Source: Syntrophales bacterium (GTDB lineage Bacteria > Desulfobacterota > Syntrophia > Syntrophales > UBA8958). From it: a DNA stretch of 64,000 nt. Under the pieces are notes generated by a model. That model had not been told where the DNA came from. It did no database searches and saw nothing but the letters and a program-made list of their open reading frames with translations. Shown here piece by piece: positions 1 to 64,000 of the stretch. Every line of letters starts with the position of its first letter. Within the stretch, counting starts at the first letter, position 1. Made by a program: the position numbers and the translations under genes. Location: assembly GCA_035358955.1 (NCBI GenBank), contig DAORXN010000007.1, forward strand, positions 27,174 to 91,173, written 5' to 3'.

Positions 1-716
1 ATGGAGGTATAAAAGGTACGTACCCCCGCCTCGTAGGCGGCCAGGCAATTGGCAATGGCGGTCCCTCTCGTGTTGTGGAAGTGAACCCCTAAGTTGGTCT
101 CCTCGCTTAAAGCGAGAAGCTTCCTTACGAGGTCCTTTACCTGTTTGGGGTTTGCCATTCCCGTGGAGTCCACGAGGACGATTTCCCTGGCCCCCATATA
201 GCTCAAGGTCAGGAAGAGTTGTATTACCTCCTCCTCCACCACTATTCCTTCGTAGGGGCAACCGAAAGCGGTCATGAGGTAGCTTCTGATACCTTTATTA
301 TGCGTCTGGGTGACCTCGAAAATGGCGGGCAAAATTTTGTTTATCGTCTCTTTTCTGCTTCTTCCCACGCTCAGATGGTTGAAAGTATCCGAGACGGCAA
401 TCAGGGTAAGGATCTCGTCCACATCGGAAACCAGGGCCCGGCGGCAGCCAATTTCGTTGGGAACGAGCCCGATGTAAGTCACACCCTCCTTTTTGCCCAA
501 GCGGGCCATTACCTCTTCCGCATCGGCCGTCTCGGGGATGAGGCGGGGATGGGTAAAGGCGACACTTTCGATGTATTTAATCCCTGCCTGGGTCAGGAGG
601 TGGATGTAATCTACCTTTTCTTCTGCCGAAGCGCCACCGCAAACGACGGGCAAACCATCTCGCGGAGATACTTCCACGATGGTAACCGCCTCGTCGTTAT
701 GTCTTGTTTTCGTCAT
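1..716 (-). CDS. Hydroxymethylglutaryl-CoA lyase-like (HMGL / DRE-TIM family) protein; C-terminus runs off the window start
   Basis: Absent from the ORF track because it is open at the window edge. My minus-strand translation from the ATG (complement of 714-716) reads MTKTRHNDEAVTIVEVSPRDGLPVV...VAFTHPRLIPETADAEEV...LGVHFHNTRGTAIANCLAAYEAGV. This carries the EVxPRDG and HxHNTxG motifs of HMG-CoA lyase-type TIM barrels. The + ORF 219-749 is its antisense shadow. Confidence 0.8.
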   Translation of the reverse strand, partial: MTKTRHNDEAVTIVEVSPRDGLPVVCGGASAEEKVDYIHLLTQAGIKYIESVAFTHPRLIPETADAEEVMARLGKKEGVTYIGLVPNEIGCRRALVSDVDEILTLIAVSDTFNHLSVGRSRKETINKILPAIFEVTQTHNKGIRSYLMTAFGCPYEGIVVEEEVIQLFLTLSYMGAREIVLVDSTGMANPKQVKDLVRKLLALSEETNLGVHFHNTRGTAIANCLAAYEAGVRTFYTS

Positions 717-771
717 GCGGTTCGTCCCCAACAAGGGTTTCATCTATAAGCATATATCGTTCCAGTTTTTC

Positions 772-2049
772 CTATTCGAGGCCGTATTCCTTCAATTTTT
801 GATAGAAGGTCCGGCGGCTGATACCTAAGCGTTTGATCGCGGAAGATTTATTGGGGGATTGTTCCAGGGCTTCCTGGATCAAGGTCCTTTCCACTTCCTT
901 CAGTATATCCGGCAACGATTGATGGAGGGGAAGACCGGCCTTTTTTTTTGACGAGGCCGGGGGCTGAACGATGGGAAAGAGAAAACGGGGAAGAGAATTG
1001 GGGGTAACGAGTTTCGAAGGGCTCATGTTGACGGCATAATTTACTACCCCCTTTAATTCCCTAACGTTTCCCGGCCAGTCGTAGGAGAGGAGAATCTCCA
1101 TGGTGGATGGGAGAAACTTCATGCGTTTGTCACCCCCTTCGACCTGGGAGAGGAAATGCTCCACCAGGAGGGGGATGTCGTTTTTCCGTTCTCTTAAAGG
1201 GGGGAGCTCAATCGTAAACGTATTGAGACGGTAGTAGAGGTCTTCCCGAAAGGTTTTCTGAGCGATGAGTTTCTTTAGGTCCTGGTTCGTGGCAGATATG
1301 ACCCGCACATCAACGATGACGTTGCGATTTCCCCCTACCCTTTTAAAACAACCGTCTTCCAGCACCCGCAGTAGTTTGGATTGAGCCTGGAGGGAGGCAT
1401 CTCCGATCTCATCGAGGAATATGGTACCTTCATGGGCGAGGTCGAAATACCCCACCCGTCCCTCTTTCCTCGCCCCCGTGAAAGCCCCCCTTTCGTAGCC
1501 GAAGAGTTCGCTTTCGATAAGACTCTCCGGTATGGCCGCACAGTTTACATCCACGAGGGCCTTTTCCCGGCGCCGGCTGGTACGATGAATGGCGCGGGCC
1601 AGTATCTCCTTTCCCGTGCCGCTCTCTCCCATAATGAGAACGGGGAGGTCGGATTTGGCCGCCCGCTTGGCGATGAGAAGCGCCCGCCTGAATTGGGGGT
1701 CCTCACCTACCAGTTCTTGGAATTCCGGGCCTAAGTCCTCCGAAAAATCTGAGGTCGAGGCTTCTGAAGGAAGGTCTAATCCCGCCCTTTCCCGTATCAG
1801 CAGGAAATAGCGGTCCTCTTTGTTTACCTGGTATACAGTTGCCTCTCTTCCGTCTGACAGAGGGATGTGAGAGGGATACTTCGTATCTTCGGAAATATAT
1901 TTCGAAATGAAGGGCCATTGATCTCGGAAGGCCCGTTCTTCCGGAAAGAACCTTTCAAAACATCGATTTTTGTATATCACGCGCCCCCGAGCAGTGACGA
2001 GGGCTATGGCGTCGGAAGCATCGTCGAGAAAGTTAAAAAAAGGTTCCAT
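772..2049 (-). CDS. Sigma-54-dependent transcriptional activator (PAS-like N-terminus, AAA+ sigma-54 interaction domain, Fis-type HTH)
   Basis: 425 aa. Walker A GESGTGKE, sigma-54 contact loop ESELFGYERGAFTGA, Walker B FLDEIG, C-terminal HTH SAIKRLGISRRTFYQKLKEY. No receiver domain. Confidence 0.9.
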   Translation of the reverse strand: MEPFFNFLDDASDAIALVTARGRVIYKNRCFERFFPEERAFRDQWPFISKYISEDTKYPSHIPLSDGREATVYQVNKEDRYFLLIRERAGLDLPSEASTSDFSEDLGPEFQELVGEDPQFRRALLIAKRAAKSDLPVLIMGESGTGKEILARAIHRTSRRREKALVDVNCAAIPESLIESELFGYERGAFTGARKEGRVGYFDLAHEGTIFLDEIGDASLQAQSKLLRVLEDGCFKRVGGNRNVIVDVRVISATNQDLKKLIAQKTFREDLYYRLNTFTIELPPLRERKNDIPLLVEHFLSQVEGGDKRMKFLPSTMEILLSYDWPGNVRELKGVVNYAVNMSPSKLVTPNSLPRFLFPIVQPPASSKKKAGLPLHQSLPDILKEVERTLIQEALEQSPNKSSAIKRLGISRRTFYQKLKEYGLE

Positions 2050-2180
2050 CTTTTAAAGCCTGCCGGATTGCGTGTTTATTTTTTATACATCTCTCGCGAA
2101 ACTTTTGTCAACGAGATTTGAGCCTGCGCCCTTTTTTTGTTAAGCGGGTTATAAAATGTGCCTTTTGAGGAGGTGCCGAT

Positions 2181-2196
2181 TGGTATGTTCCTTGCT
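2181..2196 (+). promoter_or_regulatory. Candidate sigma-54 (-24/-12) promoter for the hbd-led operon
   Basis: TGGTATGTTCCTTGCT has the GG and GC dinucleotides at exactly the spacing of the consensus TGGCAC-N5-TTGCW. It ends 53 nt upstream of the hbd ATG and is divergent from the sigma-54 activator gene. Confidence 0.6.
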
Positions 2197-2248
2197 CAAC
2201 AGGCGTAAGTTTGACGATTATGCCGAATAATACTTAAGGAGGCAGCAT

Positions 2249-3136
2249 ATGGAAGTGAAGAGAATTTTGGTCGTCGGAGCGGGTCTTATGGGCAGTGGGA
2301 TTACCCAGGTGGCCGCCCAGAACGGTTACGAGGTGATTTTGAACGATGTTTCCCTGGAATTGGTGGATCGCGCCTGGGGGAATATCGAGAAAAATCTGGA
2401 TGGACAGGTAAAAAAAGAGAAGATTTCCGCCGCGGATAAAGAGGCGACGCTGGCGCGCATATCCAAATCGGCCGATCTCGCCGACGGGGAAAAGGCGGAT
2501 TTCGTCATCGAAGCTGCTTTTGAAAACTATGAGGTGAAGAAGGGGATCTTCCAAAAGTTGGATGAAATTTGTCGCCCCGAGGTGATCCTTGCTTCCAATA
2601 CCTCCTCTATTCCCATCAACTCTCTGGCTTCGGTAACGAAGAGGCCCGATCGCTTCATCGGCATGCACTTCTTTAGCCCCGTTCCCGTTATGAGGCTGGT
2701 GGAGGTGATTAGGGCACTAAAAACATCGGAGGAAACGACGAAGACCACGGAAGAAATCGCCCACCGTATGAAGAAAGAGACGGTCCGGGTGAAGGATGTG
2801 CCCGGTTTCCTGGTGAACCGGGTCAATGCGGCCTTTAGGGCTGAATGCTATCAGTGTCTCCTGGAGGGGGTTGCTTCTCTCGAAGATATTGACAAGGCCA
2901 TCAAACTCGGGTTGAATCATCCCATGGGTCCCTTTGAACTGGCCGATTTTGTCGGCCTTGAAATCGGTTTGAACGTGTTCAAGACCCTCTATGAAGGCTA
3001 TAAAGATCCCAAGTTCCGTCCTCCACTACTCCTCGAAAAGATGGTTCAGTGCGGTGACTTAGGGCGAAAAACGGGCAAAGGTTGGTACGATTATACCTCC
3101 GGGGAGAAGAAGCCGAGAACGGATATTAACCTTTAA
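2249..3136 (+). CDS. hbd: 3-hydroxybutyryl-CoA / 3-hydroxyacyl-CoA dehydrogenase (NAD-binding)
   Basis: 295 aa. Rossmann motif VVGAGLMGSGITQVAAQNGYEV, typical Hbd length and C-terminal dimerisation domain. RBS AAGGAGG upstream. Confidence 0.9.
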   Translation: MEVKRILVVGAGLMGSGITQVAAQNGYEVILNDVSLELVDRAWGNIEKNLDGQVKKEKISAADKEATLARISKSADLADGEKADFVIEAAFENYEVKKGIFQKLDEICRPEVILASNTSSIPINSLASVTKRPDRFIGMHFFSPVPVMRLVEVIRALKTSEETTKTTEEIAHRMKKETVRVKDVPGFLVNRVNAAFRAECYQCLLEGVASLEDIDKAIKLGLNHPMGPFELADFVGLEIGLNVFKTLYEGYKDPKFRPPLLLEKMVQCGDLGRKTGKGWYDYTSGEKKPRTDINL

Positions 3137-3160
3137 AAAATAAGGCGAAAGGGTGAAGAT

Positions 3161-4423
3161 ATGGAAAAGGTAGTCATATTGAGTTGTGCGCGGACGCCTA
3201 TCGGGGCATACGGAGGGTCCTTGAAGGACGTCCCCGTCTACCGGTTGGCGAGCGCGGTCCTTAAGGCAGCGGCCGAAAGGGCCAAGGTAGATCCCGCCCA
3301 GGTCGATGACGTGATCATGGGCAGTGCCTATCAGAATGGGGAGTGCGCCAACGGCGCCCGCATGGCCATCCTCGATGCCGGCTGGCCCGACACCGTGCCC
3401 GGGGTGGTGATCGACCGGCGCTGTTGCTCCGGGCTGGATGCTATATTTATGGGGGCCATGAAGATCCAGACGGGGAATGCCGATATCGTCATTGCCGGTG
3501 GTATGGACTCCATGAGTCAGGCGGAGCTCTACATTCCAGGCGATATAAAATGGGGACTGGGTGGAAAGAACCACGAAAAATACGGTTTCATGCCCCGTGG
3601 TCATGGAGCCCTCGCCATGTGGGGGATTCCTCTGTATGACCGGATTCAGAGGGCCCGGGTCATGTCGCAGCCTGTCCATCGCTACGGGGAGCTGAGCTCC
3701 ATGATGACTTGGGCCGAGACGGCGGCCAAAAGGGAAAACATCAGCCGCGAGGAGGCCGATCGGTGGGCCTTAAGGAGCCACATGCGCGCCGTAGCAGCCC
3801 AGGATGCCGGTAAATTTGCCGAGGAAATAGTCCCCATTCCTATCGGAAAGGGCAAGACAGGAGAGGATTTGGTCTTTTCTACCGATGAGGGGCCCCGAAG
3901 GGATACGACCCTCGAGAAACTGGCCCGTCTGAGACCTGTTTACCCCGATGGGGTATGCACGGCGGGAAATTCCTCTTCCGAAAATGACGGAGCCGCCGTC
4001 GTGGTTTTGGCCTCGGAGAAGAAGGCAAGAGAGCTCGGCCTCGAACCCATGGCCGTGTTCCGGGCATGTGCCGTTGCCGCCACGGATCCCACCCTTACCT
4101 ATCCGGCTGTGCCGGAAGCGGTGAGCAAGGCCCTCGCCAAAGTAGGGGCGACCATTCACGATATGGACTTAATTGAGGTGCAGGAGGCCTTTGCCGTCCA
4201 GTGCCTGGCCGATGCGAGGATGTGCGGCCTTTCCGATGAGGAGATGGAGGAAAAGGTCAACGTAAACGGGTCGGGCATCTCCCTCGGGCATCCCATCGGG
4301 GCGACGGGGACCATGAGGCTCACCACCCTCTTGTATGAGATGAAACGTCGTAACGCACGCTACGGATTGGAAACGATCTGCGGCGGTGGCGGTCAGGGTA
4401 TCTGTATGATTGTGGAAAGATAA
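3161..4423 (+). CDS. Acetyl-CoA acetyltransferase (thiolase) family protein
   Basis: 420 aa. Active-site Cys region DRRCCSGLDA, C-terminal thiolase signatures NVNGSGISLGHPIGATG and CGGGGQG. Confidence 0.9.
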   Translation: MEKVVILSCARTPIGAYGGSLKDVPVYRLASAVLKAAAERAKVDPAQVDDVIMGSAYQNGECANGARMAILDAGWPDTVPGVVIDRRCCSGLDAIFMGAMKIQTGNADIVIAGGMDSMSQAELYIPGDIKWGLGGKNHEKYGFMPRGHGALAMWGIPLYDRIQRARVMSQPVHRYGELSSMMTWAETAAKRENISREEADRWALRSHMRAVAAQDAGKFAEEIVPIPIGKGKTGEDLVFSTDEGPRRDTTLEKLARLRPVYPDGVCTAGNSSSENDGAAVVVLASEKKARELGLEPMAVFRACAVAATDPTLTYPAVPEAVSKALAKVGATIHDMDLIEVQEAFAVQCLADARMCGLSDEEMEEKVNVNGSGISLGHPIGATGTMRLTTLLYEMKRRNARYGLETICGGGGQGICMIVER

Positions 4424-4439
4424 AAAAAGGAGGCAAACG

Positions 4440-5597
4440 ATGGATTTTGCACTGACGGATGAACAAAAGATGTTGCAGGAGATGGCGAGGGATTTCGCCG
4501 AGAACGAAATCAAACCCTATGTAGAAGAGGATGAGAAGAACCAACACTGGCGTCGAGAGATATTCGAAAAAATGGCGGAGTTGGGTTTTTTCGGCTTCTG
4601 CATTGATGAGAAGTACGGCGGAAATGGTATGGGATTTTTGGAGGGTGTACTGGTAATCGAGCAGATTGCCAAGGTGCATACCTCCTGGCGGATGGCGTTC
4701 AATATGCAGTGCTGGGGGCCGGCCCTGACCATTCAGAAGTTCGGCACGGAGGAGCAGAAGAAGCATTACATTCCCAAGTTCGTAAGCGGCGAGTACGTGG
4801 GCAGCTTTGCCATGACGGAGCCGGATGTAGGTTCCGATGTGGCGGCCATGAAGTGTCGGGCGGAAGACAAGGGGGATTACTTCCTTCTCAACGGGACCAA
4901 GATGTGGATAACGAACGGTACCGTTTGCGATCATGGTCTGCTCTACGTAAAGACGGACAAAGATGCGGGGGCACGGGGGGTTACGTGCCTCATCATGGAT
5001 TATAGCCTTCCCGGTATCACCCGTCGGAAGATTCACGATAAGGTGGGGCTCCTCGCTTCGGATACGGCGGAAATCACCTTTGAGGATGTGAAGGTACCCA
5101 AGGAGCTCGTTCTGGGCAAGGTAAACGAGGGTTTCGGGATCTGCATGACCCAGCTCAACGCCACCCGCTTAGGCTGTGCGGCAGGGGCCTTGGGTCTTTC
5201 CGGTGCCATCCTCGAAGCTTCGATCAAGTACGCCACGGAGCGTTCCCAGTTCGGCCAGCTCATAGGTCGTTACCAGCTTATCCAGCAGCAGATCGCCGAG
5301 ATGAAGATGAATCACGATGCCTTAAAGTATCTCGTCTATCAGGCTGCTTGGTTGAAGGATAGAGGCCTTCCCAATACGATGGAAACGTCCATGGCCAAGT
5401 TGTTCGGGGCCAAGGTGGTGGTCCACGATGCCAATGAGTGCATGAAACTGTACGGTTCTTTCGGTTACTCCGAGGAGTATCCCTGTGGCAGGTTCTTGAG
5501 GGATTCCAAGCAATTCGAAACGCTGGAAGGCACATCCAACATGCACACCATGATTATCGCCAACGCCGCCCTGGGATTTGCGCCCAACCGGGCATAG
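4440..5597 (+). CDS. Acyl-CoA dehydrogenase (short/medium-chain type)
   Basis: The ORF track starts at 4410. The ATG at 4440 follows AAAGGAGG and gives MDFALTDEQKMLQE, a typical ACAD N-terminus. Motifs AMTEPDVGSD, WITNG and a C-terminal catalytic-Glu region ..QFETLEGTSNMH... Confidence 0.9.
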   Translation: MDFALTDEQKMLQEMARDFAENEIKPYVEEDEKNQHWRREIFEKMAELGFFGFCIDEKYGGNGMGFLEGVLVIEQIAKVHTSWRMAFNMQCWGPALTIQKFGTEEQKKHYIPKFVSGEYVGSFAMTEPDVGSDVAAMKCRAEDKGDYFLLNGTKMWITNGTVCDHGLLYVKTDKDAGARGVTCLIMDYSLPGITRRKIHDKVGLLASDTAEITFEDVKVPKELVLGKVNEGFGICMTQLNATRLGCAAGALGLSGAILEASIKYATERSQFGQLIGRYQLIQQQIAEMKMNHDALKYLVYQAAWLKDRGLPNTMETSMAKLFGAKVVVHDANECMKLYGSFGYSEEYPCGRFLRDSKQFETLEGTSNMHTMIIANAALGFAPNRA

Positions 5598-5664
5598 AAG
5601 AACTAGGGGCGCGGCCAATGGAAGCTTGCGCCCCTTTTGAATTCTTGTCAAGGAAGGAGGCTTT

Positions 5665-6834
5665 ATGGGAAGAGTTGCCATTATCGGCGTAGGACAAAGC
5701 ACCTTCGTCCGCAATTATCCGGGCGGCATCAGGGAACTCGCCTTTGAGGGGTTCAAGGAAGCCATGGTCGATGCGGGTATCAAGTCATCGGACATAAGCG
5801 CGTCCGTGGTGTGCTCCGCACCGGAATATGACAAACAGAGATCACCTGCCGGGGTGATTGCCGAGTACCTAGGGTTGAACCCTCAGCCCACATTCTACGT
5901 GGAAAGCCTGTGTTCGTCGAGTAGCATGGGGCTTCGGGTGGCTTATGCCCTCGTTGAGTCGGGACTACACGATGTAGTGGCAGTGATAGGCTTCCAGAAG
6001 ATGTCGGAGATAACCTCCGCGGAGTCTCAGGAAAGAATGGGCCGGGGGGCAGATATTCAATGGGAAAGCCCCTTCGGCACCATGATGCCCGCCTATTATG
6101 CCATGTATGCTCGTGCCCACATGGCAAAGTACGGCACCACACCGGAAGATCTCGCCCTCATCCGGGTAAAGGCGTCAACCTACGGCCAGATCAATGAAAA
6201 AGCCGTTTATCGGAAGGCGGTGACCCTCGATATGTTCTCTGACCTCTCCAATCCCATGTCTGCTCCGGTGGCCAGTCCCTTGAGGGTAGGTGATTGCTGC
6301 GCCAACGCCGATGGTAGTTCCTGCGTGATCGTGGCCAATGAAGAGAAGGCCAAGCTCTTTTCAAAAAAACCGGTTTGGATTTTAGGCTTGGGTTCAGCGA
6401 CGGCCCCCGTCAACATGGCGGGAAGAGACCTCTTCACAGGCCTGGCCGTGGCGCGGGCGGCGGCCGAACAGGCCTACCGGATGGCGGGTATTCAGCCCAG
6501 CCAGGTTGACGTGGCGGAAGTGCACGATTGTTTCACCATTGCAGAAATGATGGCCTATGAAGATTTGGGATTCGCCCGGCCCGGCGAAGGGAAGGAGCTC
6601 ATAAGGAGTAAGGAAACATACAAGGAAGGACGCATTCCCGTCAACGTGGACGGGGGGCTACTTTCCAAGGGGCATCCCATAGGTGCCACCGGCGGTTCTC
6701 AGATCCGCACCATCGTCCTGCAGTTGAGGGGCGAGGCGGGACCCATGCAGGTGAAGGACCCCACCATCGGCCTCGTGCATAACATAGGCGGGGTGGGGCT
6801 GTACGGAAACGTGACCATCTTGGGGAGGGAATGA
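5665..6834 (+). CDS. SCP-x-type (thiolase-like) acetyl-CoA acyltransferase
   Basis: 389 aa. Thiolase fold with ESLCSSSSMG active-site Cys region and C-terminal GGLLSKGHPIGATG. Translationally coupled (ATGA overlap) to a DUF35 gene, a common pairing. Confidence 0.8.
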   Translation: MGRVAIIGVGQSTFVRNYPGGIRELAFEGFKEAMVDAGIKSSDISASVVCSAPEYDKQRSPAGVIAEYLGLNPQPTFYVESLCSSSSMGLRVAYALVESGLHDVVAVIGFQKMSEITSAESQERMGRGADIQWESPFGTMMPAYYAMYARAHMAKYGTTPEDLALIRVKASTYGQINEKAVYRKAVTLDMFSDLSNPMSAPVASPLRVGDCCANADGSSCVIVANEEKAKLFSKKPVWILGLGSATAPVNMAGRDLFTGLAVARAAAEQAYRMAGIQPSQVDVAEVHDCFTIAEMMAYEDLGFARPGEGKELIRSKETYKEGRIPVNVDGGLLSKGHPIGATGGSQIRTIVLQLRGEAGPMQVKDPTIGLVHNIGGVGLYGNVTILGRE

Positions 6835-7256
6835 CCATGGATGACAGATTCAAGAGATTCGGTACCATAAGTTTTACGGCCACGACCAAAACGAACGACT
6901 TCATTTCCCATCTCGAGGCAGGAGAAGTTACGGGTACCCGTTGCCGGGTATGTGGCAAGGTATACTTCCCTCCCCGGGCCGATTGCTTTGCTTGCCTGTC
7001 CAGTGACATGGAGTGGTTCCCCGTAAGCGGGAAGGGTCGCCTCGTTACGTACAGTACCTTGAGGTATGCACCCGTGGGTTTTGAGAAGGATGTGCCCTAC
7101 ACCATCGCGGTGGTCGATTTCGGGCATTTCAAGGTCTTCGGCCGTCTGGCGAAGGAGATTCCGGAAGAAAAGGTTTCCGTGGGGATGGAACTCAAGGTGA
7201 AGGTAAACGAACTTCCAAACGGTCAATTGAATTACGTTTTTAGTATCCCCGATTGA
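6831..7256 (+). CDS. DUF35-type zinc-ribbon / OB-fold protein (thiolase partner, BbsA-like)
   Basis: 141 aa. Rubredoxin-like ribbon CRVCGKVYFPPRADCFAC followed by an OB-fold-like C-terminus. Start overlaps the stop of the upstream thiolase. Confidence 0.8.
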   Translation: MTMDDRFKRFGTISFTATTKTNDFISHLEAGEVTGTRCRVCGKVYFPPRADCFACLSSDMEWFPVSGKGRLVTYSTLRYAPVGFEKDVPYTIAVVDFGHFKVFGRLAKEIPEEKVSVGMELKVKVNELPNGQLNYVFSIPD

Positions 7257-7312
7257 CGGCCGACCCGTGAAGGTATAAAGGGGTAAGAGCATTAAAATAA
7301 GGAGGAGAAGAA

Positions 7313-8821
7313 GTGAGAACCAAAGAGGATTACATTAAAGCCTTATCGAAGATGAAGAGAAACGTGTATTTCAACGGCGAGCGGATCGATCGGACGGACG
7401 AGCTTCAGATGGACTGTATTAACACGATTGGGACTACCTATGATGAGGCGCTCAAGCCGGAGAATCAGGAGCTCATGACGGCCATTTCCCATCTCACGGG
7501 GGAGCGGATCAATCGTTTTACCCACATTCATCAGAACACGGATGATTTGCACAAGAAGCAGGACATGACGCGCATGCTTTGCCAGAAGGTGGGCAGGTGC
7601 ATCCAGCGTTGCATGGGAATCGATGCGGCCAATGCCATTTACAATGTCTCCTATGAAGCGGACAAGATGAACAATGGGGCGACGGAGTATCATGAGAATT
7701 TTAAGAAGTGGCTTATTCGGTTTCAGACGGAGGATTTGATTGGTTGTTGTGGTCAGACGGATGTGAAGGGGGATCGGATGTTGAGGCCGGCGGAGCAGCC
7801 GGATCCGAGTGTGTATGTGCGGATTAAGGAGAGGTTGAAGGATGGTATTGTGGTGGAGGGTTGTAAGCTTCACATTTCGGAGGCTTCGGTGGCGGATGAG
7901 ATACTTGTGGTGCCTACTCGGGCGTTGCGTCCTCAGGATAAGGATTATGCCGTTTCTTTTGCCATTCCCGGCGACTGGGACGGCTTGAAACAGGTGGTCA
8001 CCATTCATAGCCTCCGGAAGAGAGAGTTCTTCAAAAGGGGGTTTGCGGAAGGCTCCACGGACTCCTATTTGATTTTTGAGGATTGTTTTGTTCCTTGGGA
8101 GCGGGTGTTTTTGGCTGGGGAGTGGCAGCATGGTGGGGTTTTGGCGTTGCTCTTTGCCCTTTTCCACCGTCATTCCTACTCGGGATGCAAGCCGGCCCTG
8201 GGAGACATACTGCTCGGGACCGCGGCCCTGGCGGCGGAGGTGAACAACATCCATAAGACCTCCCACGTAAGGGAGAAGCTCGCGGAAATTATCATGGTGA
8301 CGGAGTTGGGCTATGCGGCGGGGTACACGGCCTCTTCTTTGGGCGGTCCACGGGTCTTCATGCCCGGTCGGGGTTTTATCCCCTACGGTCCCGGCTCTTA
8401 CATCCCCCATTCCATCTACTGTAACGTGGGTAGGTGCCTGACGGGTGAGGCGGTCTTCCGGGAGATGGAAATCCTCTGCGATATTGCCGGTGGGGTGGTG
8501 GCAACGTTCCCCCATGAGAAAGACTTTGTCAATCCCGAGACGGGTCCGCAGCTCCTTCGGTACACGAAGAGGAACCCCGAGATGCCGGTGGAAGACCAGG
8601 CCCAGTTCTGGCGCTACCTGGGGGATATCCTCTGCTCTGCTATGGGAGGCGTGAGCAACATTGGTTCCTACCACGGTGGTGGTTCGCCCATTATGGAGCA
8701 GATTGCCATTACGACCCAGTACGACATCGAGTCCCGGAAAAAGCTGGTCCGTTACATCGCCGGCATGAGTGGAGGAGACCGGGAAGCCCTGGCCAAAACC
8801 ATGTTGAATTCAGAAAAGTAA
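7313..8821 (+). CDS. abfD: 4-hydroxybutyryl-CoA dehydratase / vinylacetyl-CoA delta-isomerase family enzyme
   Basis: 502 aa, GTG start after AAGGAGG. It is co-linear with the Clostridium aminobutyricum AbfD sequence as I remember it: INRFTHIHQNTDDLHKK..CQKVGRCIQRCMGIDAANA and HRHSYSGCK. This conserves the Cys-x3-Cys and His/Cys [4Fe-4S] ligand positions. Confidence 0.85.
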   Translation: MRTKEDYIKALSKMKRNVYFNGERIDRTDELQMDCINTIGTTYDEALKPENQELMTAISHLTGERINRFTHIHQNTDDLHKKQDMTRMLCQKVGRCIQRCMGIDAANAIYNVSYEADKMNNGATEYHENFKKWLIRFQTEDLIGCCGQTDVKGDRMLRPAEQPDPSVYVRIKERLKDGIVVEGCKLHISEASVADEILVVPTRALRPQDKDYAVSFAIPGDWDGLKQVVTIHSLRKREFFKRGFAEGSTDSYLIFEDCFVPWERVFLAGEWQHGGVLALLFALFHRHSYSGCKPALGDILLGTAALAAEVNNIHKTSHVREKLAEIIMVTELGYAAGYTASSLGGPRVFMPGRGFIPYGPGSYIPHSIYCNVGRCLTGEAVFREMEILCDIAGGVVATFPHEKDFVNPETGPQLLRYTKRNPEMPVEDQAQFWRYLGDILCSAMGGVSNIGSYHGGGSPIMEQIAITTQYDIESRKKLVRYIAGMSGGDREALAKTMLNSEK

Positions 8822-8906
8822 GTGGCAGAAAAATTGTTGGCGGGGATGGGAAGAAGATGCCCCATCCCCGCTTTATTTTGCATGACCTAGAAAAAAAGGA
8901 GCGGAC

Positions 8907-10516
8907 ATGATAGATCGCACAAAGCGTATAAAGCGCCCCCTGATTCCTCTCGAAGAGGTCCCCCTGCTTAAGGGCAGGCGTCTTGACTTTAGAAGTGTGG
9001 CCGAGATGGTAACTGATCGGGCGACTGAATTTGGGGAAAAGCCCTTGGTTCTTTTTTACGAAGAAGTCATCTCTTATCAAGAAGTGAATGACCGGGCCAA
9101 TCGGGTGGCCAATTTTCTTTCGGCCCAGGGCGTAAAAAAGGGGGATATCGTCTCTGTTATGGTTCTCAATTCCCCGGAGATTTACTACACCTTGTTCGGG
9201 GCTCAGAAATTAGGGGCTATAGGGGGGGCATAAATTACATGCTCAAGGGGCCGGAGATCGCCTATGTGCTCGATGACTCGAAGCCTAAGGTGGTGTTCGT
9301 CGGTAGTGATTACATGACCGAGTTTGCCCGGGGCTTGGGTCTGGCACGGCACAAACCCTTCGTCGTGGAGGTGGAAACGGAAGTGCTTCACGAGGAAAAG
9401 GTAGCCGCTATGACTCTGAATGATATCCTCGAGAATTACCCGACCCAGGAGTGCCTCGTCGAGCAAGATCCGGACGATCCCTTTATGCTCCTCTACTCTT
9501 CGGGCACCACCGGTTTACCGAAAGGGATTCTCCTTTCCAACCGAAATCAAATGGCCATCTGCCGGGGGAAGGCGATGTTTGGGTTGGCCGAGCCGGGCGA
9601 CGTGATTCTCATCATCCTGCCCATGTTCCACGTAAATCCCCTTTGTGTCTGGACTTATCCCACCATCTACTTAGGGCTTACCGTTTGCATAAGAAAAGCT
9701 TTTTCACCCAAGGAATTCTGGTCTGTCCTCACCCGCTATGGGGTAACGACTCTACAGGGCGTGCCGGCCATGTACGCCTATGTTTACAACATTGCCGATC
9801 CGGCGACGATTGAATTCGATAAGTTGAAGTTGCGCCTGGCTTATACGGGGGCGGCCCCCATGCCCGTGGAGCTGATTAGGGGATTCAAGACAAAGTACGG
9901 GGTAGAGGTCATCGACGGATATGGCCTGACGGAGGCTACCGGCGTCTCGACGAGTTGCTCCCTCGTGCCGGAAAATATAGGTTCCATCGGCGTTGCCTTT
10001 CCCGGGTTGGAAGTGGAGATCATGGACAAAGATAACCGCCTTCTGCCCTATGGGGAGAAAGGTGAGATCTGTGTCAAAGGGGAGGCGGTCATGTTGGGTT
10101 ACCTGAACAATCCGGAGGCTACGGCCGAGGCCATTAAAGACGGCTGGCTCCATACGGGTGACATGGGGTGGATGGACGAGCGGGGCTACGTTTATATCTC
10201 CGGCAGAAAAAAGGAGATGATCAATCGAGGGGGAGAAAACATCTACCCGCGGGAGATCGAAATTCCCTTGGAAAAACATCCGGCCATTGAGGAGGTAGCC
10301 GTCATCGGGGCCCCGGATCCGGCCCTAGGGGAGAGGGTTAGGGCCGTAATTCGCCGGCGGGAGGGTTTTGAGCTTACGGCCGAAGAGGTAAAGGCCTATC
10401 TGGCAGATAAGATTGCCAAGTACAAAATCCCGGAATATATAGATTTCGTTCAGGATTTCCCCCGCAATCCCACGGGTAAGATCCTCAAAGAGGAGCTAAA
10501 GAAGCGCTTCTCGTAG
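8907..10516 (+). pseudogene. AMP-dependent acyl-CoA synthetase/ligase split by a frameshift inside a G7 run (pseudogene, assembly error or slippage site)
   Basis: ORF 8907-9233 (108 aa) is a ligase N-terminus. ORF 9239-10516 (425 aa) carries the AMP-binding core (LLYSSGTTGLPKGILLS; TGDMGWMDERGYVYISGRKKEMINRGGENIYPREIE). The frames differ by one nt and meet at GGGGGGG 9222-9228. A -1 shift there reads ..KLGAIGGGINYMLKGPEIAYVLDD.. without interruption. Confidence 0.8.
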
Positions 10517-11347
10517 GCGACCTTTGACGGTGATTGAAAGGCCGTCTCTTGCCGCCAAAGCATTGGGGAAGATGCAGCGGGCCAGGCGTTCGGCTTCCTT
10601 CCTGTGGGCCAGGCTGGGGTACTGAAGGGCATCGAAGTGGAAGAGGACAAGCCTCTTTACTCCCGCTTCTCTGGCAATTTTCGCGGCCGAAAGAGGATTC
10701 AGGTGGGGCCATTTATCGTTCGAAAGGTCGCCCGCATAGGCACATTCCGCACAGAGCAGATCGACATTCCGGGCCAGCGTCACGGCATTTTCGCAGTAGC
10801 CCGTATCGGGCACGTAGGCAATGCTTGCCCCGCTGTCCTCGATGCGATATCCGAGACAAGTCGTCACGTGGGTAAGCTCCCTGGCTTCCACCTGCAAGGG
10901 GTAGAGCTGATGCTCTTCTCCGGGGAGTTCCAAGATGTCCACTTCATAGGGAAGGCTCTCAAGTGGGGCCGTATAAGGACGATTCACCAGGGTATTTAGG
11001 TAATCCTTTGTGCCGGCAGGAATGCCAATCTTAAGCCCCCGAGGGAAGTTGAACTTGTTTAAGACATGCAACCCCACCGTGTGATCGAGATGATAGTGAC
11101 TCAAAAGCAGGACGGCCGGTTTGTCTTCCCCTTCTATGTATCGGTCCAGTTTGGCGAGGCCGTATCCCGCATCGAGGATCACGTGGTGGGAGTTCGTCTT
11201 TATAAGTATGGAGACGGTATTTCCCGTCTTCGTGTCGTACCAGCCGTTGGTGCCAAGAAAGATGACTTTCACTTTTTGCCCTCGCGCCCGTTTTCCCCTT
11301 ATTGTCATGACCAGTGGATAAATGCAACCATATGGCTTAAAAGGCAT
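10496..11347 (-). CDS. MBL-fold metallo-hydrolase
   Basis: 283 aa. HYHLDHTVG (HxHxDH) zinc motif. The true start may be the internal ATG at 11308 (MTIRGK..). The 3' end overlaps the convergent ligase gene by 21 nt. Confidence 0.75.
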   Translation of the reverse strand: MPFKPYGCIYPLVMTIRGKRARGQKVKVIFLGTNGWYDTKTGNTVSILIKTNSHHVILDAGYGLAKLDRYIEGEDKPAVLLLSHYHLDHTVGLHVLNKFNFPRGLKIGIPAGTKDYLNTLVNRPYTAPLESLPYEVDILELPGEEHQLYPLQVEARELTHVTTCLGYRIEDSGASIAYVPDTGYCENAVTLARNVDLLCAECAYAGDLSNDKWPHLNPLSAAKIAREAGVKRLVLFHFDALQYPSLAHRKEAERLARCIFPNALAARDGLSITVKGRLREALL

Positions 11348-11409
11348 TGGAATCAGGTTGACCTAAGAAGCGTTTGAAAGTAGAAATGGCGAAGAAAGGA
11401 GGGAGGGGG

Positions 11410-12177
11410 ATGGAGATCAAAAATCGCACGGCGGTCGTAACGGGAGGGGCTTCCGGTCTCGGCGCGGCAACGGTTGAGGTCCTCGCCCGAGCGGGAGGAA
11501 AGGTCATCATTGCCGACGTCCAGAAGGAACGCGCACTCGAGCTTGCTTCACGCCTAAAGGAAAATGTCGCCTTCGTCTTCATGGATGTGACGGATGGAAA
11601 AAGCGTCTCTCGGGGGCTCGAGGAGGGGGTTACCCTTTTCGGGGGCATTCACTTTCTCGTCAACGCGGCCGGAGCGGGCTGGTCGGAAAGAACGGTCAAA
11701 AAGAACGGCCCTCATAGCCTGGCCGTCTTCGAGCAGGTATTGAAGCTCAACCTGGTGGGCACTTTCAACTGTGCCTCTCAGGCTGCCTTTGTCATGAGCA
11801 AAAACGAGCCCGATGAAAACGGTGAACGGGGGGTCATCGTGAACGTTGCAAGTACCGCTGCCTTCGACGGCCAGATAGGACAGGTGGCCTATGCGGCTTC
11901 CAAAGGTGGGGTGGTGAGTATGACCTTACCCATGGCCCGTGATCTTGCCGGTCTCGGAATTCGCTGCGTTACCATTGCCCCGGGGGTGTTCGACACCCCT
12001 CTTCTGGCCATGCTCCCCGCGGAAATGAAACAGGCCTTGAGTGAGATGGTGCCTTTTCCCAAGAGGTTGGGGGTTCCTTGTGAGTTTGCCATTTTGGTGG
12101 AGCATGTCATTCGTAATCCCTACCTAAACGGTGAGGTGATCCGTCTGGACGGGGCCTTGCGCATGCCGCCTAAATAA
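11410..12177 (+). CDS. Short-chain dehydrogenase/reductase (3-hydroxyacyl-CoA dehydrogenase type II-like)
   Basis: The ATG at 11410 follows GGAGGGAGGGGG. Cofactor motif TGGASGLG and catalytic YAASKGG (YxxxK). Confidence 0.85.
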   Translation: MEIKNRTAVVTGGASGLGAATVEVLARAGGKVIIADVQKERALELASRLKENVAFVFMDVTDGKSVSRGLEEGVTLFGGIHFLVNAAGAGWSERTVKKNGPHSLAVFEQVLKLNLVGTFNCASQAAFVMSKNEPDENGERGVIVNVASTAAFDGQIGQVAYAASKGGVVSMTLPMARDLAGLGIRCVTIAPGVFDTPLLAMLPAEMKQALSEMVPFPKRLGVPCEFAILVEHVIRNPYLNGEVIRLDGALRMPPK

Positions 12178-12188
12178 AGGAGGTTACG

Positions 12189-13475
12189 ATGAGACGAGAA
12201 GTATTCATAGCCGGTGTAGGAATGACAACCATGAAAAAGCAAGGCCCCAGCTACGAGGAGCTCTGTAAAGAGGCCATTCAAGAGGCCATGACTGATGCGG
12301 GCTTAAGTTACGAAACGGGTAAAGGGGCTATAGAGGCCATTTATTACGGTAACTGCACGCAGGGGCTCTTGACGAGTCAACATTCTGTTCGGGGACAGGT
12401 AATATTGAGACGCCTCGGATTTTCAGAAATACCCATCGTAAATGTGGAAAATGCCTGTGCCACGGCTTCTACCGCCCTCCATGAGGCCTATATGCGCATC
12501 ATGGCCGGCATGGCGGATGTAGTTCTGGCGATTGGGGTGGAGAAGATGTTCCCCGACATGGAGAGGATCGACGCTTTCCCCGAGATAAAGGCGGCCTTGC
12601 CGTACCTGGGCTTTGCTTCCTTTTGGATTGCCTGTGAGCAGGACCGGCGGGATAAGTACGTAGAAGCCTGGAGAAGGGAAAAATCTCATCTCCTCGGGAT
12701 ACCCTTCGAGGAGACCACGGTGGGAGGAGATCGGAGCCCCTTTATGGACTATTATGCCGTAAAGGCCCTTTACATGATGAAGAAGTACGGTTACACCCAG
12801 GAAGAGCTGGCCCGGGTCTGCGCAAAAACTCACTTGCACGGCTCCCTTAACCCCAAGGCCCAGTATAGAAAAGCCATGACATGGGAAGAAGTGCTGGCCG
12901 ATAAGCTTATCACCTATCCGTTGACCAGACCCATGTGCTCACCCATGGGTGAAGGAGCAGCCGCGGCCATAGTTTGCTCTCGGGAGTATCTCCTGGGCCA
13001 CCCCGAGGTCAAGGCCCCCGTCCTCATTAGGGCATCTGTCCTCGTCTCCGGTCGGGATCGGGGACCCTACGAAGAAGACATCTCGGCCCGAGGGGCCAGA
13101 CTTGCTTTCCAGAAGTCCGGCTTAAAACCTAAGGATATCCACGTGCTCGAAGTGCACGATGCCACTTCCTTTGGGGAGATATTCCAGACGGCCCAGGCCG
13201 GTTTTGTTCCGCCCGAAGAGGCGGGAAAATTCTGTGCCTCCGGCGCCACATCCCTGACGGGGGAACTACCCACCAACACCAGCGGTGGTCTCGTTTCCCG
13301 GGGTCACCCCGTGGGATGTACGGGGCTTGCCCAGGTCTACGAGGTCGTCACCCAGCTTCGCCATCGGGCGGGGCCGAGGCAAGTGCCCCGGGCCTCTATT
13401 GGCATGTGCTTAAACGGCGGCGGGGTGATCGGGGCAGAAGAGGCATCCCTTTGTGCCCATATCTTTGAGGTTTGA
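12189..13475 (+). CDS. Thiolase-like (SCP-x / lipid-transfer type) acyltransferase
   Basis: 428 aa. VENACATASTAL active-site Cys region, C-terminal NTSGGLVSRGHPVGCTGL. RBS AAGGAGG. Confidence 0.8.
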   Translation: MRREVFIAGVGMTTMKKQGPSYEELCKEAIQEAMTDAGLSYETGKGAIEAIYYGNCTQGLLTSQHSVRGQVILRRLGFSEIPIVNVENACATASTALHEAYMRIMAGMADVVLAIGVEKMFPDMERIDAFPEIKAALPYLGFASFWIACEQDRRDKYVEAWRREKSHLLGIPFEETTVGGDRSPFMDYYAVKALYMMKKYGYTQEELARVCAKTHLHGSLNPKAQYRKAMTWEEVLADKLITYPLTRPMCSPMGEGAAAAIVCSREYLLGHPEVKAPVLIRASVLVSGRDRGPYEEDISARGARLAFQKSGLKPKDIHVLEVHDATSFGEIFQTAQAGFVPPEEAGKFCASGATSLTGELPTNTSGGLVSRGHPVGCTGLAQVYEVVTQLRHRAGPRQVPRASIGMCLNGGGVIGAEEASLCAHIFEV

Positions 13476-13478
13476 GGC

Positions 13479-14639
13479 ATGTCGCTATTAAAGGGCTTGA
13501 AAATACTCGACTTTACGGCGCTTCTGCCGGGTCCTTTTGCGACCCTCTGTCTTTCCGACCTCGGCGCCGAGGTTTTGTGGATCAAGGCCCCTTCTCGGGT
13601 GGACATGGTGGATCTTCTGCCCCCTTTCCTCGAAGAATTGCACATGTCGGCGGCCTCGGCCTACTTAGGGAGGGGGAAACGCATTTTGAGACTCGATCTC
13701 AAGGCCAAAGGGGCAACCGAGGTGATCCATCAGCTCCTGGAAAGTTACGATATCTTGATCGAACAGTTCCGCCCTGGCGTGATGGCACGTCTCGGTCTGG
13801 GCTATGAAGACTTAAAGGAAAGAAATCCCGCCCTCATTTACTGTTCCCTTAGCGGTTACGGTCAAAAAGGGCCGATGAGCAAAAAGGCCGGGCACGATAT
13901 AAATTACCTCGCCCTTTCCGGCCTGATGGACTATTCGGGAAGAAAGGCCACAGGGCCTTCCCTTCTGGGTATGCAGGTGGCCGATCTCGCGGCCGGGGCG
14001 CAGAATGCCGTCATAGGTATCCTGGCCGCCGTGGTGGGTCGCCTTCTGACCGGGAAGGGGTGCTATCTCGATATCGCCATGACCGATGGGCTCATGGCCT
14101 TTCATGCCCTCTCAGGTGCGTCTTTTCTTGCCGGGGGGAAGGAACCGGAAAGGGAGCAGGAAATCTTAAACGGGGGCTCCCTGTACGATTTTTACGAAAC
14201 CCGAGATGGGAAGTATATTAGCGTAGGCTGCTTAGAGCCCCATTTTTTCCGGGAGTTTTGCGAGCGGTTGGGACGGCCCGATTTGGCCCCTGACGGCATC
14301 TTGCCGCCTCATGTGGAGAAGGTAAAGGAGGAGCTAAGGCAGATCTTCCTGACCAAGACCCGCGACGAGTGGATAAATCAATTTGCAGAAAGCGACGCCT
14401 GTGTAGAGCCCGTTCTCACCCTCGAAGAAGCCCTAAGATCAGAGTTGATCCATGCGCGCGGGATGGTCAAGGCGATGAAATTACCCGGTGGCAGAGAAAT
14501 AAAACAGATTGCCTCCCCCTTCCCTATGGCGAGAAAGAAAGCCCTTACGCCGCCGGTAGATGGTACCGTGGAAATTCTCCGCTCCTTGGGGTATGGGGAA
14601 GAGGAGATAGGGGATCTCACGGGGATGCGCTTGACATAG
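13479..14639 (+). CDS. Family III CoA-transferase (CaiB/BaiF / alpha-methylacyl-CoA racemase-like)
   Basis: 386 aa. N-terminal LKGLKILDFTALLPGPFATLCLSDLGAEV and the GxDINYLALSG region typical of family III CoA-transferases. Confidence 0.85.
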   Translation: MSLLKGLKILDFTALLPGPFATLCLSDLGAEVLWIKAPSRVDMVDLLPPFLEELHMSAASAYLGRGKRILRLDLKAKGATEVIHQLLESYDILIEQFRPGVMARLGLGYEDLKERNPALIYCSLSGYGQKGPMSKKAGHDINYLALSGLMDYSGRKATGPSLLGMQVADLAAGAQNAVIGILAAVVGRLLTGKGCYLDIAMTDGLMAFHALSGASFLAGGKEPEREQEILNGGSLYDFYETRDGKYISVGCLEPHFFREFCERLGRPDLAPDGILPPHVEKVKEELRQIFLTKTRDEWINQFAESDACVEPVLTLEEALRSELIHARGMVKAMKLPGGREIKQIASPFPMARKKALTPPVDGTVEILRSLGYGEEEIGDLTGMRLT

Positions 14640-14726
14640 GCTTTTTTGCTCACTATAATTTTCCCGTACCTTTTAGGCGCTTTAAGTGCCGTGACCAAAA
14701 ATGCTCGAAGGAAAGGAGGATTTGAG

Positions 14727-14891
14727 ATGCCCACGTATGAATACGTATGCCTCGGCTGTAATCATGAATTCTCCGTGACCCACAGTATTTCCGAGCATGA
14801 GAAGGCTAAGGTGGCCTGCCCCAAATGTAAGGGCAAGAAGGTAAAGCAGCAGATTTCCGTTTTCCAGGTTAAGACGTCGAAGAAGAGTTAA
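14727..14891 (+). CDS. FmdB-family zinc-ribbon protein
   Basis: The ATG at 14727 follows AAGGAGGA. MPTYEYVCLGCNHEF...CPKCKG is the CxxC...CxxC FmdB-type ribbon. The upstream part of ORF 14646-14891 is probably not translated. Confidence 0.7.
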   Translation: MPTYEYVCLGCNHEFSVTHSISEHEKAKVACPKCKGKKVKQQISVFQVKTSKKS

Positions 14892-14930
14892 CAAGAAAGA
14901 AGCCTTAAGGCAAGCACGGGGAGGCAGAGA

Positions 14931-15794
14931 ATGAATACAGCCAAAGTCAGCGTAGAGAGGGGTCTTTTTAACTATCGTTTTGGGGGAAATGAGGCCGGAT
15001 TTCCGGTGGTTGCCTTGCATGGCTGGCCCGAAAGCTCCTTCTGCTGGGAGGGGGTGGCACGGCATCTGGATAGCCGTTTTCGCCTTATCGCCCCCGATCT
15101 GCGCGGCTTAGGTGATAGCGAGCGCACCTTGGACCCTTCCCTCTACCTAAAGGAAGCCTTGGCCCGGGATATGGTAGAGGTAATCGATGCCTTGGGCATC
15201 GGGGATTTTTTCCTCGTCGGGCATGATTGGGGTGGCATTGTGGCCCAAGAAGTAGCCATAGCCTGTCCGGAGAGGGTAAAAAAGCTCGTCATCATGAATA
15301 TCCCTGTTATCACCAATGCCCGTGGTAATCGAGAAGCGAGGGAGGTCATCAACAGCTGGGGAGGACTACCTCACTGGTACCAGTATTTCCAGCAGCAACC
15401 CGGACTGGCGGAGGCCATGATCAAGGGAAACGAGGAGGTCTGGGTGAGTTACTTCTTCGGTCGGGCGGGCCGCGAGGGAAGGATACCGCGCGAAGCCATC
15501 GATGAGTATGTGCGCTGCTACAAGATCGAGCATACGCCGCAGACGGCCGCTTTTTATTACCGGGCGATGCGTCACGACTATGCCCGATGGGAAATGCTGG
15601 CAGGCAAGAAATTCCCCATGCCCACCCTTTACATCTACGGGGAAAAGGACGTGGTGATTATTCCTCAGTACCTGAACCACCTCGAGGAGGTATTCAATTC
15701 TATCCAGGTCGTGCGTTTCGAGGCCAGCCATTTTGTGCAGGAAGAAGAACCGGAAAAAGTGGCGGCCGCCATGAACGCCTTCTTCCTTTCGTGA
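14931..15794 (+). CDS. Alpha/beta hydrolase (epoxide hydrolase / haloalkane dehalogenase-like)
   Basis: 287 aa. HGWPESSFCW oxyanion region and GHDWGG nucleophile elbow. Confidence 0.85.
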   Translation: MNTAKVSVERGLFNYRFGGNEAGFPVVALHGWPESSFCWEGVARHLDSRFRLIAPDLRGLGDSERTLDPSLYLKEALARDMVEVIDALGIGDFFLVGHDWGGIVAQEVAIACPERVKKLVIMNIPVITNARGNREAREVINSWGGLPHWYQYFQQQPGLAEAMIKGNEEVWVSYFFGRAGREGRIPREAIDEYVRCYKIEHTPQTAAFYYRAMRHDYARWEMLAGKKFPMPTLYIYGEKDVVIIPQYLNHLEEVFNSIQVVRFEASHFVQEEEPEKVAAAMNAFFLS

Positions 15795-15795
15795 A

Positions 15796-16806
15796 TCAGT
15801 AACCGAGAAAGTCCCGGAGGCGTTTTATTTCCCCCATCATCCGTTCGAACCCGGAAAAGTTGAGAGATTGAGCACCGTCGGATAAGGCCTTGTCCGGTTC
15901 CGGGTGTACCTCAACCATGATTCCGTGAGCGCCGGCCACCAGGGCGGCCTTGGCCATGGGCGGCACGAGGGATCGCCGACCGGTGGCATGGGAAGGGTCC
16001 ACGATGATGGGCAAATGAGACAGCTCCTTGATGAGGGGAATGACGGATAGATCGAGGCTGTTTCTCGTGGCCGTTTCAAAGGTCCGAATCCCTCTTTCGC
16101 AGAGAATGACTTGGGGATTCCCTTCCGCGAGTATGTACTCGGCGGCGGCGAGGAATTCCTCGATGGTGGCGCTGAGACCCCTCTTGAGGAGGACGGGTTT
16201 CTTTATCTGTCCCAGTTCTCTTAGGAGATCGAAATTCTGCATGTTCCTTGCCCCGACCTGGAGGCAGTCGGCATAGGAAGCCACGAGCTCCACGTTTTCG
16301 GGGGACATGACCTCCGTTACCACGGGCAATCCGCAGGTTTTACCGGCCTTGGCGAGGAGCTTGAGTCCTTCTTCTTTCAGGCCTTGAAAGGAGTGGGGAC
16401 CTGTGCGGGGTTTGAAAGCCCCGCCTCTGAGAAGGTCGGCCCCGGCCCTCTTTACCGCCTGGGCCGTCTTCATGATCTGCTCGGCACTCTCTACCGCGCA
16501 GGGGCCAGCAATAACGATGGGTTTCTTCCCCTCGCCCAGCTCCACGTTTTCGATCTTCACGATGGTGGGGCGGGGGTGGAAGTCACGGGAGACGAGCTTG
16601 TAGGGTTTGGTTACGTGGATGATCTCTTGAATACCCGGCAGATTGCGAATCGTGCTATCGTCCACGTAGCCTTTGTTGCCCAGGACCCCGATGGCGGTCC
16701 GCTCTGCACCGGGCACCGGCACGGGGGTCAGGCCCATCTTCTCGACGGCAGCGAGGACAGCCCCGATTTGTTTGGGTGTGGCCTGGCGATGCATGACGAT
16801 AAGCAT
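15796..16806 (-). CDS. aroF: 3-deoxy-7-phosphoheptulonate (DAHP) synthase, type I-beta with N-terminal regulatory extension
   Basis: 336 aa. GPCAVES, KPRTGPHSFQGL and DPSHATG motifs. Size and N-terminal ~70-aa extension resemble Thermotoga-type DAHPS. Confidence 0.9.
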   Translation of the reverse strand: MLIVMHRQATPKQIGAVLAAVEKMGLTPVPVPGAERTAIGVLGNKGYVDDSTIRNLPGIQEIIHVTKPYKLVSRDFHPRPTIVKIENVELGEGKKPIVIAGPCAVESAEQIMKTAQAVKRAGADLLRGGAFKPRTGPHSFQGLKEEGLKLLAKAGKTCGLPVVTEVMSPENVELVASYADCLQVGARNMQNFDLLRELGQIKKPVLLKRGLSATIEEFLAAAEYILAEGNPQVILCERGIRTFETATRNSLDLSVIPLIKELSHLPIIVDPSHATGRRSLVPPMAKAALVAGAHGIMVEVHPEPDKALSDGAQSLNFSGFERMMGEIKRLRDFLGY

Positions 16807-16837
16807 TTTTTACCCCCTCCTTTTTAAAGACTTGGTA

Positions 16838-18001
16838 TCATATGACCTGGCTTAGGTGGCATACGGGGATGGAGAGTTTCGAAAGCTGGATCATGCAACC
16901 GGGGCAGCCGGTGATGACCATCTTCGCCCCCGTCGCTTCGATACTCACCTTCTTTCTTGCGAGGATATGCTTGGCCGCTAAAGGGTAGTCCAGATGGAAG
17001 GAACCGGCCCCCCCGCAGCAGACATCGGCCCCTGACATCTCTCTCAAATCTCCGGCTTGGGAGAGAAGTTTTCGCGGTTCCCATTTTATACCCTGCCCCC
17101 GAATGAGATGGCAAGGGTCGTGATAAGTGAAGCTTAGATCCTCTTGTCGGCGGGGGGTGTACCCCATCTTCACGAGGAACTCGGAAAGATCCATTACCCG
17201 TTGAGAAAAAGAGGCCGCCTCTTTTGTCGGGATAAAACGGGCAAGGTGTTTTAAGGTACTCCCGCAGCTTGCGCAATCCGTGACGATGACGTCAAAGTCG
17301 GAAAAGAGGGCCACGTTCTTTTCGCTTAACCTGATGAAGTCTTCCATCAGGCCATGGGCCAGGTGGGGAAGGCCACAACAGAAATTATCCGGTATGGAGA
17401 GGCGTCTTACCGTCGCATGGAGGAGGCTTTTCGTCTTTTCCGCCACGGAAGGAAAAAATAGCCTCATCCCGCACCCTTCGAAATAGGCCACCTTTTCCAC
17501 CCGGAATGATTCATGGCTTGTCTTATTGGTGTGGGATCCCAAAATGATGGGCCCCGCTACGGCTGTTAGATATTCATCGGGCAGGAGACCTAAAGGTAAA
17601 AGGCGGTTTATCTTCAACCGGCGAAGAAGGGAAAGTACGTGTCCCATGCCCTTGATGGAGTTTCTGCTCCCTAAAAAGCGGCCGATGAGCCTGTATTTTC
17701 CCTTTGCCCCTCCCATTTTATCCGTCAGAAACTGCCGGGCATATATTACCGCCTCATCCGTCTGGACTTTGCCCGGGCAGGCATCCACACACGCCCGGCA
17801 CAGAAGACAGTAATCGAGGGCTTTTAAGGCCTCTTCACCCGGTTCTAAAATGGCTGACCCAAGGGCGCGGACGATGGCGTTTTTCCCCCGGGCTGCCGTG
17901 CGCTCTATCCCGTCTGCCTCAAAAAGGGGACAAACGGTCAGACAGGTACCACACCGGTCGCAGGCATTCACGATCTTTTCTGCCTTGTTCAGGAGTTCCA
18001 T
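16838..18001 (-). CDS. (Fe-S)-binding oxidoreductase subunit, GlcF / heterodisulfide-reductase-like (two 4Fe-4S motifs plus CCG domains)
   Basis: 387 aa. CDRCGTCLTVCP and CLLCRACVDACP ferredoxin motifs followed by Cys-rich CCG-type segments (..FCCGLPH.., ..VCCGGAGSF..). Confidence 0.85.
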   Translation of the reverse strand: MELLNKAEKIVNACDRCGTCLTVCPLFEADGIERTAARGKNAIVRALGSAILEPGEEALKALDYCLLCRACVDACPGKVQTDEAVIYARQFLTDKMGGAKGKYRLIGRFLGSRNSIKGMGHVLSLLRRLKINRLLPLGLLPDEYLTAVAGPIILGSHTNKTSHESFRVEKVAYFEGCGMRLFFPSVAEKTKSLLHATVRRLSIPDNFCCGLPHLAHGLMEDFIRLSEKNVALFSDFDVIVTDCASCGSTLKHLARFIPTKEAASFSQRVMDLSEFLVKMGYTPRRQEDLSFTYHDPCHLIRGQGIKWEPRKLLSQAGDLREMSGADVCCGGAGSFHLDYPLAAKHILARKKVSIEATGAKMVITGCPGCMIQLSKLSIPVCHLSQVI

Positions 18002-18013
18002 GACTGGTTGGGT

Positions 18014-19399
18014 CTACCATATCTTTCCGGGGTTGAGGATCCCCTTTGGGTCCAAGGCCTCTTTTATGGCTCGCAGGGTTTTGACCCCTTCGTCGCCCAG
18101 GGCCTTTCTTATGTAAGGCTTCTTCGTGATACCAATGCCGTGTTCGCCCGACAGGGTGCCACCCACGGCCAGGGCGGCGTCGAATATTTCCTCCACTGCC
18201 TTATGGACACGCCTTTCTTCTTCCGGGTTTTTCAGATTACATAGGATGGAGGGATGGATGTTTCCATCCCCCGCGTGTCCGTAAACGGCAATCGTGAGGT
18301 TGTGCCTTTGGGCAATAGCGTTTATGCGTCTTACCACTTCGGGGAAAGCAGAGCGTGGGACGGATATGTCTTCCCCGATGCGGTCCGGGGCAAGTGCTGC
18401 AATGGCGGAGCTTACACCGCGTCTTATCGCCCATAGCTCTTCCGCTTCCTTGGAATCTTGGGCGACATTGAAGCGAAAGGCTTTGAGGCCTTCGGCAATG
18501 GCGCGGATGGCTTTGGTTTGCCTTTCCAGCTCTTTTTCGTCACTTCCGTCAATTTCTATGATGAGGCAGGCCCCAAAGGAGGAATCGAGCGTTAGGTTCT
18601 TATGCTTTGCGACGGCGGTGAGGCATATGCGGTCCATGATCTCGGCTGCGGCGGGGGTTATGCCGGAAACGAGCATCTGTTGAACGGCGAGGCATCCCTC
18701 TTCCAGTTCAGCAAACATGACCTGAATGGTGCCCCGCTTTTTGGGCATGGGAATGAGGCGCAAGATGGCCTTCGTTATTATCCCTAAGGTGCCCTCGGAA
18801 CCCACGAACAGACTCGTCAAATCGTAACCCGTCACGTTCTTTATGGCCTTTCCCCCCGTGTTGATAACGGTTCCATCGGCTAAAACCACCTCCAGGCCCA
18901 TGACGTAGTTTTTCGTCACGCCGTATTTTACGGCCCTCATGCCGCCTGCATTTTCCGCAATGTTTCCACCGATGGTGGAAAACTTCCAGCTGGCCGGATC
19001 CGGCGGGTAGAAAAGGCCACGGGCGGCACAGAAGTCGTATACGTCTGCCGTCCTTGCCCCTGCCTCCACCGTGACCATCATATTGGCCTCGTCGAGTTCC
19101 CAGATTCTCGTCATTCGATCCATTGACAGGGCCAGGCCTCCCGCCAGGGGAATACTTCCCCCCGTCCTTCCACTGGCGGCCCCCCGAGGGGTTACGGGAA
19201 TCTCGTTTTCGTAGGCGAGACTCAAAAGGTGGGATACTTCTTCCACGGTGGCCGGGCGGACGACCATCTCCGGTTTGTGACGGGCACTTAAGGAAACGAA
19301 GGAGGCATCGTATGAATATCCGAAGCGATCGAGCTCCCCTTCCAGGCAGTTTCTCTCCCCCACAATCCGCCTAATTTGCGCTTTTATTCTCTCTTCCAT
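18014..19399 (-). CDS. FAD-linked oxidase (GlcD / D-lactate dehydrogenase family)
   Basis: 461 aa. FAD-binding PCMH-type domain (..VTPRGAASGRTGGSIP..) and C-terminal GGTLSGEHGIG motif. Directly upstream of the GlcF-like gene. Confidence 0.9.
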   Translation of the reverse strand: MEERIKAQIRRIVGERNCLEGELDRFGYSYDASFVSLSARHKPEMVVRPATVEEVSHLLSLAYENEIPVTPRGAASGRTGGSIPLAGGLALSMDRMTRIWELDEANMMVTVEAGARTADVYDFCAARGLFYPPDPASWKFSTIGGNIAENAGGMRAVKYGVTKNYVMGLEVVLADGTVINTGGKAIKNVTGYDLTSLFVGSEGTLGIITKAILRLIPMPKKRGTIQVMFAELEEGCLAVQQMLVSGITPAAAEIMDRICLTAVAKHKNLTLDSSFGACLIIEIDGSDEKELERQTKAIRAIAEGLKAFRFNVAQDSKEAEELWAIRRGVSSAIAALAPDRIGEDISVPRSAFPEVVRRINAIAQRHNLTIAVYGHAGDGNIHPSILCNLKNPEEERRVHKAVEEIFDAALAVGGTLSGEHGIGITKKPYIRKALGDEGVKTLRAIKEALDPKGILNPGKIW

Positions 19400-19447
19400 G
19401 GCCGTTCAAAAAAACGGGCTTTATATTAGGGGAGCCTAAGGGAGCTG

Positions 19448-19606
19448 TCAACGATTTTCGGAGGGGTCTTTTTCTTCTTCCGTCAGTTTAGGGAAGCACT
19501 TCGCATCCACCCACAGACCGCCAATTTTGCAGGCCCGCTTATGCTTCTTACAGGCTGTTTTCTTCTTTTCTTGCTTCTTTTCTTTCTCTTCCGCCGCCTC
19601 GCTCAT
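19448..19606 (-). CDS. Possible small Lys/Glu-rich, 3-Cys protein (52 aa), hypothetical
   Basis: My translation: MSEAAEEKEKKQEKKKTACKKHKRACKIGGLWVDAKCFPKLTEEEKDPSENR. It is below the ORF-track size cutoff and fills an otherwise empty 290-nt gap upstream of the glcD-like gene. No clear Shine-Dalgarno. Confidence 0.25.
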   Translation of the reverse strand: MSEAAEEKEKKQEKKKTACKKHKRACKIGGLWVDAKCFPKLTEEEKDPSENR

Positions 19607-19693
19607 GTAACCGGGCTAAACGAATTGCCGGGAAGGTTCAATCGGCCGCCATCTGAATTAGCCGTGAGAAGAATTGTAATTCATGTGTCGGCA

Positions 19694-21406
19694 TTAGTCT
19701 GATAAAGACCGGACCGTTTTTCCTATGAGGCGGTAGTTGAATTCGTAGCCCAGGGCGCCGCTCCAGTCTTCTTCGAAGACGCCCTTGTATCTCGTGCCAT
19801 CCACAGGTCCCACCGGTTTGCCGTACGTATAGAACCAGTTGACCACGGGCGAACCGGTGAAACCCAGGGCAATCCAGTAGCGTCCCGGCAAGAGCTCGGG
19901 TCGGTCGGGAAATTCGAAGTCTTCCCACCGATATCCTGGGCGCAGGGAAAGCTTCTCCAGGTCCACGAAGGAGCTTGCCGTAATAATATCGCCCGGTTTG
20001 CCGTTTTTATCTGCCAACAGGTCTACCCATAGGATGCCGTCTCCACCGAACTTGTGCAAGGCGAGGCCCACTTTTTCTAACTTGACCGGTTTCGTGAGGA
20101 CGAAGGCCTGGGCATACTGGGTTACGCCTTGGGTGACGTATTCCGCCGTCTCCACGAGGAAGTTCTTCTTCATTTCAAACTGATTATCCTTGGTTTTGGT
20201 TGTCGTTCTCGGGAATGCGAAGTTTACGTTCTCGGGAAATTTCAGGTTGCCAAACAAGAAGGGTTGGTCGTACTTTAGGGCCTTCTTTTCCGCCTCGGTA
20301 ATCACGGGCGGAGGTGGCGGGGGTGGAACTATCAGGGGTTTGAAGGCGGCTATGACGGGCGGCGTAAGGAGCAGGTTCTTAGGCCCGAAGTTTTCCCTTT
20401 TTCCGGCCACTACTACCTGGTCGGTTTTAAATTCGGCGTTTATGTTTTCCTGCAGGGAAGGTTGCTTGGCCCCCTTGACCTGGACCCACCGCACGAGCCC
20501 GTCATTTTTTGTTTCCGCATTGTCCGTGCCGATTTCGATCCGCAAGAATCGGTTCGAGACGAACAGGACAGAATTTTGGGCATCGAATGGCACCCATCCC
20601 AGATCGGGGAACCAGGCCTCAATCCACGAATGTCGCCCCTGGCCCATCTTAAAGGTGAGAATGCCCCGTTCCCACTTTACGTCAAGGGGCTTGTTCAGGG
20701 TAACGCCGTTTACGATCCGGGTGGGGATGCCGACGGCCCGTAGGAGGGCGGCACTCAGGTGGGAGTAATTCTGGCAGTTCCCCTGCCCTGATTCGAGGGT
20801 GTAAAGGGCATCGTACTGGGGCGGCGGGGTCACGTATCTGACGTTATCCACCACCCACGAGACGATTCTCTGGACGGCATCGAATTGGGTGGTTACCCCC
20901 TGGGTAAGTTCGGTGGCCAGTTTCTTTACCCTTTGGTCATCGGATTGCACCAGGGCGGTGGGTTTAAGGAAATCGGCGAGGTCGGGAGGGGTAGACGAAA
21001 GGGGGAAGGGGGCGTTGGTTTTTATTTTGTCCAGGCGGGTGAAACTCTTCGCCTCGCAGGTCAAGGTGATGTCGATTTGCGTGGGGCTTGAAGTCCAAGT
21101 GGCCTGCAGGATACTGTTACCCCGCTTGTCGGTTTTCGTTTGTTTTTCCTGTGGTTCGGGGCGAAGCGAAAGATGGCAGCCTTTCACCTCTTGTCCATAG
21201 GTGGGAGAGTGGAAACTTTGAGGGATCACAAAGGAGGCCTCTAATTTCCTCACCCCGTCCGGGGCCGTAATCTGTTGTTTCAATTCGTACTGCAGGGCGG
21301 AATCCATGCCACCGTTTAAGGTGTAATTTTCCGCTTCGGCCTTCATCGTTCCCGTCAAAAAGAAGAGGGCAAGCACAAAAGTGAGGGCGTTTCGTTTCAT
21401 TTTCAT
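19694..21406 (-). CDS. Secreted transglutaminase-like domain protein
   Basis: 570 aa. Signal peptide MKMKRNALTFVLALFFLTGTMKAEA. Transglutaminase core GQGNCQNYSHLSAALLRAVGIPTRIVNG with a downstream HSWIEAW. Internal PPPPPPPV linker. Confidence 0.8.
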   Translation of the reverse strand: MKMKRNALTFVLALFFLTGTMKAEAENYTLNGGMDSALQYELKQQITAPDGVRKLEASFVIPQSFHSPTYGQEVKGCHLSLRPEPQEKQTKTDKRGNSILQATWTSSPTQIDITLTCEAKSFTRLDKIKTNAPFPLSSTPPDLADFLKPTALVQSDDQRVKKLATELTQGVTTQFDAVQRIVSWVVDNVRYVTPPPQYDALYTLESGQGNCQNYSHLSAALLRAVGIPTRIVNGVTLNKPLDVKWERGILTFKMGQGRHSWIEAWFPDLGWVPFDAQNSVLFVSNRFLRIEIGTDNAETKNDGLVRWVQVKGAKQPSLQENINAEFKTDQVVVAGKRENFGPKNLLLTPPVIAAFKPLIVPPPPPPPVITEAEKKALKYDQPFLFGNLKFPENVNFAFPRTTTKTKDNQFEMKKNFLVETAEYVTQGVTQYAQAFVLTKPVKLEKVGLALHKFGGDGILWVDLLADKNGKPGDIITASSFVDLEKLSLRPGYRWEDFEFPDRPELLPGRYWIALGFTGSPVVNWFYTYGKPVGPVDGTRYKGVFEEDWSGALGYEFNYRLIGKTVRSLSD

Positions 21407-21415
21407 GTCCTTTCC

Positions 21416-21979
21416 TTAAAATTGGGCCGGCTTGCAGATTATCTCCCTTACCTTGAGATCGAAGAAGTCGGCGCTGTTGGCGGGTGTGAGAATGAGGGCC
21501 GTATCGATACCCGTTGCCGTGCCGCCCGCGGATATGCAATCCCGGTCAGTTCTCACCAATCCCGCATCGGCGGCCATGAGGGCTATCTCTATTGCCACCT
21601 TTACCCCTTGGCCGAAGGTTCTTAACGTATAGGCTATGATTTCGTCTATCTGATAGGTGCCGAGCTTCTTACGGACGGCACGCCCCACACCGCCGAAGGC
21701 GTGTTGGCAGGTGAGTACTTTAAGGCCCATTTGTTCTAACTTTTGCCTCGTCTCGGGGGGCATCTCCTGCACGTTGGGTTCACTAAAACCCGTTACGTGG
21801 GTGACGCAGACGAGGTTGGCCTTTTCTTTCAGTAATTGTGCCGCCTCGAGGGCCGTCCTTCCTGAACAGGAAGGGATGATGACGTCTTTTATTCCCTTTT
21901 CTTCTACACCGCTTAGAATCATTTCGAGCACTTCGGAAGTATTTTTCGCCCCGGGTCGGGAAAAATATTGGTACCTCAC
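21416..21979 (-). CDS. Pyruvate kinase C-terminal (alpha/beta) domain-like protein
   Basis: 187 aa. It resembles stand-alone PK_C-like proteins (..VIIPSCSGRTALEAA..VCVTHVTGF..); this is a family-level call from memory. Confidence 0.55.
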   Translation of the reverse strand: MRYQYFSRPGAKNTSEVLEMILSGVEEKGIKDVIIPSCSGRTALEAAQLLKEKANLVCVTHVTGFSEPNVQEMPPETRQKLEQMGLKVLTCQHAFGGVGRAVRKKLGTYQIDEIIAYTLRTFGQGVKVAIEIALMAADAGLVRTDRDCISAGGTATGIDTALILTPANSADFFDLKVREIICKPAQF

Positions 21980-22142
21980 CTTCCGTTACCTCCTCCTTTA
22001 ATTCTCGAATGATCGCGCCCTATCTTTTCCGTTTTTCCCCGTAGTTGTCAACGGAAAAGATACGTGATAGAAATTTTCGGAAATTAGGACGGAAGCCCGT
22101 TTTCGGGCAGGGTCCGAATAAGATGACACGAGGGGTTGAGCG

Positions 22143-23735
22143 ATGAAGGTAGCCCGCGTAAGTGAAATGAGGCAGATGGATCGCTACGCCATTGAAGTCT
22201 TGAAAATTCCGGAAATGGTTCTCATGGAAAATGCGGGCCTTGCGGCCATAGAGGTTTTAGAAAGAGAGGTTAGGATTAAAGGGCGCCGCTTCGTTGTTCT
22301 GTGCGGGCAAGGAAACAACGGTGGGGACGGGTTCGTGTGTGCCCGGCAGATAATTTCGCGTGGGGGAGAGGTTAGGGTCTTTATCGTCGGAACTGAAGCG
22401 TCCCTAAGGGGCGCTGCGGGAGAAAATCTTGCCCTCCTTAAGGGTATTACCCCTCACATCGAAATCCTTACCAGCCTTGAGGTGTTAAAAAGGGAGGCGC
22501 TTGGCGCCCATGTTATCATCGATGCCCTCTATGGAACGGGCTTAAACCGGGAGGTAGAGGGTTTTGCCGCCGAGGTAATAGATTGTGTGAATGATTTGGG
22601 GAAGCCTGTCTTGAGCCTCGATATCCCGTCGGGCATAAGCGGGGATTCGGGGGTGGTAATGGGAACGGCCATTCGGGCGACTTACACGGTTACCTTCGGC
22701 CTCCCCAAGGTGGGAAATATCCTCTACCCAGGTTTTGCCTATGGGGGGAGGCTCTATCACTCTTACATTTCTTTCCCACCGGCCTTGTACGAAAGTGATG
22801 AGTTGCTCATCTCTCTAAATGAGCCACCTTCCTTGCCGGCCCGCGATCCCGAGGCCCATAAGGGCCGGATGGGAGATTGCCTCTTTATCTCCGGTGCGCG
22901 TGGCTATCTGGGGGCTCCTTTCTTGTGCGCCATGTCCTTTCTTAAGGCAGGCGGGGGTTATGCGCGACTTGCGGCGCCAGTTTCCATCATCGGCACCATC
23001 GCGACCCTGGGGCCGGAAATAGTGTTTCTGCCGCAGAAGGAGACGGTCCAAGGGTCAATCTCGTTCGAGAATGCAGATAAGCTCCACGAGGCGGCAGAAA
23101 ATTGTGACCTGGTCGTCATCGGTCCCGGGTTATCTCTTGCCGAGGAAACGCGGGCCCTCGTCCGTCATCTCGTAGAAAGGATCGAAAGGCCTTTGATAGT
23201 GGACGGAGACGGTCTTACGGCGTTAGCGGAGGACCTTTCTATCTTACGCCGGCGCAAGGCCCCCACCTGCCTTACCCCCCATCCGGGAGAGATGGCGAGG
23301 TTAAGAGGGCTCACGACAAGAGAAATAAACGCCCGTCGGATCGAGGTAGCCCAGGAGACGGCACGGGATTTAGGGGTGGCTCTCGTTCTGAAAGGGGCCC
23401 ATTCCATTATCGGACTGCCCGACGGCCGGGTCTATATTAATCTTACGGGTAATGCGGGCATGGCCACGGCGGGCAGTGGGGATGTCCTAACGGGAACGAT
23501 TGCCGCCATGTACGGCCAGGGGCTTGCTTGGGATAAGGCGGTAAAAAAAGGGGTTTTTGTTCACGGCCGGGCGGGAGACCTGGCCCGTCTCGACTGGGGG
23601 GAGGAGGGTGTCACGGCTCGTTTAATAATGGAATACCTGCCTTCCACCCTCAAAGAAGATAGGAAATACGGTAGCACCCGGGCCCTTGCCGAGAAGATTA
23701 AAAGCCTCTCTCTTGACGATCCGTATCGGGCTTGA
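22143..23735 (+). CDS. nnr: Bifunctional NAD(P)H-hydrate repair enzyme (epimerase + ADP-dependent dehydratase)
   Basis: 530 aa. YjeF_N motif CGQGNNGGDGF and C-terminal carbohydrate-kinase motif GSGDVLTG. Confidence 0.9.
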   Translation: MKVARVSEMRQMDRYAIEVLKIPEMVLMENAGLAAIEVLEREVRIKGRRFVVLCGQGNNGGDGFVCARQIISRGGEVRVFIVGTEASLRGAAGENLALLKGITPHIEILTSLEVLKREALGAHVIIDALYGTGLNREVEGFAAEVIDCVNDLGKPVLSLDIPSGISGDSGVVMGTAIRATYTVTFGLPKVGNILYPGFAYGGRLYHSYISFPPALYESDELLISLNEPPSLPARDPEAHKGRMGDCLFISGARGYLGAPFLCAMSFLKAGGGYARLAAPVSIIGTIATLGPEIVFLPQKETVQGSISFENADKLHEAAENCDLVVIGPGLSLAEETRALVRHLVERIERPLIVDGDGLTALAEDLSILRRRKAPTCLTPHPGEMARLRGLTTREINARRIEVAQETARDLGVALVLKGAHSIIGLPDGRVYINLTGNAGMATAGSGDVLTGTIAAMYGQGLAWDKAVKKGVFVHGRAGDLARLDWGEEGVTARLIMEYLPSTLKEDRKYGSTRALAEKIKSLSLDDPYRA

Positions 23736-23752
23736 CCTGACCTAGGCCTTCC

Positions 23753-24727
23753 TCAATTTCCCCTCAACACGATGTAGTCGGCCAGGAGGTAAAGGGCCGA
23801 GACGGCGGGCGAGGGGGAAAGAGGGGGGAGATTCTGTTTTGCCTCTTCGATAAAGTCCCGGGCGCGCTTCATGGCGTAAGCGATGCCCTCATGGTTATCG
23901 ATGAAGCCCTTTATCCAGCGGAAATCGCTTTCATCCCTTGTCGATTTCCGGATGATTTCTTTCACCCGTTCTTTCTCGTCGCCTGTACCCCGGCTTAGGG
24001 CGCAAATGAGGGGAAGGGTAATTTTGCCTTCCGCCAGGTCCTTTCCGAGCGATTTTCCCAAATTTTCCTCCTTGGCGGTATAATCGAGGGCATCGTCTAC
24101 AATCTGGAAGGCCATGCCGGTTGCGTATCCAAAGCGGGCGAAACGGTTTATTTCTTCCTCCCCTGCACCGCCGATGATGGCGCCTATTTCGCATGCGGCG
24201 GATATGAGTACCGCTGTTTTCCCCTCGATGATCTTCAGGTAATCTGCTTCGGAAATGCCGATATCACCGACCTTGGTGAGCTGGAATACTTCGCCCTCCG
24301 CCATGGCCGTTGTGGCCCGGGCCAGGCACTTTATTACCCGCTGGTTTCCGTACTGGGTCATGAGATCGAAGGATCGGGCGTAAAGGTAATCTCCCACGAG
24401 GATACTCGCCTGGTTTCCCCAGATGTGGTTTGCCGAAACGCGCCCGCGACGGGTCTCGGCATTGTCGATTACATCGTCGTGCAGGAGAGAAGCGGTATGG
24501 ATAAACTCGATGACGGCGGCCAGGGGATATCGGGCCTCTTGCCCCCCACCACAGGCGGCGGCCACGGAGAGGAGCATGAGCGGCCTGATGCGCTTCCCTC
24601 CCCCTCCGATGATATGCCCCCCTACTTCGGCGATGAGCTTTACTTCCGAGGTTAGATTGGCTAACATCCAGCGCTCCACCTCGAGGAGGTCGCTTCGGTA
24701 CATATTTAAGACGTCTTCAATCCCCAT
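23753..24727 (-). CDS. Polyprenyl diphosphate synthase (long-chain, IspB/HepT-like)
   Basis: 324 aa. First and second Asp-rich motifs LLHDDVIDNAETRRG and QIVDDALD. Confidence 0.9.
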   Translation of the reverse strand: MGIEDVLNMYRSDLLEVERWMLANLTSEVKLIAEVGGHIIGGGGKRIRPLMLLSVAAACGGGQEARYPLAAVIEFIHTASLLHDDVIDNAETRRGRVSANHIWGNQASILVGDYLYARSFDLMTQYGNQRVIKCLARATTAMAEGEVFQLTKVGDIGISEADYLKIIEGKTAVLISAACEIGAIIGGAGEEEINRFARFGYATGMAFQIVDDALDYTAKEENLGKSLGKDLAEGKITLPLICALSRGTGDEKERVKEIIRKSTRDESDFRWIKGFIDNHEGIAYAMKRARDFIEEAKQNLPPLSPSPAVSALYLLADYIVLRGN

Positions 24728-24769
24728 GTTTTCCCTATAGGTGACCGGAGCGTGATTGTCAATAAGACT

Positions 24770-26092
24770 TCAGGTACATTCGGCGTAAAGGTCATACGTA
24801 TCGGCGGCAACGATAAGACCCTCCACTACCTCTCCGATTTTCGCTTTTTCTCCCCGGACGTAGGTGACGCCGTCGATTTCCGGCGCTTGTCTTGGCGTTC
24901 TCCCCCGATAGGGAAAGTCGGTTTTTTCGCTTACGCCCTCGATTAATATTTTCTGCCGTAAGCCCACCTGTCTTTCATTTGCCTCCCGAGAAATGGCGGC
25001 CTGTTCTTCCATGAGAAGATGAAGCCGCTCTTCTTTCACCCGGCGAGGGACGTAAGTCAGGCTTAATTTTGCTGCCTTCGTCCCTTCTTCTGGATAGAAG
25101 GCAAAGGTGCCCAGATGGTCGAATTTGGCCCATTTGATGAAATTGAAAAGTTCCTCAAATCTCTTCTCCGTTTCGCCGGGAAAGCCCACCATGATTGTTG
25201 TCCGCAAGGCTATATTCGGCACCATCGCGCGGGCCATGTTGATGATTTTTTCTACGTGTCTGCGATCGTAGCGACGATTCATGGCCTTGAGGATTCGGTC
25301 GTTTACGTGCTGGATGGGCAGGTCGAGATAGGGACAGATCTTTTCTGATTCCCCCATAACCTTAAGCAAGCTCTCTCTGAGCCGAGCCGGGTGGGTATAA
25401 AGCAGGCGTATCCAGGAGACGGAAGGGATGGCCGAAAGGTCTTTGAGTAGGTCTTCCAGTGTCGGCCGCTGGGGAAGGTCTGTCCCGTAAGCCGTGGTAT
25501 CCTGGGCAATCAGGATAATTTCTTTCACCCCAGAGCGGGCAAGTGCCTCGACTTCTAATAAAATATCATCCGGCGGGCGGCTCCTCTTTTTCCCCCGGAG
25601 ATGGGGGATGAGGCAGTAGCTGCAGAAATTGGAGCATCCCTCCGCTATTTTCACGTAAGCGTAAGGTGTGGCAGGCAAAAGGAGCCTTTCTTGGTGGCTC
25701 ATGAGATACTTGGGCGGAAAGAGGTGAAAAGGTACGCTCATGCCGGAGAGGAGCTTATTCAAGGAGGAAACGAGGCGGGGTATATCCCCCGGTCCGAGGA
25801 AAAGGTCCACCTCGGGAAGGGCTTCTTTTATTGCCCTCCCGTACCTCCTCGGTAGGCAACCGGCCACGGCAAGAATTCGGCACTTTTTCCCCTTGAATCG
25901 GGCCAGTTCCAGAATCTCTTCTACCGATTCTTCCACGGCGGGGCGGATGAAGGCACACGTGTTGACGATAATGATATCGGCATCCTCGGGTTTTTGGACA
26001 AGGAAGAATCCTCCCTTGAGAAGGGCCCCGGCCATTACCTCGCCGTCGACAGCATTTTTGGGACAACCCAGATTGGTGAAAAAAACTCTGAT
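24770..26092 (-). CDS. rimO: Ribosomal protein S12 methylthiotransferase RimO (start extended to a non-canonical ATC)
   Basis: Radical-SAM CxxxCxxC (GCSNFCSYCLIP) and a TRAM-like C-terminus. The track ORF starts at 26035, but the in-frame upstream codons encode IRVFFTNLGCPKNAVDGEV, the conserved MTTase N-terminus with the first cluster Cys. The only candidate start after the in-frame TAA (26099-26101) is ATC at 26092, preceded by GAGGTAAAGGA. Confidence 0.8.
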   Translation of the reverse strand: MRVFFTNLGCPKNAVDGEVMAGALLKGGFFLVQKPEDADIIIVNTCAFIRPAVEESVEEILELARFKGKKCRILAVAGCLPRRYGRAIKEALPEVDLFLGPGDIPRLVSSLNKLLSGMSVPFHLFPPKYLMSHQERLLLPATPYAYVKIAEGCSNFCSYCLIPHLRGKKRSRPPDDILLEVEALARSGVKEIILIAQDTTAYGTDLPQRPTLEDLLKDLSAIPSVSWIRLLYTHPARLRESLLKVMGESEKICPYLDLPIQHVNDRILKAMNRRYDRRHVEKIINMARAMVPNIALRTTIMVGFPGETEKRFEELFNFIKWAKFDHLGTFAFYPEEGTKAAKLSLTYVPRRVKEERLHLLMEEQAAISREANERQVGLRQKILIEGVSEKTDFPYRGRTPRQAPEIDGVTYVRGEKAKIGEVVEGLIVAADTYDLYAECT

Positions 26093-26103
26093 GGTCCTTT
26101 ACC

Positions 26104-28224
26104 TCAACGGGGATTCTTGCGGATGAGGACCTTGCGCGGCCTTACCCCATCCGACTTGCTCACGATGCCTTCGGCCTCCATGCGCTCGATGATGCGGGCT
26201 GCCCGATTGTAACCTATTTTCAGATAGCGTTGGATAAGGGAGATGGAGGCCTGGCCCAGGTCGGCAACCAGGGCTACCGCCTCGTCGTACTTTTCGTCGT
26301 AGTCTTCGCTTTCTTTTTCCTCTTCTTCCCGGATCTCCATTTTGCCGATAGATTCGTCGTAGGTGGGCTCGGCCTGTTTCTTCACGAAATCCACGACCCT
26401 TTCGATCTCCCCGTCGGAAACATAGGCGCCGTGAATCCGGGCCAGCTTGGAGGTTCCCGGCGGCATGAAGAGCATATCTCCGTTTCCGAGCAAGGCCTCG
26501 GCTCCTAACTGGTCGAGAATGGTGCGGGAGTCAACCTTGGACGAGACCTGGAAGGAAATGCGGGTAGGGAAATTGGCCTTAATAATACCCGTGATAACAT
26601 CCACAGAAGGGCGCTGGGTGGCGAGGATCAAGTGGATTCCGGAAGCCCTCGCCATCTGGGCAATGCGGGCGAGGGATTCTTCCACGTTTCTCTGGGCCAC
26701 CATCATGAGATCGGCCAGTTCGTCGATGATGATGACAATGTAGGGGAGCCTTGGAATGATGGACTTTTCTTTCTCTATGAGTTCGTTGTAGGCATCGATG
26801 CCTCGAACGCCTTTTTCCGCCATGAGGGCGTATCTCCTCTCCATTTCCTCCACCGCCCACCTGAGAACGAGGGCGGCCTGCTTAGGGTCTGTGACGACGG
26901 GATGGAGCAGATGGGGGATACCCTCATAGGAGGAGAGTTCCAGCCGTTTGGGATCGATTAAGATGAATTTCACCTCGTCCGGGGTAGCCTTGAAGAGGAT
27001 GCTTACGATCATCGCGTTGAGACATACGCTCTTGCCCGAACCGGTGGTCCCCGCAATGAGCAGGTGGGGCATCCGAATGAGGTCGGCAATAACGGGGGTG
27101 CCCACCGTGTCCACTCCCAAGGCAATGGGTAATTTCGAGCGGGAGGCAAGAAAGGTGTCGTGGTCCAGGACTTCCTTGAGGGAAACGATGTCCCGTTCCG
27201 GATTGGGGATTTCGATGCCGATGGCCGCCTTCCCGGGGATGGGGGCGATGATACGGATGCTCGCCGCCTTTAAGGCTAAGGCCAGGTCGTCTGTGAGATT
27301 CGTAATGCGGTTTATTTTTACCCCCGGTGCGGGCTCCAGCTCGTAGATGGTAATAACCGGCCCCGGTCTGATTTCCGTGACCCGACCTTCCACACCGAAA
27401 TCGGAGAGGGTTTTTTCTAAGGTCCGGGCATTGGCCATCAGTACTTCCCTTTTTACCCGGCTCTCCCTTTTCTCCTTTTGGTTCAAAAGGGTGAGGGGGG
27501 GAAGCTGGTATCTGGTGCCCGGTTCGTCGAAAGCAAAGGGCAATTGCTCTTTGGGCGCCTCTTTGACTATTTTGCCCTTTTTGGGTGAAGGGAGAAGTAC
27601 CTCGGATAGGCCTTCCTCGATGGCAGGTTTTTTCCCTTTACTTCTTATCTTTTCCCGAGTTTGGGACAAAAGGCGCTTCATAAAGGCCCCCGCCTTTCCC
27701 CCGAGGTTCACCAGGGACAGGTCGAAAACGAGGATGAGGGATAAAACGAGGGTGGCAGTGAGGATGAGGAAGGACCCCGTTTTACTGAAGTAATAGGCGA
27801 GATAGAGGGTAAGGCCATCGCCGATGACGCCTCCTGTGTTGTACACCTCTCCGTAGAGGCGAATTTTCCCGACGAGCAACGAGAAAAGACCGCAAAGGGA
27901 GAGGAGAAAGCATCCCAATCCTCCTATTTCGCCCAGGCGAAGGGTGTATTCGGTAAAGCGGAAGTAGCGCAAGCCGATGAGCCCGAAGATGAAGGGAAGG
28001 ACAATAGCACCAATTCCTAAGATGCGGATCAAAGTATCGGCCAGGTATGACCCGAAGGTACCCATCCAGTTATGGGTTTTTATCTCCCCTTCTACGAAGT
28101 GGGTGAAGGAGGGGTCGGAGGGATGGTAAGAGACGAGGCTAAGAAGCACAAGCAGGGCGAGAAACAGGTAGATAATCCCCTTAACTTCCCAGGGCCTTTT
28201 GACGAGCGGTGCCTTATCTGCCAT
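26104..28224 (-). CDS. ftsK: DNA translocase FtsK
   Basis: 706 aa. N-terminal TM helices, linker, motor domain with Walker A GTTGSGKS, C-terminal gamma (winged-helix) domain. Confidence 0.95.
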   Translation of the reverse strand: MADKAPLVKRPWEVKGIIYLFLALLVLLSLVSYHPSDPSFTHFVEGEIKTHNWMGTFGSYLADTLIRILGIGAIVLPFIFGLIGLRYFRFTEYTLRLGEIGGLGCFLLSLCGLFSLLVGKIRLYGEVYNTGGVIGDGLTLYLAYYFSKTGSFLILTATLVLSLILVFDLSLVNLGGKAGAFMKRLLSQTREKIRSKGKKPAIEEGLSEVLLPSPKKGKIVKEAPKEQLPFAFDEPGTRYQLPPLTLLNQKEKRESRVKREVLMANARTLEKTLSDFGVEGRVTEIRPGPVITIYELEPAPGVKINRITNLTDDLALALKAASIRIIAPIPGKAAIGIEIPNPERDIVSLKEVLDHDTFLASRSKLPIALGVDTVGTPVIADLIRMPHLLIAGTTGSGKSVCLNAMIVSILFKATPDEVKFILIDPKRLELSSYEGIPHLLHPVVTDPKQAALVLRWAVEEMERRYALMAEKGVRGIDAYNELIEKEKSIIPRLPYIVIIIDELADLMMVAQRNVEESLARIAQMARASGIHLILATQRPSVDVITGIIKANFPTRISFQVSSKVDSRTILDQLGAEALLGNGDMLFMPPGTSKLARIHGAYVSDGEIERVVDFVKKQAEPTYDESIGKMEIREEEEKESEDYDEKYDEAVALVADLGQASISLIQRYLKIGYNRAARIIERMEAEGIVSKSDGVRPRKVLIRKNPR

Positions 28225-28230
28225 AAAGAA

Positions 28231-28962
28231 TCATTCTACAGGCGGAGTACCTTCTTTTCTCCATCGGTTGAAGTTGTCCACGATTACCTGTCTCACCCGC
28301 GTGATAAGTTCATGCCTCGTCTCCGGCGTATAGGGCGAAACATCGATGGGCTTATCGATGACCATCGTGATTTTCCCCGGATTGATCCTCAGCTTCCTTT
28401 TCGGCATTATCTCCGAGGCCCCTATGATGGTGATGGGTACGATGGGGACCCCAGCCTGGAGGGCCAGGTGGAACATCCCCTGTTTGAAGGCCTTTATACG
28501 CCCATCCCGGCTTCGGGTGCCTTCGGGAAAACTCATGACGGATTTCCCTTCTCGTATCTTCTGGGCGGCGATTTTTAAGCTTTCCATGGCCTTTTCATGG
28601 TTCTGACGATCTATTTCAATGTATCCGGCCGTTTTCATGGCCTGGCTGAAGACGGGGATACGGAAGAGTTCCTTTTTGGCGATCCATCGGAACTGACCGG
28701 GGACAAAGGCGAGGACGATAAAAATGTCGAACCCGCTCTGGTGGTTGGACATGAAGATCTGCGGCCGATCAGAAAGGACGTTTTCCACCCCCTTTACCTC
28801 CACCTTCACCCCCGAGAGAAATAGAATGATCCGCGCCCACAGACGGGCAAGTTTGTGAATGGAATTCTCCGTTCCACCGACGAGGGCCATGAAGAGGGCG
28901 GTGAAACTAAGGTAGGCGGTGATCAATACCCCGATGAGGATTAGAACCGCGGATCGAAACAT
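28231..28962 (-). CDS. plsC: 1-acyl-sn-glycerol-3-phosphate acyltransferase
   Basis: 243 aa. N-terminal TM segment, NHQSGFDI (HX4D) and FPEGTRS motifs. Confidence 0.85.
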   Translation of the reverse strand: MFRSAVLILIGVLITAYLSFTALFMALVGGTENSIHKLARLWARIILFLSGVKVEVKGVENVLSDRPQIFMSNHQSGFDIFIVLAFVPGQFRWIAKKELFRIPVFSQAMKTAGYIEIDRQNHEKAMESLKIAAQKIREGKSVMSFPEGTRSRDGRIKAFKQGMFHLALQAGVPIVPITIIGASEIMPKRKLRINPGKITMVIDKPIDVSPYTPETRHELITRVRQVIVDNFNRWRKEGTPPVE

Positions 28963-29017
28963 GTTTCCTCCTTCATCTTTCTTATTACATAGGGCGTCTA
29001 TCTTGCATCAATAACCT

Positions 29018-30307
29018 CTACCTTTCCGGCACCGGTCGCTCCTTGAGACCTACGTATATTTGGCGAGGGCGCATAATCCGGGCGCTTCTGTCCAGAGCCC
29101 CTTCTCTCCAGTGGGCAATCCATCCCGCCATCCGGGCGATAGCGAACATAACAGTGAACATGTCTTCCTCTATGCCGATGGCGCGCAGGAGGATTCCGGA
29201 GTAAAAGTCAATGTTAGGGTAGAGGTTTTTCTCCTTGAAATACGGGTCTTTGAGGATTGCTTCCTCCATTTCCTGGGCAATGGGAAGCAAGGGGTCGGAG
29301 GTGTGATATTCCGCTACGATCCGCCGAACAGCCTCCTTCAGAATGGCGGCGCGGGGATCGTAGGTGCGGTAAATGCGATGGCCCAGGCCGGGGATCTTTT
29401 CTCCTCCTTTCTTCTTGGCCGCGGCTATGATCTTCGGGATGGTCTTCCGGCCTTCGTAGATGTCTTTGAACATCCTTATCACTTCCCGGTTGGCTCCTCC
29501 GTGAAGGGGCCCGGAGAGGGCACTGATGCCGGCAGAGACGGAGTCGAACAGGTTGGCCCGGGAGGAGCCCACCATCCTCACGGTGGAGGTGGAGCAGTTC
29601 TGCTCGTGGTCGGCGTGGAGCATAAGGAACAGGTTGAGGGAATCGATCAGGATGGGTGGTGCCAGGTATCGTTTGTAAGGGAGGGAGAACATCATGTGGA
29701 GGAAGTTGCTGCAGTAATCGAGGGATGGGTCGGGATATTCGAAGGGCATGCCGATGGATTTTTTGTAACTGAACGCGGCAATGGTGCGCACCTTGCTTAT
29801 CAGTTTCGCCGCGGCCGTCATGAAAGCCTCGTGATTGCGCGGGTCGATGGACCTCAGGTCGGGGTGGTAGAGGCTGCTACACTGAATGGCGGCGGCCAGG
29901 ATAGCCATGGGGTCTCCATAGGGGGGCAGGGCATCGAAGAACTTGAGCATCCCTTCATGGAGGATTTCCTGGGTGGTGAGAAGTTCCCGAAAGTAAGCCC
30001 TTTCCTCTTTAGTGGGGAGATCGCCATTGATGAGAAGCCAGGCGGTTTCCACGAAGCTTACTTTTTTTTGCGCGAGATCGTAGACGTTGTAACCCCGGTA
30101 ACGGAGGATACCCTTCTCGCCATCGATGAAAGAGATGGCTGAGTAACAGCTCCCCGTGCTTAAGTAACCCGGGTCGCAGGTAAGTACCTTCCACTTTCGA
30201 TACAGTTCGGATACGTCAATGGCTACATCTCCTTCCGTTCCGTGTACCAAGGGCAGAAAGATGGGCTCATGGCCTTCTATTTTAAGTTCTGCAAGCTGTG
30301 CCTTCAT
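29018..30307 (-). CDS. gltA: Citrate synthase
   Basis: 429 aa. Catalytic-region motifs LHADHEQNCSTS and GHRIYRTYDPRA. Confidence 0.9.
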   Translation of the reverse strand: MKAQLAELKIEGHEPIFLPLVHGTEGDVAIDVSELYRKWKVLTCDPGYLSTGSCYSAISFIDGEKGILRYRGYNVYDLAQKKVSFVETAWLLINGDLPTKEERAYFRELLTTQEILHEGMLKFFDALPPYGDPMAILAAAIQCSSLYHPDLRSIDPRNHEAFMTAAAKLISKVRTIAAFSYKKSIGMPFEYPDPSLDYCSNFLHMMFSLPYKRYLAPPILIDSLNLFLMLHADHEQNCSTSTVRMVGSSRANLFDSVSAGISALSGPLHGGANREVIRMFKDIYEGRKTIPKIIAAAKKKGGEKIPGLGHRIYRTYDPRAAILKEAVRRIVAEYHTSDPLLPIAQEMEEAILKDPYFKEKNLYPNIDFYSGILLRAIGIEEDMFTVMFAIARMAGWIAHWREGALDRSARIMRPRQIYVGLKERPVPER

Positions 30308-30326
30308 TTGCTCTCCTTCTCATAGC

Positions 30327-30785
30327 TTATTCGGAAGTGGTTCCCGATAACTTCCCGCACGAAGTTGATAAAAGTTCATGCCAGAGTGAACCTGGGACGA
30401 CGGGGTTCCATTTTGCTTTGGGATTAACGGTTCTGAGGAGCACCCGATCATGATAGTCGTAATAGATGAGTTCCAGATGGCGTATCTTTTGTGCCTGACA
30501 GTCTAACTCTTCCTTCATTTTCAAATATTTTACCTCCTCTATCTTTTTGGGTACCCGTTCCAGATCTTTTTTCATCGCCCGGCGAAAGAGGCTTTTCTTG
30601 GCCACCGTGAGTTTCGCCCATATTTGAACGGTACCTCCCGATACATGTTCAACGGTCTCTTCGTCAAGATAGAAGGCATCCCGGTAGCGATTGAATCCTA
30701 TGAACTTCCATGCAGCGCCGCAGAGCTCACTGGCCATAAAGGCGGTAAGTACGAAAACAGCGAGGGCAACATATTTACCCTTCAT
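30327..30785 (-). CDS. Hypothetical secreted/periplasmic protein
   Basis: The ATG at 30785 follows AAGGAGGA. MKGKYVALAVFVLTAFMASELCGA looks like a signal peptide. I recognise no family. Confidence 0.5.
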   Translation of the reverse strand: MKGKYVALAVFVLTAFMASELCGAAWKFIGFNRYRDAFYLDEETVEHVSGGTVQIWAKLTVAKKSLFRRAMKKDLERVPKKIEEVKYLKMKEELDCQAQKIRHLELIYYDYHDRVLLRTVNPKAKWNPVVPGSLWHELLSTSCGKLSGTTSE

Positions 30786-30817
30786 CTCGATTCCTCCTTG
30801 CAGGGTGGCAGGTTGCA

Positions 30818-30846
30818 TTGTATGAACAATCGAGACAATTTACAAT
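30818..30846 (+). promoter_or_regulatory. Candidate sigma-70 promoter (TTGTAT-N17-TACAAT) for the flavodoxin-like gene
   Basis: -35 at 30818-30823 and -10 at 30841-30846 with a 17-nt spacer. The predicted TSS falls within a few nt of the in-frame ATGs at 30854/30860. Confidence 0.4.
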
Positions 30847-30859
30847 GGGGAAAATGGGT

Positions 30860-31315
30860 ATGGCAAAGATTTTGATAGTCTATCACTCCCAGACGGGGCA
30901 TACGGAAGAGCTCGCCAGAGCCGTGGCCGAAGGGGTGAAAGAGGTAGAAGGGGCAGAGGCGATTTTGAAACGGGCAGGAGAGGCAACGGTGGAAGACCTC
31001 CTGGAGGCGGATGGGGTAGTAATAGGTTCGCCGGAGAACTTCGGTTACATGGCCGGTATGGTGAAGGATTTCTTCGACCGGACCTTTTATCAGGCCCATG
31101 ATAAAGTTTTCCGCAAGCCCTTCGCCGTTTTCATAAGCGCCGGGAATGATGGGACCGGGGCCCTCAAGGCTATTGAACGGATTGCCCTGGGATATAAATT
31201 CAAAACCGTGTTTCCGCCCGTTATCTCCCGGGGGCCGGTGAGGGACGAGGATTTGAAACTCTGCCGTGAACTGGGGGGGACCGTGGCAGCAGGCTGCGAG
31301 TTGGGGATTTTTTGA
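30860..31315 (+). CDS. Flavodoxin-like fold FMN protein (NAD(P)H-dependent FMN reductase / WrbA-like)
   Basis: MAKILIVYHSQTGHTEELA is a typical flavodoxin-like N-terminus. Alternative in-frame ATGs lie at 30845 and 30854. The track start at 30818 (TTG) is inside the promoter candidate. Confidence 0.75.
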   Translation: MAKILIVYHSQTGHTEELARAVAEGVKEVEGAEAILKRAGEATVEDLLEADGVVIGSPENFGYMAGMVKDFFDRTFYQAHDKVFRKPFAVFISAGNDGTGALKAIERIALGYKFKTVFPPVISRGPVRDEDLKLCRELGGTVAAGCELGIF

Positions 31316-31478
31316 GCCTGCCCGGTAAGGGCGCAATTAGGGGGCGATGCTGTAAGGCTCTTAACGAGTGTCTCCATGCTGAATTGATCCTAAGTCAAGG
31401 CCCGCCCGACTCAAGCGGAGGTGAAGGAGGACTGCGAACTTTTCGCTTCTCATCAAGATGGACCTTTCAGGATTTGTG

Positions 31479-31507
31479 TTGATTCCTTTAATTTAGTGGG
31501 TTATAAA
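31479..31507 (+). promoter_or_regulatory. Candidate sigma-70 promoter (TTGATT-N17-TATAAA)
   Basis: -35 at 31479-31484 and -10 at 31502-31507, about 25 nt upstream of the GGGAGGA RBS and the ATG at 31533. Confidence 0.4.
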
Positions 31508-31532
31508 ATCGAGAAAAAACTGGGAGGAAAAG

Positions 31533-32222
31533 ATGGATAGGGCAGCCCTGAATAAGATCGTCTCCGGCGTTTACGTCGTCGGCTCGACCAAAGACGGAAA
31601 GTTGAACGGCCAGATTATTAATACCTTGATTCGGATTACGGCGGATCCCGTGTATGTGGCCATAAGCATCAATAAAAACAACCTCACGTGCGAATTCATC
31701 CGAGCCAGCCGTGTATTTTCCGTTTCCATGCTTTCCACGCAGGTACCCATGACCTTTATTGGCCTCTTCGGTTTCAAATCCGGCCGGGAAGTGGATAAGT
31801 TTGCCCAAACGGGATACCGCATTGGGCAAACAGGGGCCCCCATTGTCCTTGACCATACGGTGGCCTGGATGGAGGCGAGGGTGACGGCAGAGATCGAATG
31901 CGAAACGCACGTGGTCTTTATCGGAAAGCTGGAGGATTACGGCCTTATCTCCGATGCCCCCGTGCTTACATACGAGTATTACAGCACCGTGATGAAGGGA
32001 AAATCGGCGCGCAATGCCCCGACCTATACCCCCCCGGAGGAGAAGAAAAAGGAGGTGGCAGGGCAGAAGTACGCCTGCTCCGTGTGCGGATACGTTTACG
32101 ATCCCGCCTTGGGTGACCCCGAGCACGGCATTAAGCCGGGTACACCCTTTGACGAACTTCCAGATGACTGGACGTGTCCCGTCTGCGGAGCGGATAAATC
32201 ACAATTTGAGCCGGCCGCCTGA
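31533..32222 (+). CDS. Flavin reductase domain fused to C-terminal rubredoxin (high-molecular-weight rubredoxin, Hrb-like)
   Basis: 229 aa. N-terminal flavin-reductase-like FMN-binding domain. C-terminal [12 protein letters not shown]...[13 protein letters not shown] is a canonical rubredoxin with two CxxCG knuckles. Confidence 0.85.
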
Positions 32223-32253
32223 TAGGAGGCCGAAGTAAGACCGAGGTGAAGCT

Positions 32254-32496
32254 ATGGAAGAAAGGTTGGGAGTTATAATCGTTCTCGTGACGGACAGGGA
32301 ACGTCAGGCCAGGGAGGTAAACCAGATCCTTTGCGATTACGGAGATTTTATTTTGGGGCGCATGGGTCTCGCCCAGGCCCCCGGAAATCGGCACCTCATC
32401 GTGCTCATTTGCCATGCCGCAGAACAAAAGGTGAGGGAGCTTACGGACAAACTCTGCGCCCTCGCGGGAGTGGCGGTAAAATACATGTTCCTGTGA
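32254..32496 (+). CDS. Small ACT/ferredoxin-like protein resembling the TM1266 family (putative iron-only hydrogenase system regulator family)
   Basis: 80 aa. The pattern LGVIIVLVTDRERQAREVNQILCDYGDFILGRMG...LIVLICHAAEQKVRELTDKLCALAGVAVKYM matches my memory of Thermotoga TM1266-like proteins. Not verified by search. Confidence 0.5.
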   Translation: MEERLGVIIVLVTDRERQAREVNQILCDYGDFILGRMGLAQAPGNRHLIVLICHAAEQKVRELTDKLCALAGVAVKYMFL

Positions 32497-32509
32497 CGGC
32501 TGGGACAGG

Positions 32510-34015
32510 CTAAGGGCAGAAGTTTTGATCACCTTTTGTCGCACGTTCGAAAATCCGCCGGAAGTGGTAACCGTAGATGGCGTAGGTGATATAGAGGGGA
32601 AAGACGCGGGGCTTGCGGAGGATGGACCAGAGAAATCCCTTCCAGTAATGCCACCTTTCTTTGCCTTTGATGCCCAGGATGACGATGGATTTCAACAGGG
32701 CTCGGAAATGCTCTGCCCGAAGGATGAAGACCTTTTTCTGAGGTGGGTTGTATTCGCGTAGAAACTTAAGCACCCTATGGTAGTAAACCTTTGGCGTATA
32801 GAGGGTGCGGACGACCTTCTCGTATCCTTGGATAAGGGTTTCCATTTTCATTCGGGGCAGGATGTTGGTGGAAAAATCCGTGTTGTCCCCTGTGGTCTGG
32901 CTTATGATGCGCCCTTCCCTTTTTAGCCTTTCGTACAGCTTGGTTCCGTAAGGGGCATTGAGCAGGCCCACCATGGCCGTTACAATCCCCGTGTTGTTGA
33001 CGAATTCTATCAGGCGATCGAAGATGGTGGGAGGGTCATGGTCAAAACCGAGGATGAAGCCCGCCTGAACCTCCAGTCCGTGCTGCTGTATTTTTTTTAT
33101 ACTCTCCACGAGGTTACGGTTGATGTTGTGAATTTTGTTGCACTCCCGGAGGCTTTCCTCATGGGGTGTCTCTAAGCCCACAAAGACCGTATCAAAGCCC
33201 GCTTCTACCATTTGCTTCATCAACTCTTCGTCGTCTGCGAGGTTGATGGAGGCCTCCGTGTAGAATTTGAAGGGATGGTGCTTTTCTTCCATCCAGGTCC
33301 TAATGGCGGGTAGTACCTCTCTTTTCAGCCTCCTCTTGTTTCCGATGAAGTTATCGTCCACGAAAAATACGCCCCCGCGCCAACCTGTTTGGTAGATGCT
33401 CTCCAACTCTCCTATAATCTGCTCGGCCGTCTTCGTTCGGGGTACCCGGCCGAAGAGCACCGTGATGTCGCAAAATTCGCAGTCGAAGGGGCAGCCCCGG
33501 GAAAACTGGATGTTCATGGCGCCGTATTTTTTTATGTCTATTAAATGATGGAGGGGGATGGGGCTTTTCTCCATTTCGGCCCAACCATTTGCCTGATAGA
33601 TGCGCTTCGGGGAGCCGTTTTCCAGGTCGGCAAGAAACTGAGGAAGGGTTATCTCGCCCTCATTCAAAACGAAGTGGTCTACCTCCGGGTATTCATCGTA
33701 ATGGGCCGTAAAGAGGGGGCCTCCGGCAACAATGGGCCTATGCAAGGCACGGCATCTTTCGATTACTCGCCTCGCAGATTTGGCCTGGATGATCATGGCG
33801 CTTATGAACACATAGTCGGCCCAGAGGATATCTTCGTCAGTGAGGGGGGCAATGTTCATGTCGACGAGTTTCTTCTCCCAGTCTTTGGGGATAAGCGCCG
33901 CCACCGTCATGAGCCCCAGGGGTGGATAAGCCGCCTTTTTGGAAATGAATTCGAGGGCGTATTTAAAGCTCCAGAAGGTAGTCGTGTATTCCGGGTAAAC
34001 GAGTAGTACTTTCAT
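32510..34015 (-). CDS. B12-binding domain-containing radical SAM protein (class B)
   Basis: 501 aa. N-terminal cobalamin-binding-like domain, radical SAM motif FSRGCPFDCEFCD, long C-terminal extension. Confidence 0.85.
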   Translation of the reverse strand: MKVLLVYPEYTTTFWSFKYALEFISKKAAYPPLGLMTVAALIPKDWEKKLVDMNIAPLTDEDILWADYVFISAMIIQAKSARRVIERCRALHRPIVAGGPLFTAHYDEYPEVDHFVLNEGEITLPQFLADLENGSPKRIYQANGWAEMEKSPIPLHHLIDIKKYGAMNIQFSRGCPFDCEFCDITVLFGRVPRTKTAEQIIGELESIYQTGWRGGVFFVDDNFIGNKRRLKREVLPAIRTWMEEKHHPFKFYTEASINLADDEELMKQMVEAGFDTVFVGLETPHEESLRECNKIHNINRNLVESIKKIQQHGLEVQAGFILGFDHDPPTIFDRLIEFVNNTGIVTAMVGLLNAPYGTKLYERLKREGRIISQTTGDNTDFSTNILPRMKMETLIQGYEKVVRTLYTPKVYYHRVLKFLREYNPPQKKVFILRAEHFRALLKSIVILGIKGKERWHYWKGFLWSILRKPRVFPLYITYAIYGYHFRRIFERATKGDQNFCP

Positions 34016-34146
34016 TTTGTCTCCTTATTTTTTGCATTATGTACCTTCATTCGCGCAAATGTCAAGGCGATTTGTTTTACAAGTTGCTTGACAAGCAAAA
34101 AATCTCTCTATATGGTGGGTTCCATACGAAAATTCGGGGATGGAGA

Positions 34147-34980
34147 ATGATCATTCGCTGTTGGGGTGCCCGAGGTTCGATACCTGTTTCCGGTCCAGAA
34201 TACGTTAAATACGGGGGTGATACCCCTTGTGTTGAAGTTAGAACGAGAAATAATGATATCATAATTCTCGATGCAGGCACGGGCATACGCCGTCTGGGCA
34301 ATACCCTCCTGACAGAGGGGAGATACGAGTACATCATGTTTTTCACCCATGCCCACTGGGATCATCTCATAGGATTTCCTTTCTTTAAGCCTATTTATAC
34401 CTCCCGGGTAAAAATAGGTATGTACGGTTGCCCCGCGGCCCAGACGGGGATAAAAGATATGCTTTCCAATGTGATGATCGCGCCCCATTTCCCCGTGGAT
34501 TATAACGAGATCCATTGCCAGATTCAGTATCACGAGGCTTGTGCTGAGCAGTACATCCTCGACTCCCTGCGTGTTTCCACCATTGCCTTGAGTCATCCCA
34601 ACGAGGGGGTAGGTTATAAGTTTGAAGAAGGGGAAAAGAAGTTCGTTTTTCTGACGGACAATGAGCTCTCCTATCAGCATCCGGGGGGCAGGTTGTTTGA
34701 GGACTACCGTGATTTTTGCCGCGGGGTTGATTTGCTCATTCACGATGCAGAATTTACCCCGGAAGATTACAAAGTTTCGTGGGGACATTCCACGTACAAC
34801 GATGCCGTAAAGCTCGGTCTCGATGCGGGGGTGAAAAAGCTGGGTCTGTTTCATCACAACCAAGAGCGCACAGACGAGGAAATAGAGAAGATACTGGCCC
34901 AGGCAAGGGAAATGATCCGCAAGGCCGGATCATCGATGGAGTGCGTTGCCCTTTATCAGGGAATGGAGCTTAGCGTCTAA
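34147..34980 (+). CDS. MBL-fold metallo-hydrolase
   Basis: The ATG at 34147 follows GGGGATGGAG and gives MIIRCWGARGSIPVSG. FFTHAHWDH (HxHxDH) motif. Confidence 0.75.
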   Translation: MIIRCWGARGSIPVSGPEYVKYGGDTPCVEVRTRNNDIIILDAGTGIRRLGNTLLTEGRYEYIMFFTHAHWDHLIGFPFFKPIYTSRVKIGMYGCPAAQTGIKDMLSNVMIAPHFPVDYNEIHCQIQYHEACAEQYILDSLRVSTIALSHPNEGVGYKFEEGEKKFVFLTDNELSYQHPGGRLFEDYRDFCRGVDLLIHDAEFTPEDYKVSWGHSTYNDAVKLGLDAGVKKLGLFHHNQERTDEEIEKILAQAREMIRKAGSSMECVALYQGMELSV

Positions 34981-35016
34981 TTTTCTTATTTCCCTTCTAC
35001 CCAGAAAGGCCTGTTT

Positions 35017-37281
35017 ATGTCGGAAGAAGCACCGCTTATCTCATTATTACAATTGCGTGAAAATGAAGAAGGCACGGTAAAAAACCTCCTGGGCGGGAAA
35101 AATTTCTCCAGCCGCCTGGCAGCCCTTGGTATTGCCCTCGATATGAAGGTAAAAGTGCTCCGAAATCAAGGCGGTCTCATCATAGTCCAGGCGGGAGACA
35201 CACGCATCGCCCTGGGAGCAGGGGAGGCGGGCAAGATCCTCGTTCAGGTTTCCGATACCGTCCAGTGTCTGGATAGGGAGTTGGAAAAAGAGACAATACT
35301 CGTGGCCCTCGCCGGGCAGCCCAATGTGGGTAAATCCACGGTGTTTAACATTCTCACCGGGCTATCTCAGCATGTAGGTAATTGGCCGGGAAAGACGGTG
35401 GAGAAGAAGGAAGGCACTTATACCTGCAGTGAGGTGGAGATGAGGATCGTGGATTTGCCCGGTACGTACAGCCTCACTTCCTTTTCGGAAGAGGAGCGTA
35501 TTGCCCGTGATTTCATCCTCCAGGAAAAACCGGACTTAATTGTCCTCATTGCCAGTGCGGCGGCCTTGGAAAGGGGGCTATATCTCCTCTCCGAGCTTCT
35601 CCTCTTAGGTCCCCCCGTGGTGGTGGCGGTAAACATGTTGGATGTGGCCGAAGCCCAGAATATCTTCGTGGATCTCGATGCCTTGCAAAATGCCCTGGGG
35701 ATACCCGTGGTGGGGATGGTGGCGACCAAGAATCGGGGTATCAACGAACTCGTCTCTCAGGTCATAGCCACGGCCAAAAGAGAGGTTCCCTACCTGCCCC
35801 GTCATCCGCGGGTGGCAGCCGATCACAGGCATGTATTTCAAGAACTATACTCCTTGCTCGAAGATTATCTGGAAGGGCCATCGAATGATGCGGGGTACCG
35901 AAGATTCCTGACGGTCAAACTCATGGAAGGGGATGGAGAAGTGTTGCACCTGGTGGAGAGGCATTTACCCCCCGAAGTGTGGGAGAAAGTAAGGGCGATA
36001 CTCATTGCCCACGAGGACTCCCTCCATGCGGTGGTAGGCGGGAGATACGAGTGGATTGCCAATATAACCCGGGCTTCCGTCTCCCGCCATAAGATGGGAC
36101 AGGTCCTGCTTACGGACCGGATTGACCAGTTTTTGACCCGACCTGTTTTCGGCATTCCTGCCCTGGTAGGGGTTTTCGCCCTGGTATTCGGCCTCACCTT
36201 TGGTTTGGGTTCTTCCCTCCAAAAAGGGATGGCATCTTTGATGAGCCTTTTAGGGCAGGGGGTTTACGAATTATTGGGTGCCTCGCCCGCGTGGATGAAA
36301 GGGCTTCTCGTTGATGGGATCATAGGCGGAGTCGGGGTGGTGCTTACCTTTATTCCCATCCTGTTCGTCTTTTTCGTGGTCCTCGCCTTTTTAGAAGACG
36401 TAGGTTACATGGCCCGCGTGGCCTTTGTGATGGACCGCTTTATGCACTTAATTGGTCTCCACGGCAAGAGTGTCCTCCCCCTCTGCTTGGGTTTTGGTTG
36501 CAATGTGCCAGCCGTCATGGGGACGAGGATCATAGAATCGGGCAAAGAGCGCCTCATGACAATTTTTCTCGCCCCCTTCGTGCCTTGCTCAGCAAGGATC
36601 ACGGTGCTTACTTTTTTAACGGCCGCCGTCTTCCCCTCCCACGCCTTTTGGGTGGCAACCGGTTTGTTTGCCCTCAACATGTTGATTTTGGGTGTGACGG
36701 GCATGGTGGCGAAGCGATTCATCCTGCGCGAAGAGGCCACCCCTTTCATCATGGAATTGCCCCTCTATCACAAGCCGGACTTAAAGACGATCGGGGTTAA
36801 CGTTTGGACAAGGCTTCTGTCTTTCTTAAAAAAGGCAGGCTCCGTCATCCTGATCGTTTCTGCTATCGTCTGGATGCTTTCCTACTTCCCCGCCGGCAAG
36901 GTGGAAGAAAGCTATCTTGCCATGTTTGGGCGTTTCATCGCGCCCTTAGGTACGCCCCTGGGACTCGATTGGCGCATGATGGCGGCGTTAATTACGAGTA
37001 TTGTGGCCAAGGAAAATGCCGTTGCCACCCTCTCCGTGCTCTACAATGTAGGTCAGGAAGGCCTTATTCGGACCCTCCCGACCTTTATGTCGCCTGCCTC
37101 CGCCCTTGCGTTTCTTGCCGTCCTTCTTCTCTTCGTGCCGTGTGCGGCAACCGTGGCGGTAATGAAGCAGGAATTCAAGGATAACAAATGGTTTATAGGT
37201 TCTCTTTTATTTATGCTCCTTACATCCTTTGCCTGCGGCGTTCTCATCTATAACGTAAGCCGCGTCCTGGGTTTGCCGTAA
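35017..37281 (+). CDS. feoB: Ferrous iron transporter, FeoA-FeoB fusion
   Basis: 754 aa. The first ~85 aa form a FeoA-like SH3 domain (..EGTVKNLLGGKNFSSRLAALGIALDMKVKVL..). Then the FeoB G-domain GQPNVGKSTVFN / DLPGTYS and the polytopic permease. Confidence 0.9.
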   Translation: MSEEAPLISLLQLRENEEGTVKNLLGGKNFSSRLAALGIALDMKVKVLRNQGGLIIVQAGDTRIALGAGEAGKILVQVSDTVQCLDRELEKETILVALAGQPNVGKSTVFNILTGLSQHVGNWPGKTVEKKEGTYTCSEVEMRIVDLPGTYSLTSFSEEERIARDFILQEKPDLIVLIASAAALERGLYLLSELLLLGPPVVVAVNMLDVAEAQNIFVDLDALQNALGIPVVGMVATKNRGINELVSQVIATAKREVPYLPRHPRVAADHRHVFQELYSLLEDYLEGPSNDAGYRRFLTVKLMEGDGEVLHLVERHLPPEVWEKVRAILIAHEDSLHAVVGGRYEWIANITRASVSRHKMGQVLLTDRIDQFLTRPVFGIPALVGVFALVFGLTFGLGSSLQKGMASLMSLLGQGVYELLGASPAWMKGLLVDGIIGGVGVVLTFIPILFVFFVVLAFLEDVGYMARVAFVMDRFMHLIGLHGKSVLPLCLGFGCNVPAVMGTRIIESGKERLMTIFLAPFVPCSARITVLTFLTAAVFPSHAFWVATGLFALNMLILGVTGMVAKRFILREEATPFIMELPLYHKPDLKTIGVNVWTRLLSFLKKAGSVILIVSAIVWMLSYFPAGKVEESYLAMFGRFIAPLGTPLGLDWRMMAALITSIVAKENAVATLSVLYNVGQEGLIRTLPTFMSPASALAFLAVLLLFVPCAATVAVMKQEFKDNKWFIGSLLFMLLTSFACGVLIYNVSRVLGLP

Positions 37282-37287
37282 TCCTTT

Positions 37288-38052
37288 TCATTCTCCTTTG
37301 AAGACGGGCTCTCTCTTTTCGAGGAAGGCGGTAAATCCCTCGATGGCGTCCTTGGATTTGGCCACCATAAAGCTACCTTCCAGCTCTACTTTGGTCCCTT
37401 CTTCCAATCCTTTCTCTATGCCGGCGTTGACGGCATTAAGCACTGCCCTTACAGCAAGAGGGGGACGCTTGGCCAGAAATTCGGCCATTTCCATGACATC
37501 CTTCATCAATTCTCCCACTTTCGAGACCCGGTCCACCAGTCCAATTTCGAGGGCTTCTTTCGCGCTCAGACGCTTGCTGAAAAGGATTAGCTCCAGGGCC
37601 TTGGATTTCCCCAATATTCTCGGCATGCGCTGCGTACCACCCCAGCCGGGAATGATGCCCAGATTGAGCTCCGTGAGGCCGATTTGCGCATTTTCTTGCA
37701 TGACGCGGAAGGTAGAGGCCATGGCGAGCTCACACCCACCCCCGAAGGCATAGCCGTTGATGGCGGCGATGACGGGTTTCGGGAAATGGTCTATCCTCGT
37801 CCATAACTGCTGCCCCTTCGGGGCTGTCTGGTCGGCCTTACCTGCATCTTTGACATCAAAACCGGCTGAGAAGCCTTTCTCGCCCGCCCCGGTAATGATG
37901 AGGACCCTTACTTCCTTGTCCGATTCCGCATCGTCGAGCACTTTCTCGATGTCGAGCAACGTGGCGAGATTGATGGAATTGGCGGGTGGACGGTTCAGGG
38001 TCATTTTGGCAATATGTCCCTGCTTTTCATAGAGGACGTTTTCAAGCTCCAT
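37288..38052 (-). CDS. Enoyl-CoA hydratase/isomerase (crotonase)
   Basis: 254 aa. GAGEKGFSAGFDV and AAINGYAFGGGCELAMA crotonase signatures. Confidence 0.9.
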   Translation of the reverse strand: MELENVLYEKQGHIAKMTLNRPPANSINLATLLDIEKVLDDAESDKEVRVLIITGAGEKGFSAGFDVKDAGKADQTAPKGQQLWTRIDHFPKPVIAAINGYAFGGGCELAMASTFRVMQENAQIGLTELNLGIIPGWGGTQRMPRILGKSKALELILFSKRLSAKEALEIGLVDRVSKVGELMKDVMEMAEFLAKRPPLAVRAVLNAVNAGIEKGLEEGTKVELEGSFMVAKSKDAIEGFTAFLEKREPVFKGE

Positions 38053-38238
38053 AACTGCAAATACCTCCTTTCTTTAATCTGACGTATTGAACTTTGCATA
38101 GTTGCAAGAAAATGTCAAAATATTCGTTGTGATAAGGAAAATCCAAAGGGTTCATCGGTGATTAGTAGCTTAGGCCATTGCAAAGTTTCTCAAGGTCTTA
38201 TAAGGCAAAATCTAAGTAACGAGTAAAAGAGGCGGGTC

Positions 38239-38853
38239 GTGACCTTAACGATTCAGGAAATATCGAGAAAATTGCTTCATCTGATGGCCCTCCTGATGCC
38301 CGCCTGTATCCTCTACCTACCCCGGGAGGCACCCTTCATCCTGGGCCTAATATTTTTTGCCATGATCTCCGTAGAGTTGATTAGATTCCGTTTTCCTTTT
38401 GCCCAGGGACTCTTCGAACGCACCTTCGTAGCCATGCTGCGCAAGGAGGAATTTAGGACCTTGACGGGGGCGACGTGGATAATTCTCTCGGCCTTTCTCT
38501 GTGCCCTTCTTTTTTCCAGGCGACCCCATATACCGTTTATGGCCCTTTCCATGTTCATCTTGGGTGACTCCGCGGCGGCCATCGTGGGTCAAAGCGTGGG
38601 TCGGGTAAGAATAGGGAAAAAGACCCTTGAGGGATCTCTTGCCTGCTTCGGCACCTGCCTATTTCTCTGCTACGTGGTGTTTCCCTTCCTCCCCGGGGTA
38701 GACACAAAAATACTCCGTTTCGGCGTCATCTGGGTAAGCTCTCTCGTTGTTACTCTGGGTGAATTGATCCCCATCCGGATAAAAGGTTACCGCCTTAACG
38801 ACAACCTTTCCGTACCCCTGATGGCTTCGTTTGCCATCTTTTTATTGGAATAA
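38239..38853 (+). CDS. CTP-dependent polyprenol/diacylglycerol kinase or cytidylyltransferase family membrane protein
   Basis: 204 aa, GTG start, multiple TM helices. GDSAAAIVGQSVGRVRIGKKTLEGSLA resembles the CdsA / dolichol-kinase family motif. Confidence 0.6.
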   Translation: MTLTIQEISRKLLHLMALLMPACILYLPREAPFILGLIFFAMISVELIRFRFPFAQGLFERTFVAMLRKEEFRTLTGATWIILSAFLCALLFSRRPHIPFMALSMFILGDSAAAIVGQSVGRVRIGKKTLEGSLACFGTCLFLCYVVFPFLPGVDTKILRFGVIWVSSLVVTLGELIPIRIKGYRLNDNLSVPLMASFAIFLLE

Positions 38854-38881
38854 AAAATGAAACAAATCGAGGGTTGGTAAT

Positions 38882-39067
38882 ATGTGGACTTGGGAGGCAA
38901 ACACCATCTTAATTATAGCGCTTTTTTGGCTCTTATGTGCCAGTGTTAGCGCCTTTCTCGCATCTAACCGGGGCAAGAACAGCCTGCTCTGGTTTGCTTT
39001 GGGTTTGCTTTTGGGTCCTTTTGCCTTTATCGGCGCTGTTTGGCCCAAAGGCAAAGGAAACGGTTGA
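38882..39067 (+). CDS. Small two-TM membrane protein, hypothetical
   Basis: 61 aa with two hydrophobic helices. GAGGG RBS-like sequence upstream. Abuts the greA stop with zero intergenic nt. Confidence 0.4.
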   Translation: MWTWEANTILIIALFWLLCASVSAFLASNRGKNSLLWFALGLLLGPFAFIGAVWPKGKGNG

Positions 39068-39550
39068 TCAATCCCCGTTATCGACAAAGATTTCTACAAT
39101 TTGGAATTCCCTTATGCCCCCCGGGGTTTGTACCTGGATTTCGTCTCCCACCTTGTGGCCTATGAGGGCCTTCCCTATGGGAGAGGTCACGGATATCATG
39201 TTGTTTCCAATATCCGATTCGAGGGGGCCCACGAGTTTGTAAGTAATGTCCTGCCCTGTGTTGAGGTCCGTAATGACCACCGAAGCGCCGAAGACGACAT
39301 GGTCTGTTTTTATATTGGTTACCTCGATAATGTCTGACGAGGCCAGCTTACTTTCCAATTCTTGAATACGGCTCTGCAAAAAGGTTTGCCTTTCCTTGGC
39401 CGCTGTGTATTCGGCATTTTCCGATAGGTCTCCGTGGGCCCTCGCGGCCTCAATATCCCGAATGTTCTCCGGGACGGCAACGGATTTCAAGTGATCGAGC
39501 TCCCTCTTAATCTTGAGGAAACCCGCTTTGGTAATAGGAATCTTTGTCAT
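39068..39550 (-). CDS. greA: Transcription elongation factor GreA
   Basis: 160 aa. N-terminal coiled coil with the acidic tip (..RAHGDLSENAEYTAAKE..) and a C-terminal globular domain. Confidence 0.95.
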   Translation of the reverse strand: MTKIPITKAGFLKIKRELDHLKSVAVPENIRDIEAARAHGDLSENAEYTAAKERQTFLQSRIQELESKLASSDIIEVTNIKTDHVVFGASVVITDLNTGQDITYKLVGPLESDIGNNMISVTSPIGKALIGHKVGDEIQVQTPGGIREFQIVEIFVDNGD

Positions 39551-39586
39551 TTCAAAACCACTTCCTTTTGTCTGGAAATTGGTGTT

Positions 39587-39615
39587 AGGCTATTAAATAA
39601 CCGAGTACCTGTCAA
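39587..39615 (-). promoter_or_regulatory. Candidate greA promoter (TTGACA-N17-TAGCCT)
   Basis: Minus-strand TTGACA at 39615-39610 and TAGCCT at 39592-39587. Back-to-back with the ilv promoter -35 across a 17-bp A/T tract. Confidence 0.4.
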
Positions 39616-39632
39616 GAATTAAAAATTTTTTC

Positions 39633-39662
39633 TTGACAAATTGAAGGCCCATCTTCTATAGG
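39633..39662 (+). promoter_or_regulatory. Candidate ilv leader promoter (TTGACA-N18-TATAGG)
   Basis: Consensus -35 at 39633-39638 and a -10-like TATAGG at 39657-39662, about 25 nt upstream of the leader ORF. Confidence 0.45.
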
Positions 39663-39687
39663 GTTTCTTAGCATGGAGATTTAGAAG

Positions 39688-39780
39688 ATGGAAAATCCAG
39701 CGGTCATAGAAAGCTTGGGATTGTTGCTTGGCGTAGTCGTAGTAGTACGTACGGGGACCGCTGCTCCGTGCTCCTCATGA
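39688..39780 (+). CDS. Putative ilv leader peptide (30 aa, Leu/Val-rich)
   Basis: ATG preceded by GGAGA. Translation MENPAVIESLGLLLGVVVVVRTGTAAPCSS has 11 of 30 residues Ile/Leu/Val, including a run of five Val codons and LxLLL. It is followed immediately by terminator hairpins and then ilvB. Confidence 0.65.
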   Translation: MENPAVIESLGLLLGVVVVVRTGTAAPCSS

Positions 39781-39793
39781 GTTAGCAGCCAGA

Positions 39794-39828
39794 GCCGCGG
39801 GCCCCTGAAACCCGCGGCTTTTCATTTT
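39794..39828 (+). terminator. Intrinsic terminator 1 (attenuator candidate)
   Basis: GCCGCGGG-CCCCTGAAA-CCCGCGGC forms a perfect 8-bp GC stem, followed by TTTTCATTTT. Confidence 0.7.
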
Positions 39829-39840
39829 CAAAAATGATAA

Positions 39841-39877
39841 GCCGCAGTCGGAATGAGACTTGCGGCTTTTTAATTTT
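39841..39877 (+). terminator. Intrinsic terminator 2 (tandem, just upstream of the ilvB RBS)
   Basis: GCCGCAGTC-GGAATGA-GAC(T)TGCGGC forms a 9-bp stem with one bulge, followed by TTTTTAATTTT. The ilvB RBS GGGAGG starts about 5 nt later. Confidence 0.65.
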
Positions 39878-39893
39878 CAAGGGAGGTAAGTAA

Positions 39894-41591
39894 ATGAAAC
39901 TAAAGGGTGCACAGATACTGATTCAGGCCTTAAAACAGGAGGGAGTGAAGGTCATATTCGGCTATCCCGGGGGGGCGGTAATTGATATCTACGACGAGCT
40001 CTATCGGGAGAACATAAAACACGTCCTCGTAAGGCACGAACAGGGTGCCGTCCATGCCGCCGATGGGTATGCCCGGGTGACAGGAAAGGTGGGATGTGTC
40101 CTTGTAACCTCCGGGCCCGGGGCTGCCAATACGGTAACAGGCATTGCCACGGCCTATATGGATTCCATCCCCCTCGTCGTCTTCACCGGACAGGTACCTA
40201 CGGCCCTCATCGGTACCGATGCCTTCCAGGAAGTGGATATCGTGGGTATTACTCGCCCGTGCACGAAACACAACTTTCTCGTGAAACGGGTGGAAGACTT
40301 GGGAAAGACGATCCATGAGGCTTTTTACATTGCCCGGACGGGGAGACCAGGGCCCGTGCTGGTGGATTTGCCCAAGGATGTGATGCAAGCAACAGGCGAC
40401 TACGAGCCCGTTTCCTTTCAAGATCATACCCCGAAGGATGTGCCCGTGCCCTCTCAAATATTTTATCTAAAAGACCTCATCGCCCAGTCTAAGCGGCCGG
40501 TACTTTTGACGGGAGGCGGTGTGATTTTAGGACGGGCGTCGGAGGAGTTGAGAAAACTGGCCCGGCGCACCTTGATTCCCGTAACCTCGACCCTCATGGG
40601 CATCGGTGCCTTCCCTGGCTCGGATCCCCTCTGGTTGGGGATGCCCGGTATGCACGGTACTTACTATGCGAATATGGCCATCAGCCACTGCGATCTCCTC
40701 ATTGCCGTTGGGTGCCGATTTGACGATCGTGTCACGGGCAAGGTGGACCACTTTGCCCCGGAAGCCAAGATCGTCCATATCGATATCGATCCTTCCTCCA
40801 TAAATAAAAACGTGATTGCCCACGTACCCATCGTGGGTGATTGCCGAACGATCCTGAAGGCGATAAACGATCGGCTTGAGGGCGATAACTTCACTGTCAG
40901 CGAAACGAATAGACGGGAATGGTTCGAACAGATTGCAGCCTGGAAAAAGGAGAACCCCCTTTCTTACTGCCAAAGCGAGGAGGTGATAAAACCCCAGTTC
41001 GTGGTGGAAAAACTTTACGAACTCACCCAGGGGAAGGCCATCATCACTACGGAGGTCGGACAGAATCAGATGTGGGCGGCCCAGTTTTACCTGTTTGACG
41101 AACCGAACACATTAATCACCTCCGGTGGACTTGGTACGATGGGATATGGATTTCCGGCCGCTATCGGTGCGCAAACAGCCTTTCCCGATCGGTTGGTGAT
41201 CGATATAGCCGGGGATGGGAGTATTCAGATGAACATTCAGGAGATGGCCACGGCCATACAGGAAATGCTACCCGTAAAGATAGTGCTTCTCAACAACGGT
41301 TATCTGGGCATGGTGAGGCAGTGGCAACAGTTATTCTATGACAGGCGCTATTCCCAGACGGACATGACCTATCAGCCTGATTTCGTCAGATTGGCCGAAG
41401 CTTACGGATTCCTGGGGCTCAGGGCGGTAAAGCCGGAAGAAGTGGAATCGGTTTTGAAGAAGGGTTTATCTCACCCGGGACCGGTGCTCATGGATTTCCA
41501 CGTGGCCCGCGAGGAGTGTGTTTACCCCATGGTGCGACCCGGTGCCCCCATCCACGAAATGACATTGGGTGGGCGTGAAATGACCAATTAG
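39894..41591 (+). CDS. ilvB: Acetolactate synthase (acetohydroxyacid synthase) large subunit
   Basis: 565 aa. ThDP-binding motif [13 protein letters not shown]...NNGYLGMV and [16 protein letters not shown]. Confidence 0.95.
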
Positions 41592-41613
41592 CCTTTAAGG
41601 AGGTAGGAAAATA

Positions 41614-42096
41614 ATGGAAAAGAAAGAATATACCCTATCGCTTCTCGTGAACAACAAACCCGATGTTCTCGCCCGGGTGGCAGGCGTCTTGGGTGGACGG
41701 GGTTACAACATCGAGACCCTCTGTGTGGATGCGACCTTGGATCCCCGGTACTCGAAGATTGTCTTGACCACCATCCAGGACAAGAGCACGATCAATAAAA
41801 TAGAAAAACAGCTCATCAAGCTACACGACGTGCATAAGGTGACGGATATTACGGAGACGGGTGCCGTTTCCCGGGAGCTTTTGCTTGTTCGTATGAGGTT
41901 GACGGAGCACAACAAGGCTGATATAGCCCTCATTATCAATTCCTATAACGGGCGCGTTGTAACCATGAACGGTGATCACTGCGTTATAGAGATAACGGGT
42001 GAGAAGGCATTTTTAGAGAGGGCAATCGAGAGTTTGAAGCCCCTGGGAATAGAGGATTCGGCCAGAACGGGCATTGTGGCCCTGGAGAGATATTAA
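41614..42096 (+). CDS. ilvN: Acetolactate synthase small (regulatory) subunit
   Basis: 160 aa. N-terminal ACT domain (YTLSLLVNNKPDVLARVAGVLGGRGYNIETL). Confidence 0.9.
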   Translation: MEKKEYTLSLLVNNKPDVLARVAGVLGGRGYNIETLCVDATLDPRYSKIVLTTIQDKSTINKIEKQLIKLHDVHKVTDITETGAVSRELLLVRMRLTEHNKADIALIINSYNGRVVTMNGDHCVIEITGEKAFLERAIESLKPLGIEDSARTGIVALERY

Positions 42097-42120
42097 TTTT
42101 TTTTAAGGAGGAAAGGAATC

Positions 42121-43173
42121 ATGGCAAAACTGAACATAGGAGGGATCGTAGAGGAGGTCATCACGGCCGACGAATTTACCCTGGATAAGGCAAGAGAAGT
42201 GCTTAAGGACGAGATTGTGGCCGTAGTCGGCTACGGTGTTCAGGGGAGAGGGCAGGCACTGAACATGAAGGATAACAGGATTCGCGTGATCGTAGGGGAA
42301 GGTGATTACAATTGGAAAAAGGCGATGGAAGAAGGATTCGTGCCCGGTGAAACCCTTTTTCCTCCCATCGAGGCCGCACGTCGAGGCACCATCGTCATGT
42401 ATCTTCTTAATGACGCCATGCAAAAGGAATACTGGCCAGAGCTCAAACCCACCCTTACGGCCGGGAAAGCCCTCTACTTCTCCCACGGCTTTTCCATCGT
42501 CTACAAGGACCAAACGGGGGTCATACCGCCCCCCGATATCGACGTGATCATGGTGGCTCCTAAGGGAGCGGGAAGGACGGTGAGGGATAACTTCCTGGCG
42601 GGCAGCGGAATCAATTCCAGCTATGCCGTATATCAGGATGCGACGGGACGCGCTTTGGAGAGGACGCTTGCTGTCGGTATTGCCATTGGATCGGGGTATC
42701 TCTTCCCTACCACCTTTGAGAAGGAAGTTTACAGCGACCTCACGGGTGAGAGGGGGGTATTGATGGGGTGTCTTGCCGGAGTGATGGAGGCTCAGTACAA
42801 CGAGCTTAGGCGTCGGGGGCACAGCCCCAGTGAGGCCTTTAATGAAACGGTGGAGGAGTTGACCCAGAGCCTCATGCCCCTGGTGGCGGAAAACGGCATG
42901 GATTGGATGTTCGCCAATTGTAGTACCACGGCTCAAAGGGGTGCCCTCGACTGGCGTCACCGTTTCCGTGCGGCGGTGGAGCCTGTCTTTAGGGAGCTTT
43001 ACGATAGCGTAGCTTCCGGCAAGGAGACGGAAATCGTCCTCAAAGCGGGCAGCGCTCCCAACTACCGCGATGTGCTGAAGAAAGAATTGGAAGAGATGCG
43101 CATGAGTGAAATGTGGCAGGCAGGCGCGGTCTTGAGGGCGTTGAGACCCGAAAGAAGGGCAAAGAAGCAGTAA
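42121..43173 (+). CDS. ilvC: Ketol-acid reductoisomerase
   Basis: 350 aa. NADPH-binding VVGYGVQGRGQALNMKDN and conserved C-terminal knotted-domain motifs. Confidence 0.95.
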   Translation: MAKLNIGGIVEEVITADEFTLDKAREVLKDEIVAVVGYGVQGRGQALNMKDNRIRVIVGEGDYNWKKAMEEGFVPGETLFPPIEAARRGTIVMYLLNDAMQKEYWPELKPTLTAGKALYFSHGFSIVYKDQTGVIPPPDIDVIMVAPKGAGRTVRDNFLAGSGINSSYAVYQDATGRALERTLAVGIAIGSGYLFPTTFEKEVYSDLTGERGVLMGCLAGVMEAQYNELRRRGHSPSEAFNETVEELTQSLMPLVAENGMDWMFANCSTTAQRGALDWRHRFRAAVEPVFRELYDSVASGKETEIVLKAGSAPNYRDVLKKELEEMRMSEMWQAGAVLRALRPERRAKKQ

Positions 43174-43196
43174 GTAAAATAGGGCAAATTTACCAG

Positions 43197-43219
43197 GCCC
43201 CGCCCTTGAAAGGCGGGGC
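43197..43219 (+). other. Intercistronic GC hairpin between ilvC and ilvD
   Basis: GCCCCGCC-CTTGAAA-GGCGGGGC forms a perfect 8-bp stem. It is followed only by a weak T-rich stretch (TCTTACTATTT), so it is more likely an mRNA stabiliser or partial terminator than a full terminator. Confidence 0.35.
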
Positions 43220-43251
43220 TCTTACTATTTCGAGGGAGGGAGGTATTTCCT

Positions 43252-44913
43252 ATGCGCAGCGATTTGATGAAGCAGGGGTTGGAGCGGGCACCCCATCGCT
43301 CCCTGTTCAAGGCGATGGGCTATACGGATGAAGAATTGGAAAGGCCCATTATTGGCGTGGTTAATTCGGCCAACGAAATAATCCCCGGTCACATTCATCT
43401 CAACACCATTGCGGCCGAGGTGAAGGCGGGTATCAGGATGGCAGGGGGCACGCCGGTGGAGTTCTCTGTGATCGGTATCTGTGACGGTATTGCCATGGGG
43501 CATACGGGCATGAAGTATTCTCTGGCGAGCCGTGAACTCATTGCCGATTCCATCGAATCCATGGTCATGGCCCACCCCTTTGATGCCCTCGTCATGATTC
43601 CCAACTGTGACAAGATCATCCCCGGCATGCTCATGGCGGCCATGAGGTTGAACATCCCCACCGTATTTGTGAGCGGTGGCCCCATGCTGGCTGGCAAGTA
43701 TGAAGGGGAAACGATCGACCTCATTTCCGTCTTCGAAGGGGTAGGGGCGGTTAAGGCGGGCAAGATGAGCGAGAAGAAACTGAAGATGATCGAAGATTAC
43801 GCTTGCCCCGGTTGCGGTTCCTGCTCCGGGATGTACACGGCCAATTCCATGAATTGCATGACGGAAGCCTTGGGTTTAGGACTACCCGGCAACGGGACGG
43901 TTCTCGCCGTTTCTGCCGCTCGGAGGCGGATGGCAAAGAAGGCGGGTATGCAGGTCATGACCGTGCTCAAGAAAAACCTCAAGCCCAGGGATATCGCTAC
44001 CCTGCAAGCATTCAAAAATGCCATCGCTGTTGATATGGCTCTCGGTTGCTCGACCAATACCGTTCTTCATCTGCCGGCCATTGCCCATGAGGCGGGCATC
44101 AAGCTGGACCTTGACCTCTTCAATGAAATCAGCGCCCAGGTGCCCAACCTGTGCAAATTGAGCCCAGCGGGGAAGCATCACATAGAGGACCTCGATGCAG
44201 CCGGGGGAATTCAGGCGGTCATGAAGCGCATTTCCACCCTGGGGGTCCTCGATTTGAAAGCCATGACGGTGACCGGGAAAACGGTAGGGGAGAATATAAA
44301 AACGGCCAGGGTCCTGGATGATAACGTGATCAGACCCCTTAATGACCCTTACGGGCAGGAAGGGGGATTGGCCATCCTTCGCGGAAATCTGGCCCCCGAT
44401 GGGGCGGTTGTAAAACAATCGGCCGTTGCGAAGAATATGTTGGTAAATGAAGGACCGGCCCGGGTGTTCGACTCCGAGGAGGAGGCCATCGAGGCCATTT
44501 TAGGGGGCAAGATAAAACCGGGGGATGTGGTGGTCATCCGATACGAGGGGCCTAAAGGTGGGCCCGGGATGAGGGAGATGCTTTCCCCTACCTCTGCCCT
44601 CGCCGGTATGGGATTGGATACGAGTGTGGCTCTTCTGACCGATGGGAGATTCAGTGGGGGTAGCCGGGGGGCCGCCATCGGTCACATCTCGCCGGAGGCG
44701 GCAGAAGGTGGACCCATTGCCCTGGTGAAAGAGGGGGATATAATCGCCATCGATATCCCTAAGAAGCGGATTACCCTGAAGGTATCGGCGGAGGAACTGA
44801 AAAAGCGTAAGAAAGAATTAAAACCCTGGACGCCCAAGATTACTACGGGCTACCTCGCCCGGTATGCCCAGCTCGTGACTTCGGCCAGCACGGGGGCCGT
44901 CTTCAAGGATTAA
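43252..44913 (+). CDS. ilvD: Dihydroxy-acid dehydratase
   Basis: 553 aa. Fe-S ligand regions [12 protein letters not shown] and [16 protein letters not shown], plus the C-terminal [16 protein letters not shown] motif. Confidence 0.95.
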
Positions 44914-46421
44914 TTTTGTTTACGGGGTGGAATGAGGAGTTCCACCCCCATCATTTTTACCCTCTCCCGGTCTATCCGGCCGTCTAAAGTTTTAGGCAAG
45001 GCGTCAATAAAGAGCACCCTTTGGGGTCTTTTGTAGCGGGCTATGCGACTGGCGACGTGCTCTATGAGCTTGCTTTCTTCCACTTGCCTTCCTTCTTTCA
45101 GGACACAGAGGGCGACAACTGCCTCGCCCCACTTTTCGTCCGGCACCCCGATGACACAGGCCTCTTTTACCGCCTCGTGGGAGAGAAGAACGGCCTCCAC
45201 TTCCCGGGGGTAGACGTTTTCTCCCCCCGTCTTGATGAGGTCTTTATCGGGCTTTCGCCCCCGGTAAAAGAGGGTGCCATCTTGTCCCATTTCACCCAAG
45301 TCTCCCGTATGGTGCCAGCCCCCGCGGAAGGTATAGGCCGAATCCCCCTTGAGACGCCAGTAGCCCTGGAAAACGGAAGGGGATCGCACGCATATCTCCC
45401 CCCTTTCGCCGGGGGAAAGGGGGCGATCTTCTTCGTCTCGAATGGAGATTTCTGTAAGCAGGGCAGGCTTTCCTATGGAGCCCCCTGCTTGGGTATAAAC
45501 ACCCCCGGAGATGGGCATGCATTCCGTTTGGCCGTAAATGTGGTAGAAAAGGGCTTGCGGGTGGGCGGAAAGAAACCGTTCGATATTCTCCGGACTGTCC
45601 ACCCCGCCCGCCAGGCGGAGGGAGGGGAGATGGCATCCCTGTCTTTCTGCTGCCTCGAGAATGGCGGAGAGCATGGGGGGAAACGTGATGAAGAAAGTTA
45701 ACTGTTCTTTTTCGATCATCTTCGGTACCGCTTCGGCGTCGAAGCGCCGGACGAGCATTGTGCTTCCGCCCACGAGGGTGGTAGCAAGGCTAAAGGCGAT
45801 CCCACCAATGTGGAAAAGGGGAAGCAGGCACAGATGACGGTCTTTTTCCGTAAGCGTAAGCAGATGAGCGATTTGCACGGCCGTGGAAATGAGGTTTTCC
45901 TGAGTCAGGACGGCCCCCCGGGGTTTTCCTCCCACCGCGGCCGTGTGGATGATGAGGCAGGGGGTGCCAGCAGGTGGAGGCGAGCTTGGGTCTGGGGGGA
46001 AGACTTGCGTAGAATACATCTCCTCGGTCCGGCGGACGGAGAGGCCCCTTATGGCTTTGGCTACCCTCTTTGCCTCATCGAAGTAGTGGGCCGAAGCGCA
46101 GAGCAAAGAAGGTCGCGTATCTTTCAGCAGATGGGCCTTCTCTCCCTCGCTTAAGCGCGTATTCAATGGCACCACCACAGCGCCTAACTGGGAGGCGGCA
46201 AAAAGGCCAAAAAGGATATCTAAGCCATCATCGGTTAGGAGGGCGATGCGATCGCCTGACTTAATCCCCTCCAGGGATAAGGTATGGGCCAGGGCGGAGG
46301 AGCGCGGCAACAGATTCCCGTAAGAGTATCTCTTTTCTTCCGCGATCAGGGCCTCTGCATTCCCGTAGAGGTAGGCGTTTCTCTTAAGAAGTGAGCAGAG
46401 GTTAAACGAAATCGCCATCAT
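44910..46421 (-). CDS. AMP-dependent synthetase/ligase (acyl-CoA or aryl-CoA ligase)
   Basis: 503 aa. ANL-superfamily motifs (..YGQTE.., [32 protein letters not shown]-terminal ..RYKRPQ..LPKT..GRIDR). Confidence 0.85.
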
Positions 46422-47176
46422 GCCCCCTTTTTCCCCTGGTCGGCCACGGCCTGGATGGCCGCCTTCAGCCTGTTTTCGTCGGCGAGATAGTAATGCCTGA
46501 TGGGGGTGAGGTCATCGTTCAATTCGTAAACGAGGGGAATACCCGTGGGGATATTTAGCTCCACGATCTCTTCATCGGATATACCATCTATGTACTTGAC
46601 CAGGGCCCGGAGGCTGTTGCCGTGGGCGACGATGATTACGCGCTTACCCGATCTAACCACCGGGGCAATGGCCTCATGCCAGCAGGGCATGAAACGGGCA
46701 ATGGTATCTTTCAGGGATTCCGTAAGGGGGAGGTCCTTTTCCGAGAGGCCTCGATATTTTAATTCGTGGCCGGGATAACGGGCATCTTCTTTGGAGAGGG
46801 CAGGTGGTCGTATGTCGAATCCCCGGCGCCACAGCTTTACCTGATCTTCTCCGTATTTTGCGGCCATTTCCGCCTTGTTCAACCCCTGGAGGGCACCGTA
46901 ATGCCTTTCGTTTAAGCGCCAATCTTTGACCACCGGAATCCATTCCAGGTCCATCTCTTCCAGGATGATGTTCAACGTTCTGATGGCCCGCTTCAAGACC
47001 GAAGTAAAGGCAAGGTCGAAGATGTAACCTTCTTTTTTCAAAATGCGCCCCGCCTCCCTGGCCTCGGCGATGCCCTTTTCGGACAGATCCACATCGGTCC
47101 AGCCGGTAAAACGGTTCTCCTTGTTCCATGTGCTTTCCCCATGTCTTACCAGAACGAGTTTCTTCATCGTTTTCAC
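46418..47176 (-). CDS. gpmA: 2,3-bisphosphoglycerate-dependent phosphoglycerate mutase
   Basis: 252 aa. [10 protein letters not shown] catalytic-His motif and AHGNSLRAL. Confidence 0.95.
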
Positions 47177-47366
47177 CCCATCTGTTGGTTCACGAAAGGG
47201 ATATAACGCTTGGGAGGGCCGGTCAAGGGCAAATTTGGTGTATTGACATTTTTCTCGTAGTAATTCATGCTGATAAAAAAATAAGGGTGATGAGGTTCGC
47301 CCGAACCGCCCGCCTTTCGCATGCCGGGCTGATAACCTCTACTTCGTTGAAGGAGGTTTTTAGCCG

Positions 47367-48077
47367 ATGGAATCGGAGGCGCGGTCAATGTTTCATCCCT
47401 CACCGGGAGAAATCCACTATATCTGGTGGTATATCCAAGGTAGCATCATGAACCCCGAGGTACGAAGGACCCTGCGTCGTGCCTGGGGTATGTGCGAGAG
47501 GCATGCCTGGCTTGCCCTTTCGATCGAAGCGTCTCTTCGGCACTCCTTCCTCATGGGACCGGCCATTGTCTATGCAGAACTGATGGAGAAAGCAGCCCAG
47601 ATTATGATGGAGCAAGGCCCTTTGAGTGGCTTGAGGCGTATGACAATCCTTCGTGCCCGCGGCATGTGTCTCATGTGTGAGATGGGATTGGGACCCCATT
47701 CGCGGGGGTTTGCCTCGCCGGAGGTGGTCGATCGGGCGAAGGATGTAAGGGAACTAAAGAAATTCGCCGAGATGACCCGCCCCTTCTGGGAGGAGACGGT
47801 GTGCGGTGTATGCGAAGGAACCCATAGGAAGGCAAGGTGCCGACCACATTTGGTGGAAGATCTCACCAAGGGGAGAAAGGTTGATTTGAGCGTGCAGAGG
47901 GCTCTCGTAAAGTCGATTAGCGATCGCCTCAACGTTTATTCCCACGCCTTTGTTTGGGAACACCGGGGTACCGATACGGTGGCAGACCGGGCGGCCCTGG
48001 TCAGTGCCGTGGGGTGGTGTAGCGGCTGGCGACCTCTTATCCGGCTTGTTTACGAGAGCAAGGATGAGAGGAGCTGA
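47367..48077 (+). CDS. Cys-rich hypothetical protein (two CxxC pairs plus a C-E-R-H-A-W motif)
   Basis: 236 aa. GGAGG RBS 10 nt upstream. Motifs AWGMCERHAW, GMCLMCEMG, VCGVCEG..ARC. I cannot assign a family. The 3' end overlaps the convergent gene by 28 nt. Confidence 0.5.
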   Translation: MESEARSMFHPSPGEIHYIWWYIQGSIMNPEVRRTLRRAWGMCERHAWLALSIEASLRHSFLMGPAIVYAELMEKAAQIMMEQGPLSGLRRMTILRARGMCLMCEMGLGPHSRGFASPEVVDRAKDVRELKKFAEMTRPFWEETVCGVCEGTHRKARCRPHLVEDLTKGRKVDLSVQRALVKSISDRLNVYSHAFVWEHRGTDTVADRAALVSAVGWCSGWRPLIRLVYESKDERS

Positions 48078-48898
48078 AAAGAGGCAAGGGCGAGATAGGT
48101 GTTCTCCAGGGTGGCAATGCCCGTATGGGTGGTTCGGGCGTAGCCCCCATTTATCCGGCGACAGGCAAGAAGAAAGTCTCGGATGACCTTAGGGTAGGTG
48201 GGTGGTGCCGAAAGGAGGCCCGATAGCTCCAAACCGGCATGAATATGCTCTAAATAGGAGAATTGGTTCCCCGGTAGGTTAACAAAACCGTGCCCCTCAT
48301 CTTCACAATGGCGTAAGAAGCGGTATATCTTTTGTAAGTCGACTAGTGCGCCCAGGTATTGGAGGATAAAGACGGCATCCCTCGTTTCCATGAGGGTGGA
48401 TCTTGCGTGTCCAAAGCCACCATCTCCCCTTTGATGTGAGGTCACGAACGATAGAAGGTCCCTCTTTTTCTCTGGTGGAAGATTGACCTCGAGCCACCGA
48501 TGGAGTTTTGTCAGGTGGTAGAGTTGTGCGAAGATGGAAGCACTGCCAGGTGGCAAAAGGGAGATATCGTATGTCCGGGTGTGGGCTATGAGGTAATCCC
48601 GGGGATCGAAGAGGGGAGGTGCATTTAATAGGCGAAGCCCCCCGATGGCAAAAAAGGCCTGGAAGATACTCTCATATGACCCGTCCCTTTTTTGCCTTGA
48701 CCGGAGGAAAGCGAGGGTATCTTCATCAGGAGATAAGCTACCAACCAGGTTAAGTGAGGCCAGGGCGAAGTAAGTGTCGGCCAAATTGGGCTCCTCCAGC
48801 CTATAGAAGCAATAGCCACCGGCCTGGCAACGCCTCATCTTTAGGTAATTGATCGTAGATGGTAGGTCCAGGATCCCAAAAGAAACGGAGGGCTTCAT
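48050..48898 (-). CDS. Prenyltransferase / squalene-oxidase-repeat (alpha/alpha toroid) protein
   Basis: 282 aa with repeated ..GG(Y/F)...xxxTYxALxxLxLL.. units (QAGGYCFY..TYFALASLNLV; RDGSYES; GDGGFGH..RDAVFILQYL; INGGYAR..TYLALASFQLL) typical of prenyltransferase beta-subunit-like repeats. Lies 8 nt downstream of the dynamin-like gene. Confidence 0.6.
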   Translation of the reverse strand: MKPSVSFGILDLPSTINYLKMRRCQAGGYCFYRLEEPNLADTYFALASLNLVGSLSPDEDTLAFLRSRQKRDGSYESIFQAFFAIGGLRLLNAPPLFDPRDYLIAHTRTYDISLLPPGSASIFAQLYHLTKLHRWLEVNLPPEKKRDLLSFVTSHQRGDGGFGHARSTLMETRDAVFILQYLGALVDLQKIYRFLRHCEDEGHGFVNLPGNQFSYLEHIHAGLELSGLLSAPPTYPKVIRDFLLACRRINGGYARTTHTGIATLENTYLALASFQLLSSLLS

Positions 48899-48906
48899 AA
48901 CAATAG

Positions 48907-50565
48907 TTAAGCTTTGCTTATGGCGTCCAGGGCTTCTTCCAGTTTGCTCATCATCCCGGCAATTTCTTCCGATTGCCCTTGGGTTTGGGAGAGGAGGGAT
49001 TCGATGGTCTGGATCTCCTCCCTAATGTAACGGGAAGCTTGCTTTCGCATGTCTTCTATGGTCCGGTTGATGCTCATCTCCCATTGCGCTCCCAGTCGGG
49101 AGAAGTTTACGAATACCTCTCGGTAGACGAGCCGCAAGAAGTGGCGCTCGAAAAGGGGGCGGAAGATGAACATGGGGATGATAAACCACAGAAGATCGAA
49201 GTGGAACTCGAAGACGTGCCCTACTCGGATATCGGGGCGGGCGGGTTCAATGACCTCAATTTTCCACTCCGGAGGGGTCATTTTCACCCCCAGGACGCGT
49301 TCCATATTCATGCCGATCATGGTCCTGAAGGTCTCGAGATAACGTTCGAGGGCTGCCTGAGCCTTGATCAGGGTACCGAAGAAGTGCTTTCTTTCCCGAA
49401 ATGAGATGGCATCTATCTCCGAAAACAGGTTCTGTTCCATCCATTCTTCATACTTGCGCGTAAGCTGCCAGAGATTGCCCCGCCAGGTGGACATGTCCCT
49501 TTTTAGATCTTCCCTTAATTTTTCCGCCATGGGGGCTCGGAAGGCCTCGAGGTGTTTTTCTATGTGCGTTCTCGTATGGATGGCCTGGGCCCGCGTGAGG
49601 ACAATGAGTTCTTCCTCAATCTGGGCGAGGTTGGATTTTTCCCCCAAGATCTGGGCCCGCAAGTTTTCCCTATCCGAGTCTACCTGACGGGACGTCCGTA
49701 AGGCAACCTCGAGATAATCACGGGTGGCATGGGCCAGGGATTTTATCTTGTGTTTTACAATGCTCCGAAATTCACGGTCTCTATTTGTCGTAAGGGGGAG
49801 GAGGAGTTCCATATCCAGGCGGTGCTTGAATTTTTCCATGCCTTCCCGGTTGGAATAAAGAAAGATGGGGAATTCCCGATTTAGCTCTCGATTTAAGGTT
49901 TCCTGAAAGAATTTGATGATTTCCTGCCTCTGCTCCGGCGTTATGAGATCCACTTTAGTAATCATGAGGACGATGCGAGGGGTATAGCGGAGGAGTTCCC
50001 TGATCAACTGCACATCATTTTCCGCCAAGGGGCGCTCGGCACTAACGGCGAGGATAGCCGCCCCTACTTCAGGGAGCCACTGTTCGGAGGTTTCCATGTG
50101 GTATTTGAAAACACTCCCCAGCCCCGGCGTATCTACGAAACGCAATCCTTCGTAGTCATCGAGGGAAGGAAGTTCAATGTCCACGACGGCTACATCTTTC
50201 TTGTTGGCGGGGTTCTTCGCCTCTGATGTGAACTCCTCAAGGCGCTCTAAGGGAATTTCTTCTTGGGTGCCGTCGAAGTGGGTGACGATAGCCTTTTCCC
50301 TTTCTCCGTATTTAAGCCTGGTTATGACCGTAGTAACGGGAATAACGCCGACGGGAAGGAGCCTCCGCCCGATGAGGCTATTGATAAACGAGCTCTTACC
50401 TGCCTTGAATTGTCCCAATATGGCCACGTCAATGAGGGGCGATTGCCCCACCAGACGGTCGGCCACTTGAAGTTCTCTTTTAAGAGACACCAAATTAAGG
50501 CGCTCCGTGGCCTGATGGACGATTCTCAACACACAATCGGCCGGGGTAAGGTTATCTGTTGGCAT
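48907..50565 (-). CDS. Bacterial dynamin-like GTPase
   Basis: P-loop GQFKAGKSSFINSL, G3 FVDTPGLGS, G4 TKVD, then a long helical stalk. The ATG at 50565 has AAGGAG 7 nt upstream; the track used the TTG at 50571. Confidence 0.85.
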   Translation of the reverse strand: MPTDNLTPADCVLRIVHQATERLNLVSLKRELQVADRLVGQSPLIDVAILGQFKAGKSSFINSLIGRRLLPVGVIPVTTVITRLKYGEREKAIVTHFDGTQEEIPLERLEEFTSEAKNPANKKDVAVVDIELPSLDDYEGLRFVDTPGLGSVFKYHMETSEQWLPEVGAAILAVSAERPLAENDVQLIRELLRYTPRIVLMITKVDLITPEQRQEIIKFFQETLNRELNREFPIFLYSNREGMEKFKHRLDMELLLPLTTNRDREFRSIVKHKIKSLAHATRDYLEVALRTSRQVDSDRENLRAQILGEKSNLAQIEEELIVLTRAQAIHTRTHIEKHLEAFRAPMAEKLREDLKRDMSTWRGNLWQLTRKYEEWMEQNLFSEIDAISFRERKHFFGTLIKAQAALERYLETFRTMIGMNMERVLGVKMTPPEWKIEVIEPARPDIRVGHVFEFHFDLLWFIIPMFIFRPLFERHFLRLVYREVFVNFSRLGAQWEMSINRTIEDMRKQASRYIREEIQTIESLLSQTQGQSEEIAGMMSKLEEALDAISKA

Positions 50566-50580
50566 ATCCAAGCTCCTTGC

Positions 50581-50613
50581 AAAAAAAAACTCCTGCCGAT
50601 TTTATTGCAGGAG
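50581..50613 (-). terminator. Intrinsic terminator forming the expression platform of riboswitch copy 1
   Basis: Minus strand: (A)CUCCUGC-AAUAAAAUCG-GCAGGAG(U) followed by U9 (plus-strand A run 50581-50589). The 5' arm is shared with the 3' pseudoknot strand of the aptamer. Confidence 0.75.
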
Positions 50614-50660
50614 TCATCAGCCCTCGCGGGCAATTCTTTGCGGTGAACTCCATCACCTAT
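50605..50660 (-). ncRNA. Fluoride riboswitch (crcB motif), copy 1
   Basis: Minus strand: AGGUGAUGGAGUUCACC-GCAAAGAAUU-GCCC-GCGA-GGGC-UGAUGACUCCUGC. This matches the crcB-motif core as I recall it: a GGnGAUGGnGUUCnCC hairpin, an A-rich joiner, a short GC stem, and a GGCUGAUGAnnCC tail whose CUCC pairs with the loop GGAG. Confidence 0.8.
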
Positions 50661-50667
50661 GTCATTA

Positions 50668-50698
50668 CTTATAAATCACATGACTTTGATTTTGTCAA
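50668..50698 (-). promoter_or_regulatory. Candidate sigma-70 promoter for riboswitch copy 1 and the dynamin-like operon
   Basis: Minus-strand TTGACA (50698-50693), an 18-nt spacer, then TTATAA (50674-50669). The aptamer begins about 10 nt downstream. Confidence 0.5.
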
Positions 50699-50824
50699 GT
50701 CAAAAAAAGAGACCGGGGCAAGGTATGGAACCCCCTTTTGTTAGCAGGGTCTTTTAATGCCCTCCAGAAATTTGCGCGGGCCTTAAATATTGACCCCCAA
50801 CGGGCGACATGGTAGCTTTTAAAC

Positions 50825-51460
50825 ATGTGTGGACGATTTGTGCTCCTTTCTAACCTCTCTCGCATTGAAGACCATTTCGGCCTACGTGATATACCTGCCT
50901 CTTTCAGCCGAGGGAATAACGTCTCCCCCGGCGAAAAAATCCTGGCCGTGCGTTGCCACGAAGGGAGGCGTGAAGCCGCGGTTTTCCGGTGGGGATTCGT
51001 GCCTTCCTGGATGAAGGAGATGCCGAAGGGAGGGGGATTTATAAATGCCAGGGCCGAGTCTATTGCGTTCAAGGCGACCTTTCGGGAGGCCTTTCGTAAG
51101 AGGCGATGCCTTATCGTGGCGGACGGTTTTTACGAATGGCAGAAGTTAGCAAACGGTAGCAGGAAACCCTGGTTCTTTTACCTTCCATCTCGGGTTCCTT
51201 TCGCCTTGGCCGGGCTCTTTGAAACTTGGGTTTCCCCCAGAGGTGAAGCTGTAAGTACTTGCGCTATCATCACCACCCAGGCAAACGAGCTTATTTCCCC
51301 CATCCACGAGCGCATGCCGGTCATAATTGCGCCCCAATATTACGATTTTTGGTTAGGATTGGAAAGCGGCGATTGGGAAGGGTTAGCTGACCTTCTTTGC
51401 CCCTATCCCGCAACAGAAATGATGAGCCGGGCTGAGTTTCCCGTTTTGCGCATTCTTTAA
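50825..51460 (+). CDS. SOS-response-associated peptidase (SRAP / YedK-like abasic-site processing protein)
   Basis: 211 aa. N-terminal MCGRF with catalytic Cys2, and the conserved ..RWGFVPSW.. and ..CLIVADGFYEW.. segments. Confidence 0.9.
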   Translation: MCGRFVLLSNLSRIEDHFGLRDIPASFSRGNNVSPGEKILAVRCHEGRREAAVFRWGFVPSWMKEMPKGGGFINARAESIAFKATFREAFRKRRCLIVADGFYEWQKLANGSRKPWFFYLPSRVPFALAGLFETWVSPRGEAVSTCAIITTQANELISPIHERMPVIIAPQYYDFWLGLESGDWEGLADLLCPYPATEMMSRAEFPVLRIL

Positions 51461-52659
51461 AGTTTGTTCAAAATATCCTTTTCATCTGGGGCTTGGTCAT
51501 CCAGGATAGGTTCTTCCATGAGATGGACGGGGAGAAAGCATTTATTGGCCACCAGCGTAGGAACGATGGCGCTTAGGATAACTACGGCCACCAGCAATGA
51601 ATATTGGGCCTTCGTGACGATATTTTTTTGTAGCCCGAAGAGGGCAGAAATGGTTCCGAAGGTGAGTCCCGTACTCATGAGGAGCGTATAGTACCACTTT
51701 TCTTTTCCGTTATCTCGGAATTGTTTTATGGCAGGGTAAAGGCCAAAAATCTTGAAGGAAAGCTTTCCTGCCAACAGAAGGGTAAAAGATACAACGCCAG
51801 AAATCACCGCAGGAAGATAAACGAGGGCACCGGCTCTAAGAAAGTAGAGCGGAGTGAGAAATCCAATAGTCAGGGTCCTTAATCGGCGTACGAAATGGCC
51901 GTCTGACTCCATTATGCTGCTTAAGGTCATACCCATAATGTAGGCGGGTAGCACCGGTTCACTTCCCGACCAGTAAGCAAGCGTGCCCAAGCTGAGAAGG
52001 CAGAATATTACCCACTTGGCCCGGATTGCAGCGTTACGATAGGCGAAGTGGTGGATGATAAGCTTCGTGATAGTGGGAAGGAAGAAAATCACTGCTCCGG
52101 TGACGATGATGAAGATAAGTGTTTTGATGGTGAAAGGCACAAAAATGAGCCCCAGAGCAATTACGGTGCCCAGGTCGTTGATGAAGCATGCCCCTAAGAT
52201 CCCTTTGCCGAATTCCGTTTTGTTGAAACCGTATTCTAACATAACGGTGTATACGACGGCCATAGAAGTCGTAGAGAGGGCGATGCCGCCAAGAAGACTG
52301 GCCCTTATGTCCCAACCCAATAAGTAATAAGCTATAAGGAAGCATCCCGCAAATGGTGCTGCGAAGCCAATAAATCCGACGACGGTTACTTCCTTGGCTT
52401 TTTCTTTCATCATATCGAAATTGAGTTCGGCACCAGCGAGGAAGGTAAGGAGAATGGCACCCATTCCGGTACAAAAGGTCATCCATTGGTCATTTAATGC
52501 CAGTTGATCAAAGAATCCCAACTTAACGGCAAAGAAGCTTATAGATACCCCCACGATGATTTCCGTAAGGGACACGGATATTCTAAGGCGATTAGCTATG
52601 ATAGTGGAAATTACAGCGGCCAAGAACCAAAAAGATGCTACTGTATATACATTAGCCAT
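51457..52659 (-). CDS. Cation:proton antiporter (Na+/H+ exchanger family, CPA-type)
   Basis: About 400 aa and polytopic. ..LLTFLAGAELNF.. and ..ACFINDLGTV.. resemble Na_H_exchanger family motifs. The ATG at 52659 has AAGGAG 7 nt upstream; the track start at 52704 lies inside the riboswitch. Confidence 0.8.
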   Translation of the reverse strand: MANVYTVASFWFLAAVISTIIANRLRISVSLTEIIVGVSISFFAVKLGFFDQLALNDQWMTFCTGMGAILLTFLAGAELNFDMMKEKAKEVTVVGFIGFAAPFAGCFLIAYYLLGWDIRASLLGGIALSTTSMAVVYTVMLEYGFNKTEFGKGILGACFINDLGTVIALGLIFVPFTIKTLIFIIVTGAVIFFLPTITKLIIHHFAYRNAAIRAKWVIFCLLSLGTLAYWSGSEPVLPAYIMGMTLSSIMESDGHFVRRLRTLTIGFLTPLYFLRAGALVYLPAVISGVVSFTLLLAGKLSFKIFGLYPAIKQFRDNGKEKWYYTLLMSTGLTFGTISALFGLQKNIVTKAQYSLLVAVVILSAIVPTLVANKCFLPVHLMEEPILDDQAPDEKDILNKL

Positions 52660-52661
52660 GC

Positions 52662-52698
52662 GATGACTCCTTTTTGTGCTTAATGATAAGGAGTCATC
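52662..52698 (-). promoter_or_regulatory. Anti-Shine-Dalgarno expression platform of riboswitch copy 2
   Basis: The aptamer tail GAUGACUCCUU (52698-52688) is perfectly complementary over 11 nt to AAGGAGUCAUC (52672-52662), which contains the antiporter SD. A 15-nt loop separates them. Confidence 0.7.
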
Positions 52699-52736
52699 AG
52701 CCAAAAGGCGGTTTAAGAGGTGAACTCCATCACCTT
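52685..52736 (-). ncRNA. Fluoride riboswitch (crcB motif), copy 2
   Basis: Minus strand: AAGGUGAUGGAGUUCACC-UCUUAAACC-GCC-UUUU-GGC-UGAUGACUCCUUAUC. The 5' hairpin and 3' tail are identical to copy 1. The middle stem differs but stays complementary (GCC/GGC versus GCCC/GGGC). Confidence 0.85.
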
Positions 52737-52797
52737 GTCAAAAGTTATTCTTTTCGTACCAGTTGCGCTTTTAACTGTCAAAGGGAATTTGGAGTAA

Positions 52798-54105
52798 TCA
52801 TACCTTCAGGTGCAAGAGGGGAAGCCCCAGGTGCTTGCGTTTTGTCTCCCCGTTGAGGGTCATCGCCTCACGGCAGGTGGGCTTCCCCCTTTTCCCCTTC
52901 CCCTTTTCCTCGATGGGATGGGAAGAAGCAAGATGTATGGTATGCTTACCGTATTTGCCGTTGATGAAGTCAATGGCGTGGTAAAGAAGGCGCATCCTCT
53001 CCGCCCGGAGGGGGTCTTCGAAAAGGGAGTACTGGGTTTGGTCGTCCGGCTTGAGGTGGGTAAGTACCACGCCCGTGGCCCGGTAGAAGAAATCGGGTCG
53101 GTAAAGGTGATGAAACTGCTCCCTGAGAAGAGGAGATATCTCTGGGGGATAGCTGGAAGGGCGGCTGAGTTTGGTCTCTGCAGCCTGGATCTCGAAGTTC
53201 TGCTGCTTGAGGTAGGAGATGAGACCCCCTGCCATTAGGTTGTACCGGCGGGCCTTTATACAGGCAGATTCGAGGTTCCTGAGGAGGTGGGCGAAGAGGT
53301 ACTCGGCGTCGTTCGTAGGCGGGGCGAAGGTCTTGGTTTTGCTGATGGAGGCGTAAGATTCCTTTTCGCCGTCAATTACGGGGAGTACCGCCTCCCCCCG
53401 GAGCTCCCGCCAGATTTCCACCCCCGGCTTGGTGAGGCGCTTCCGGACAATGTTTTCCGGGAGGCGGGCAAAGTCGAGGGCGGTTATGACGCCGAGTTTT
53501 CTGAGATAGGCGGCGGTAGCGGGTCCGATGCCCCATACCTTTTCTACCGCGAGGTCCCGGAGGAAATGGGCAATGGCGCGACCGGGGATGAACGTAACGC
53601 CACCCGGCTTGCGATGTTTGGAGGCAATTTTGGCGAGTACCTTGGAAAGGCTCAAGCCCACGGAAACGCTTATCCCCAACTCTTTCCCGATCTCTTCCCG
53701 AACGGCGAGGGCGATTTCCTCGTAGGACATATTTAAGACCCTACGCAGGCCCGTTATGTCCGCGAAGGCCTCGTCGATGGAGTATTCTTCCACCTGGGGG
53801 GTAAAGCGGCGAAGGATGGAGAACATGCGGCGGGAGAAGAGGGAATAAGTTTCGTAATCGGAGGGGAGAACGATGAGTTCTGGACAGCGTCGCCGCGCCT
53901 CATGGATGGGAATGCCCCGCTGTATGCCTCGGGCCTTGGCGGCATAGCTGGCACAAGCGATGATACCCCTTTCGGCGCCGGTGACGATGGGTTTCCCTCG
54001 CAGTTCTGGGTGGATGGCTTCCTCGCAGGAGGCAAAAAAGGCATCGGCGTCGAGGTGTAAAATGGCCCGCGGCCAAGATGTGAGACTGAAAATTAGGTCG
54101 CCCAT
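52798..54105 (-). CDS. Y-family (translesion) DNA polymerase, UmuC/DinB-like
   Basis: 435 aa. ILHLDADAFFASCE catalytic Asp motif, SIDEAFADITG, and a C-terminal ..INGKYGKHTIHLASS.. tail as in UmuC-like proteins. Confidence 0.9.
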   Translation of the reverse strand: MGDLIFSLTSWPRAILHLDADAFFASCEEAIHPELRGKPIVTGAERGIIACASYAAKARGIQRGIPIHEARRRCPELIVLPSDYETYSLFSRRMFSILRRFTPQVEEYSIDEAFADITGLRRVLNMSYEEIALAVREEIGKELGISVSVGLSLSKVLAKIASKHRKPGGVTFIPGRAIAHFLRDLAVEKVWGIGPATAAYLRKLGVITALDFARLPENIVRKRLTKPGVEIWRELRGEAVLPVIDGEKESYASISKTKTFAPPTNDAEYLFAHLLRNLESACIKARRYNLMAGGLISYLKQQNFEIQAAETKLSRPSSYPPEISPLLREQFHHLYRPDFFYRATGVVLTHLKPDDQTQYSLFEDPLRAERMRLLYHAIDFINGKYGKHTIHLASSHPIEEKGKGKRGKPTCREAMTLNGETKRKHLGLPLLHLKV

Positions 54106-54133
54106 CTAAGAACCTCCTTCCTTACGCTGGCCG

Positions 54134-54163
54134 ATTATAATAGAACATATGTTCTATTGTCAA
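54134..54163 (-). promoter_or_regulatory. Consensus sigma-70 promoter with an embedded LexA-type (GAAC-N4-GTTC) operator for the Y-family polymerase
   Basis: Minus strand: TTGACA (54163-54158), then ATAGAACATATGTTCTAT (54157-54140), then TATAAT (54139-54134). The 18-nt spacer is a perfect palindrome containing AGAACATATGTTCT. GGAAGGAGG RBS and the ATG at 54105 follow. Confidence 0.7.
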
Positions 54164-54214
54164 GGGGGAGTTCCCCGTATAGAGTGATGGGAAAACGAGC
54201 GAAGGGAGGAAATT

Positions 54215-54658
54215 ATGAGGTATTCTCAAGCGAAAGCGGGGAGGGTTTTCGTTATCCGCCTGGAAGATGGCGAGGTGGTACATGAAGCCATAGAATCCCT
54301 CGCCCGGAGGGAAGGCATTCGGGCCGCCGCCCTCGTCATCTTAGGAGGGGCAGATACCGGTAGCCGCTTGGTGGTCGGCCCCGAAGAGGGAAGGGCAAGG
54401 CCCGTGGTACCCATGACGCATGACCTGACGGATGTTTATGAGGTGGCGGGGGTGGGAACCATTTTCCCCGATGAAGAGGGAAATCCCGTCCTCCACATGC
54501 ATACCGCTTGCGGACGGAAGGGGGAAACCTTGACTGGTTGCGTACGGATGGGGGTAAAGGTGTGGGAGGTGATGGAGGCCGTTCTCTGGGAAATTACGGA
54601 CACGTCGGCAGTACGCAGGATCGATGAGAAGACGGGCTTCAAGCTCCTTGCGCCGTAA
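54215..54658 (+). CDS. PPC (DUF296) domain protein
   Basis: 147 aa. ..GRVFVIRLEDGEVVHEAIESLARREGIRAAALVILGG.. and ..LHMHTACG.. fit the PPC/DUF296 beta-sandwich family. Confidence 0.65.
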   Translation: MRYSQAKAGRVFVIRLEDGEVVHEAIESLARREGIRAAALVILGGADTGSRLVVGPEEGRARPVVPMTHDLTDVYEVAGVGTIFPDEEGNPVLHMHTACGRKGETLTGCVRMGVKVWEVMEAVLWEITDTSAVRRIDEKTGFKLLAP

Positions 54659-54672
54659 GAGAAGGAGAGCAA

Positions 54673-55200
54673 ATGACGGACAAAAAAGGGATCGTTTATA
54701 TTCTTACGGGAGACGGAAAGGGAAAGACCACGGCAGCCTTGGGTCTTGCCCTCCGCGTTATCGGCCACGGAGGGAAGGTTTACATGGCCCAGTTCATGAA
54801 AGGAAGGGCATACGGAGAAAACCTTGCGGCCGGCAGGTATCTCCCTTCCCTGGTAATAGAACAGTACGGGCGGGACGAATTCGTGTGCCCGAAGTCACCC
54901 GCGGCCGTAGATAGGAAGCTTGCCGGGGAAGGTATGCAGGCGGTTAGAGGGGCTATTAAAGCTCAGCTCTACGATCTCGTTATCCTCGATGAGATAAACG
55001 TGGCCGTTTCTTACGGGCTCGTTCCCCTGGAGGAGGTGCTCGAACTGATTAGGGCTAAGCCCGCCCCTCTGGATCTTGTACTTACCGGCCGTTATGCCCC
55101 GCCGGAGCTTATAGCCGCCGCGGACACGGTAAGTGAAGTGCGGGAGGTCAAGCACCATTTTAGGGCCGGCGTAAAAGAGAGGGCGGGAATGGAGTTCTAA
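54673..55200 (+). CDS. cobO: Cob(I)yrinic acid a,c-diamide adenosyltransferase (CobA/CobO type)
   Basis: 175 aa. P-loop TGDGKGKTTAALGLALR and LVILDEINVA. Confidence 0.85.
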   Translation: MTDKKGIVYILTGDGKGKTTAALGLALRVIGHGGKVYMAQFMKGRAYGENLAAGRYLPSLVIEQYGRDEFVCPKSPAAVDRKLAGEGMQAVRGAIKAQLYDLVILDEINVAVSYGLVPLEEVLELIRAKPAPLDLVLTGRYAPPELIAAADTVSEVREVKHHFRAGVKERAGMEF

Positions 55201-55940
55201 GGCCCTTTTGTCCTTGATTGGAGGGCCCAGGAAATCTGTCGGCAGATACCCCGGATAATCTTCACATCCCGGGCCAGGAGACCCGTTCGGGAAAAGAAGC
55301 GACGCAAATGATACATGAAGTATTCGGGATTCTGGGGGTTGAGGAAGCCTATCGCCATGAGTATCTCTTTCAGGTTGGCGTACATGCCCTCTATCTCGGC
55401 AGACGTGGCCAGGCGGGGAACAAAGGCAGGGACGGTCGCTCTCGTGGCCATAAATACTTCGTAGCAGACTATCATCACGGCATGGGATAGATTGATGGAT
55501 TTGAATGTGCCCGCGGTGGGGATGGTAACGATTTCATGGCAGAAGCGCAAATCTTCGTTCGTAAGACCCCGGTCTTCGGAGCCGAAGAGCAAAGCCACTT
55601 GGTTTTTCTGGGCCAGGAGGGCTATTTTCTCCGCCACCTCCCTTAAGGAACCCGTCGGTCCCCGCTGGGCCCCCGTCCGGGCGGTGGTGCCTACTATGAA
55701 GTGGAAATCGGAAAGGGCCTTTTTCAGATTGTCGGTAAAGATGGCATTATCGATGACATCGCTGGCAAAATGGGTGGCCATCATCTTCATCTCTTCCGGC
55801 GCGAAAGGGCCTCCCTCGGAGACGATGAGGCGCGTAAAACCCATGTTTTTCATAGCCCGAGCGGCGGAGCCTATGTTTCCGGCGTACTTGGGTCGGTGAA
55901 GGATGACGGCTATCTCTCGGGCAATCTTGTTCTCATCCAT
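55197..55940 (-). CDS. SpoU/TrmH-family tRNA 2'-O-methyltransferase (TrmJ-like)
   Basis: 247 aa. ..RPKYAGNIGSAARAMKNMG.., ..LLFGSEDRGLTNE.. and ..IPTAGTFKSINLSHA.. are SPOUT motifs. Confidence 0.85.
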   Translation of the reverse strand: MDENKIAREIAVILHRPKYAGNIGSAARAMKNMGFTRLIVSEGGPFAPEEMKMMATHFASDVIDNAIFTDNLKKALSDFHFIVGTTARTGAQRGPTGSLREVAEKIALLAQKNQVALLFGSEDRGLTNEDLRFCHEIVTIPTAGTFKSINLSHAVMIVCYEVFMATRATVPAFVPRLATSAEIEGMYANLKEILMAIGFLNPQNPEYFMYHLRRFFSRTGLLARDVKIIRGICRQISWALQSRTKGP

Positions 55941-56022
55941 GATCCCATCTCACAGCTTTATTCACCGCCGGAGGGATGAAAACTTACTTCCATCTCCCGG
56001 GGTGATTTGTTATGATAATACC

Positions 56023-56745
56023 ATGTTTGAAGGCACCGTTCCCGTAAAAATTAAGAGGAGCCCGAAGCCAAGACGTTGCCTCTCCTGCGGGGTGGAGATG
56101 AAATCGGGCCGGAGGAAGTACTGCTCCACCGAATGTCGTCAGAAGCTGAAGCTGAAATTAGAAGCCCGGGTCGGACTCGTTCAAGCCTTAAATGCTCGAT
56201 ATGCGACTTTCTATTTTTCGGAGAAGATGATTATGATGGATTTGCTGCTGTACGGCACGGCAGAGATATTCAGTTTTTTCTATCCCCGGACACCGGGAAG
56301 GAAGCCGGCGGACGATTTCAGCGCCATGGCCAATCTGCTCGGGGATATTTGGTGGGCGGAAAAGAGACGGACGAACAAGCGCCATCTGGCCGCCATGAGG
56401 GTCTTGAGCTTGGCGGAGAGAAACGTAAATGGGATCGATACGGTGAAACCATCTCTGATCACAATTTACTCCATCAACAGGAAATACCTAAAACGGCTTC
56501 AGATTGACAAGAGGGACCTTCTTTCTCCCGAACTCATGAACATAATAAAGAACGCCTACCGGCGTTTGGCCAAGGTCTATCATCCCGATGTGGGCGGGGA
56601 CGCCGATTCTTTCCGCCAACTTCAGGAGGCTTACGAGGGGATGATAACGTGGAGTGAGAATCCCCGCATCTCCAGGCGCCGAGGATTCCCGGATAAGTGG
56701 CTTTACGACGGAGAAAAGAGACGCTGGTTACAACCCTTAGGTTAA
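56023..56745 (+). CDS. Zinc-ribbon protein with a C-terminal J-domain
   Basis: The likely start is the ATG at 56023 (MFEGTVPVKIKR). CLSCGVEMKSGRRKYCSTEC is a ribbon. C-terminal KNAYRRLAKVYHPDVGGDADSFRQLQEAYE is a J-domain with the HPD tripeptide. The upstream part of the track ORF overlaps the trmJ-like gene. Confidence 0.6.
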   Translation: MFEGTVPVKIKRSPKPRRCLSCGVEMKSGRRKYCSTECRQKLKLKLEARVGLVQALNARYATFYFSEKMIMMDLLLYGTAEIFSFFYPRTPGRKPADDFSAMANLLGDIWWAEKRRTNKRHLAAMRVLSLAERNVNGIDTVKPSLITIYSINRKYLKRLQIDKRDLLSPELMNIIKNAYRRLAKVYHPDVGGDADSFRQLQEAYEGMITWSENPRISRRRGFPDKWLYDGEKRRWLQPLG

Positions 56746-56759
56746 GGAGGTAATAGCTT

Positions 56760-57416
56760 ATGAAGGTGGGAGTGGTTTTATCCGGTTGTGGTGTATACGA
56801 CGGGGCAGAAGTTCACGAGGCCACCCTGGTCCTCTACTTTTTGGATCGGGCCGGGGTGGAGATACTGTGCATGGCCCCTCACGTTCCCCAGATGCATGTG
56901 ATCGACCATACGACGGGGAATCCCACGGCAGAGACGCGCCATGTCCTGGTGGAGGCGGCGCGCATTGCTCGGGGTGAGATAAGGGATATGGCGTCCGTCA
57001 CGGCCCAGGATATGGATGCCATCATCTTTCCGGGTGGATACGGTGCGGCCAAGAACCTCTGCGATTTCGCCGTAAAGGGTGTGGATTGCAAAGTGCAGCC
57101 GGAAGTGGAAAGAATCATCAAGGAGATGCACGCGGCCGGTAAACCCCAGGGATTCATCTGCATTGCCCCCGTTCTCGCCGCCAAAGTTTTGGGGAGCCGT
57201 GGACCACGCCTGACCATCGGCAACGATGCTGCCACCGCCCAGGCGATAAATGCCATGGGAGCCGTTCACCTTACCGCGGCTGTGGACGAAGTCGTCATCT
57301 GCAATAAGAACAAGATCGTAACCACCCCCGCTTACATGCTGGGGCCCACCATTTCCCATGTCGCCAAGGGAATCGAGAAGCTCGTGGGAGAGATTATAAG
57401 ACTGGCCAGGGGATGA
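56760..57416 (+). CDS. elbB: DJ-1/PfpI-family protein, ElbB-like glyoxalase
   Basis: 218 aa. KVGVVLSGCGVYDGAEVHEATL and ..FPGGYGAAKNL..ICIAP.. match ElbB-type proteins. Confidence 0.85.
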   Translation: MKVGVVLSGCGVYDGAEVHEATLVLYFLDRAGVEILCMAPHVPQMHVIDHTTGNPTAETRHVLVEAARIARGEIRDMASVTAQDMDAIIFPGGYGAAKNLCDFAVKGVDCKVQPEVERIIKEMHAAGKPQGFICIAPVLAAKVLGSRGPRLTIGNDAATAQAINAMGAVHLTAAVDEVVICNKNKIVTTPAYMLGPTISHVAKGIEKLVGEIIRLARG

Positions 57417-57431
57417 CGGGGAAAATCGCTA

Positions 57432-59051
57432 ATGGAGATAAAAACCGATTTTCTCGTCATCGGAAGTGGCATTGCCGGTCTTACTTTTGCGATCAAGGCC
57501 GCCTCTTTGGGTTCGGTCGCCGTAGTTACCAAGAAGGAAGCCTGGGAATCGAACACAAACTATGCCCAAGGCGGGGTGGCCGCCGTGGTGGACCCTTCCG
57601 ATGCCTTTGAATATCATATCCAAGACACTATCATGGCCGGCGCCGGTTTATGCCGGGAGGACGTGGTGGAATTCGTCGTTCGTGAAGGGCCCGAGCGGAT
57701 ACGAGAGCTCATAGACTGGGGTGTGACCTTCACGAAATCGGATCAAGTCGAGGGAGAATTTTACGATCTCGGGCAAGAAGGGGGGCACTCCCGCCGGCGG
57801 GTGCTCCATGCCACCGATTTCACGGGCCGGGAGATAGAGAGGGCCTTACTCGAGAAAGCCCGCACGCTTGCGTCCATAGAAATATTCGAGCATTTTTTTG
57901 CCATTGACCTCATCATGAAGTCCCGCGTTTTGGGCCGTCGGGGCGGCAATACGGAGCGGTGCCTGGGGGCTTACGTGTTCGATATTGAGCGTAATTTGGT
58001 GCACACCTTTCTCGCCCGATTTGTCGTCCTGGCCACCGGTGGGGCAGGGAAGGTCTACACCGTGACGACCAACCCCGATGTCGCTACGGGAGATGGTATT
58101 GCCATGGCCTACCGGGCGGGGGCCCGGATAGCCAATATGGAGTTCATCCAGTTTCACCCTACTTGTCTGTACCATCTTGAGGTGAAGTCCTTTCTCATCA
58201 GCGAGGCTGTGAGGGGAGAGGGAGGGATTCTGAGGCTCAAAAACGGTGAGGCGTTCATGGAGAGGTATCACCCCCTGAAAGACCTGGCTCCCCGGGATGT
58301 GGTAGCCAGGGCCATAGATAACGAGCTCAAGAGAACGGGGGACGAGTGTGTATATCTCGATATTACCCACCGGGACCGGAATTTCATCCAGGAGAGATTT
58401 CCCAATATCTACGAACAGTGCCTGCGTCTGGGTATCGATATCAGCGTGGACCCCATCCCCGTTGTACCGGCCGCCCATTATATCTGTGGGGGGGTCATGG
58501 TGGACCACTACGGGATGACCAATATCCCGGGCCTTTTTGCCTGCGGGGAAGTTTCTTGTACGGGATTTCACGGCGCGAACCGGCTGGCGAGTAACTCCCT
58601 CCTCGAGGGGGTGGTGTTTGCCCATCGGGTTTATCTCAAGGTAAGGGAGCTTCTATCCGAATGGCAGGAGGAGGCCCTTGCCATTCCGGCCTGGGATGCC
58701 AAGGGGGCTACGGAAAGCGACGAGTCTATCGTGGTTTCTCACAACTGGGACGAGATTAGGAGGTGCATGTCCAATTACGTGGGCATTGTGCGTTCCAACA
58801 AGCGGCTGGCCCGGGCCGAGCGGCGCATCGATCTCATAAGCCGCGAAATTGATGAGTACTACTGGGATTTCATCATTACCCGTGATCTCCTCGAGTTACG
58901 TAATATTGCCGTAGTGGCTCGATTAATCATCCTCTGTGCGAGAATGCGTAAAGAAAGCCGGGGGCTCCATTACAATATCGATTATCCGGAAAGGGATGAC
59001 CGCAACTGGCTTCGGGATACCGTGCTGGATAGATATTCCTCGGGATTTTGA
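57432..59051 (+). CDS. nadB: L-aspartate oxidase
   Basis: 539 aa. FAD motif DFLVIGSGIAGL, ..HPTCL.., ..SEAVRGEGG.. and GLFACGEVSCTGFHGANRLASNSLLE. Confidence 0.95.
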   Translation: MEIKTDFLVIGSGIAGLTFAIKAASLGSVAVVTKKEAWESNTNYAQGGVAAVVDPSDAFEYHIQDTIMAGAGLCREDVVEFVVREGPERIRELIDWGVTFTKSDQVEGEFYDLGQEGGHSRRRVLHATDFTGREIERALLEKARTLASIEIFEHFFAIDLIMKSRVLGRRGGNTERCLGAYVFDIERNLVHTFLARFVVLATGGAGKVYTVTTNPDVATGDGIAMAYRAGARIANMEFIQFHPTCLYHLEVKSFLISEAVRGEGGILRLKNGEAFMERYHPLKDLAPRDVVARAIDNELKRTGDECVYLDITHRDRNFIQERFPNIYEQCLRLGIDISVDPIPVVPAAHYICGGVMVDHYGMTNIPGLFACGEVSCTGFHGANRLASNSLLEGVVFAHRVYLKVRELLSEWQEEALAIPAWDAKGATESDESIVVSHNWDEIRRCMSNYVGIVRSNKRLARAERRIDLISREIDEYYWDFIITRDLLELRNIAVVARLIILCARMRKESRGLHYNIDYPERDDRNWLRDTVLDRYSSGF

Positions 59052-59054
59052 TAG

Positions 59055-59711
59055 ATGATACTTGCCTTCGCTACCGTTTTTTCCACGGCTTTTCTCATTG
59101 CCCTATCCGGTGCACTCATGCCCGGGCCTCTTCTGATGGTGACCATAAGCGAGAGCCCCCGCCGCGGCTTTTTAACCGGGCCGCTTCTTGCCCTCGGTCA
59201 CAGCGTTCTCGAAGGGATTTTGGTTTTGGCCGTTATGGTGGGTCTATCTCCTTTTCTCAAGCGTTCGGGGGTGTTTGAGACGATCGCCGTCTTGGGGGCG
59301 GGCATGCTTATGTACATGGCCTGGGGGATGATAAAGGGGCTTTCCACTCTCTCCCTAAAGGGGCATGACACCGAGGCCCGTCCGCGCTCTCTCATCCTGG
59401 CCGGGGCCATGGTCAGTCTGGCCAACCCTTACTGGAGCCTGTGGTGGATAACCGTCGGCTTGGGTTATGTGATCTGGAGTATGAATTTCGGCCCCTGGGG
59501 GGTGATTTTATTCTTCTTCGGCCATATCCTGGCGGATTTTACCTGGTATTCGGCCGTATCCTTGGCCTTTTCCCGGGGGAAAGCACTCTTCTCTGATCGT
59601 GTCTACCGGGGCCTGGTGGGGATTTGCGCCCTCTTTCTCATCGGGTTTGCCTGCTACTTTCTCTCTGTCGCGGTGTCCAACCTTTCACGGTTATCCCTGG
59701 CGGGGACCTAA
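59055..59711 (+). CDS. LysE-family amino-acid exporter
   Basis: 218 aa with six predicted TM segments. The N-terminal ..SGALMPGPLL.. motif resembles LysE/RhtB translocators. Confidence 0.65.
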   Translation: MILAFATVFSTAFLIALSGALMPGPLLMVTISESPRRGFLTGPLLALGHSVLEGILVLAVMVGLSPFLKRSGVFETIAVLGAGMLMYMAWGMIKGLSTLSLKGHDTEARPRSLILAGAMVSLANPYWSLWWITVGLGYVIWSMNFGPWGVILFFFGHILADFTWYSAVSLAFSRGKALFSDRVYRGLVGICALFLIGFACYFLSVAVSNLSRLSLAGT

Positions 59712-61072
59712 AACAAATACTGGGGGAGCTCTTTCAGCGACCGGATGCGAATGGAGGTAAAATTTCCGACCGGGGGGTTTGTTTTTCTTGACCCGGCTCC
59801 GGCCGGCATGATGCATCGTCTGAAACCCAGGCGCGCCGCTTCTTTTAATCTAACCTCCCAGCTAAGAGAGCCGCGGATTTCTCCGGCCAGGCCTACTTCC
59901 CCGAAGACCACGGTGTCGGGTGCCACGGGGCGATCGAGAAAACTCGACATGAGGGAAGCGCAAATACCCAGGTCCACGGCCGGTTCGGAAACCTTGACGC
60001 CGCCTGCCACGTTGACGAATATGTCATGGCCACCGAGCCGGTACCCGCAAATCTTGTCCAGGATGGCGATAAGGAGGGAAACCCGGTTGGGATCTACCCC
60101 GATCACCGTTCGGCGGGGAATGCCGAAACCGCTGGCCGGGATGACAAGAGACTGGATTTCGATGAGGATGGGTCTCGTTCCCTCCATACTGGAGGCGACA
60201 ACGGAACCGGCGGCCTTTTCCGGTCTTTCGGCGAGGAAGTAAGCGGATGGATTTCCCACCTCCTCAAGGCCTGTGGTCTTCATTTCGAAGACGCCGATTT
60301 CGTTGGCCGGACCGAATCTGTTCTTGATGCTGCGTATGAGGCGGAAGGCCTGTCCCCCCTCCCCTTCGAAGTAAAGTACTGTGTCCACCATGTGCTCCAG
60401 CACCTTCGGGCCGGCAATGGCCCCATCCTTCGTCACATGGCCGACTAAGAAGAGGGGGATCCCTCTTTTCTTTGCCAAGAGAATGAGTTGTTCCGCCGAT
60501 TCCCTGATCTGTCCCACGCTGCCCGGTGCCGAGGTCAAGAGGGGGCTGTAAACCGTCTGGATGGAGTCGATGGCGACGGCCTCGGGTCTCGTCTCCTCAA
60601 TCTTTTCCATGATGGCATCCAGGGCAATTTCTACGAGGATATATAAATTTTCCATTAGGGCACCGATGCGCTCCCCCCGGAGTTTGATTTGTTTGGCCGA
60701 TTCTTCTCCGGAGACGTAAAGCACCTTTTTGCCTGCCTTGGCCAGGTGGCGGAAGAGTTGAAGGAGCAAAGTGGACTTTCCGATCCCCGGATCTCCTCCT
60801 ACGAGAATGGCCGAACCGGGCACAAGGCCACCCCCCAGGATGCGATCCAGTTCTCCCATACCCGTCGCCCATCGCTCCCTTTCTTCGGCGGGGATGGAGG
60901 TGATGGGTACGGGTGTGCCGTGGAATTTCAGGTTTCTGCCGGGAGAGGCACTCGCAACTTCCTCCTCCACGAATCGATTCCATTCCCCGCAGGCCGGGCA
61001 TCTGCCCAGCCATTTGGGCGACTGGTATCCGCAGTTCAGGCAGAAGAACGTTGTTTTTGCCTTTCTTTCCAT
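59708..61072 (-). CDS. radA: DNA repair protein RadA (Sms)
   Basis: 454 aa. Zinc ribbon CLNCGYQSPKWLGRCPACGEW, RecA-like Walker A GDPGIGKST, KNRFG motif, Lon-protease-like C-terminus. Confidence 0.95.
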   Translation of the reverse strand: MERKAKTTFFCLNCGYQSPKWLGRCPACGEWNRFVEEEVASASPGRNLKFHGTPVPITSIPAEERERWATGMGELDRILGGGLVPGSAILVGGDPGIGKSTLLLQLFRHLAKAGKKVLYVSGEESAKQIKLRGERIGALMENLYILVEIALDAIMEKIEETRPEAVAIDSIQTVYSPLLTSAPGSVGQIRESAEQLILLAKKRGIPLFLVGHVTKDGAIAGPKVLEHMVDTVLYFEGEGGQAFRLIRSIKNRFGPANEIGVFEMKTTGLEEVGNPSAYFLAERPEKAAGSVVASSMEGTRPILIEIQSLVIPASGFGIPRRTVIGVDPNRVSLLIAILDKICGYRLGGHDIFVNVAGGVKVSEPAVDLGICASLMSSFLDRPVAPDTVVFGEVGLAGEIRGSLSWEVRLKEAARLGFRRCIMPAGAGSRKTNPPVGNFTSIRIRSLKELPQYLF

Positions 61073-61174
61073 AGCTTAGCTCACCATCCCCCTCGAGGAC
61101 TTAAAAATGCTTGTATCGAAAAGAGAAGATTTGGTAAACATAAAAAGTTTAATTGAGAGTGGAGGATTTTACCT

Positions 61175-62305
61175 ATGCATAATCCATGTTTTAGCTCCGG
61201 GCCCTGCAGCAAGAGACCGGGTTGGAGCCTCGAGGTACTGAAAAACGCCCTGGTAGGTCGGTCACACCGATCGTCGGCCGGGAAAGAGAGGCTGTCTCAG
61301 GCCATTGAAGAGACGAAGCGTATCCTCGGTGTGCCGGAAGATTTTCTCGTGGGCATTATGCCGGGTTCCGATACCGGGGCATTTGAAGCCGCCATGTGGA
61401 ACCTTCTCGGCCCACGGCCGGTGACGGTTCTCGTATGGGAAAGCTTCTCCGAGGGGTGGGCCACGGACGTGGAGAAACAGTTGAAACTTTCACCGCGGGT
61501 CATGAAGGCCCCCTATGGGGAGATCCCCGATCTTTCGGCGATCGATTGGGATACAGACGTGGTATTCGTGGCCAATGGGACCACAAGCGGGGTCATGGTC
61601 CCCGGCTGGGAGTGGATTCCGAAAGACAGAAGAGGCCTTACATTGTGCGACGCTACAAGTGCCGCTTTCGCCATGGAAATAGACTGGAGCTACATCGATT
61701 GCCTCACCTTCTCCTGGCAGAAATGCCTGGGAGGTGAGGCCGCTCATGGGATGCTTATTTTAGGTCCCCGGGCAGTCGAGAGACTGGAATCTTACGAGCC
61801 CCCTTGGCCCCTGCCAAAGATATTCAGGATAAAAAAACAAGGAAAGGTAAACAGGGAAATTTTTGCGGGCGATACCATAAATACCCCCTCCCTCCTATGC
61901 GTGGAGGATTATCTCGATGCCCTCAAGTGGGCTTCACAGTTGGGGCTTTCCGGGCTCATAGCGAAAAGCAAGGCCAATTTCCGCGTCATCGAGAGATGGG
62001 TGAAAAAGAACAGCGCCTGGGTTGACTTTCTTGCCGCCAATCCGTCTGTTAGGTCTCATACTTCCGTCTGCCTCAAGGTGACGGATCCCAAGGTCACGGC
62101 CCTATCCAAAGGGGAGCAGGAAAAATTTCTCAAGGGCATCTCGTCTGAGTTGGCTTCGCGCGGTATCGCATACGATATCAATCCCTATCGTGAAGCGCCT
62201 CCTGGATTCAGGTTTTGGTGCGGGCCCACTGTGGAAGAAAAGGATTTGGAAACGGCGCTGGAGGCCTTGGCGAACCTTTATCGGGAACGGATTCAAACTT
62301 TATAA
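61175..62305 (+). CDS. serC: Phosphoserine aminotransferase (short, actinobacterial/archaeal-like type)
   Basis: 376 aa. N-terminal ..PCFSSGPCSKRPGW.. and the PLP-Lys region ..FSWQKCLGGE.. Followed by serA. Confidence 0.85.
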   Translation: MHNPCFSSGPCSKRPGWSLEVLKNALVGRSHRSSAGKERLSQAIEETKRILGVPEDFLVGIMPGSDTGAFEAAMWNLLGPRPVTVLVWESFSEGWATDVEKQLKLSPRVMKAPYGEIPDLSAIDWDTDVVFVANGTTSGVMVPGWEWIPKDRRGLTLCDATSAAFAMEIDWSYIDCLTFSWQKCLGGEAAHGMLILGPRAVERLESYEPPWPLPKIFRIKKQGKVNREIFAGDTINTPSLLCVEDYLDALKWASQLGLSGLIAKSKANFRVIERWVKKNSAWVDFLAANPSVRSHTSVCLKVTDPKVTALSKGEQEKFLKGISSELASRGIAYDINPYREAPPGFRFWCGPTVEEKDLETALEALANLYRERIQTL

Positions 62306-62319
62306 GAGGAGATTACGAG

Positions 62320-63906
62320 ATGGCAAAGCGGGTACTTATTAGCGATTCCCTATCCCGTGAAGGGGTAGAAGTTTTCAAACAGGCTCCGGGGATCGAAGTG
62401 GACGTTATGACCAATCTTACCCCCGATGAACTCAAGGGCGTAATCAAGGAGTATGACGGGCTCGTCATCCGGTCGGCCACAAAAGTAACGAAGGAAATCA
62501 TCGATCATGCCGAAAATTTGAAGGTGATAGGCAGGGCAGGAAGTGGCCTCGACAACGTAGATATTGTGGCGGCCAGCAAGCGGGGCATTGTCGTCATGAA
62601 TACCCCCGGTGGAAATACGATTACCACGGCCGAACATGCCATTGCCCTCATGCTTTCCCTGGCCCGGAACATTCCTCAAGCGACGGCGTCCATGAAGGCG
62701 GGTAAGTGGGAAAAGAACAAATTTATGGGAAAGGAGCTATACAATAAGAAACTCGGCGTTATCGGCATCGGTCAGGTAGGCTCCATTGTGGCGGATAGGG
62801 CTCAGGGTCTAAAGATGCAGGTTATTGCCTATGATCCCTACATTTCACCAGAGGCGGCGGAAAAGATGGGGATAGCCATGGTAAGCCTGGAAGAACTGTT
62901 GGAGACCGCAGACTTCATAACGGTGCATACACCCTTGTCCAAGGAAACGCGCGGGCTGATAGATGCCAAGGCCTTTTCTCGTATGAAGAAGGGGGTCTTT
63001 ATCATCAATTGTGCCCGGGGTGGGATCGTAAGCGAGAAGGACCTGCTCGATGCCCTGAACTCGGGCCAGGTGGGAGGGGCTGCCCTTGATGTCTTTGAAG
63101 AAGAGCCCACCAAGAACATGGAACTTATCTCCCATCCCAACGTTATCTGTACCCCCCACCTGGGTGCCTCGACGGATGAAGCCCAGATAAATGTGGCCAT
63201 TGCCATCGCCGAGCAGATGGTGGCTTACCTTACGACCGGCGAGATAAGAAATGCCGTCAACTTCCCCTCTGTGAGCGCCGAGATCCTTGCCGTGATAGAA
63301 CCTTACCTGGATCTGGCGGAAAAATTGGGCAAGTTCCACGCCCAGGTCACCAGGGGTGGTATCCAGGAGGTACGGATAGAATACAGCGGGAAGATTCTCG
63401 AGTACGATATTGCCCCCGTCACCATTGCCTTACTCAAGGGTTTGCTCACGCCCAGCCTGGGTGATACGGTGAATTACATCAACGCGCCACTCCTTGCCAA
63501 GGAGAGGGGCATTGGTGTCATTGAGGCAAGGAGCTCGGAGTTAAAGGATTATACAAGCTTTATAACCCTGATAACGAAAACGCCCAAGGAGAAACTCATG
63601 ACGGCGGGGACCCTGTTCGGTCTCAAAGATCCCCGTATCGTGCGTCTCAACGACTTTGTTCTTGACGTCGTGCCGGAGGGTTATATGCTCGTCGTCTACA
63701 ACGAGGATCGCCCGGGGGTGATAGGGAACATAGGAGCGACCCTCGGGGGGGAGAATATTAACATTGCCCGACTGCATTTGAGTCGGGAACAGAGGGAAAA
63801 GCAGGCCCTCGTAATTTTAAGCACCGATACCCCGGTGACCAAAGAGGTGGTGGAAAAACTTAAGACCCTGCCTCATGTGATTTCCGTGACCGTTTTAGAA
63901 ATGTGA
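62320..63906 (+). CDS. serA: D-3-phosphoglycerate dehydrogenase
   Basis: The ATG at 62320 follows AGAGGAG and gives MAKRVLISDSL. NAD motif GVIGIGQVGSIVA, catalytic ..CTPHLGAST.., C-terminal ACT domain. The track start at 62215 overlaps serC. Confidence 0.95.
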   Translation: MAKRVLISDSLSREGVEVFKQAPGIEVDVMTNLTPDELKGVIKEYDGLVIRSATKVTKEIIDHAENLKVIGRAGSGLDNVDIVAASKRGIVVMNTPGGNTITTAEHAIALMLSLARNIPQATASMKAGKWEKNKFMGKELYNKKLGVIGIGQVGSIVADRAQGLKMQVIAYDPYISPEAAEKMGIAMVSLEELLETADFITVHTPLSKETRGLIDAKAFSRMKKGVFIINCARGGIVSEKDLLDALNSGQVGGAALDVFEEEPTKNMELISHPNVICTPHLGASTDEAQINVAIAIAEQMVAYLTTGEIRNAVNFPSVSAEILAVIEPYLDLAEKLGKFHAQVTRGGIQEVRIEYSGKILEYDIAPVTIALLKGLLTPSLGDTVNYINAPLLAKERGIGVIEARSSELKDYTSFITLITKTPKEKLMTAGTLFGLKDPRIVRLNDFVLDVVPEGYMLVVYNEDRPGVIGNIGATLGGENINIARLHLSREQREKQALVILSTDTPVTKEVVEKLKTLPHVISVTVLEM

Positions 63907-63918
63907 AGGATCGGAGCC

Positions 63919-64000
63919 ATGGCCAACGTAGCCGTTATCGGAACCCAATGGGGAGATGAGGGGAAAGGGAAGGTCGTGGATCTGTATGCCGAGGGAGCCG
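63919..64000 (+). CDS. purA: Adenylosuccinate synthetase, N-terminal fragment (continues beyond the window)
   Basis: My translation [27 protein letters not shown] contains the PurA P-loop [11 protein letters not shown]. Confidence 0.85.

Follow-up and report, generated by a model that had tools for sequence, protein, structure and literature searches.

How is the ilvBNCD operon of a Syntrophales bacterium controlled, and why does its leader carry two terminators in series behind a single short ORF? We addressed this by a computational analysis of a stretch of 64,000 nt from this organism (the window). An initial annotation of the same DNA had placed a leader-peptide attenuator with two tandem terminators upstream of the operon, and had proposed that the ribosome-stalling logic of the enterobacterial ilv operons also operates here. 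That proposal found support in the sequence, as its elements are present in the leader and conserved in relatives. The promoter and the operon are arranged as follows, in positions of the window.

39633..39662, + strand: promoter read from the sequence, with the -35 box TTGACA (39633-39638) and a weak -10 box TATAGG (39657-62), separated by an 18-bp gap
39881..41591, + strand: ilvB Shine-Dalgarno GGGAGG (39881-86) and ilvB (39894-41591, ATG at 39894), acetolactate synthase large subunit
41614..44913, + strand: ilvN (41614-42096), ilvC (42121-43173) and ilvD (43252-44913)
44924-48: terminator-like site 3' of ilvD, from the consensus terminator scan

The assignment of the operon as ilvBNCD was borne out, each of the four genes scoring above its curated NCBIfam cut-off; for ilvB, the match to TIGR00118 reached 837.9 bits against a cut-off of 538, and the window IlvB is 100% identical to a Syntrophales MAG protein. 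These genes make the amino acids that the leader would sense. Direct reading also recovered the TTGACA box that had been proposed as the -35 element. Transcription is predicted to start at ~39669, ~35 nt 3' of this conserved box. Among the relatives, the promoter box CTTGACAA lies 111-133 nt 5' of the antiterminator arm in the 10 that were measured and is visible in the other 8, and TATAG-type -10 boxes are present in the close ones. A consensus promoter/terminator scan flagged neither the leader promoter nor the two terminators, because its -10 rule demands a T at position 6, its terminator rule takes loops of 3-8 nt while that of terminator 1 has 9 nt, and the stem of terminator 2 has a bulge. 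As these misses are effects of the rules, they were not counted against the promoter or the terminators. Of 200 shuffles, 198 fold less stably than the leader region (z = -2.88), and a repeat search independently recovered the terminator 1 stem, the direct repeat between the two terminators and the inverted repeat lying between them.

The translated part of the leader contains the following features.

39675..39679, + strand: leader Shine-Dalgarno GGAGA, 8 nt before the ATG at 39688 and also part of region 1
39688..39780, + strand: leader ORF of 30 codons, MENPAVIESLGLLLGVVVVVRTGTAAPCSS, with 11 of 30 residues I/L/V and its stop codon at 39778
39715..39747, + strand: regulatory codon block, with Leu codons at 39715, 39721, 39724 and 39727 and five consecutive Val codons at 39733-47

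The ORF, its ribosome-binding site and its branched-chain content are thus as first described. When the 64-kb window was scanned for short ORFs with a Shine-Dalgarno-like motif and a T-run 3' of them, no other had I/L/V at 7 or more of 8 consecutive residues. The Val run reads GTA GTC GTA GTA GTA, that is, four GTA, one GTC and no GTG. GTG is the commonest Val codon in the genes of the window and is avoided in the leaders: it makes up 5 of the 111 Val codons in 19 leaders, compared with 45% of those in five window genes. Selection of starvation-sensitive isoacceptors is argued for in the accessible part of PMC1183508. The avoidance of GTG in the leaders would fit such a choice.

We observed homologous leader ORFs in 18 relatives, and the order promoter, leader, antiterminator, terminator 1, terminator 2 recurs in these 18 other Syntrophales loci (IlvB 64-92% identical), terminator 2 being lost in one of them, L004. 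The homologue in L165 is a 29-aa gene in a public annotation. None of these relatives retained the hairpins while lacking a branched-chain-rich leader ORF, a combination that the initial annotation had named as evidence against attenuation. More broadly, ILV-rich leader ORFs stand 5' of ilvB in 32 of 77 Thermodesulfobacteriota genomes, against 1 in the reverse-complement control and 1.6 in shuffles.

It could be argued that the product of the ORF is a small hydrophobic (membrane) peptide with a function of its own, that the terminators serve this gene, and that neither is related to ilv control; the peptide is indeed hydrophobic, and its L165 homologue is publicly annotated as a gene. However, only the branched-chain run and an RNA-constrained GTAA(P/R) stretch are kept across relatives, the N- and C-termini being free, and the run itself switches between V-rich, I-rich and mixed L/I/V compositions by clade. 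Moreover, the ORF always lies 5' of ilvB and overlaps the antiterminator of the next terminator. Its distance from the RNA elements is held with single-nucleotide precision: in 17 of 19 loci, 5 nt separate the last branched-chain codon from the antiterminator arm, and in 16 of 19, region 2 starts 22 nt before the leader stop codon. We therefore regard a free-standing peptide gene as very improbable.

The RNA elements around the first terminator are listed below; hairpin energies are predicted values.

39698..39705, + strand: second half of region 1, CAGCGGUC, complementary to GACCGCUG at 39756-63; candidate anti-antiterminator
39751..39769, + strand: tentative mini-hairpin P1 (ACGGGG/CUCCGU), -10.3 kcal/mol, which can self-sequester region 2
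39753..39766, + strand: region 2, antiterminator 5' arm, GGGG-A-CCGC-U-GCUC, inside the leader ORF, 25 nt before its stop codon, and made of blocks invariant in alignments A1 and A2
39792..39805, + strand: region 3, GAGC-C-GCGG-G-CCCC, antiterminator 3' arm and also 5' arm and loop of terminator 1
39794..39828, + strand: terminator 1 (regions 3:4), a predicted perfect 8-bp G+C stem with a 9-nt loop and a tail, -16.4 kcal/mol

Terminator 1 agrees with its first description as a perfect GC hairpin followed by a U-tract: the arms GCCGCGGG (39794-801) and CCCGCGGC (39811-18) precede the tail TTTTCATTTTC (also given as UUUUCAUUUU). An antiterminator pairing had been proposed as well. It is present and conserved, but its 5' arm is 39753-61 and not 39754-62 (GGGGACCGC, pairing with GCGGGCCCC at 39797-805), and the helix is longer than proposed, since GCUC at 39763-66 also pairs with GAGC at 39792-95 to give 4+4+4 bp in total. 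A further suggested pairing, GCUGCU (39760-65) with AGCAGC (39784-89), exists in the window and in L161 but is not conserved, and was rejected as a core element.

The antiterminator and terminator 1 are mutually exclusive, the terminator 5' arm being common to both. In the window the antiterminator hairpin reaches -26.1 kcal/mol, and across the loci it is always the stabler of the two (-22.7 to -35.4 against -13.2 to -19.9 kcal/mol). Over the window and 17 relatives, pairing amounts to 92.7% for the antiterminator and 96.5% for terminator 1, compared with 37-57% when the partners are slid by 1-3 columns. Both helices are mostly invariant, so true covariation is sparse; nevertheless, the loop-closing pair of terminator 1 changes among A-U, U-A and G-C in 18 sequences, and in L005 and L019 the same three positions have changed jointly with both helices still paired.

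To this scheme we add a conserved upstream partner of the antiterminator arm, region 1, as predicted from complementarity. In the window, its second half forms an inverted repeat (I9, 8/8 complementary) that is part of the MFE fold (duplex energy -22.5, z = -2.9), and the leader Shine-Dalgarno pairs with 39764-72 in both the MFE fold and the duplex search. The MFE structure of the untranslated leader is exactly 1:2 plus terminator 1 plus terminator 2. Of 19 loci, 18 have an upstream partner for region 2 (mean z of -1.9), and about half of these reach significance on their own; in its sequence the partner follows the variable flank 3' of region 2, and its position differs between subclades. The mini-hairpin P1 is 78.7% paired across relatives (48-60% with slid partners) and displays no covariation. 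We also considered an anti-Shine-Dalgarno pairing of CUCCU (39771-75) with the ilvB GGGAGG; it appears in the MFE fold but is not kept in relatives, and was set aside.

These elements suggest two mutually exclusive chains of hairpins in the leader RNA, 1:2, 3:4 and 5:6 in the off state and 2:3 and 4:5 in the on state. When amino acids are plentiful, the ribosome would pass the Leu/Val codons, translate over region 2 and reach the stop codon at 39778. Region 2 would then be covered by the ribosome or, in an untranslated leader, paired with region 1 (39670-78 and 39698-705); terminator 1 (39794-39818) would form, and a polymerase escaping it would meet terminator 2 (39840-67). Under starvation, the ribosome would stall in the Leu/Val block, which ends 5 nt before region 2, leaving region 2 free and kept apart from region 1, so that it could pair with region 3 in the 12-bp antiterminator; with this helix formed, terminator 1 could not form. 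The terminator 1 3' arm and U-tract (region 4), once freed, could take region 5 as their partner, which comprises an A-rich stretch and the 5' arm of terminator 2.

What the analysis establishes in silico is that the elements are present, conserved, spaced as described and mutually exclusive. On this basis we think it likely, with good confidence, that a ribosome-mediated leader-peptide attenuator controls ilvBNCD and senses charged tRNA-Val and tRNA-Leu (in relatives, tRNA-Ile); the attenuator model taken apart from the 4:5 step appears very likely. We infer that the leader responds to amino-acid supply and that transcription really ends at either U-tract.

Ilv-leu operons of Firmicutes are controlled by T-box, riboswitch or RNA-binding-protein systems, and a sensor other than the ribosome acting on the terminators should thus be considered here. 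However, with E values of up to 10 admitted, cmscan of 39400-40000 against Rfam 15 gave no match to a T-box, riboswitch or leader family, and a gathering-threshold scan of the whole window found no leader family and, elsewhere in the window, only fluoride riboswitches. The local cmscan matches were chance hits to miRNA, snoRNA and sRNA models (at most 21.5 bits, against gathering scores of at least 40); the best of them is a spurious miRNA-like model that reports the hairpin at 39814..39845 described below. The leader ORF nearly fills the ~125 nt between the predicted start and terminator 1, and there is therefore no room for an aptamer or a specifier domain. In addition, the position of the branched-chain codons relative to the antiterminator is conserved, and only a translating ribosome reads that. 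We consider a non-ribosomal sensor highly improbable.

We examined the effect of ribosome position, a check that the initial annotation had suggested, by folding only the RNA downstream of the ribosome. In an earlier form of the scan, in which pairs across the ribosome were allowed, terminator 1 stayed at ~1.0 at most positions because regions 1 and 2 could close around the ribosome, and this form was dropped. With downstream-only folding, the antiterminator dominates in most relatives when the A site is within or before the branched-chain run, and as soon as region 2 is covered by the front edge of the ribosome, terminator 1 climbs towards 1.0 over one to three codons; the switch is thus placed at the end of the run. 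In the window itself, at the decision point of terminator 1, the equilibrium favours terminator 1 even with a stalled ribosome (P of the antiterminator at most 0.30), because P1 and terminator 1 together roughly equal the antiterminator in stability. The relatives show the switch more clearly than the window, where it is ambiguous at equilibrium.

We then compared the leader with those of other ilvB operons. In other Syntrophales and in Desulfobacterales, the leaders have the same position, the CTTGACAA box, an ILV-rich ORF and one terminator with an overlapping antiterminator. They differ in the terminator stem (CCGTTAyCAGCC...GGTAACGG), in an antiterminator arm that, unlike that of the window type, overlaps the leader stop codon (GGGUGAUGGUUU), and in runs that are often Ile-only. 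A single terminator is found in 31 of these 32 loci; the remaining one, L049, has a weak A+T-rich second call that is probably false. A metagenome scan with the IlvB N-terminus returned, among the matches listed, mostly distant proteins (at most 70% identity), only L082 being of the window type.

The second terminator and the helix that could connect it to the first are as follows.

39840..39877, + strand: terminator 2 (regions 5:6), a predicted 10-bp stem with one bulge and a U-tract, -14.0 kcal/mol
39814..39845, + strand: candidate relay hairpin (regions 4:5), in which GCGGCUUUUCAUUUU pairs with AAAAUGAUAAGCCGC

The second terminator had been noted in front of the ilvB ribosome-binding site, and we find it there within 1 nt of its proposed start; its arms are AGCCGCAGTC (39840-49) and GACTTGCGGCT (39857-67, with one bulged T), followed by the tail TTTTTAATTTT (also given as UUUUUAAUUUU) up to 39877. 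The 3' arms of the two terminators are 48 nt apart. The doubling had been called unusual; it is present, but it is a conserved feature of the clade (18 of 19 loci, the window included). Positions 39854-76, spanning the loop, 3' arm and tail of terminator 2, form a 78% direct repeat of 39806-28, the corresponding parts of terminator 1, and terminator 2 thus looks as if it had been copied from the 3' half of terminator 1. A dispersed repeat was considered as its origin and rejected, as the window has no more than 3 copies of GCGGCTTTT, 0.9 being expected. We also rejected an ORF running from an ATG at 39834 across terminator 2, with its stop abutting the ilvB ATG, as it has no Shine-Dalgarno and its start codon is missing from L163 and L165.

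The 16-nt palindrome described between the terminators, TCATTTTCAAAAATGA, does lie at 39822-37, but it consists of 7+7 arms around a 2-nt centre and is not a perfect 16-mer. It is best explained as the apex of a predicted hairpin between the 3' arm of terminator 1 and the 5' arm of terminator 2. A DNA operator was judged less likely than this RNA role, because the sequence of the palindrome is not conserved whereas the potential to form the hairpin is.

This 4:5 hairpin corresponds to an inverted repeat (I2) of 15 nt with 93% complementarity and has a predicted energy of -17.5 kcal/mol in the window, compared with -14.0 kcal/mol for terminator 2. As it would disfavour terminator 2, one ribosome stall could be relayed to both terminators, and the second checkpoint suspected in the initial annotation would thereby take a concrete form. 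Such a relay is plausible, and we judge its chances to be about even. Somewhat below that we place the fuller proposal of a six-segment relay, kept in this Syntrophales clade, which would have arisen when half a terminator was duplicated and which would submit a single stalling decision of the ribosome to two checks, as in kinetic proofreading. Read-through would then require both that the ribosome is stalled and that the antiterminator persists while polymerase crosses the further ~48 nt. On early release of the ribosome, region 3 would re-pair with region 4, region 5 would be freed and terminator 2 would fire. The basal leak would be very low (the leak of terminator 1 times that of terminator 2), and induced expression would not be lost.

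The main alternative accepts the attenuator but confines regulation to terminator 1; terminator 2 would be a fail-safe duplicate that stops a fixed fraction of polymerases in both states, and the 4:5 helix a by-product of the duplication. The repeat described above is enough to make the terminators cross-complementary. The additional pairs in 4:5 are for the most part U-A or U-G, and the A-tract 5' of the terminator also pairs with the terminator's own U-tract (inverted repeat I1). Both chains of hairpins exist in the sequence, yet the comparative signal for 4:5 is confounded by the U and A tracts. Pairing of the helix reaches 83.4% over 18 sequences, among which C-G/U-A and A-U/U-A exchanges occur, compared with 39-60% for slid partners, and the helix has 14 double-change cells compared with 7.0 in shuffles (2/500); a slide of +3 scores similarly for covariation. 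The slid-register controls are not clean because the helix consists mostly of U-tract and A-tract plus the stem base shared through the duplication.

The energetics and the conservation of terminator 2 bear on the same choice. The 4:5 hairpin is stabler than terminator 2 in 16 of 18 loci, which argues against a simple duplicate, whereas terminator 2 is the stabler in L167 and L168 (the two lie within 1 kcal/mol of each other in L165 and L166). In the ribosome scans, terminator 2 is dominant at every position in L055, L167 and L168, and at all but one in L165, as a fail-safe terminator would be. L004 lives without terminator 2, which is therefore dispensable; this form with one terminator is the one found in Syntrophus aciditrophicus. 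On the other hand, terminator 2 is kept in all the other loci although the flanking GCGGCTTTT(TT) repeats ease its deletion, as L004 suggests. Were it an efficient terminator acting in both states, at 14 nt from the ribosome-binding site, it would also put a ceiling on the induction of an operon whose biosynthetic role is essential.

The pattern of change within terminator 2 also speaks for a second role. Free covariation is seen in its inner stem (17 double-change cells compared with 7.2 in shuffles, 0/500), whereas the outer 5 bp, common to the 4:5 helix, are almost invariant with a few G-U wobbles, as expected if the outer pairs have two partners. Furthermore, non-U breaks in the tail of terminator 1 are matched on the opposite strand of the 4:5 helix: CAU/AUG in the window, CUA/UAG in L163 and UAU/AUA in L082. 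Weighing both sides, we consider the fail-safe reading rather unlikely. A point against the relay is that the inner stem, which lies outside 4:5, could be a toehold from which terminator 2 rapidly displaces the relay helix.

The leader can be placed among known attenuators. With enterobacterial trpL, ivbL-ilvBN, ilvL-ilvGMEDA and leuL it shares a promoter-proximal short ORF rich in end-product codons, predicted overlapping 1:2, 2:3 and 3:4 hairpins of which 3:4 is an intrinsic terminator, and a regulatory logic in which the stop codon is placed so that the terminating ribosome blocks the antiterminator. It differs in belonging to another phylum (Thermodesulfobacteriota, order Syntrophales), with no similarity in sequence or to Rfam models, in having the antiterminator 5' arm wholly inside the ORF and two serial terminators instead of one, and in the ilvBNCD composition of the operon. 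The his operon of Salmonella and E. coli, in the model of Johnston et al. 1980, reportedly uses the chain A:B, C:D, E:F against B:C, D:E. The window would have the same kind of alternating hairpin chain relaying a 5' ribosome stall (1:2, 3:4, 5:6 against 2:3, 4:5). In his, however, only the last hairpin, E:F, terminates, whereas here both 3:4 and 5:6 carry U-tracts and the 4:5 step is predicted.

Tandem-terminator attenuators were represented in the literature searched only by a mention of erm(K) and by the tandem terminators of the rimP leader. As far as the accessible text of PMC4335068 describes it, erm(K) of Bacillus licheniformis is a leader-peptide stalling attenuator with two adjacent Rho-independent terminators; it responds to stalling by macrolide antibiotics and not to starvation, controls a resistance gene, is unrelated in sequence and belongs to another host phylum. 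The window fits this arrangement as an architectural analogy, not as a member of the same family. The ilvBNC operon of Corynebacterium glutamicum, according to the available portions of PMC11857589 and PMC10272879, is likewise a non-enteric ilvB operon with a leader peptide rich in branched-chain amino acids and alternative hairpins (a three-hairpin model, with an ilvB-II uORF motif); it is actinobacterial, unrelated in sequence and has a single terminator. No description of ilvB attenuators in Thermodesulfobacteriota was found in the searchable literature, in which delta-proteobacterial and Syntrophus ilv attenuators were sought.

Attenuation by a leader peptide belongs to the textbook mechanisms, and finding it here is in itself no surprise; the doubled and possibly cross-wired terminator is the one unusual feature of an otherwise textbook-style attenuator. 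The analysis documents a set of unannotated ilvB attenuators, with no Rfam match, across the Syntrophales and Desulfobacterales of the Thermodesulfobacteriota. If the relay works, it would be a natural case in which duplication of half a terminator has tightened an RNA switch without a second sensor, and it would be relevant to the design of low-leak synthetic attenuators. The leader sequence may also serve as a cheap physiological readout of the amino acids that are sensed, Val and Leu here and Ile only in a sister clade, in syntrophs that grow slowly and are difficult subjects for genetics.

All the elements that the initial annotation had listed for a leader-peptide attenuator ahead of ilvBNCD (promoter, ribosome-binding site, 30-codon ORF, two tandem terminators and the ilvB ribosome-binding site) were found in the sequence, and are given below with the neighbouring features.

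Features of the ilv leader and its surroundings (window coordinates; read from the sequence unless a database is named)
39550-39068, - strand: greA, divergent, upstream of the ilv leader (NCBIfam)
39633-38, + strand: -35 box TTGACA
18 bp after TTGACA, + strand: -10 box TATAGG, weak
39675-79, + strand: leader Shine-Dalgarno (SD) GGAGA, 8 nt ahead of the ATG at 39688
39688-39780, + strand: leader ORF of 30 codons, product MENPAVIESLGLLLGVVVVVRTGTAAPCSS
39715-29, + strand: four Leu codons of the leader ORF
39733-47, + strand: five Val codons of the leader ORF
39794-801 / 39811-18, + strand: terminator 1 (T1), perfect 8-bp G+C stem, 9-nt loop, tail UUUUCAUUUU
39840-49 / 39857-67, + strand: terminator 2 (T2), 10-bp stem with one bulge, tail UUUUUAAUUUU
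39881-86, + strand: ilvB ribosome-binding site GGGAGG
39894, + strand: ilvB ATG
47277-47348, + strand: fluoride riboswitch aptamer RF01734 (Rfam)
50601-50666, - strand: fluoride riboswitch aptamer RF01734 (Rfam)
52681-52743, - strand: fluoride riboswitch aptamer RF01734 (Rfam)

Ile, Leu and Val account for 11 of the 30 residues of the leader peptide. When the 64 kb were scanned for short ORFs with both an SD-like motif and a T-run downstream, only this one had at least seven I/L/V in eight consecutive residues; the leader region also gave a better fold than 198 of 200 shuffled sequences. The four downstream genes are ilvB, ilvN, ilvC and ilvD, all exceeding the NCBIfam curated cut-offs. IlvB has a 100% identical counterpart in a Syntrophales MAG, and its best species-representative genomes belong to Syntrophus/Syntrophales (64-76% identity), with Desulfobacterales next. 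An Rfam search of the region at E up to 10 gave no leader, T-box or riboswitch family match. A consensus scan flagged neither the promoter nor the two terminators, but this reflects only the rules it applies to the -10 box, loop length and bulges.

Two inverted repeats overlap the promoter. The first, a perfect 9-bp repeat TGTCAAGAA / TTCTTGACA (39610-39638), consists of two back-to-back TTGACA boxes, one directed toward ilvB and the other toward greA; it may be a divergent promoter pair or a shared operator, and a similar arrangement was seen in L161, one of the ilvB-upstream loci of related genomes. The second, a perfect 10-bp repeat CCATCTTCTA / TAGAAGATGG (39649-39658 / 39682-39691), takes in the promoter spacer, the -10 box and the leader ATG; an RNA role for it is doubtful, because transcription probably starts downstream of its 5' arm. 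Downstream of the operon, the three fluoride aptamers (45.9-53.9 bits; gathering score 34) span 5.5 kb, an unusual local density.

We observed that the leader ORF is conserved among relatives. An I/L/V-rich ORF (ATG start, 12-45 codons, at least six of eight residues I/L/V, within 280 nt before ilvB) was present in 32 of the 77 related genomes whose upstream sequence was long enough, compared with one in the reverse complement and a mean of 1.6 in shuffles. The peptides were of several types: ...VVVV(I)V.(R/P)GTAA(R/P)... in the window type, ...IAIIIIIGIIIPF... where the run is of Ile only, and ...NNLISLILVLVSGIII... in a mixed type from Desulfobacterales. Since conservation is confined to the branched-chain run and the stretch encoding the RNA pairing, the pattern is the signature of a putative regulatory leader, and not of a functional peptide. 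Public gene callers had called the leader region as a protein gene in L165 (497-586, 29 aa) and, as a longer call, in L163 (383-589, 68 aa), neither with a Pfam match; leaders of this sort can reach protein databases as hypothetical proteins.

A second ilvB leader attenuator family, unrelated in sequence to the window type, was seen upstream of ilvB in L008, L011, L013, L022, L056, L063, L085, L099, L101 and about 23 Desulfobacterales loci. Its terminator stem is highly conserved (CCGTTAyCAGCC...GGTAACGG), its antiterminator arm overlaps the leader stop codon (GGGUGAUGGUUU), and one Syntrophales subgroup has Ile-only runs.

The complete window-type architecture is common to 18 other loci (L001-L007, L019, L055, L082 and L161-L168, the last eight obtained via IlvB homologues of 77-92% identity), in the order CTTGACAA promoter, leader ORF, GGGGACyGCnGCU(C), GAGCCGCGGnCCCC...CCGCGGCUUUU and AAGCCGCA...GCGGCUUUUU. 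The spacing is nearly fixed: 17 of 19 loci have 5 nt between the last branched-chain codon and the antiterminator-arm GGGG, and in 16 of the 19 the arm starts 22 nt upstream of the stop codon of the leader. Among the 111 Val codons of the 19 leaders, GTA (59) and GTC (35) exceed GTT (12) and GTG (5), whereas in five window genes GTG is commonest (45%) and GTA makes up 17%. The leaders thus strongly avoid GTG and prefer GTA relative to these five genes, though the relatives' own genomic usage may differ. This avoidance would fit selection for starvation-sensitive isoacceptors, as argued for attenuators in PMC1183508.

We numbered the pairing segments of the leader RNA as regions 1-6 and counted paired cells in an 18-sequence alignment, with partners slid by 1-3 columns as controls.

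Pairing of leader helices in the 18-sequence alignment (helix; cells paired; slid controls)
Antiterminator (2:3); 92.7%; 37-57%
Terminator 1 (3:4); 96.5%; 37-53%
Inter-terminator hairpin (4:5); 83.4%; 39-60%
Terminator 2 (5:6); 82.9%; 33-50%
Local hairpin P1; 78.7%; 48-60%

The antiterminator arm predicted by the initial annotation exists at 39753-61, 1 nt from where it had been placed, and its pairing extends 4 bp further (GCUC 39763-66 / GAGC 39792-95). The antiterminator and T1 are largely invariant, as expected when region 3 must pair in both; at the single variable position, all three partners are altered together in L005 and L019, so that both helices still pair. In every case T1 (-13.2 to -19.9 kcal/mol) is less stable than the antiterminator (-22.7 to -35.4). 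In the window, region 2 is also complementary to GCAUGGAG (39670-77), which contains the leader SD, and to CAGCGGUC (39698-705), early in the ORF, the latter as an 8/8 inverted repeat in the repeat search. Without translation, the minimum free energy fold of the leader consists of exactly 1:2, T1 and T2. Of the 19 loci, 18 have a comparable upstream partner (mean z -1.9; E from -14.7 to -23.4), whose sequence varies in step with the flank 3' of region 2 (window CUCCGUG/GCAUGGAG, L007 GCUCGCA/UGCGAGC, L019 GCUCGGAA/UUCUGAGC). As its position varies among subclades, the 1:2 pairing is probable rather than shown for the class. The mini-hairpin P1 (39751-69, -10.3 kcal/mol) could also sequester region 2; it showed no covariation in the alignment.

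We folded only the RNA 3' of a 29-nt ribosome footprint. For most relatives, the antiterminator dominated with the A site before or inside the branched-chain run, and T1 approached 1.0 within one to three codons after the ribosome front edge reached region 2. The predicted switch was thus clearer in most relatives than in the window, where T1 was still favoured at its decision point (P(antiterminator) at most 0.30, at equilibrium, which disregards the order of synthesis), because P1 plus T1 about equals the antiterminator in stability. The in silico case for the window locus is genuinely weakened by this.

The doubled terminator, initially thought unusual, is a clade feature: a generic terminator finder called two in 17 of 19 window-type loci, in L082 the second is recognisable by eye, and L004 has only the one. 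In the 32 loci bearing leaders of other types the terminator is single; a weak, A+T-rich second call in L049 was taken as false. The inner stem of T2 covaries clearly (17 both-side changes against 7.2 ± 2.0 in shuffles; 0/500), and its outer GCCGC/GCGGC is nearly invariant, with few G-U wobbles. T2 probably arose by duplication, because its loop, 3' arm and tail (39854-76) repeat those of T1 (39806-28) at 78%. L004 (2430-2500, Syntrophus aciditrophicus MAG) has T1 only, and its tail GCGGCTTTTTTATTG equals the T2 tail of its close relative L001 (2386-2500), which suggests loss of T2 through deletion between repeated GCGGCTTTTTT.

The T1 3' arm and U-tract, GCGGCUUUUCAUUUU (39814-28), are 93% complementary to AAAAUGAUAAGCCGC (39831-45), which ends in the T2 5' arm. 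The palindrome noted earlier between the terminators is present, as 7+7 arms around a 2-nt centre, and forms the tip of this 4:5 hairpin (-17.5 kcal/mol; T2, -14.0). Such a hairpin is possible in 18 of 18 two-terminator loci, with spacers of 14-25 nt in the ten measured, and some non-U breaks in the T1 tail are matched by the partner strand (window CAU/AUG, L163 CUA/UAG, L082 UAU/AUA). Double-sided changes numbered 14, against 7.0 in shuffles (reached by 2/500). The hairpin is stabler than T2 in 16 of 18 loci; T2 is stabler in L167 and L168, and the two are roughly equal in L165 and L166. The leader could therefore alternate between an off chain, 1:2, 3:4 and 5:6, and an on chain, 2:3 and 4:5, in which the hairpin would relay the decision at T1 to T2.

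We hold this relay to be plausible though somewhat short of probable, for several reasons. The 4:5 helix is largely U-tract/A-tract pairing plus a stem base shared by descent, so its slid-register controls are not clean; a +3 slide gives a covariation score similar to that of the true register, and the A-rich stretch pairs also with T2's own tail. T2 is not uniformly the weaker helix, its inner stem is left uncovered by 4:5 and could nucleate displacement, and L004 manages without T2. Moreover, in the ribosome scans T2 dominated at every position in L055, L167 and L168 and at all but one in L165, as would suit an unregulated fail-safe terminator with no relay. We consider that alternative somewhat less likely than the relay.

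In enterobacteria, ilv operons are known to be controlled through leader peptides. The his attenuator alternates A:B, C:D and E:F with B:C and D:E; the Syntrophales leader would resemble it in its proposed alternating hairpin chain, but differs in that two of its three off hairpins are terminators. Leader-peptide control of ilv genes is also described in Corynebacterium (PMC11857589, PMC10272879), Staphylococcus (PMC5794164) and actinobacteria generally (PMC1262725), and erm(K), as cited in PMC4335068, is a precedent for two terminators in a single leader-peptide attenuator. Leaders of rimP, too, can carry terminators in tandem (PMC2965389). A delta-proteobacterial regulon comparison (PMC545781) does not mention ilv attenuators, and we found no Syntrophus or delta-proteobacterial ilv leaders in the searchable literature, although older comparative papers may list some.

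The conserved leader ORF, the nearly fixed spacing and the pairing of antiterminator and T1 support ribosome-stalling attenuation, as initially proposed. As judged from sequence, the window element belongs to a very well known class but is itself new and uncatalogued, the tandem-terminator architecture is conserved in the window-type loci, and the relay hairpin is probably present in them. If true, the relay would explain how induced expression escapes being capped by a strong terminator 14 nt ahead of the ilvB ribosome-binding site, and also why the outer T2 pairs are frozen alongside drifting inner pairs.

Follow-up and report, generated by a model that had tools for sequence, protein, structure and literature searches.

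We report that the leader of a dynamin-like GTPase gene from a Syntrophales bacterium is a genuine fluoride riboswitch with the design of a transcriptional ON switch (50666-50581, minus strand), whose response to fluoride is predicted from its sequence. The gene lies in a window of 64,000 nt (GCA_035358955.1, DAORXN010000007.1:27174-91173), the whole stretch of DNA analyzed here. Taken as a whole, the evidence is very probably best explained by an operon of this dynamin and a prenyltransferase-like toroid protein that fluoride would turn on, that belongs to a conserved regulon and whose dynamin would act at the membrane. The pairing of a dynamin with a fluoride switch points to a component of fluoride defense that is apparently undescribed. 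Known target classes include an exporter, antiporter, enolase, pyrophosphatase, HAD protein, formate hydrogen lyase, MutS and chorismate mutase (PMC2864571, PMC11139923), and a link between dynamins and fluoride riboswitches was not found in the literature searched, the Baker et al. 2012 supplement aside, in agreement with the first-pass annotation of this DNA, which knew of no such target.

The aptamer matches the Rfam model RF01734 over its full length (positions 1-64 of 64); the score of 53.9 bits exceeds the gathering score, 34, and E, calculated over the entire window and library, is 3.7e-12. Such a match lies far beyond chance. The covariance model thereby upholds the riboswitch class proposed at first reading, and the string of leader motifs then listed was recovered exactly when the minus strand was read again. 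One strand, ACUCC, is at once the 3' strand of the pseudoknot and part of the 5' arm of the terminator, as expected from the mutually exclusive, ligand-ON layout put forward earlier; the terminator hairpin is present in the ligand-free minimum-energy fold of the leader, and the isolated element folds at -14.7 kcal/mol. This arrangement is reminiscent of the Bacillus cereus crcB ON switch (RF01734), with which it shares the aptamer core of two stems and a pseudoknot and the logic of a terminator set against the pseudoknot 3' strand, although it differs from known fluoride riboswitches in its targets, a dynamin-like GTPase and a prenyltransferase-like toroid. Upstream, TTGACA (50698-50693), an 18-nt spacer and TTATAA (50674-50669) read exactly as first annotated, but TTATAA fares poorly as a -10 element: it agrees with TATAAT at two of six positions, and TATAAG (50673-50668), 19 nt from TTGACA, is the better candidate. 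Because a consensus promoter scan did not call the site, we regard this promoter as only plausible; given it, transcription would start just 5' of the aptamer.

Features of the dynamin operon and of the neighboring fluoride-switched units (positions in the window)
Feature	Position	Strand	Evidence
Fluoride riboswitch aptamer (RF01734)	50601..50666	-	Rfam cmscan; covariation in orthologous aptamers
Aptamer P1	GGUG 50657-50654 with CACC 50645-50642	-	Direct read
Aptamer P2	GCCC 50631-50628, GNRA loop GCGA, GGGC 50623-50620	-	Direct read
Aptamer pseudoknot	GGAGU(U) 50651-50646 with (G)ACUCC 50615-50610	-	Rfam match; direct read
Aptamer tail, GCUGAUGACUCC	3' end at 50610	-	Direct read
Intrinsic terminator (expression platform)	50581..50615	-	Hairpin in minimum-energy fold
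Terminator arms, 9 bp	GACUCCUGC 50615-50607 with GCAGGAGUU 50596-50588	-	Direct read; folding
U9 run	50589-50581	-	Direct read
Shine-Dalgarno AAGGAG, 7 nt before ATG (50565-50563)	50573..50578	-	Direct read
Promoter-like site (plausible only)	50668..50698	-	Direct read
Bacterial dynamin-like protein, 552 aa	48907..50565	-	Pfam; PDB profile search; AF2/Foldseek
Dynamin gene stop codon	48909-48907	-	Junction sequence
Prenyltransferase-beta-like alpha/alpha-toroid protein, 282 aa, five Prenyltrans repeats	48050..48898	-	Pfam; AF2/fold comparison
Second fluoride riboswitch	52681..52743	-	Rfam, 53.3 bits
CPA2 Na+/H+ antiporter, after the second riboswitch	51457-52659	-	Pfam Na_H_Exchanger, 103.9 bits
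Third fluoride riboswitch	47277..47348	+	Rfam, 45.9 bits
Cys-rich protein, 236 aa, after the third riboswitch	47367-48077	+	Pfam, no family

The first-pass annotation had asked whether related genomes keep the motif upstream of the dynamin, and most do: a fluoride aptamer lies on the same strand, 38-124 nt upstream (median 59), in 67 of 74 testable loci whose dynamin homologues are 49-87% identical, a sample of these aptamers being confirmed by Rfam. When clustered, the positive loci fall into 53 groups at 90% identity and into 19 at 70%. Rfam also places an aptamer before a more distant homologue (L078, 41% identity) and, in L021, at the head of an operon in which the toroid comes first and the dynamin second. 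Across 39 orthologous aptamers, 98.7% of pairs are standard, with compensatory changes in P1 (U-A, C-G and G-C variants), P2 and the pseudoknot; in 500 shuffles the covariation score always stayed below the one observed, and pairing amounted to 35-61% in slid controls. The platform varies by locus between a terminator and Shine-Dalgarno sequestration, with the ACUCC strand used nearly always: 44 of 65 orthologous leaders carry a run of at least five U after the aptamer, mostly with a hairpin whose 5' arm is ACUCC, and most of the others mask the Shine-Dalgarno in a hairpin that uses this strand. Some homologues (L061, L065, L079, L080, L091 and L092) have no aptamer at E ≤ 0.01, and the riboswitch link is therefore the trait of one clade, not of the whole family. 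Neighborhoods were counted over 81 loci: enolase adjoins the dynamin in 29 and a Na+/H+ antiporter in 20, with USP, HAD-like and MutS-like genes as further neighbors, and these are known classes of the fluoride regulon (PMC11139923, PMC2864571). By its genomic context, the subfamily to which this dynamin belongs is conserved in the predicted fluoride regulon of Syntrophales-like bacteria and is largely dedicated to it. Unrelated dynamin lineages are also found under predicted fluoride riboswitch control, one in Desulfomonile (L086) and others in the archaeon Methanoregula (L082), where two divergent aptamers precede enolase with a Dynamin_N gene and a 595-aa Dynamin_N protein. Enolase and dynamin share one riboswitch-controlled operon in both loci, and the switched dynamins of these two genera are accompanied by enolase, antiporter and USP genes.

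Dynamin-like proteins are, to our knowledge, widespread in bacteria and archaea, with a physiological trigger known for few. In this case, the RNA sensor, whose ligand specificity is known, identifies the condition for making a whole dynamin clade, spanning dozens of lineages at 49-87% identity, joined by independent lineages from another bacterial order and a methanogen; this makes testable both the purpose of prokaryotic dynamins and the responses of cells to fluoride beyond export. Three protein families would join the fluoride regulon, namely the BDLP, a toroid that resembles prenyltransferase beta subunits and a Cys-rich protein without known family, and these could be of use where anaerobes are to be made tolerant of fluoride so that they can degrade organofluorines. 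The results also flag the trapping of dynamin-type GTPases by metal fluoride as a possible point at which fluoride poisons living cells.

The 552-aa GTPase is, by sequence and model, a true bacterial dynamin-like protein of the predicted single-chain BDLP/IniA type. Its Dynamin_N match (88.6 bits; cut-off 27; E = 6e-25, Pfam) confirms the first assignment, and its GTPase domain (about residues 45-240) carries G1 GQFKAGKSS (51-59), G3 DTPG (145-148) and G4 TKVD (203-206), with GxxxxGKS, DTPG and TKxD invariant in 55 homologues. Helical bundles span residues 243-425 and 465-551, and the two final long helices are separated by a conserved hydrophobic stretch (about 452-470, FEFHFDLLWFIIPMFIF), a candidate membrane-binding tip; W460, F461, P464 and M465 are invariant in this stretch, which is modelled at low confidence (pLDDT ~55-69). 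A profile search gave Cj-DLP2, IniA and BDLP as the best PDB sequence matches, and Foldseek comparison of the AF2 model (pLDDT 81) retrieved IniA (E = 2e-17) and BDLP (1e-16) with a TM score of only about 0.4, as expected because the conformations are hinge-dependent. Mycobacterial IniA (PDB 6j72/6j73) and Nostoc BDLP (2j68/2j69), the best matches in both profile and fold, likewise combine a GTPase with a helical neck and trunk in a single chain and have a hydrophobic tip, for which the stretch above is the candidate here, but they are only 15-19% identical to the present dynamin, which is shorter (552 aa, against 606 and 695 deposited residues for IniA and BDLP). IniA is induced by cell-wall drugs (PMC6715688), whereas expression here would be induced through an RNA sensor for fluoride, and this operon has no second dynamin gene, although bacterial DLP genes mostly come in pairs (PMC6104087). 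Bacillus subtilis DynA, also of the dynamin superfamily, has been proposed to keep the membrane intact under attack by antibiotics and phage (PMC8844932), and it serves as the model for the function suggested below. Unlike the present single-chain protein, DynA consists of two fused dynamin units, and its NCBIfam model covers only the P-loop region of our protein (39 bits; cut-off 1600). We know of no link between DynA and fluoride.

The second gene encodes a prenyltransferase-repeat protein, as had been supposed (Prenyltrans, 55.7 bits against a cut-off of 26.5, Pfam), and the junction sequence bears out the 8-nt gap between the dynamin stop and the toroid ATG (48898). No Shine-Dalgarno belonging to the toroid gene was found in this junction, and its translation is probably coupled to that of the dynamin. 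The AF2 model (pLDDT 94) gives TM scores of about 0.73-0.75 to the beta subunits of RabGGTase and FTase. The protein shares with the RabGGTase, GGTase-III and FTase beta subunits the alpha/alpha-toroid fold made of Prenyltrans repeats, but it is shorter, does not conserve the zinc-ligand Cys and has no alpha subunit in its operon. For the zinc site of RabGGTase beta, which we take to be D238, C240 and H290, an HMM alignment of moderate reliability places PDVC of the rat protein against LxET-a/R in the toroid, and alignment by hand, of similarly moderate reliability, pairs D238 with E171 and H290 with E217. An alpha subunit of helical repeats was not found in the present operon, where the gene after the toroid is convergent; a HEAT_2 gene follows the toroid homologue in L082 and L085 only. 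The toroid is probably an accessory binding module rather than a prenyltransferase. Its gene lies directly downstream of the dynamin in L001, L002, L007, L030, L031, L050, L059 and L072, and upstream in L021 and L068.

We infer the ON and OFF steps at the dynamin leader from the established mechanism of this riboswitch class. Without fluoride, ACUCC would become part of the 9-bp terminator hairpin ahead of U9, halting transcription upstream of the operon; upon binding of a fluoride-magnesium complex, ACUCC would be held in the pseudoknot with GGAGU of the P1 loop, so that the terminator could not form and polymerase would read through into the dynamin operon. It is quite possible, if short of probable, that the dynamin then keeps the cytoplasmic membrane intact, or seals it again, when fluoride or HF stresses the cell, which would help to preserve the proton gradient on which pH homeostasis and the export of fluoride rely. 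Bacteria lyse under fluoride (PMC12700350), and DynA (PMC8844932) and IniA (PMC6715688) are stress-protective bacterial dynamins. The membrane repair or remodelling idea of the first-pass annotation appears better founded now, and membrane maintenance would be the likeliest role of the dynamin. A bolder version, which we think improbable, makes the dynamin a dedicated fluoride-defense effector in bacteria and archaea: MgF3- or AlF4-, by locking G-domain dimers that hold GDP, would directly trigger assembly of a stable, membrane-protecting coat, with the toroid and the 236-aa Cys-rich protein as new accessory factors.

The main rival to membrane maintenance, a somewhat unlikely one, is that extra expression compensates for a poisoned enzyme. 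MgF3- or AlF4- (with Mg2+ or trace Al3+) would mimic the gamma-phosphate and lock G-domain dimers in the transition state, and the trapped GTPase would be made in larger amount, as is also thought to apply to fluoride-inhibited enolase and pyrophosphatase; this make-more-enzyme logic has been described for enolase (PMC11139923). The frequent adjacency of enolase and dynamin, which share a switched operon in L082 and L086, fits this explanation, as do the dynamin catalytic motifs, all intact and invariant. G-domains of the dynamin superfamily have been crystallized with GDP-AlF4-, and transition-like mitofusin (5gom) and Fzo1 (9kff) are among our structure matches. The G-domain of dynamin itself (2x2e) was likewise crystallized with GDP-AlF4-. 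However, the strong terminator of this ON switch implies that expression is low without fluoride, and the gene is therefore not one with a housekeeping function whose product needs replenishing; riboswitch control of 67 of 74 clade members looks like that of a dedicated stress gene, and no constitutive dynamin paralogue was seen within the window.

It is also rather doubtful that the dynamin and toroid together remodel the envelope, altering membrane composition or shedding vesicles, for example by handling isoprenoid lipids, lowering HF permeability or expelling metal-fluoride precipitates. The toroid fold is an isoprenoid-diphosphate-binding fold, and the gene recurs beside the dynamin (eight loci downstream, two upstream) and is preceded by an aptamer of its own in L082 (Methanoregula) and in L085. 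In archaea, isoprenoid lipids make up the membrane. Against this stand the zinc-binding Cys, which is not conserved, the lack of an alpha subunit in this operon, the absence of linked lipid-synthesis genes and the presence of a toroid gene nearby in only ~18 of 81 loci, from which it follows that the dynamin does not need the toroid. Finally, the dynamin could be a mere passenger of a real riboswitch, placed in the island or co-transcribed by accident with no role in fluoride, in keeping with the modular make-up of the island and its interleaved, unrelated genes. The comparative data strongly disfavor such hitch-hiking, which we consider very improbable: in 67 of 74 loci, with pairwise identities as low as 49%, the aptamer sits directly before the start codon of the dynamin gene, platforms vary by locus while aptamers show compensatory changes, and the arrangement recurs for unrelated dynamins in another bacterial order and an archaeon. 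Chance association would not persist through such divergence.

From its sequence, the dynamin operon is one of three fluoride-switched units within a 5.5-kb island. The second riboswitch, before the antiporter, would act through an 11-bp hairpin (GAUGACUCCUU with AAGGAGUCAUC) that masks the Shine-Dalgarno, and the third through a hairpin AACCUC/GAGGUU over the Shine-Dalgarno AGGAGG; the pseudoknot pairs GGAGU with ACUCC in the dynamin copy and GAGGU with ACCUC in the third. The Cys-rich protein behind the third riboswitch matches no Pfam family and has at least 208 homologues. The dynamin operon contains no fluoride exporter, Pfam found neither CRCB nor Voltage_CLC domains in the riboswitch-controlled genes, and a tblastn search with an approximate E. 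coli CrcB query, of low sensitivity, gave no match in the window and one in L078 only. Both other riboswitches in these 5.5 kb were absent from the earlier reading. The antiporter cassette is missing, together with its aptamer, in the closest relative (L001), and genes for the unrelated SRAP and DinB proteins lie among the fluoride units of the island.

We report that the leader upstream of the dynamin-like gene, which the first-pass annotation had read as a fluoride riboswitch (crcB motif) with a terminator platform, matches the minus strand of window 50480-50900 base for base, and that its aptamer is recognized by the complete RF01734 model at 50666-50601 (-) in an Rfam cmscan of the whole window. 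The match scores 53.9 bits (E = 3.7e-12) against a gathering score of 34, and is therefore not the sub-threshold score that had been named as counting against the identification. The 5' arm of the terminator, ACUCC, is the same strand expected to pair with the P1-loop segment GGAGU, and this sharing between terminator and predicted pseudoknot is the classical ligand-ON layout, as proposed. The isolated terminator platform folds at -14.7 kcal/mol, and the leader folds with the ACUCCUGC/GCAGGAGU hairpin intact in ViennaRNA, in which neither the pseudoknot nor the ligand can be modeled. The observation on the leader and operon is confirmed, with the promoter as its sole soft spot: TTGACA-N18-TTATAA is present as described, but TTATAA is weak as a -10. 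A better candidate is TATAAG, spaced 19 nt from TTGACA; a consensus promoter scan called neither site upstream of the aptamer. The switch mechanism rests on this leader RNA and on the established behavior of the riboswitch class: a fluoride-magnesium complex would stabilize the aptamer pseudoknot, and with the pseudoknot held the terminator would be prevented from forming and the dynamin/toroid operon transcribed.

Features of the fluoride island in the window and of three related loci (each related locus in its own coordinates)
Feature	Position	Strand	Detail
Promoter-like -35	50698-50693	-	TTGACA; direct read
Promoter-like -10	50674-50669	-	TTATAA, 18 nt after TTGACA; direct read
P1 hairpin	50657-50642	-	GGUG-AUGGAGUU-CACC, then A-rich joiner; direct read
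P2	50631-50620	-	GCCC-GCGA-GGGC; direct read
Aptamer tail	last base 50610	-	GCUGAUGACUCC; direct read
Terminator hairpin	50615-50607 with 50596-50588	-	GACUCCUGC with GCAGGAGUU; direct read
U9	50589-50581	-	direct read
Shine-Dalgarno	50578-50573	-	AAGGAG, 7 nt to ATG at 50565; direct read
Dynamin-like gene	50565-48907	-	552 aa; Pfam Dynamin_N 88.6 bits, cut-off 27
Second fluoride aptamer	52743-52681	-	53.3 bits, Rfam scan; upstream of CPA2 Na+/H+ antiporter
CPA2 Na+/H+ antiporter	51457-52659	-	Pfam 103.9 bits
Third fluoride aptamer	47277-47348	+	45.9 bits, Rfam scan; upstream of 236-aa protein
236-aa protein	47367-48077	+	Cys-rich, cytosolic, orphan of known families
L082 aptamers	4933-4996; 10528-10589; 10682-10747	+; -; +	three within 6 kb
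L078 aptamers	3885-3980; 5737-5831	+
L078 crcB	7947-8291	+
L089 aptamer	615-681
L089 His_Phos_1	803-1492		first gene of operon

The 552-aa product, annotated as a dynamin-like GTPase, is indeed a bacterial dynamin-like protein, of the single-chain type, and is 100% identical to an NCBI protein from a Syntrophales MAG. A profile of 55 homologs finds Campylobacter DLP2 (5owv_C, 1.5e-18), IniA and Nostoc BDLP as the closest solved relatives, and the AlphaFold model (pLDDT 81), with its G domain, long helical bundles and short hydrophobic tip, returns IniA (2e-17) and BDLP (1e-16) as top Foldseek ranks. The G1 (GQFKAGKSS), G3 (DTPG) and G4 (TKxD) motifs are invariant across the family. Some JGI names suggest an Era/EngA/EngB ribosome-biogenesis GTPase; NCBIfam matches of this kind all fall far below their cut-offs, and the fold is that of BDLP. 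We also rejected a role in anti-phage defense, for which PADLOC gave only a weak LeoA-like match to the GTPase and no match to its partners, the neighbors being fluoride-regulon genes, as well as CaaX-type prenylation, the C-terminus (...AISKA) being devoid of Cys.

Reading of the junction places the start of the second gene 8 nt past the dynamin stop codon, and the prenyltransferase-repeat assignment of its 282-aa toroid product holds (Pfam Prenyltrans, 55.7 bits vs 26.5). Modeled at pLDDT 94, the toroid aligns structurally with RabGGTase, GGTase-III and FTase beta subunits (TM score about 0.73-0.75). A true protein prenyltransferase was considered and rejected: the zinc-ligand Cys of RabGGTase beta is not kept in the HMM alignment, and no alpha-subunit gene is present alongside. 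With both missing, we treat the toroid as a probable prenyltransferase-like binding module and do not count it among those enzymes.

The link between aptamer and dynamin is widely conserved, and orthologs keep the motif upstream. A search of genome contigs with this one protein yielded a single close relative, a Syntrophales MAG (L001, 87% protein identity) whose 55.9-bit aptamer lies 50 nt ahead of the gene; 80 more loci, ranked by protein similarity alone, came from a metagenome search with an alignment of 20 sequences. Aptamers were sought with a strict regular expression for the core and checked with Rfam, our own covariance model having been dropped when its 5-sequence MAFFT seed misaligned P2. 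Of the 74 loci with enough upstream sequence, 67 have an aptamer on the same strand ahead of the estimated start codon, at a distance of 38-124 nt (median 59). Rfam upheld all upstream regex matches in the tested sample; matches at L002 32-71 (-), L003 6985-7028 (+) and 6355-6408 (-), and L027 2677-2741 (-) were not upheld at the gathering score. Rfam also supplied an aptamer that the regex had missed, at L078, whose homolog is only 41% identical and whose island carries crcB, and placed one at the head of an operon with the toroid first and the dynamin second (L021). Clustering the 62 full-length aptamer-positive proteins gives 53 groups at 90% identity and 19 at 70%, and the most distant pairs are 49% identical; judged by sequence, the conserved link is not one genome sampled repeatedly.

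Across 39 aptamers upstream of homologs, 98.7% of cells hold standard pairs, with compensatory changes in P1 (U-A, C-G, G-C), the pseudoknot (U-A, C-G) and P2. The observed covariation score was reached by 0 of 500 shuffles, and slid controls pair at 35-61%. A run of at least five U follows in 44 of 65 leaders, most of these with a hairpin in which (G/A)ACUCCU forms the 5' arm; in most of the others the ACUCC strand pairs with an AGGAG immediately ahead of the start codon.

The wider dynamin family counts 823 representatives at E <= 1e-30, one per 50%-identity cluster. Even at E <= 0.01 no aptamer was found at four loci with homologs of 28-38% identity (L079, L080, L091, L092), nor at two with homologs of about 50% (L061, L065). 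Together these homologs point to a fluoride-aptamer association that delimits one clade within a large family. A 35% homolog (L089) sits toward the end of an operon headed by an aptamer of 32 bits, under the gathering score of 34, with the order His_Phos_1, DUF6062, Acid_phosphat_B, OTCase, dynamin, Na_H.

Two other riboswitches share the island. In the antiporter leader an 11-bp hairpin, GAUGACUCCUU with AAGGAGUCAUC, hides the ribosome-binding site and is not a terminator; the listed ORF start, TTG 52704, falls inside the aptamer, and the true start is ATG 52659. In the leader of the 236-aa gene the platform likewise sequesters the Shine-Dalgarno sequence. Each aptamer having a terminator or a Shine-Dalgarno-hiding platform, three units within 5.5 kb would answer to one ligand through two kinds of platform. 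The cassette of aptamer and antiporter is absent from L001, in which a gap of only about 144 nt separates DinB from SRAP. The 236-aa protein has no Pfam, NCBIfam or PADLOC match, and a single weak pairwise match to DUF6062 (E = 3e-4 over 53 residues). Its gene and that of the toroid converge and overlap at their 3' ends by 28 nt (48050-48077), a stretch in which no terminator was seen; the two fluoride-induced transcripts would therefore be mutually antisense at their ends.

The island is flanked by ordinary genes (ilvB, ilvC, ilvD, acyl-CoA ligase, histidine phosphatase, DinB, SRAP, RadA-like, NadB-like). The histidine phosphatase gene bordering it, a His_Phos_1 (phosphoglycerate-mutase-family) member at 46418-47176 (-), has counterparts near the dynamin in 6 loci. 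The genes for SRAP, an abasic-site sensor (50825-51460 (+)), and DinB, a Y-family polymerase (52798-54105 (-)), are interleaved with the fluoride units, an arrangement syntenic in L001; neither has an aptamer upstream in the window. Their placement may not be coincidental, because the crcB motif was originally tied to the DNA-repair gene mutS.

Among 81 loci, the commonest dynamin neighbors are enolase (29 loci), Na+/H+ antiporter (20) and the toroid (18), followed by HIT, USP and MFS genes (12 each) and MutS-like and HAD-like genes (7 each). Enolase (e.g., L010 2323-3606 (-)) directly adjoins the dynamin, upstream and divergent, in 12 loci, and is located downstream of it in 15. Several of these classes were previously tied to fluoride riboswitches (PMC2864571; PMC11139923). 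L078 is the only dynamin locus with a recognizable crcB (Fluc) gene, in the order aptamer, dynamin, aptamer, Na+/H+ antiporter, crcB, and both its aptamers carry long insertions (about 95 nt).

We also describe riboswitches before other dynamin lineages. In a Desulfomonile MAG (L086) a 53.6-bit aptamer precedes a different, 608-aa dynamin, about 30% identical over the G domain only, followed by a homolog of the 236-aa protein and then enolase, Na+/H+ antiporter, USP and MFS genes. A Methanoregula MAG (L082), archaeal and bearing an archaeal-type CCA-adding enzyme, has a single aptamer leading a toroid homolog, a HEAT-repeat (HEAT_2) gene and a 214-aa protein, and a divergent pair leading enolase, a 356-aa Dynamin_N protein and a 339-aa protein on one side and a 595-aa Dynamin_N protein on the other. 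The literature searched makes no mention of archaeal dynamin-like proteins under riboswitch control. On a 4.77-Mb contig (L084), four aptamers lie in the same 8 kb. Two of them, 3100-3162 and 3295-3355 (+), are spaced about 130 nt apart and lead a Na_H_Exchanger-Usp-Prenyltrans-TauE operon; of the other two, one heads a 236-aa-family gene and one the dynamin gene. At least 208 proteins belong to the 236-aa family, which occurs in Syntrophales, Desulfomonile, Handelsmanbacteria and Anaerolineae. Five loci besides the window were examined for it: in four (L001, L084, L086, L087) the gene, or the operon containing it, follows an aptamer; in the fifth, L088, control is uncertain, the closest aptamer lying about 2.3 kb upstream. 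We see in it a likely second protein of the fluoride regulon for which no fluoride link has been described.

A dedicated stress role for the dynamin is favored by expression that is off by design without fluoride, by riboswitch control of nearly the whole clade, and by the convergence of unrelated dynamin lineages on such control; a pure passenger association of gene and riboswitch is very unlikely. Under fluoride, we infer that the protein may serve membrane maintenance, the leading reading, held tentatively and at somewhat less than an even chance, since relatives protect membranes and fluoride and HF do harm: DynA protects membranes from antibiotics and phage (PMC8844932), IniA, a drug-induced protein, performs membrane fission (PMC6715688), and fluoride enters as HF, acidifies the cytoplasm and drains the proton-motive force (PMC11139923), and can result in lysis (PMC12700350). 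The main rival, compensation for a fluoride-affected dynamin-type GTPase, draws on dynamin-type G domains being classic targets of GDP-metal-fluoride transition-state analogs and on the commonest neighbor, enolase, being a textbook fluoride-inhibited enzyme; we rate it rather unlikely. Isoprenoid-lipid or vesicle remodeling jointly with the toroid seems more improbable still. Membrane maintenance thus remains the reading that we would put first.

The sensor is canonical, and the effector class appears to be undescribed in the fluoride context. The first-pass annotation had regarded this gene class as no known fluoride target, and the literature searched, which covered neither Baker et al. (2012) nor Stockbridge et al. 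(2012) nor the supplementary gene lists of either, indeed has no fluoride riboswitch linked to a dynamin-like GTPase, nor any paper naming the two terms together. A 2024 review of fluoride resistance lists exporters, antiporters, pyrophosphatase, HAD proteins, enolase, formate hydrogen lyase and chorismate mutase, and no GTPase (PMC11139923). The earlier interpretation is supported and extended, to three switches, about 70 conserved loci and two domains of life, and the extension adds two further families without a described fluoride link. The 2010 discovery paper and its searched supplements leave dynamin unmentioned (PMC2864571); its crcB alignment already includes two divergent motifs of Methanoregula boonei 6A8 (NC_009712.1 914,764-915,010; PMC2864571 supplement), so that instances were in hand, undiscussed. 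The ORF after one of these motifs carries the enolase signature PSGASTG. The M. boonei pair mirrors that of L082, and the isolate is a cultured organism in which a dynamin link could be sought.

What the first reader, a model, noticed from the sequence alone, without database searches (positions are those of the whole stretch)
51457..52741. Second fluoride riboswitch uses an 11-nt anti-Shine-Dalgarno platform to gate a cation/proton antiporter
Seen: on the minus strand, 52736-52685 reads AAGGUGAUGGAGUUCACC UCUUAAACC GCC UUUU GGC UGAUGACUCCUUAUC, another crcB-motif aptamer. Its 3' tail GAUGACUCCUU (52698-52688) is perfectly complementary to AAGGAGUCAUC (52672-52662). That segment contains the AAGGAG Shine-Dalgarno located 7 nt before the antiporter ATG at 52659. 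Inference: without ligand the tail can sequester the SD. With fluoride the CUCC is held in the pseudoknot and the SD is freed, giving a translational ON switch. Cation/proton antiporters are, to my recollection, among the accessory genes reported downstream of fluoride riboswitches, so the target is plausible. This also argues that the annotated-looking start at 52704 is wrong. No terminator separates the element from the upstream LexA-box-controlled polymerase gene, so SOS-driven read-through transcripts would still be gated at the translation step.
Basis: partly seen in the sequence, partly recalled or inferred. Interest (0 to 1): 0.65.

Follow-up and report, generated by a model that had tools for sequence, protein, structure and literature searches.

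The report
Fluoride riboswitch gating an antiporter's translation
This is a genuine but ordinary fluoride-sensing RNA switch that hides the ribosome-binding site of a sodium/proton-antiporter-type gene until fluoride is present; both the gene pairing and the mechanism type are already documented for this riboswitch class.

Summary
Rfam places a fluoride (crcB-motif) aptamer at 52743-52681 (-) with 53.3 bits against a threshold of 34. Its 3' tail GAUGACUCCUU (52698-52688) is the exact complement of AAGGAGUCAUC (52672-52662). That segment holds the Shine-Dalgarno sequence 7 nt before ATG 52659 of a 400-aa Na_H_Exchanger protein.

Eighty homologous loci show the design is conserved. 73 carry the aptamer directly upstream and 78 have one in the locus. 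In 56 distinct short leaders the tail:SD helix is 87.6% paired, with compensatory changes at three positions. The pseudoknot, which uses five of the same nucleotides, is 99.3% paired. The best reading is therefore a translational ON switch in which the SD strand competes with the pseudoknot.

ATG 52659 is the real start, not TTG 52704.

The SOS read-through idea is only incidental. A LexA-like box does sit in the dinB promoter and no terminator follows dinB. However, a promoter-like element lies in the 54-nt spacer, and dinB is next to the antiporter in none of the 80 loci.

Antiporters are the second most common gene class linked to fluoride riboswitches, and sequestering-hairpin translational platforms are described. 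This is a new member of a known kind. No ligand response was tested.

The parts
52753..52781 (-). Candidate dedicated sigma-70-type promoter: -35 TTGACA (52781-52776), a 17-nt spacer, and -10 TACGAA (52758-52753). The -10 ends 18 nt before P1.
   Evidence: Read from the sequence. It was not flagged by the consensus scanner because the -10 lacks T at position 6. Syntrophales homologs have TTGACA-16-(A/G)TTAAT upstream of the aptamer, and L037 has a near-identical TTGACA...ATACGAA. Its function is inferred only.
52681..52743 (-). Fluoride riboswitch aptamer (crcB motif, RF01734). P1 is GGUG 52734-52731 with CACC 52722-52719. The P1 loop is AUGGAGUU 52730-52723. P2 is GCC 52709-52707 with GGC 52702-52700. 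The conserved 3' tail is CUGAUGACUCCU.
   Evidence: Rfam cmscan gives 53.3 bits (gathering score 34), E = 5.7e-12, full-length model match.
52724..52728 (-). Pseudoknot 5' strand: GGAGU in the P1 loop.
   Evidence: It is complementary to ACUCC 52694-52690. The 6-bp loop:tail duplex has an energy of -8.4 kcal/mol. The pseudoknot is 99.3% paired across 56 leaders.
52690..52694 (-). Pseudoknot 3' strand ACUCC. This is the switching sequence shared by the pseudoknot and the anti-SD helix.
   Evidence: Alignment columns 46-50 belong to both structures.
52688..52698 (-). Anti-SD strand GAUGACUCCUU (5' arm of the sequestering hairpin).
   Evidence: the repeat finder pair I2, 11 nt and 100% complementary. 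It is part of the MFE helix.
52673..52687 (-). 15-nt loop of the sequestering hairpin (AUCAUUAAGCACAAA).
   Evidence: In most homologous short leaders this loop is of similar length (about 10-22 nt; dot-bracket structures).
52662..52672 (-). SD strand AAGGAGUCAUC (3' arm). The Shine-Dalgarno core GGAG is 52670-52667.
   Evidence: The GGAG-to-start spacer is 7 nt here and in 37 of 55 homologous leaders.
52657..52659 (-). True start codon ATG of the antiporter.
   Evidence: Homolog alignments begin at residue 1. Public gene calls give a 400-aa product. 53 of 58 homologs have an in-frame stop upstream.
51457..52659 (-). Cation/proton antiporter gene (400 aa plus stop). It is a Na_H_Exchanger family protein with a NapA-like fold, N161-D162 in place of NapA's DD motif, and K303 aligned with NapA K305.
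   Evidence: Pfam PF00999, 104 bits. The TIGR00932 CPA2 model scores 85.9, below its cut-off of 238.3. The best PDB matches are NapA 5bz3 and 4bwz, E = 1e-10. ND and K are invariant in 80 of 80 homologs.
52702..52704 (-). Spurious in-frame TTG that gives the longest ORF (415 aa). It lies in the P2 loop and 3' strand of the aptamer.

Best explanation
This is a fluoride-responsive translational ON riboswitch. The leader of the antiporter mRNA starts with a crcB-motif aptamer.

Without fluoride, the aptamer's 3' tail (GAUGACUCCUU) pairs with AAGGAGUCAUC 15 nt downstream. This forms an 11-bp hairpin (12 pairs with a terminal U-G) that buries the Shine-Dalgarno sequence ending 7 nt before the AUG, so ribosomes cannot load.

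With fluoride, bound as a Mg2+-F- cluster, the tail's ACUCC is held in the pseudoknot with GGAGU of the P1 loop. The SD strand then cannot invade, and the antiporter is translated.

The hairpin (about -14.6 to -16.4 kcal/mol) is far more stable than the 6-bp pseudoknot (-8.4 kcal/mol). The decision is therefore probably made kinetically as the RNA is transcribed: only 26 nt separate the end of the aptamer from the end of the SD strand, and only two loop-proximal pairs (UU:AA) lie outside the pseudoknot as a toehold.

The antiporter, a NapA-like CPA protein with an ND...K signature, presumably counters the acidification and ion imbalance that come with HF entry.

Shown here: the aptamer, both alternative helices, their overlap, their conservation and covariation, the start codon, and the absence of a terminator U-tract. 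Inferred: fluoride binding, the direction and size of the response, kinetic control, and the transporter's substrate.
For: Aptamer: 53.3 bits against a threshold of 34.

Helix: 11 nt, 100% complementary; present in the MFE fold with z = -3.7 and -3.9; SD pairing probability about 1.0.

Energetics: tail:SD duplex -16.4, hairpin -14.6, pseudoknot duplex -8.4 kcal/mol.

No U-tract follows the hairpin (GCAUGGCUAAUG), and no terminator-like site was called there.

Comparative evidence: 73 of 80 homologous antiporter loci (57-73% identity; Syntrophales, Bacteroidales, Spirochaetota, Thermoplasmatota and others) have the aptamer directly upstream. This was confirmed by Rfam on a sample of 16 loci. 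78 of 80 have one in the locus.

On the register-anchored alignment A1 (50 distinct leaders), 88.9% of cells are paired, 3 pairs have compensatory changes (32 cells), 0 of 500 shuffles reach the observed values, and slid registers give 36-50%.

On the structure-blind MAFFT alignment A2 (56 leaders), the anti-SD helix is 87.6% paired. Pair 42/88 is GC 15, GU 14, AU 13; pair 45/85 is AU 27, GU 14, GC 11; pair 52/78 is GC 12, AU 8. The pseudoknot is 99.3% paired.

A tail purine A is never opposite C (0 of 21; Fisher p = 4.6e-4). Each leader's own tail:SD duplex is more stable than swapped partners (-13.4 vs -12.4 kcal/mol; Wilcoxon p = 0.0014).

Within the same window, the third aptamer has a shifted pseudoknot (GAGGU/ACCUC), and its SD-side complement is shifted to match (AGGAGGUU).

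Literature: antiporters are the second most common associated gene class (PMC11139923). Translational fluoride riboswitches with 'sequestering hairpins' are described (PMC12667848). In the B. cereus switch an invader strand displaces the pseudoknot (PMC11754884).
Against: All evidence for switching is structural and comparative.

At equilibrium the sequestering hairpin beats the pseudoknot by about 6-8 kcal/mol. A purely thermodynamic model would therefore predict a mostly OFF switch, and the kinetic rescue is an assumption.

RNAalifold on alignment A2 returned only P1 as consensus and did not itself predict the anti-SD helix.

Four of the 11 pairs in alignment A1 were fixed by my choice of register (CUCC:GGAG). 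CUCC is complementary to any GGAG Shine-Dalgarno sequence by default.

The sequences are related, so shuffle counts and Fisher p-values overstate independence.

In the ligand-bound-mimic fold, part of the SD/AUG region can still form a small 6-bp hairpin (AGUCAU/AUGGCU).
Confidence: 0.85

Rival explanations
1. The switch acts mainly at the level of transcript abundance. SD sequestration leaves the nascent antiporter mRNA untranslated, which allows Rho-dependent termination or faster decay inside the ORF. Translational control would then be only the trigger. This is an add-on to the best explanation rather than an exclusive alternative.
For: Coupling of translational riboswitch control to Rho-dependent termination is established for other classes (Bastet et al. 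2017, listed in the references of PMC12667848). There is no intrinsic terminator after the hairpin, so any transcriptional effect would have to be factor-dependent.
Against: Nothing in the sequence was tested for Rho utilisation sites. The conserved feature across 56 leaders is the SD-containing helix with a fixed 7-nt spacing to the start codon, which points to the ribosome as the primary target.
Confidence: 0.3
2. The hairpin is an intrinsic terminator, so the element is a transcriptional ON switch like the neighbouring riboswitch at 50666-50601.
For: The other minus-strand aptamer in this window does use the tail in a terminator (GACUCCUGC/GCAGGAGU followed by U9). Several Bacteroidales homologs have a U-run right after the tail:SD hairpin (for example L034, L021, L038, L046) and could act in both ways.
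Against: In the window the hairpin is followed by GCAUGGCUAAUG with no U-tract. No terminator-like site was called there. The 3' arm is the SD itself, at optimal spacing from the AUG.
Confidence: 0.03
3. The complementarity is a by-product of two independently conserved sequences: the aptamer's CUCC and a GGAG Shine-Dalgarno sequence. It would then have no regulatory role, and the aptamer would be a relic or would act only on read-through from dinB.
For: CUCC is automatically complementary to GGAG. Four to six of the 11 pairs would be expected from this alone.
Against: The helix extends 5 bp beyond the SD into UCAUC and co-varies there (G-C, G-U, A-U at two positions, and A is never opposite C). 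Own partners pair better than swapped partners. The pairing is kept even across loops of about 90 and 140 nt in L040 and L053. Slid registers collapse to 36-51%.
Confidence: 0.03
4. Translation starts at TTG 52704, so the 'aptamer' overlaps coding sequence, and the hairpin is an intragenic structure.
For: The longest ORF starts at TTG 52704.
Against: The 15-codon extension is encoded by the aptamer tail and hairpin. No SD precedes the TTG. Nearly all homologs (most of the 80 loci) align from residue 1 of the ATG protein. 53 of 58 have an in-frame stop in the leader. Public gene callers report the 400-aa product on 15 contigs.
Confidence: 0.01

Closest known systems
Translational fluoride riboswitches (for example Pseudomonas syringae eriC-F and Burkholderia pseudomallei; RF01734 with a sequestering-hairpin expression platform)
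   Same: Same aptamer class. The same logic applies: the aptamer's 3' pseudoknot strand alternatively pairs with a downstream segment, forming a hairpin without a terminator U-tract. [quoted passage not shown] PMC8814607 notes regulation 'presumably through translation'.
   Different: The host lineage (a Syntrophales-like metagenomic genome) and the controlled gene (a CPA antiporter rather than a fluoride exporter) differ. I could not read the sequences of the published examples, so a base-by-base comparison of helix length and toehold was not made.
Bacillus cereus crcB fluoride riboswitch (transcriptional ON)
   Same: The invader strand displaces the pseudoknot by pairing with the same conserved tail (GACUCCU...) (PMC11754884). 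The window's own riboswitch at 50666-50601 is of this type.
   Different: In B. cereus the hairpin is a terminator followed by a U-tract and preceded by a 7-bp direct toehold. In the window the 3' arm is the Shine-Dalgarno sequence, there is no U-tract, and only about 2 bp (UU:AA) lie outside the pseudoknot.
Fluoride-riboswitch-associated Na+/H+ antiporters (Baker et al. 2012, as summarised in PMC11139923)
   Same: A Na_H_Exchanger-family gene lies directly downstream of a fluoride aptamer, and the proposed role is pH and ion homeostasis under fluoride stress.
   Different: The clade found here has a specific invariant ND...K signature (80 of 80) and is under riboswitch control in nearly every member sampled (78 of 80 loci). 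I found no statement of this in the papers I could read. No transport data exist for it.
Thermus thermophilus NapA (CPA2 Na+/H+ antiporter; PDB 4bwz, 5bz2, 5bz3)
   Same: It is the best solved homolog, E = 1e-10, aligned over residues 10-365. The lysine equivalent to NapA K305 is conserved.
   Different: NapA's ion-binding DD motif is ND here. The CPA2 subfamily model TIGR00932 scores below its cut-off (85.9 vs 238.3). ND is typical of electroneutral CPA1 exchangers (from my own knowledge, not tested here).

Membership tests
Fluoride riboswitch (crcB RNA motif, Rfam RF01734) | Covariance-model score at or above the curated gathering score over the full model | tested here: met
   53.3 bits against 34, model positions 1-64 of 64, E = 5.7e-12.
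Fluoride riboswitch (crcB RNA motif, Rfam RF01734) | P1 and P2 helices with the conserved loop and joining nucleotides (GAUGGNGUUC, AACCGCC, CUGAUGACUCCU) | tested here: met
   The alignment to the consensus shows both helices. P1 is 99.6% paired with 3 compensatory pairs across 56 homologous leaders. P2 is short (2-3 bp) and 79.5% paired.
Fluoride riboswitch (crcB RNA motif, Rfam RF01734) | Pseudoknot between the P1 loop and the 3' tail | tested here: met
   GGAGU 52728-52724 is complementary to ACUCC 52694-52690. The duplex energy is -8.4 kcal/mol. It is 99.3% paired in 56 leaders. The register co-varies in the window's third aptamer (GAGGU/ACCUC) and in L067 and L070 (GAAGU/ACUUC).
Fluoride riboswitch (crcB RNA motif, Rfam RF01734) | Selective binding of fluoride (as a Mg2+-F- cluster) | not testable with these tools
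   This requires in-line probing, ITC or NMR with NaF.
Fluoride riboswitch (crcB RNA motif, Rfam RF01734) | Location in the 5' leader of a gene class tied to the fluoride response | tested here: met
   The aptamer ends 21 nt before the ATG of a Na_H_Exchanger gene. Antiporters are the second most common associated class (PMC11139923).
Translational (SD-sequestering) riboswitch expression platform | The Shine-Dalgarno sequence lies inside a helix that is mutually exclusive with the ligand-bound aptamer fold | tested here: met
   GGAG 52670-52667 lies in the 11-bp helix, whose other arm contains the pseudoknot strand 52694-52690.
Translational (SD-sequestering) riboswitch expression platform | The alternative helix is conserved and co-varies among homologs | tested here: met
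   87.6-88.9% paired, 3 compensatory pairs, 0 of 500 shuffles reach the observed values. RNAalifold alone did not call the helix.
Translational (SD-sequestering) riboswitch expression platform | No intrinsic terminator (U-tract) after the hairpin | tested here: met
   GCAUGGCUAAUG follows the helix, and no terminator-like site was called there.
Translational (SD-sequestering) riboswitch expression platform | Ligand-dependent change in translation initiation | not testable with these tools
   This requires reporter fusions or toeprinting with and without NaF.
Cation/proton antiporter superfamily (Pfam PF00999 Na_H_Exchanger) | Pfam domain above the gathering score over nearly the whole protein | tested here: met
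   104.1 bits against 26.2, residues 13-369, profile positions 2-372 of 375.
CPA2 subfamily (TIGR00932; NapA/KefC type) | Subfamily model above its curated cut-off | tested here: not met
   85.9 bits against a cut-off of 238.3.
CPA2 subfamily (TIGR00932; NapA/KefC type) | DD ion-binding motif in TM5 and a lysine in TM10 | tested here: not met
   The query has N161-D162 where NapA has DD. K303 aligns with the NapA lysine. ND and K are invariant in 80 of 80 homologs. The protein is therefore filed only under the CPA superfamily, not as a CPA2 member.
Cation/proton antiporter superfamily (Pfam PF00999 Na_H_Exchanger) | Measured cation/H+ exchange | not testable with these tools
   This requires transport assays.

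The most novel reading that the evidence does not exclude
The antiporter may not be a generic housekeeping Na+/H+ exchanger. It may instead be one part of a conserved, largely undescribed fluoride-stress membrane module. The other part would be an IniA/BDLP-type dynamin-like GTPase (with a prenyltransferase-like toroid protein in some genomes). The supporting points are these. The ND...K antiporter clade is under fluoride-riboswitch control in 78 of 80 sampled loci across several phyla. The dynamin-like GTPase is itself preceded by a fluoride aptamer in 12 loci and sits in apparent operons with the antiporter. The held literature contains no paper that mentions both 'fluoride riboswitch' and 'dynamin'. 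If true, fluoride toxicity would have a membrane-damage or membrane-remodelling component that bacteria sense and repair. The clade's altered ion-binding motif might also reflect a substrate or stoichiometry specialised for fluoride stress.
Probability: 0.3. Interest if true: 0.55.

Novelty: new member of a known kind. Interest (0 to 1): 0.25.

Why it matters
For the finding itself, the value is in annotation. It fixes the antiporter's start codon at ATG 52659. It identifies the 5' leader as a regulatory RNA. It also predicts that the gene is silent without fluoride, which is useful when interpreting transcriptomes or proteomes of Syntrophales-type anaerobes.

The comparative set built here adds a clean natural experiment. 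It comprises 56 distinct translational leaders and about nine Spirochaetota terminator-type leaders, all in front of the same orthologous gene. This shows one aptamer being wired to two different read-outs, and it shows covariation in a translational expression platform, which has been harder to demonstrate than covariation in aptamers.

It does not change what is known about fluoride riboswitches. The more interesting lead is the neighbouring, riboswitch-controlled dynamin-like GTPase.

Tried and rejected
- RNAalifold on the plain MAFFT alignment of 56 leaders predicted only P1. I therefore counted pairs for the window-derived structure explicitly instead.
- Three key papers could not be read because they are not held: Baker et al. 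2012 (PMC4140402), Ren et al. 2012 (PMC3744881) and Breaker 2012 (PMC3331882). Statements about them rest on later papers that cite them, or on my own knowledge where marked.
- My regex for aptamers gave minus-strand hits in L003, L012, L016 and L018. These fall inside a conserved plus-strand coding ORF. I treat them as false positives; they do not affect the per-locus counts.
- tblastn with E. coli CrcB, and motif scans for CrcB and CLC signatures, found no fluoride exporter in the window. These tests are crude and do not prove absence.
- The consensus promoter scanner did not flag a promoter between dinB and the aptamer. The candidate TTGACA-17-TACGAA rests on reading the sequence and on positional similarity to homologs.
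- Terminator reading of the hairpin: rejected because there is no U-tract.
- Chance complementarity: rejected by covariation, the swap control and the slid registers.
- TTG 52704 start: rejected by homolog N-termini, in-frame stops and public gene calls.
- A conserved SOS link: rejected because dinB and SRAP are absent from all 80 homologous loci.
Full report
**Observation**

Rfam's fluoride riboswitch model (RF01734) matches 52743-52681 (-) over its whole length. The score is 53.3 bits against a gathering score of 34, with E = 5.7e-12.

The repeat finder reports 52662-52672 and 52688-52698 as an 11-nt, 100% complementary inverted repeat with 15 nt between the arms. On the RNA these arms are GAUGACUCCUU (the aptamer's 3' tail) and AAGGAGUCAUC. 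GGAG ends 7 nt before ATG 52659.

Folding 52745-52640 or 52745-52655 puts this helix in the minimum-free-energy structure. The z-scores are -3.7 and -3.9, and none of 200 shuffles folds as well. The SD nucleotides are paired with probability of about 1.0 in the ensemble.

**Context**

The window holds three fluoride aptamers within 6 kb:
- 52743-52681 (-) lies before a 400-aa PF00999 Na_H_Exchanger protein at 52659-51457.
- 50666-50601 (-) lies before a dynamin-like GTPase and a prenyltransferase-like protein.
- 47277-47348 (+) lies before a 236-aa ORF with no family or structure match.

Upstream of the antiporter element, on the same strand, is a Y-family polymerase gene at 54105-52798 (IMS domains). 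It has a perfect TTGACA-18-TATAAT promoter. The spacer of that promoter holds the 16-bp palindrome TAGAACATATGTTCTA. This palindrome contains the only GAAC-N4-GTTC site in the window.

Downstream, an SRAP gene converges on the antiporter and overlaps it by 4 nt.

**Comparative evidence**

A scan of one genome per species returned 80 loci encoding homologs of the antiporter at 57-73% identity. They come from Syntrophales/Smithella, Bacteroidales, Spirochaetota, Thermoplasmatota and others. Nearly all align from residue 1 of the ATG-started protein.

A relaxed pattern for the aptamer core found it directly upstream of the gene in 73 of the 80 loci. Rfam confirmed this on a spread of 16 loci.

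Of the remaining loci, one is truncated. Five carry the aptamer about 2 kb upstream, in front of a dynamin-like GTPase gene that precedes the antiporter on the same strand. In total, 78 of 80 loci have at least one aptamer.

Two platform types occur:
- In the window and in 57 short-leader loci, the tail pairs with the SD just before the start codon. The median contiguous helix is 10 bp (range 4-12), against 11 bp in the window. The GGAG-to-start spacer is 7 nt in 37 of 55 leaders.
- In about nine Spirochaetota loci, the tail forms a hairpin that is followed by a separate terminator hairpin and a U-tract.

**Is the helix selected?**

CUCC is trivially complementary to GGAG, so the test must rest on the flanks.

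On a register-anchored alignment of 50 distinct leaders, 88.9% of cells pair. Three of 11 pairs show compensatory changes (32 cells). No shuffle out of 500 reaches the observed values, and sliding the partner by 1-3 columns drops pairing to 36-50%. Four of those pairs were fixed by my anchoring.

I therefore repeated the count on a MAFFT alignment of 56 full leaders made without reference to any structure. There the anti-SD helix is 87.6% paired:

| Pair (columns) | Pair types observed |
|---|---|
| 42/88 | GC 15, GU 14, AU 13 |
| 45/85 | AU 27, GU 14, GC 11 |
| 52/78 | GC 12, AU 8 |

When the tail purine is A, its partner is never C (0 of 21; Fisher p = 4.6e-4). Each leader's own tail:SD duplex is more stable than its duplex with other leaders' SD regions (-13.4 vs -12.4 kcal/mol; Wilcoxon p = 0.0014). 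L040 and L053 keep the pairing across inserted loops of about 90 and 140 nt.

The sequences are related, so these numbers overstate independence. RNAalifold by itself returned only P1.

On the same alignment the pseudoknot (P1-loop GGAGU with tail ACUCC) is 99.3% paired, and it uses five of the columns of the anti-SD helix. Both alternative structures are thus conserved and mutually exclusive.

A within-window control agrees. The third aptamer has a shifted pseudoknot (GAGGU/ACCUC), and its SD-side complement is shifted to match (AGGAGGUU).

**Mechanism**

The best-supported reading is a translational ON switch. Without fluoride the SD strand captures the tail and the SD is buried. With fluoride the tail is locked in the pseudoknot and the SD is free.

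No U-tract follows the hairpin and no terminator-like site is called there. Intrinsic termination is therefore excluded for this copy. By contrast, the neighbouring aptamer at 50666-50601 uses the same tail in a textbook terminator: GACUCCUGC/GCAGGAGU followed by U9, at -13.8 kcal/mol.

The sequestering duplex (-16.4 kcal/mol; hairpin -14.6) is much more stable than the 6-bp pseudoknot duplex (-8.4). I therefore infer that the outcome is decided kinetically during transcription, as established for the B. cereus switch, in which an invader strand displaces the pseudoknot (PMC11754884). In the window only two loop-proximal pairs (UU:AA) lie outside the pseudoknot as a toehold. Fluoride binding, the size of the response and kinetic control are all inferred, not shown.

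**Start codon**

TTG 52704 gives the longest ORF, but it lies in the aptamer's P2 loop. Three lines of evidence favour ATG 52659:
- Homologs align from the ATG.
- 53 of 58 short leaders contain an in-frame stop between the aptamer and the start codon.
- Gene callers on 15 public contigs report the 400-aa product.

**The SOS remark**

No terminator-like site separates dinB from the aptamer, and the dinB promoter does carry a LexA-type palindrome. Read-through is therefore possible.

However, the 54-nt spacer contains TTGACA (52781-52776), a 17-nt spacer and TACGAA (52758-52753). Syntrophales homologs have a conserved TTGACA-16-(A/G)TTAAT promoter ahead of the aptamer. Bacteroidales homologs have a TAnnTTTG motif just 5' of P1. 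L037 has a near-identical TTGACA...ATACGAA.

Neither dinB nor SRAP is next to the antiporter in any of the 80 loci. The SOS adjacency is local to this genome and probably incidental.

**The transporter**

The closest solved homolog is Thermus NapA, with E = 1e-10. The protein falls below the CPA2 subfamily cut-off (85.9 vs 238.3). It has N161-D162 where NapA has its DD motif, while the lysine aligned with NapA K305 is kept. Both features are invariant in all 80 homologs. I file it under the CPA superfamily only. Its substrate and stoichiometry are unknown.

**Comparison with what is known**

- Na+/H+ antiporters are reported as the next most common fluoride-riboswitch-associated genes after the exporters (PMC11139923, citing Baker et al. 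2012).
- Fluoride riboswitches are said to use terminators or 'presumably' translation control (PMC8814607).
- A 2025 preprint names the B. pseudomallei and P. syringae representatives as translational. [quoted passage not shown]

The element is therefore a new member of a known kind. Its aptamer, target gene class and platform logic are all precedented.

**Verdict**

Novelty is low and interest is 0.25.

The most interesting by-product is outside the finding. A bacterial dynamin-like GTPase is closest to IniA, Campylobacter DLP and Nostoc BDLP. It is repeatedly placed under fluoride-riboswitch control and next to this antiporter clade in several phyla. No paper in the held library mentions both terms.

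Noticed in passing
window 48050-50666 (-): A second fluoride aptamer (50666-50601, 53.9 bits) has a classic terminator platform (GACUCCUGC/GCAGGAGU followed by U9). It controls a bacterial dynamin-like GTPase (true start ATG 50565; closest PDB entries IniA 6j72, Campylobacter DLP 5owv, BDLP 2j68) and a prenyltransferase-like alpha-alpha toroid protein (48898-48050). Homologous GTPase genes are directly preceded by a fluoride aptamer in 12 related loci from Syntrophales, Bacteroidales and Leptospirales, and they sit beside or in apparent operons with the antiporter. No paper in the held library contains both 'fluoride riboswitch' and 'dynamin'.
   Followed up: partly
window 47277-48077 (+): A third fluoride aptamer (47277-47348, 45.9 bits) has an altered pseudoknot register (loop GAGGU, tail ACCUC) and a matching SD-side complement (AGGAGGUU). 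It lies upstream of a Cys-rich 236-aa ORF (47367-48077). That ORF has no Pfam, NCBIfam or PDB sequence match and no homolog in the 80 related loci.
   Followed up: partly
window 51457-52659 (-); loci L001-L080: The riboswitch-linked antiporter clade has an invariant N161-D162 where NapA has its DD ion-binding motif. It also keeps the lysine aligned with NapA K305 (80 of 80 homologs). This is an unusual ND-plus-K combination for a NapA-like protein.
   Followed up: partly
L059, L061, L064, L065, L066, L071, L075, L077, L078 (about 150 nt upstream of position 4001): Spirochaetota orthologs of the same antiporter use a transcriptional platform instead. The aptamer tail pairs into a first hairpin, which is followed by a separate GC-rich terminator hairpin and a U-tract. 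This looks like a three-hairpin design (anti-antiterminator, antiterminator, terminator).
   Followed up: no
L040 (leader before position 152) and L053 (leader before position 4001): Two Smithella leaders keep the tail:SD pairing (GAUAACUCC with GGAGUUAU) even though structured insertions of about 90 and 140 nt lie in the hairpin loop.
   Followed up: no
window 54134-54163 (-): The dinB (Y-family polymerase) promoter is a perfect TTGACA-18-TATAAT. A 16-bp palindrome TAGAACATATGTTCTA (GAAC-N4-GTTC, LexA/Cheo-box-like) lies in its spacer. This is the only such site in the 64-kb window.
   Followed up: partly
window 51457-51460: The antiporter (-) and the SRAP/YedK-like gene (+, 50825-51460) converge and overlap by 4 nt, with no terminator between them. 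Transcription of each gene would run antisense into the other. SRAP is absent from all 80 homologous loci.
   Followed up: no
window 1-64000: No CrcB or CLC-F fluoride exporter was detected in the window, despite three fluoride riboswitches within 6 kb. The tests were crude: tblastn with E. coli CrcB and signature-motif scans.
   Followed up: partly
L003 2078-3780 (+) and equivalent positions in L012, L016, L018: In several Syntrophales loci, a NifU-like protein and a GGGtGRT-motif protein are encoded between the dynamin-like GTPase gene and the antiporter riboswitch. They may belong to the same fluoride-controlled transcription unit.
   Followed up: no
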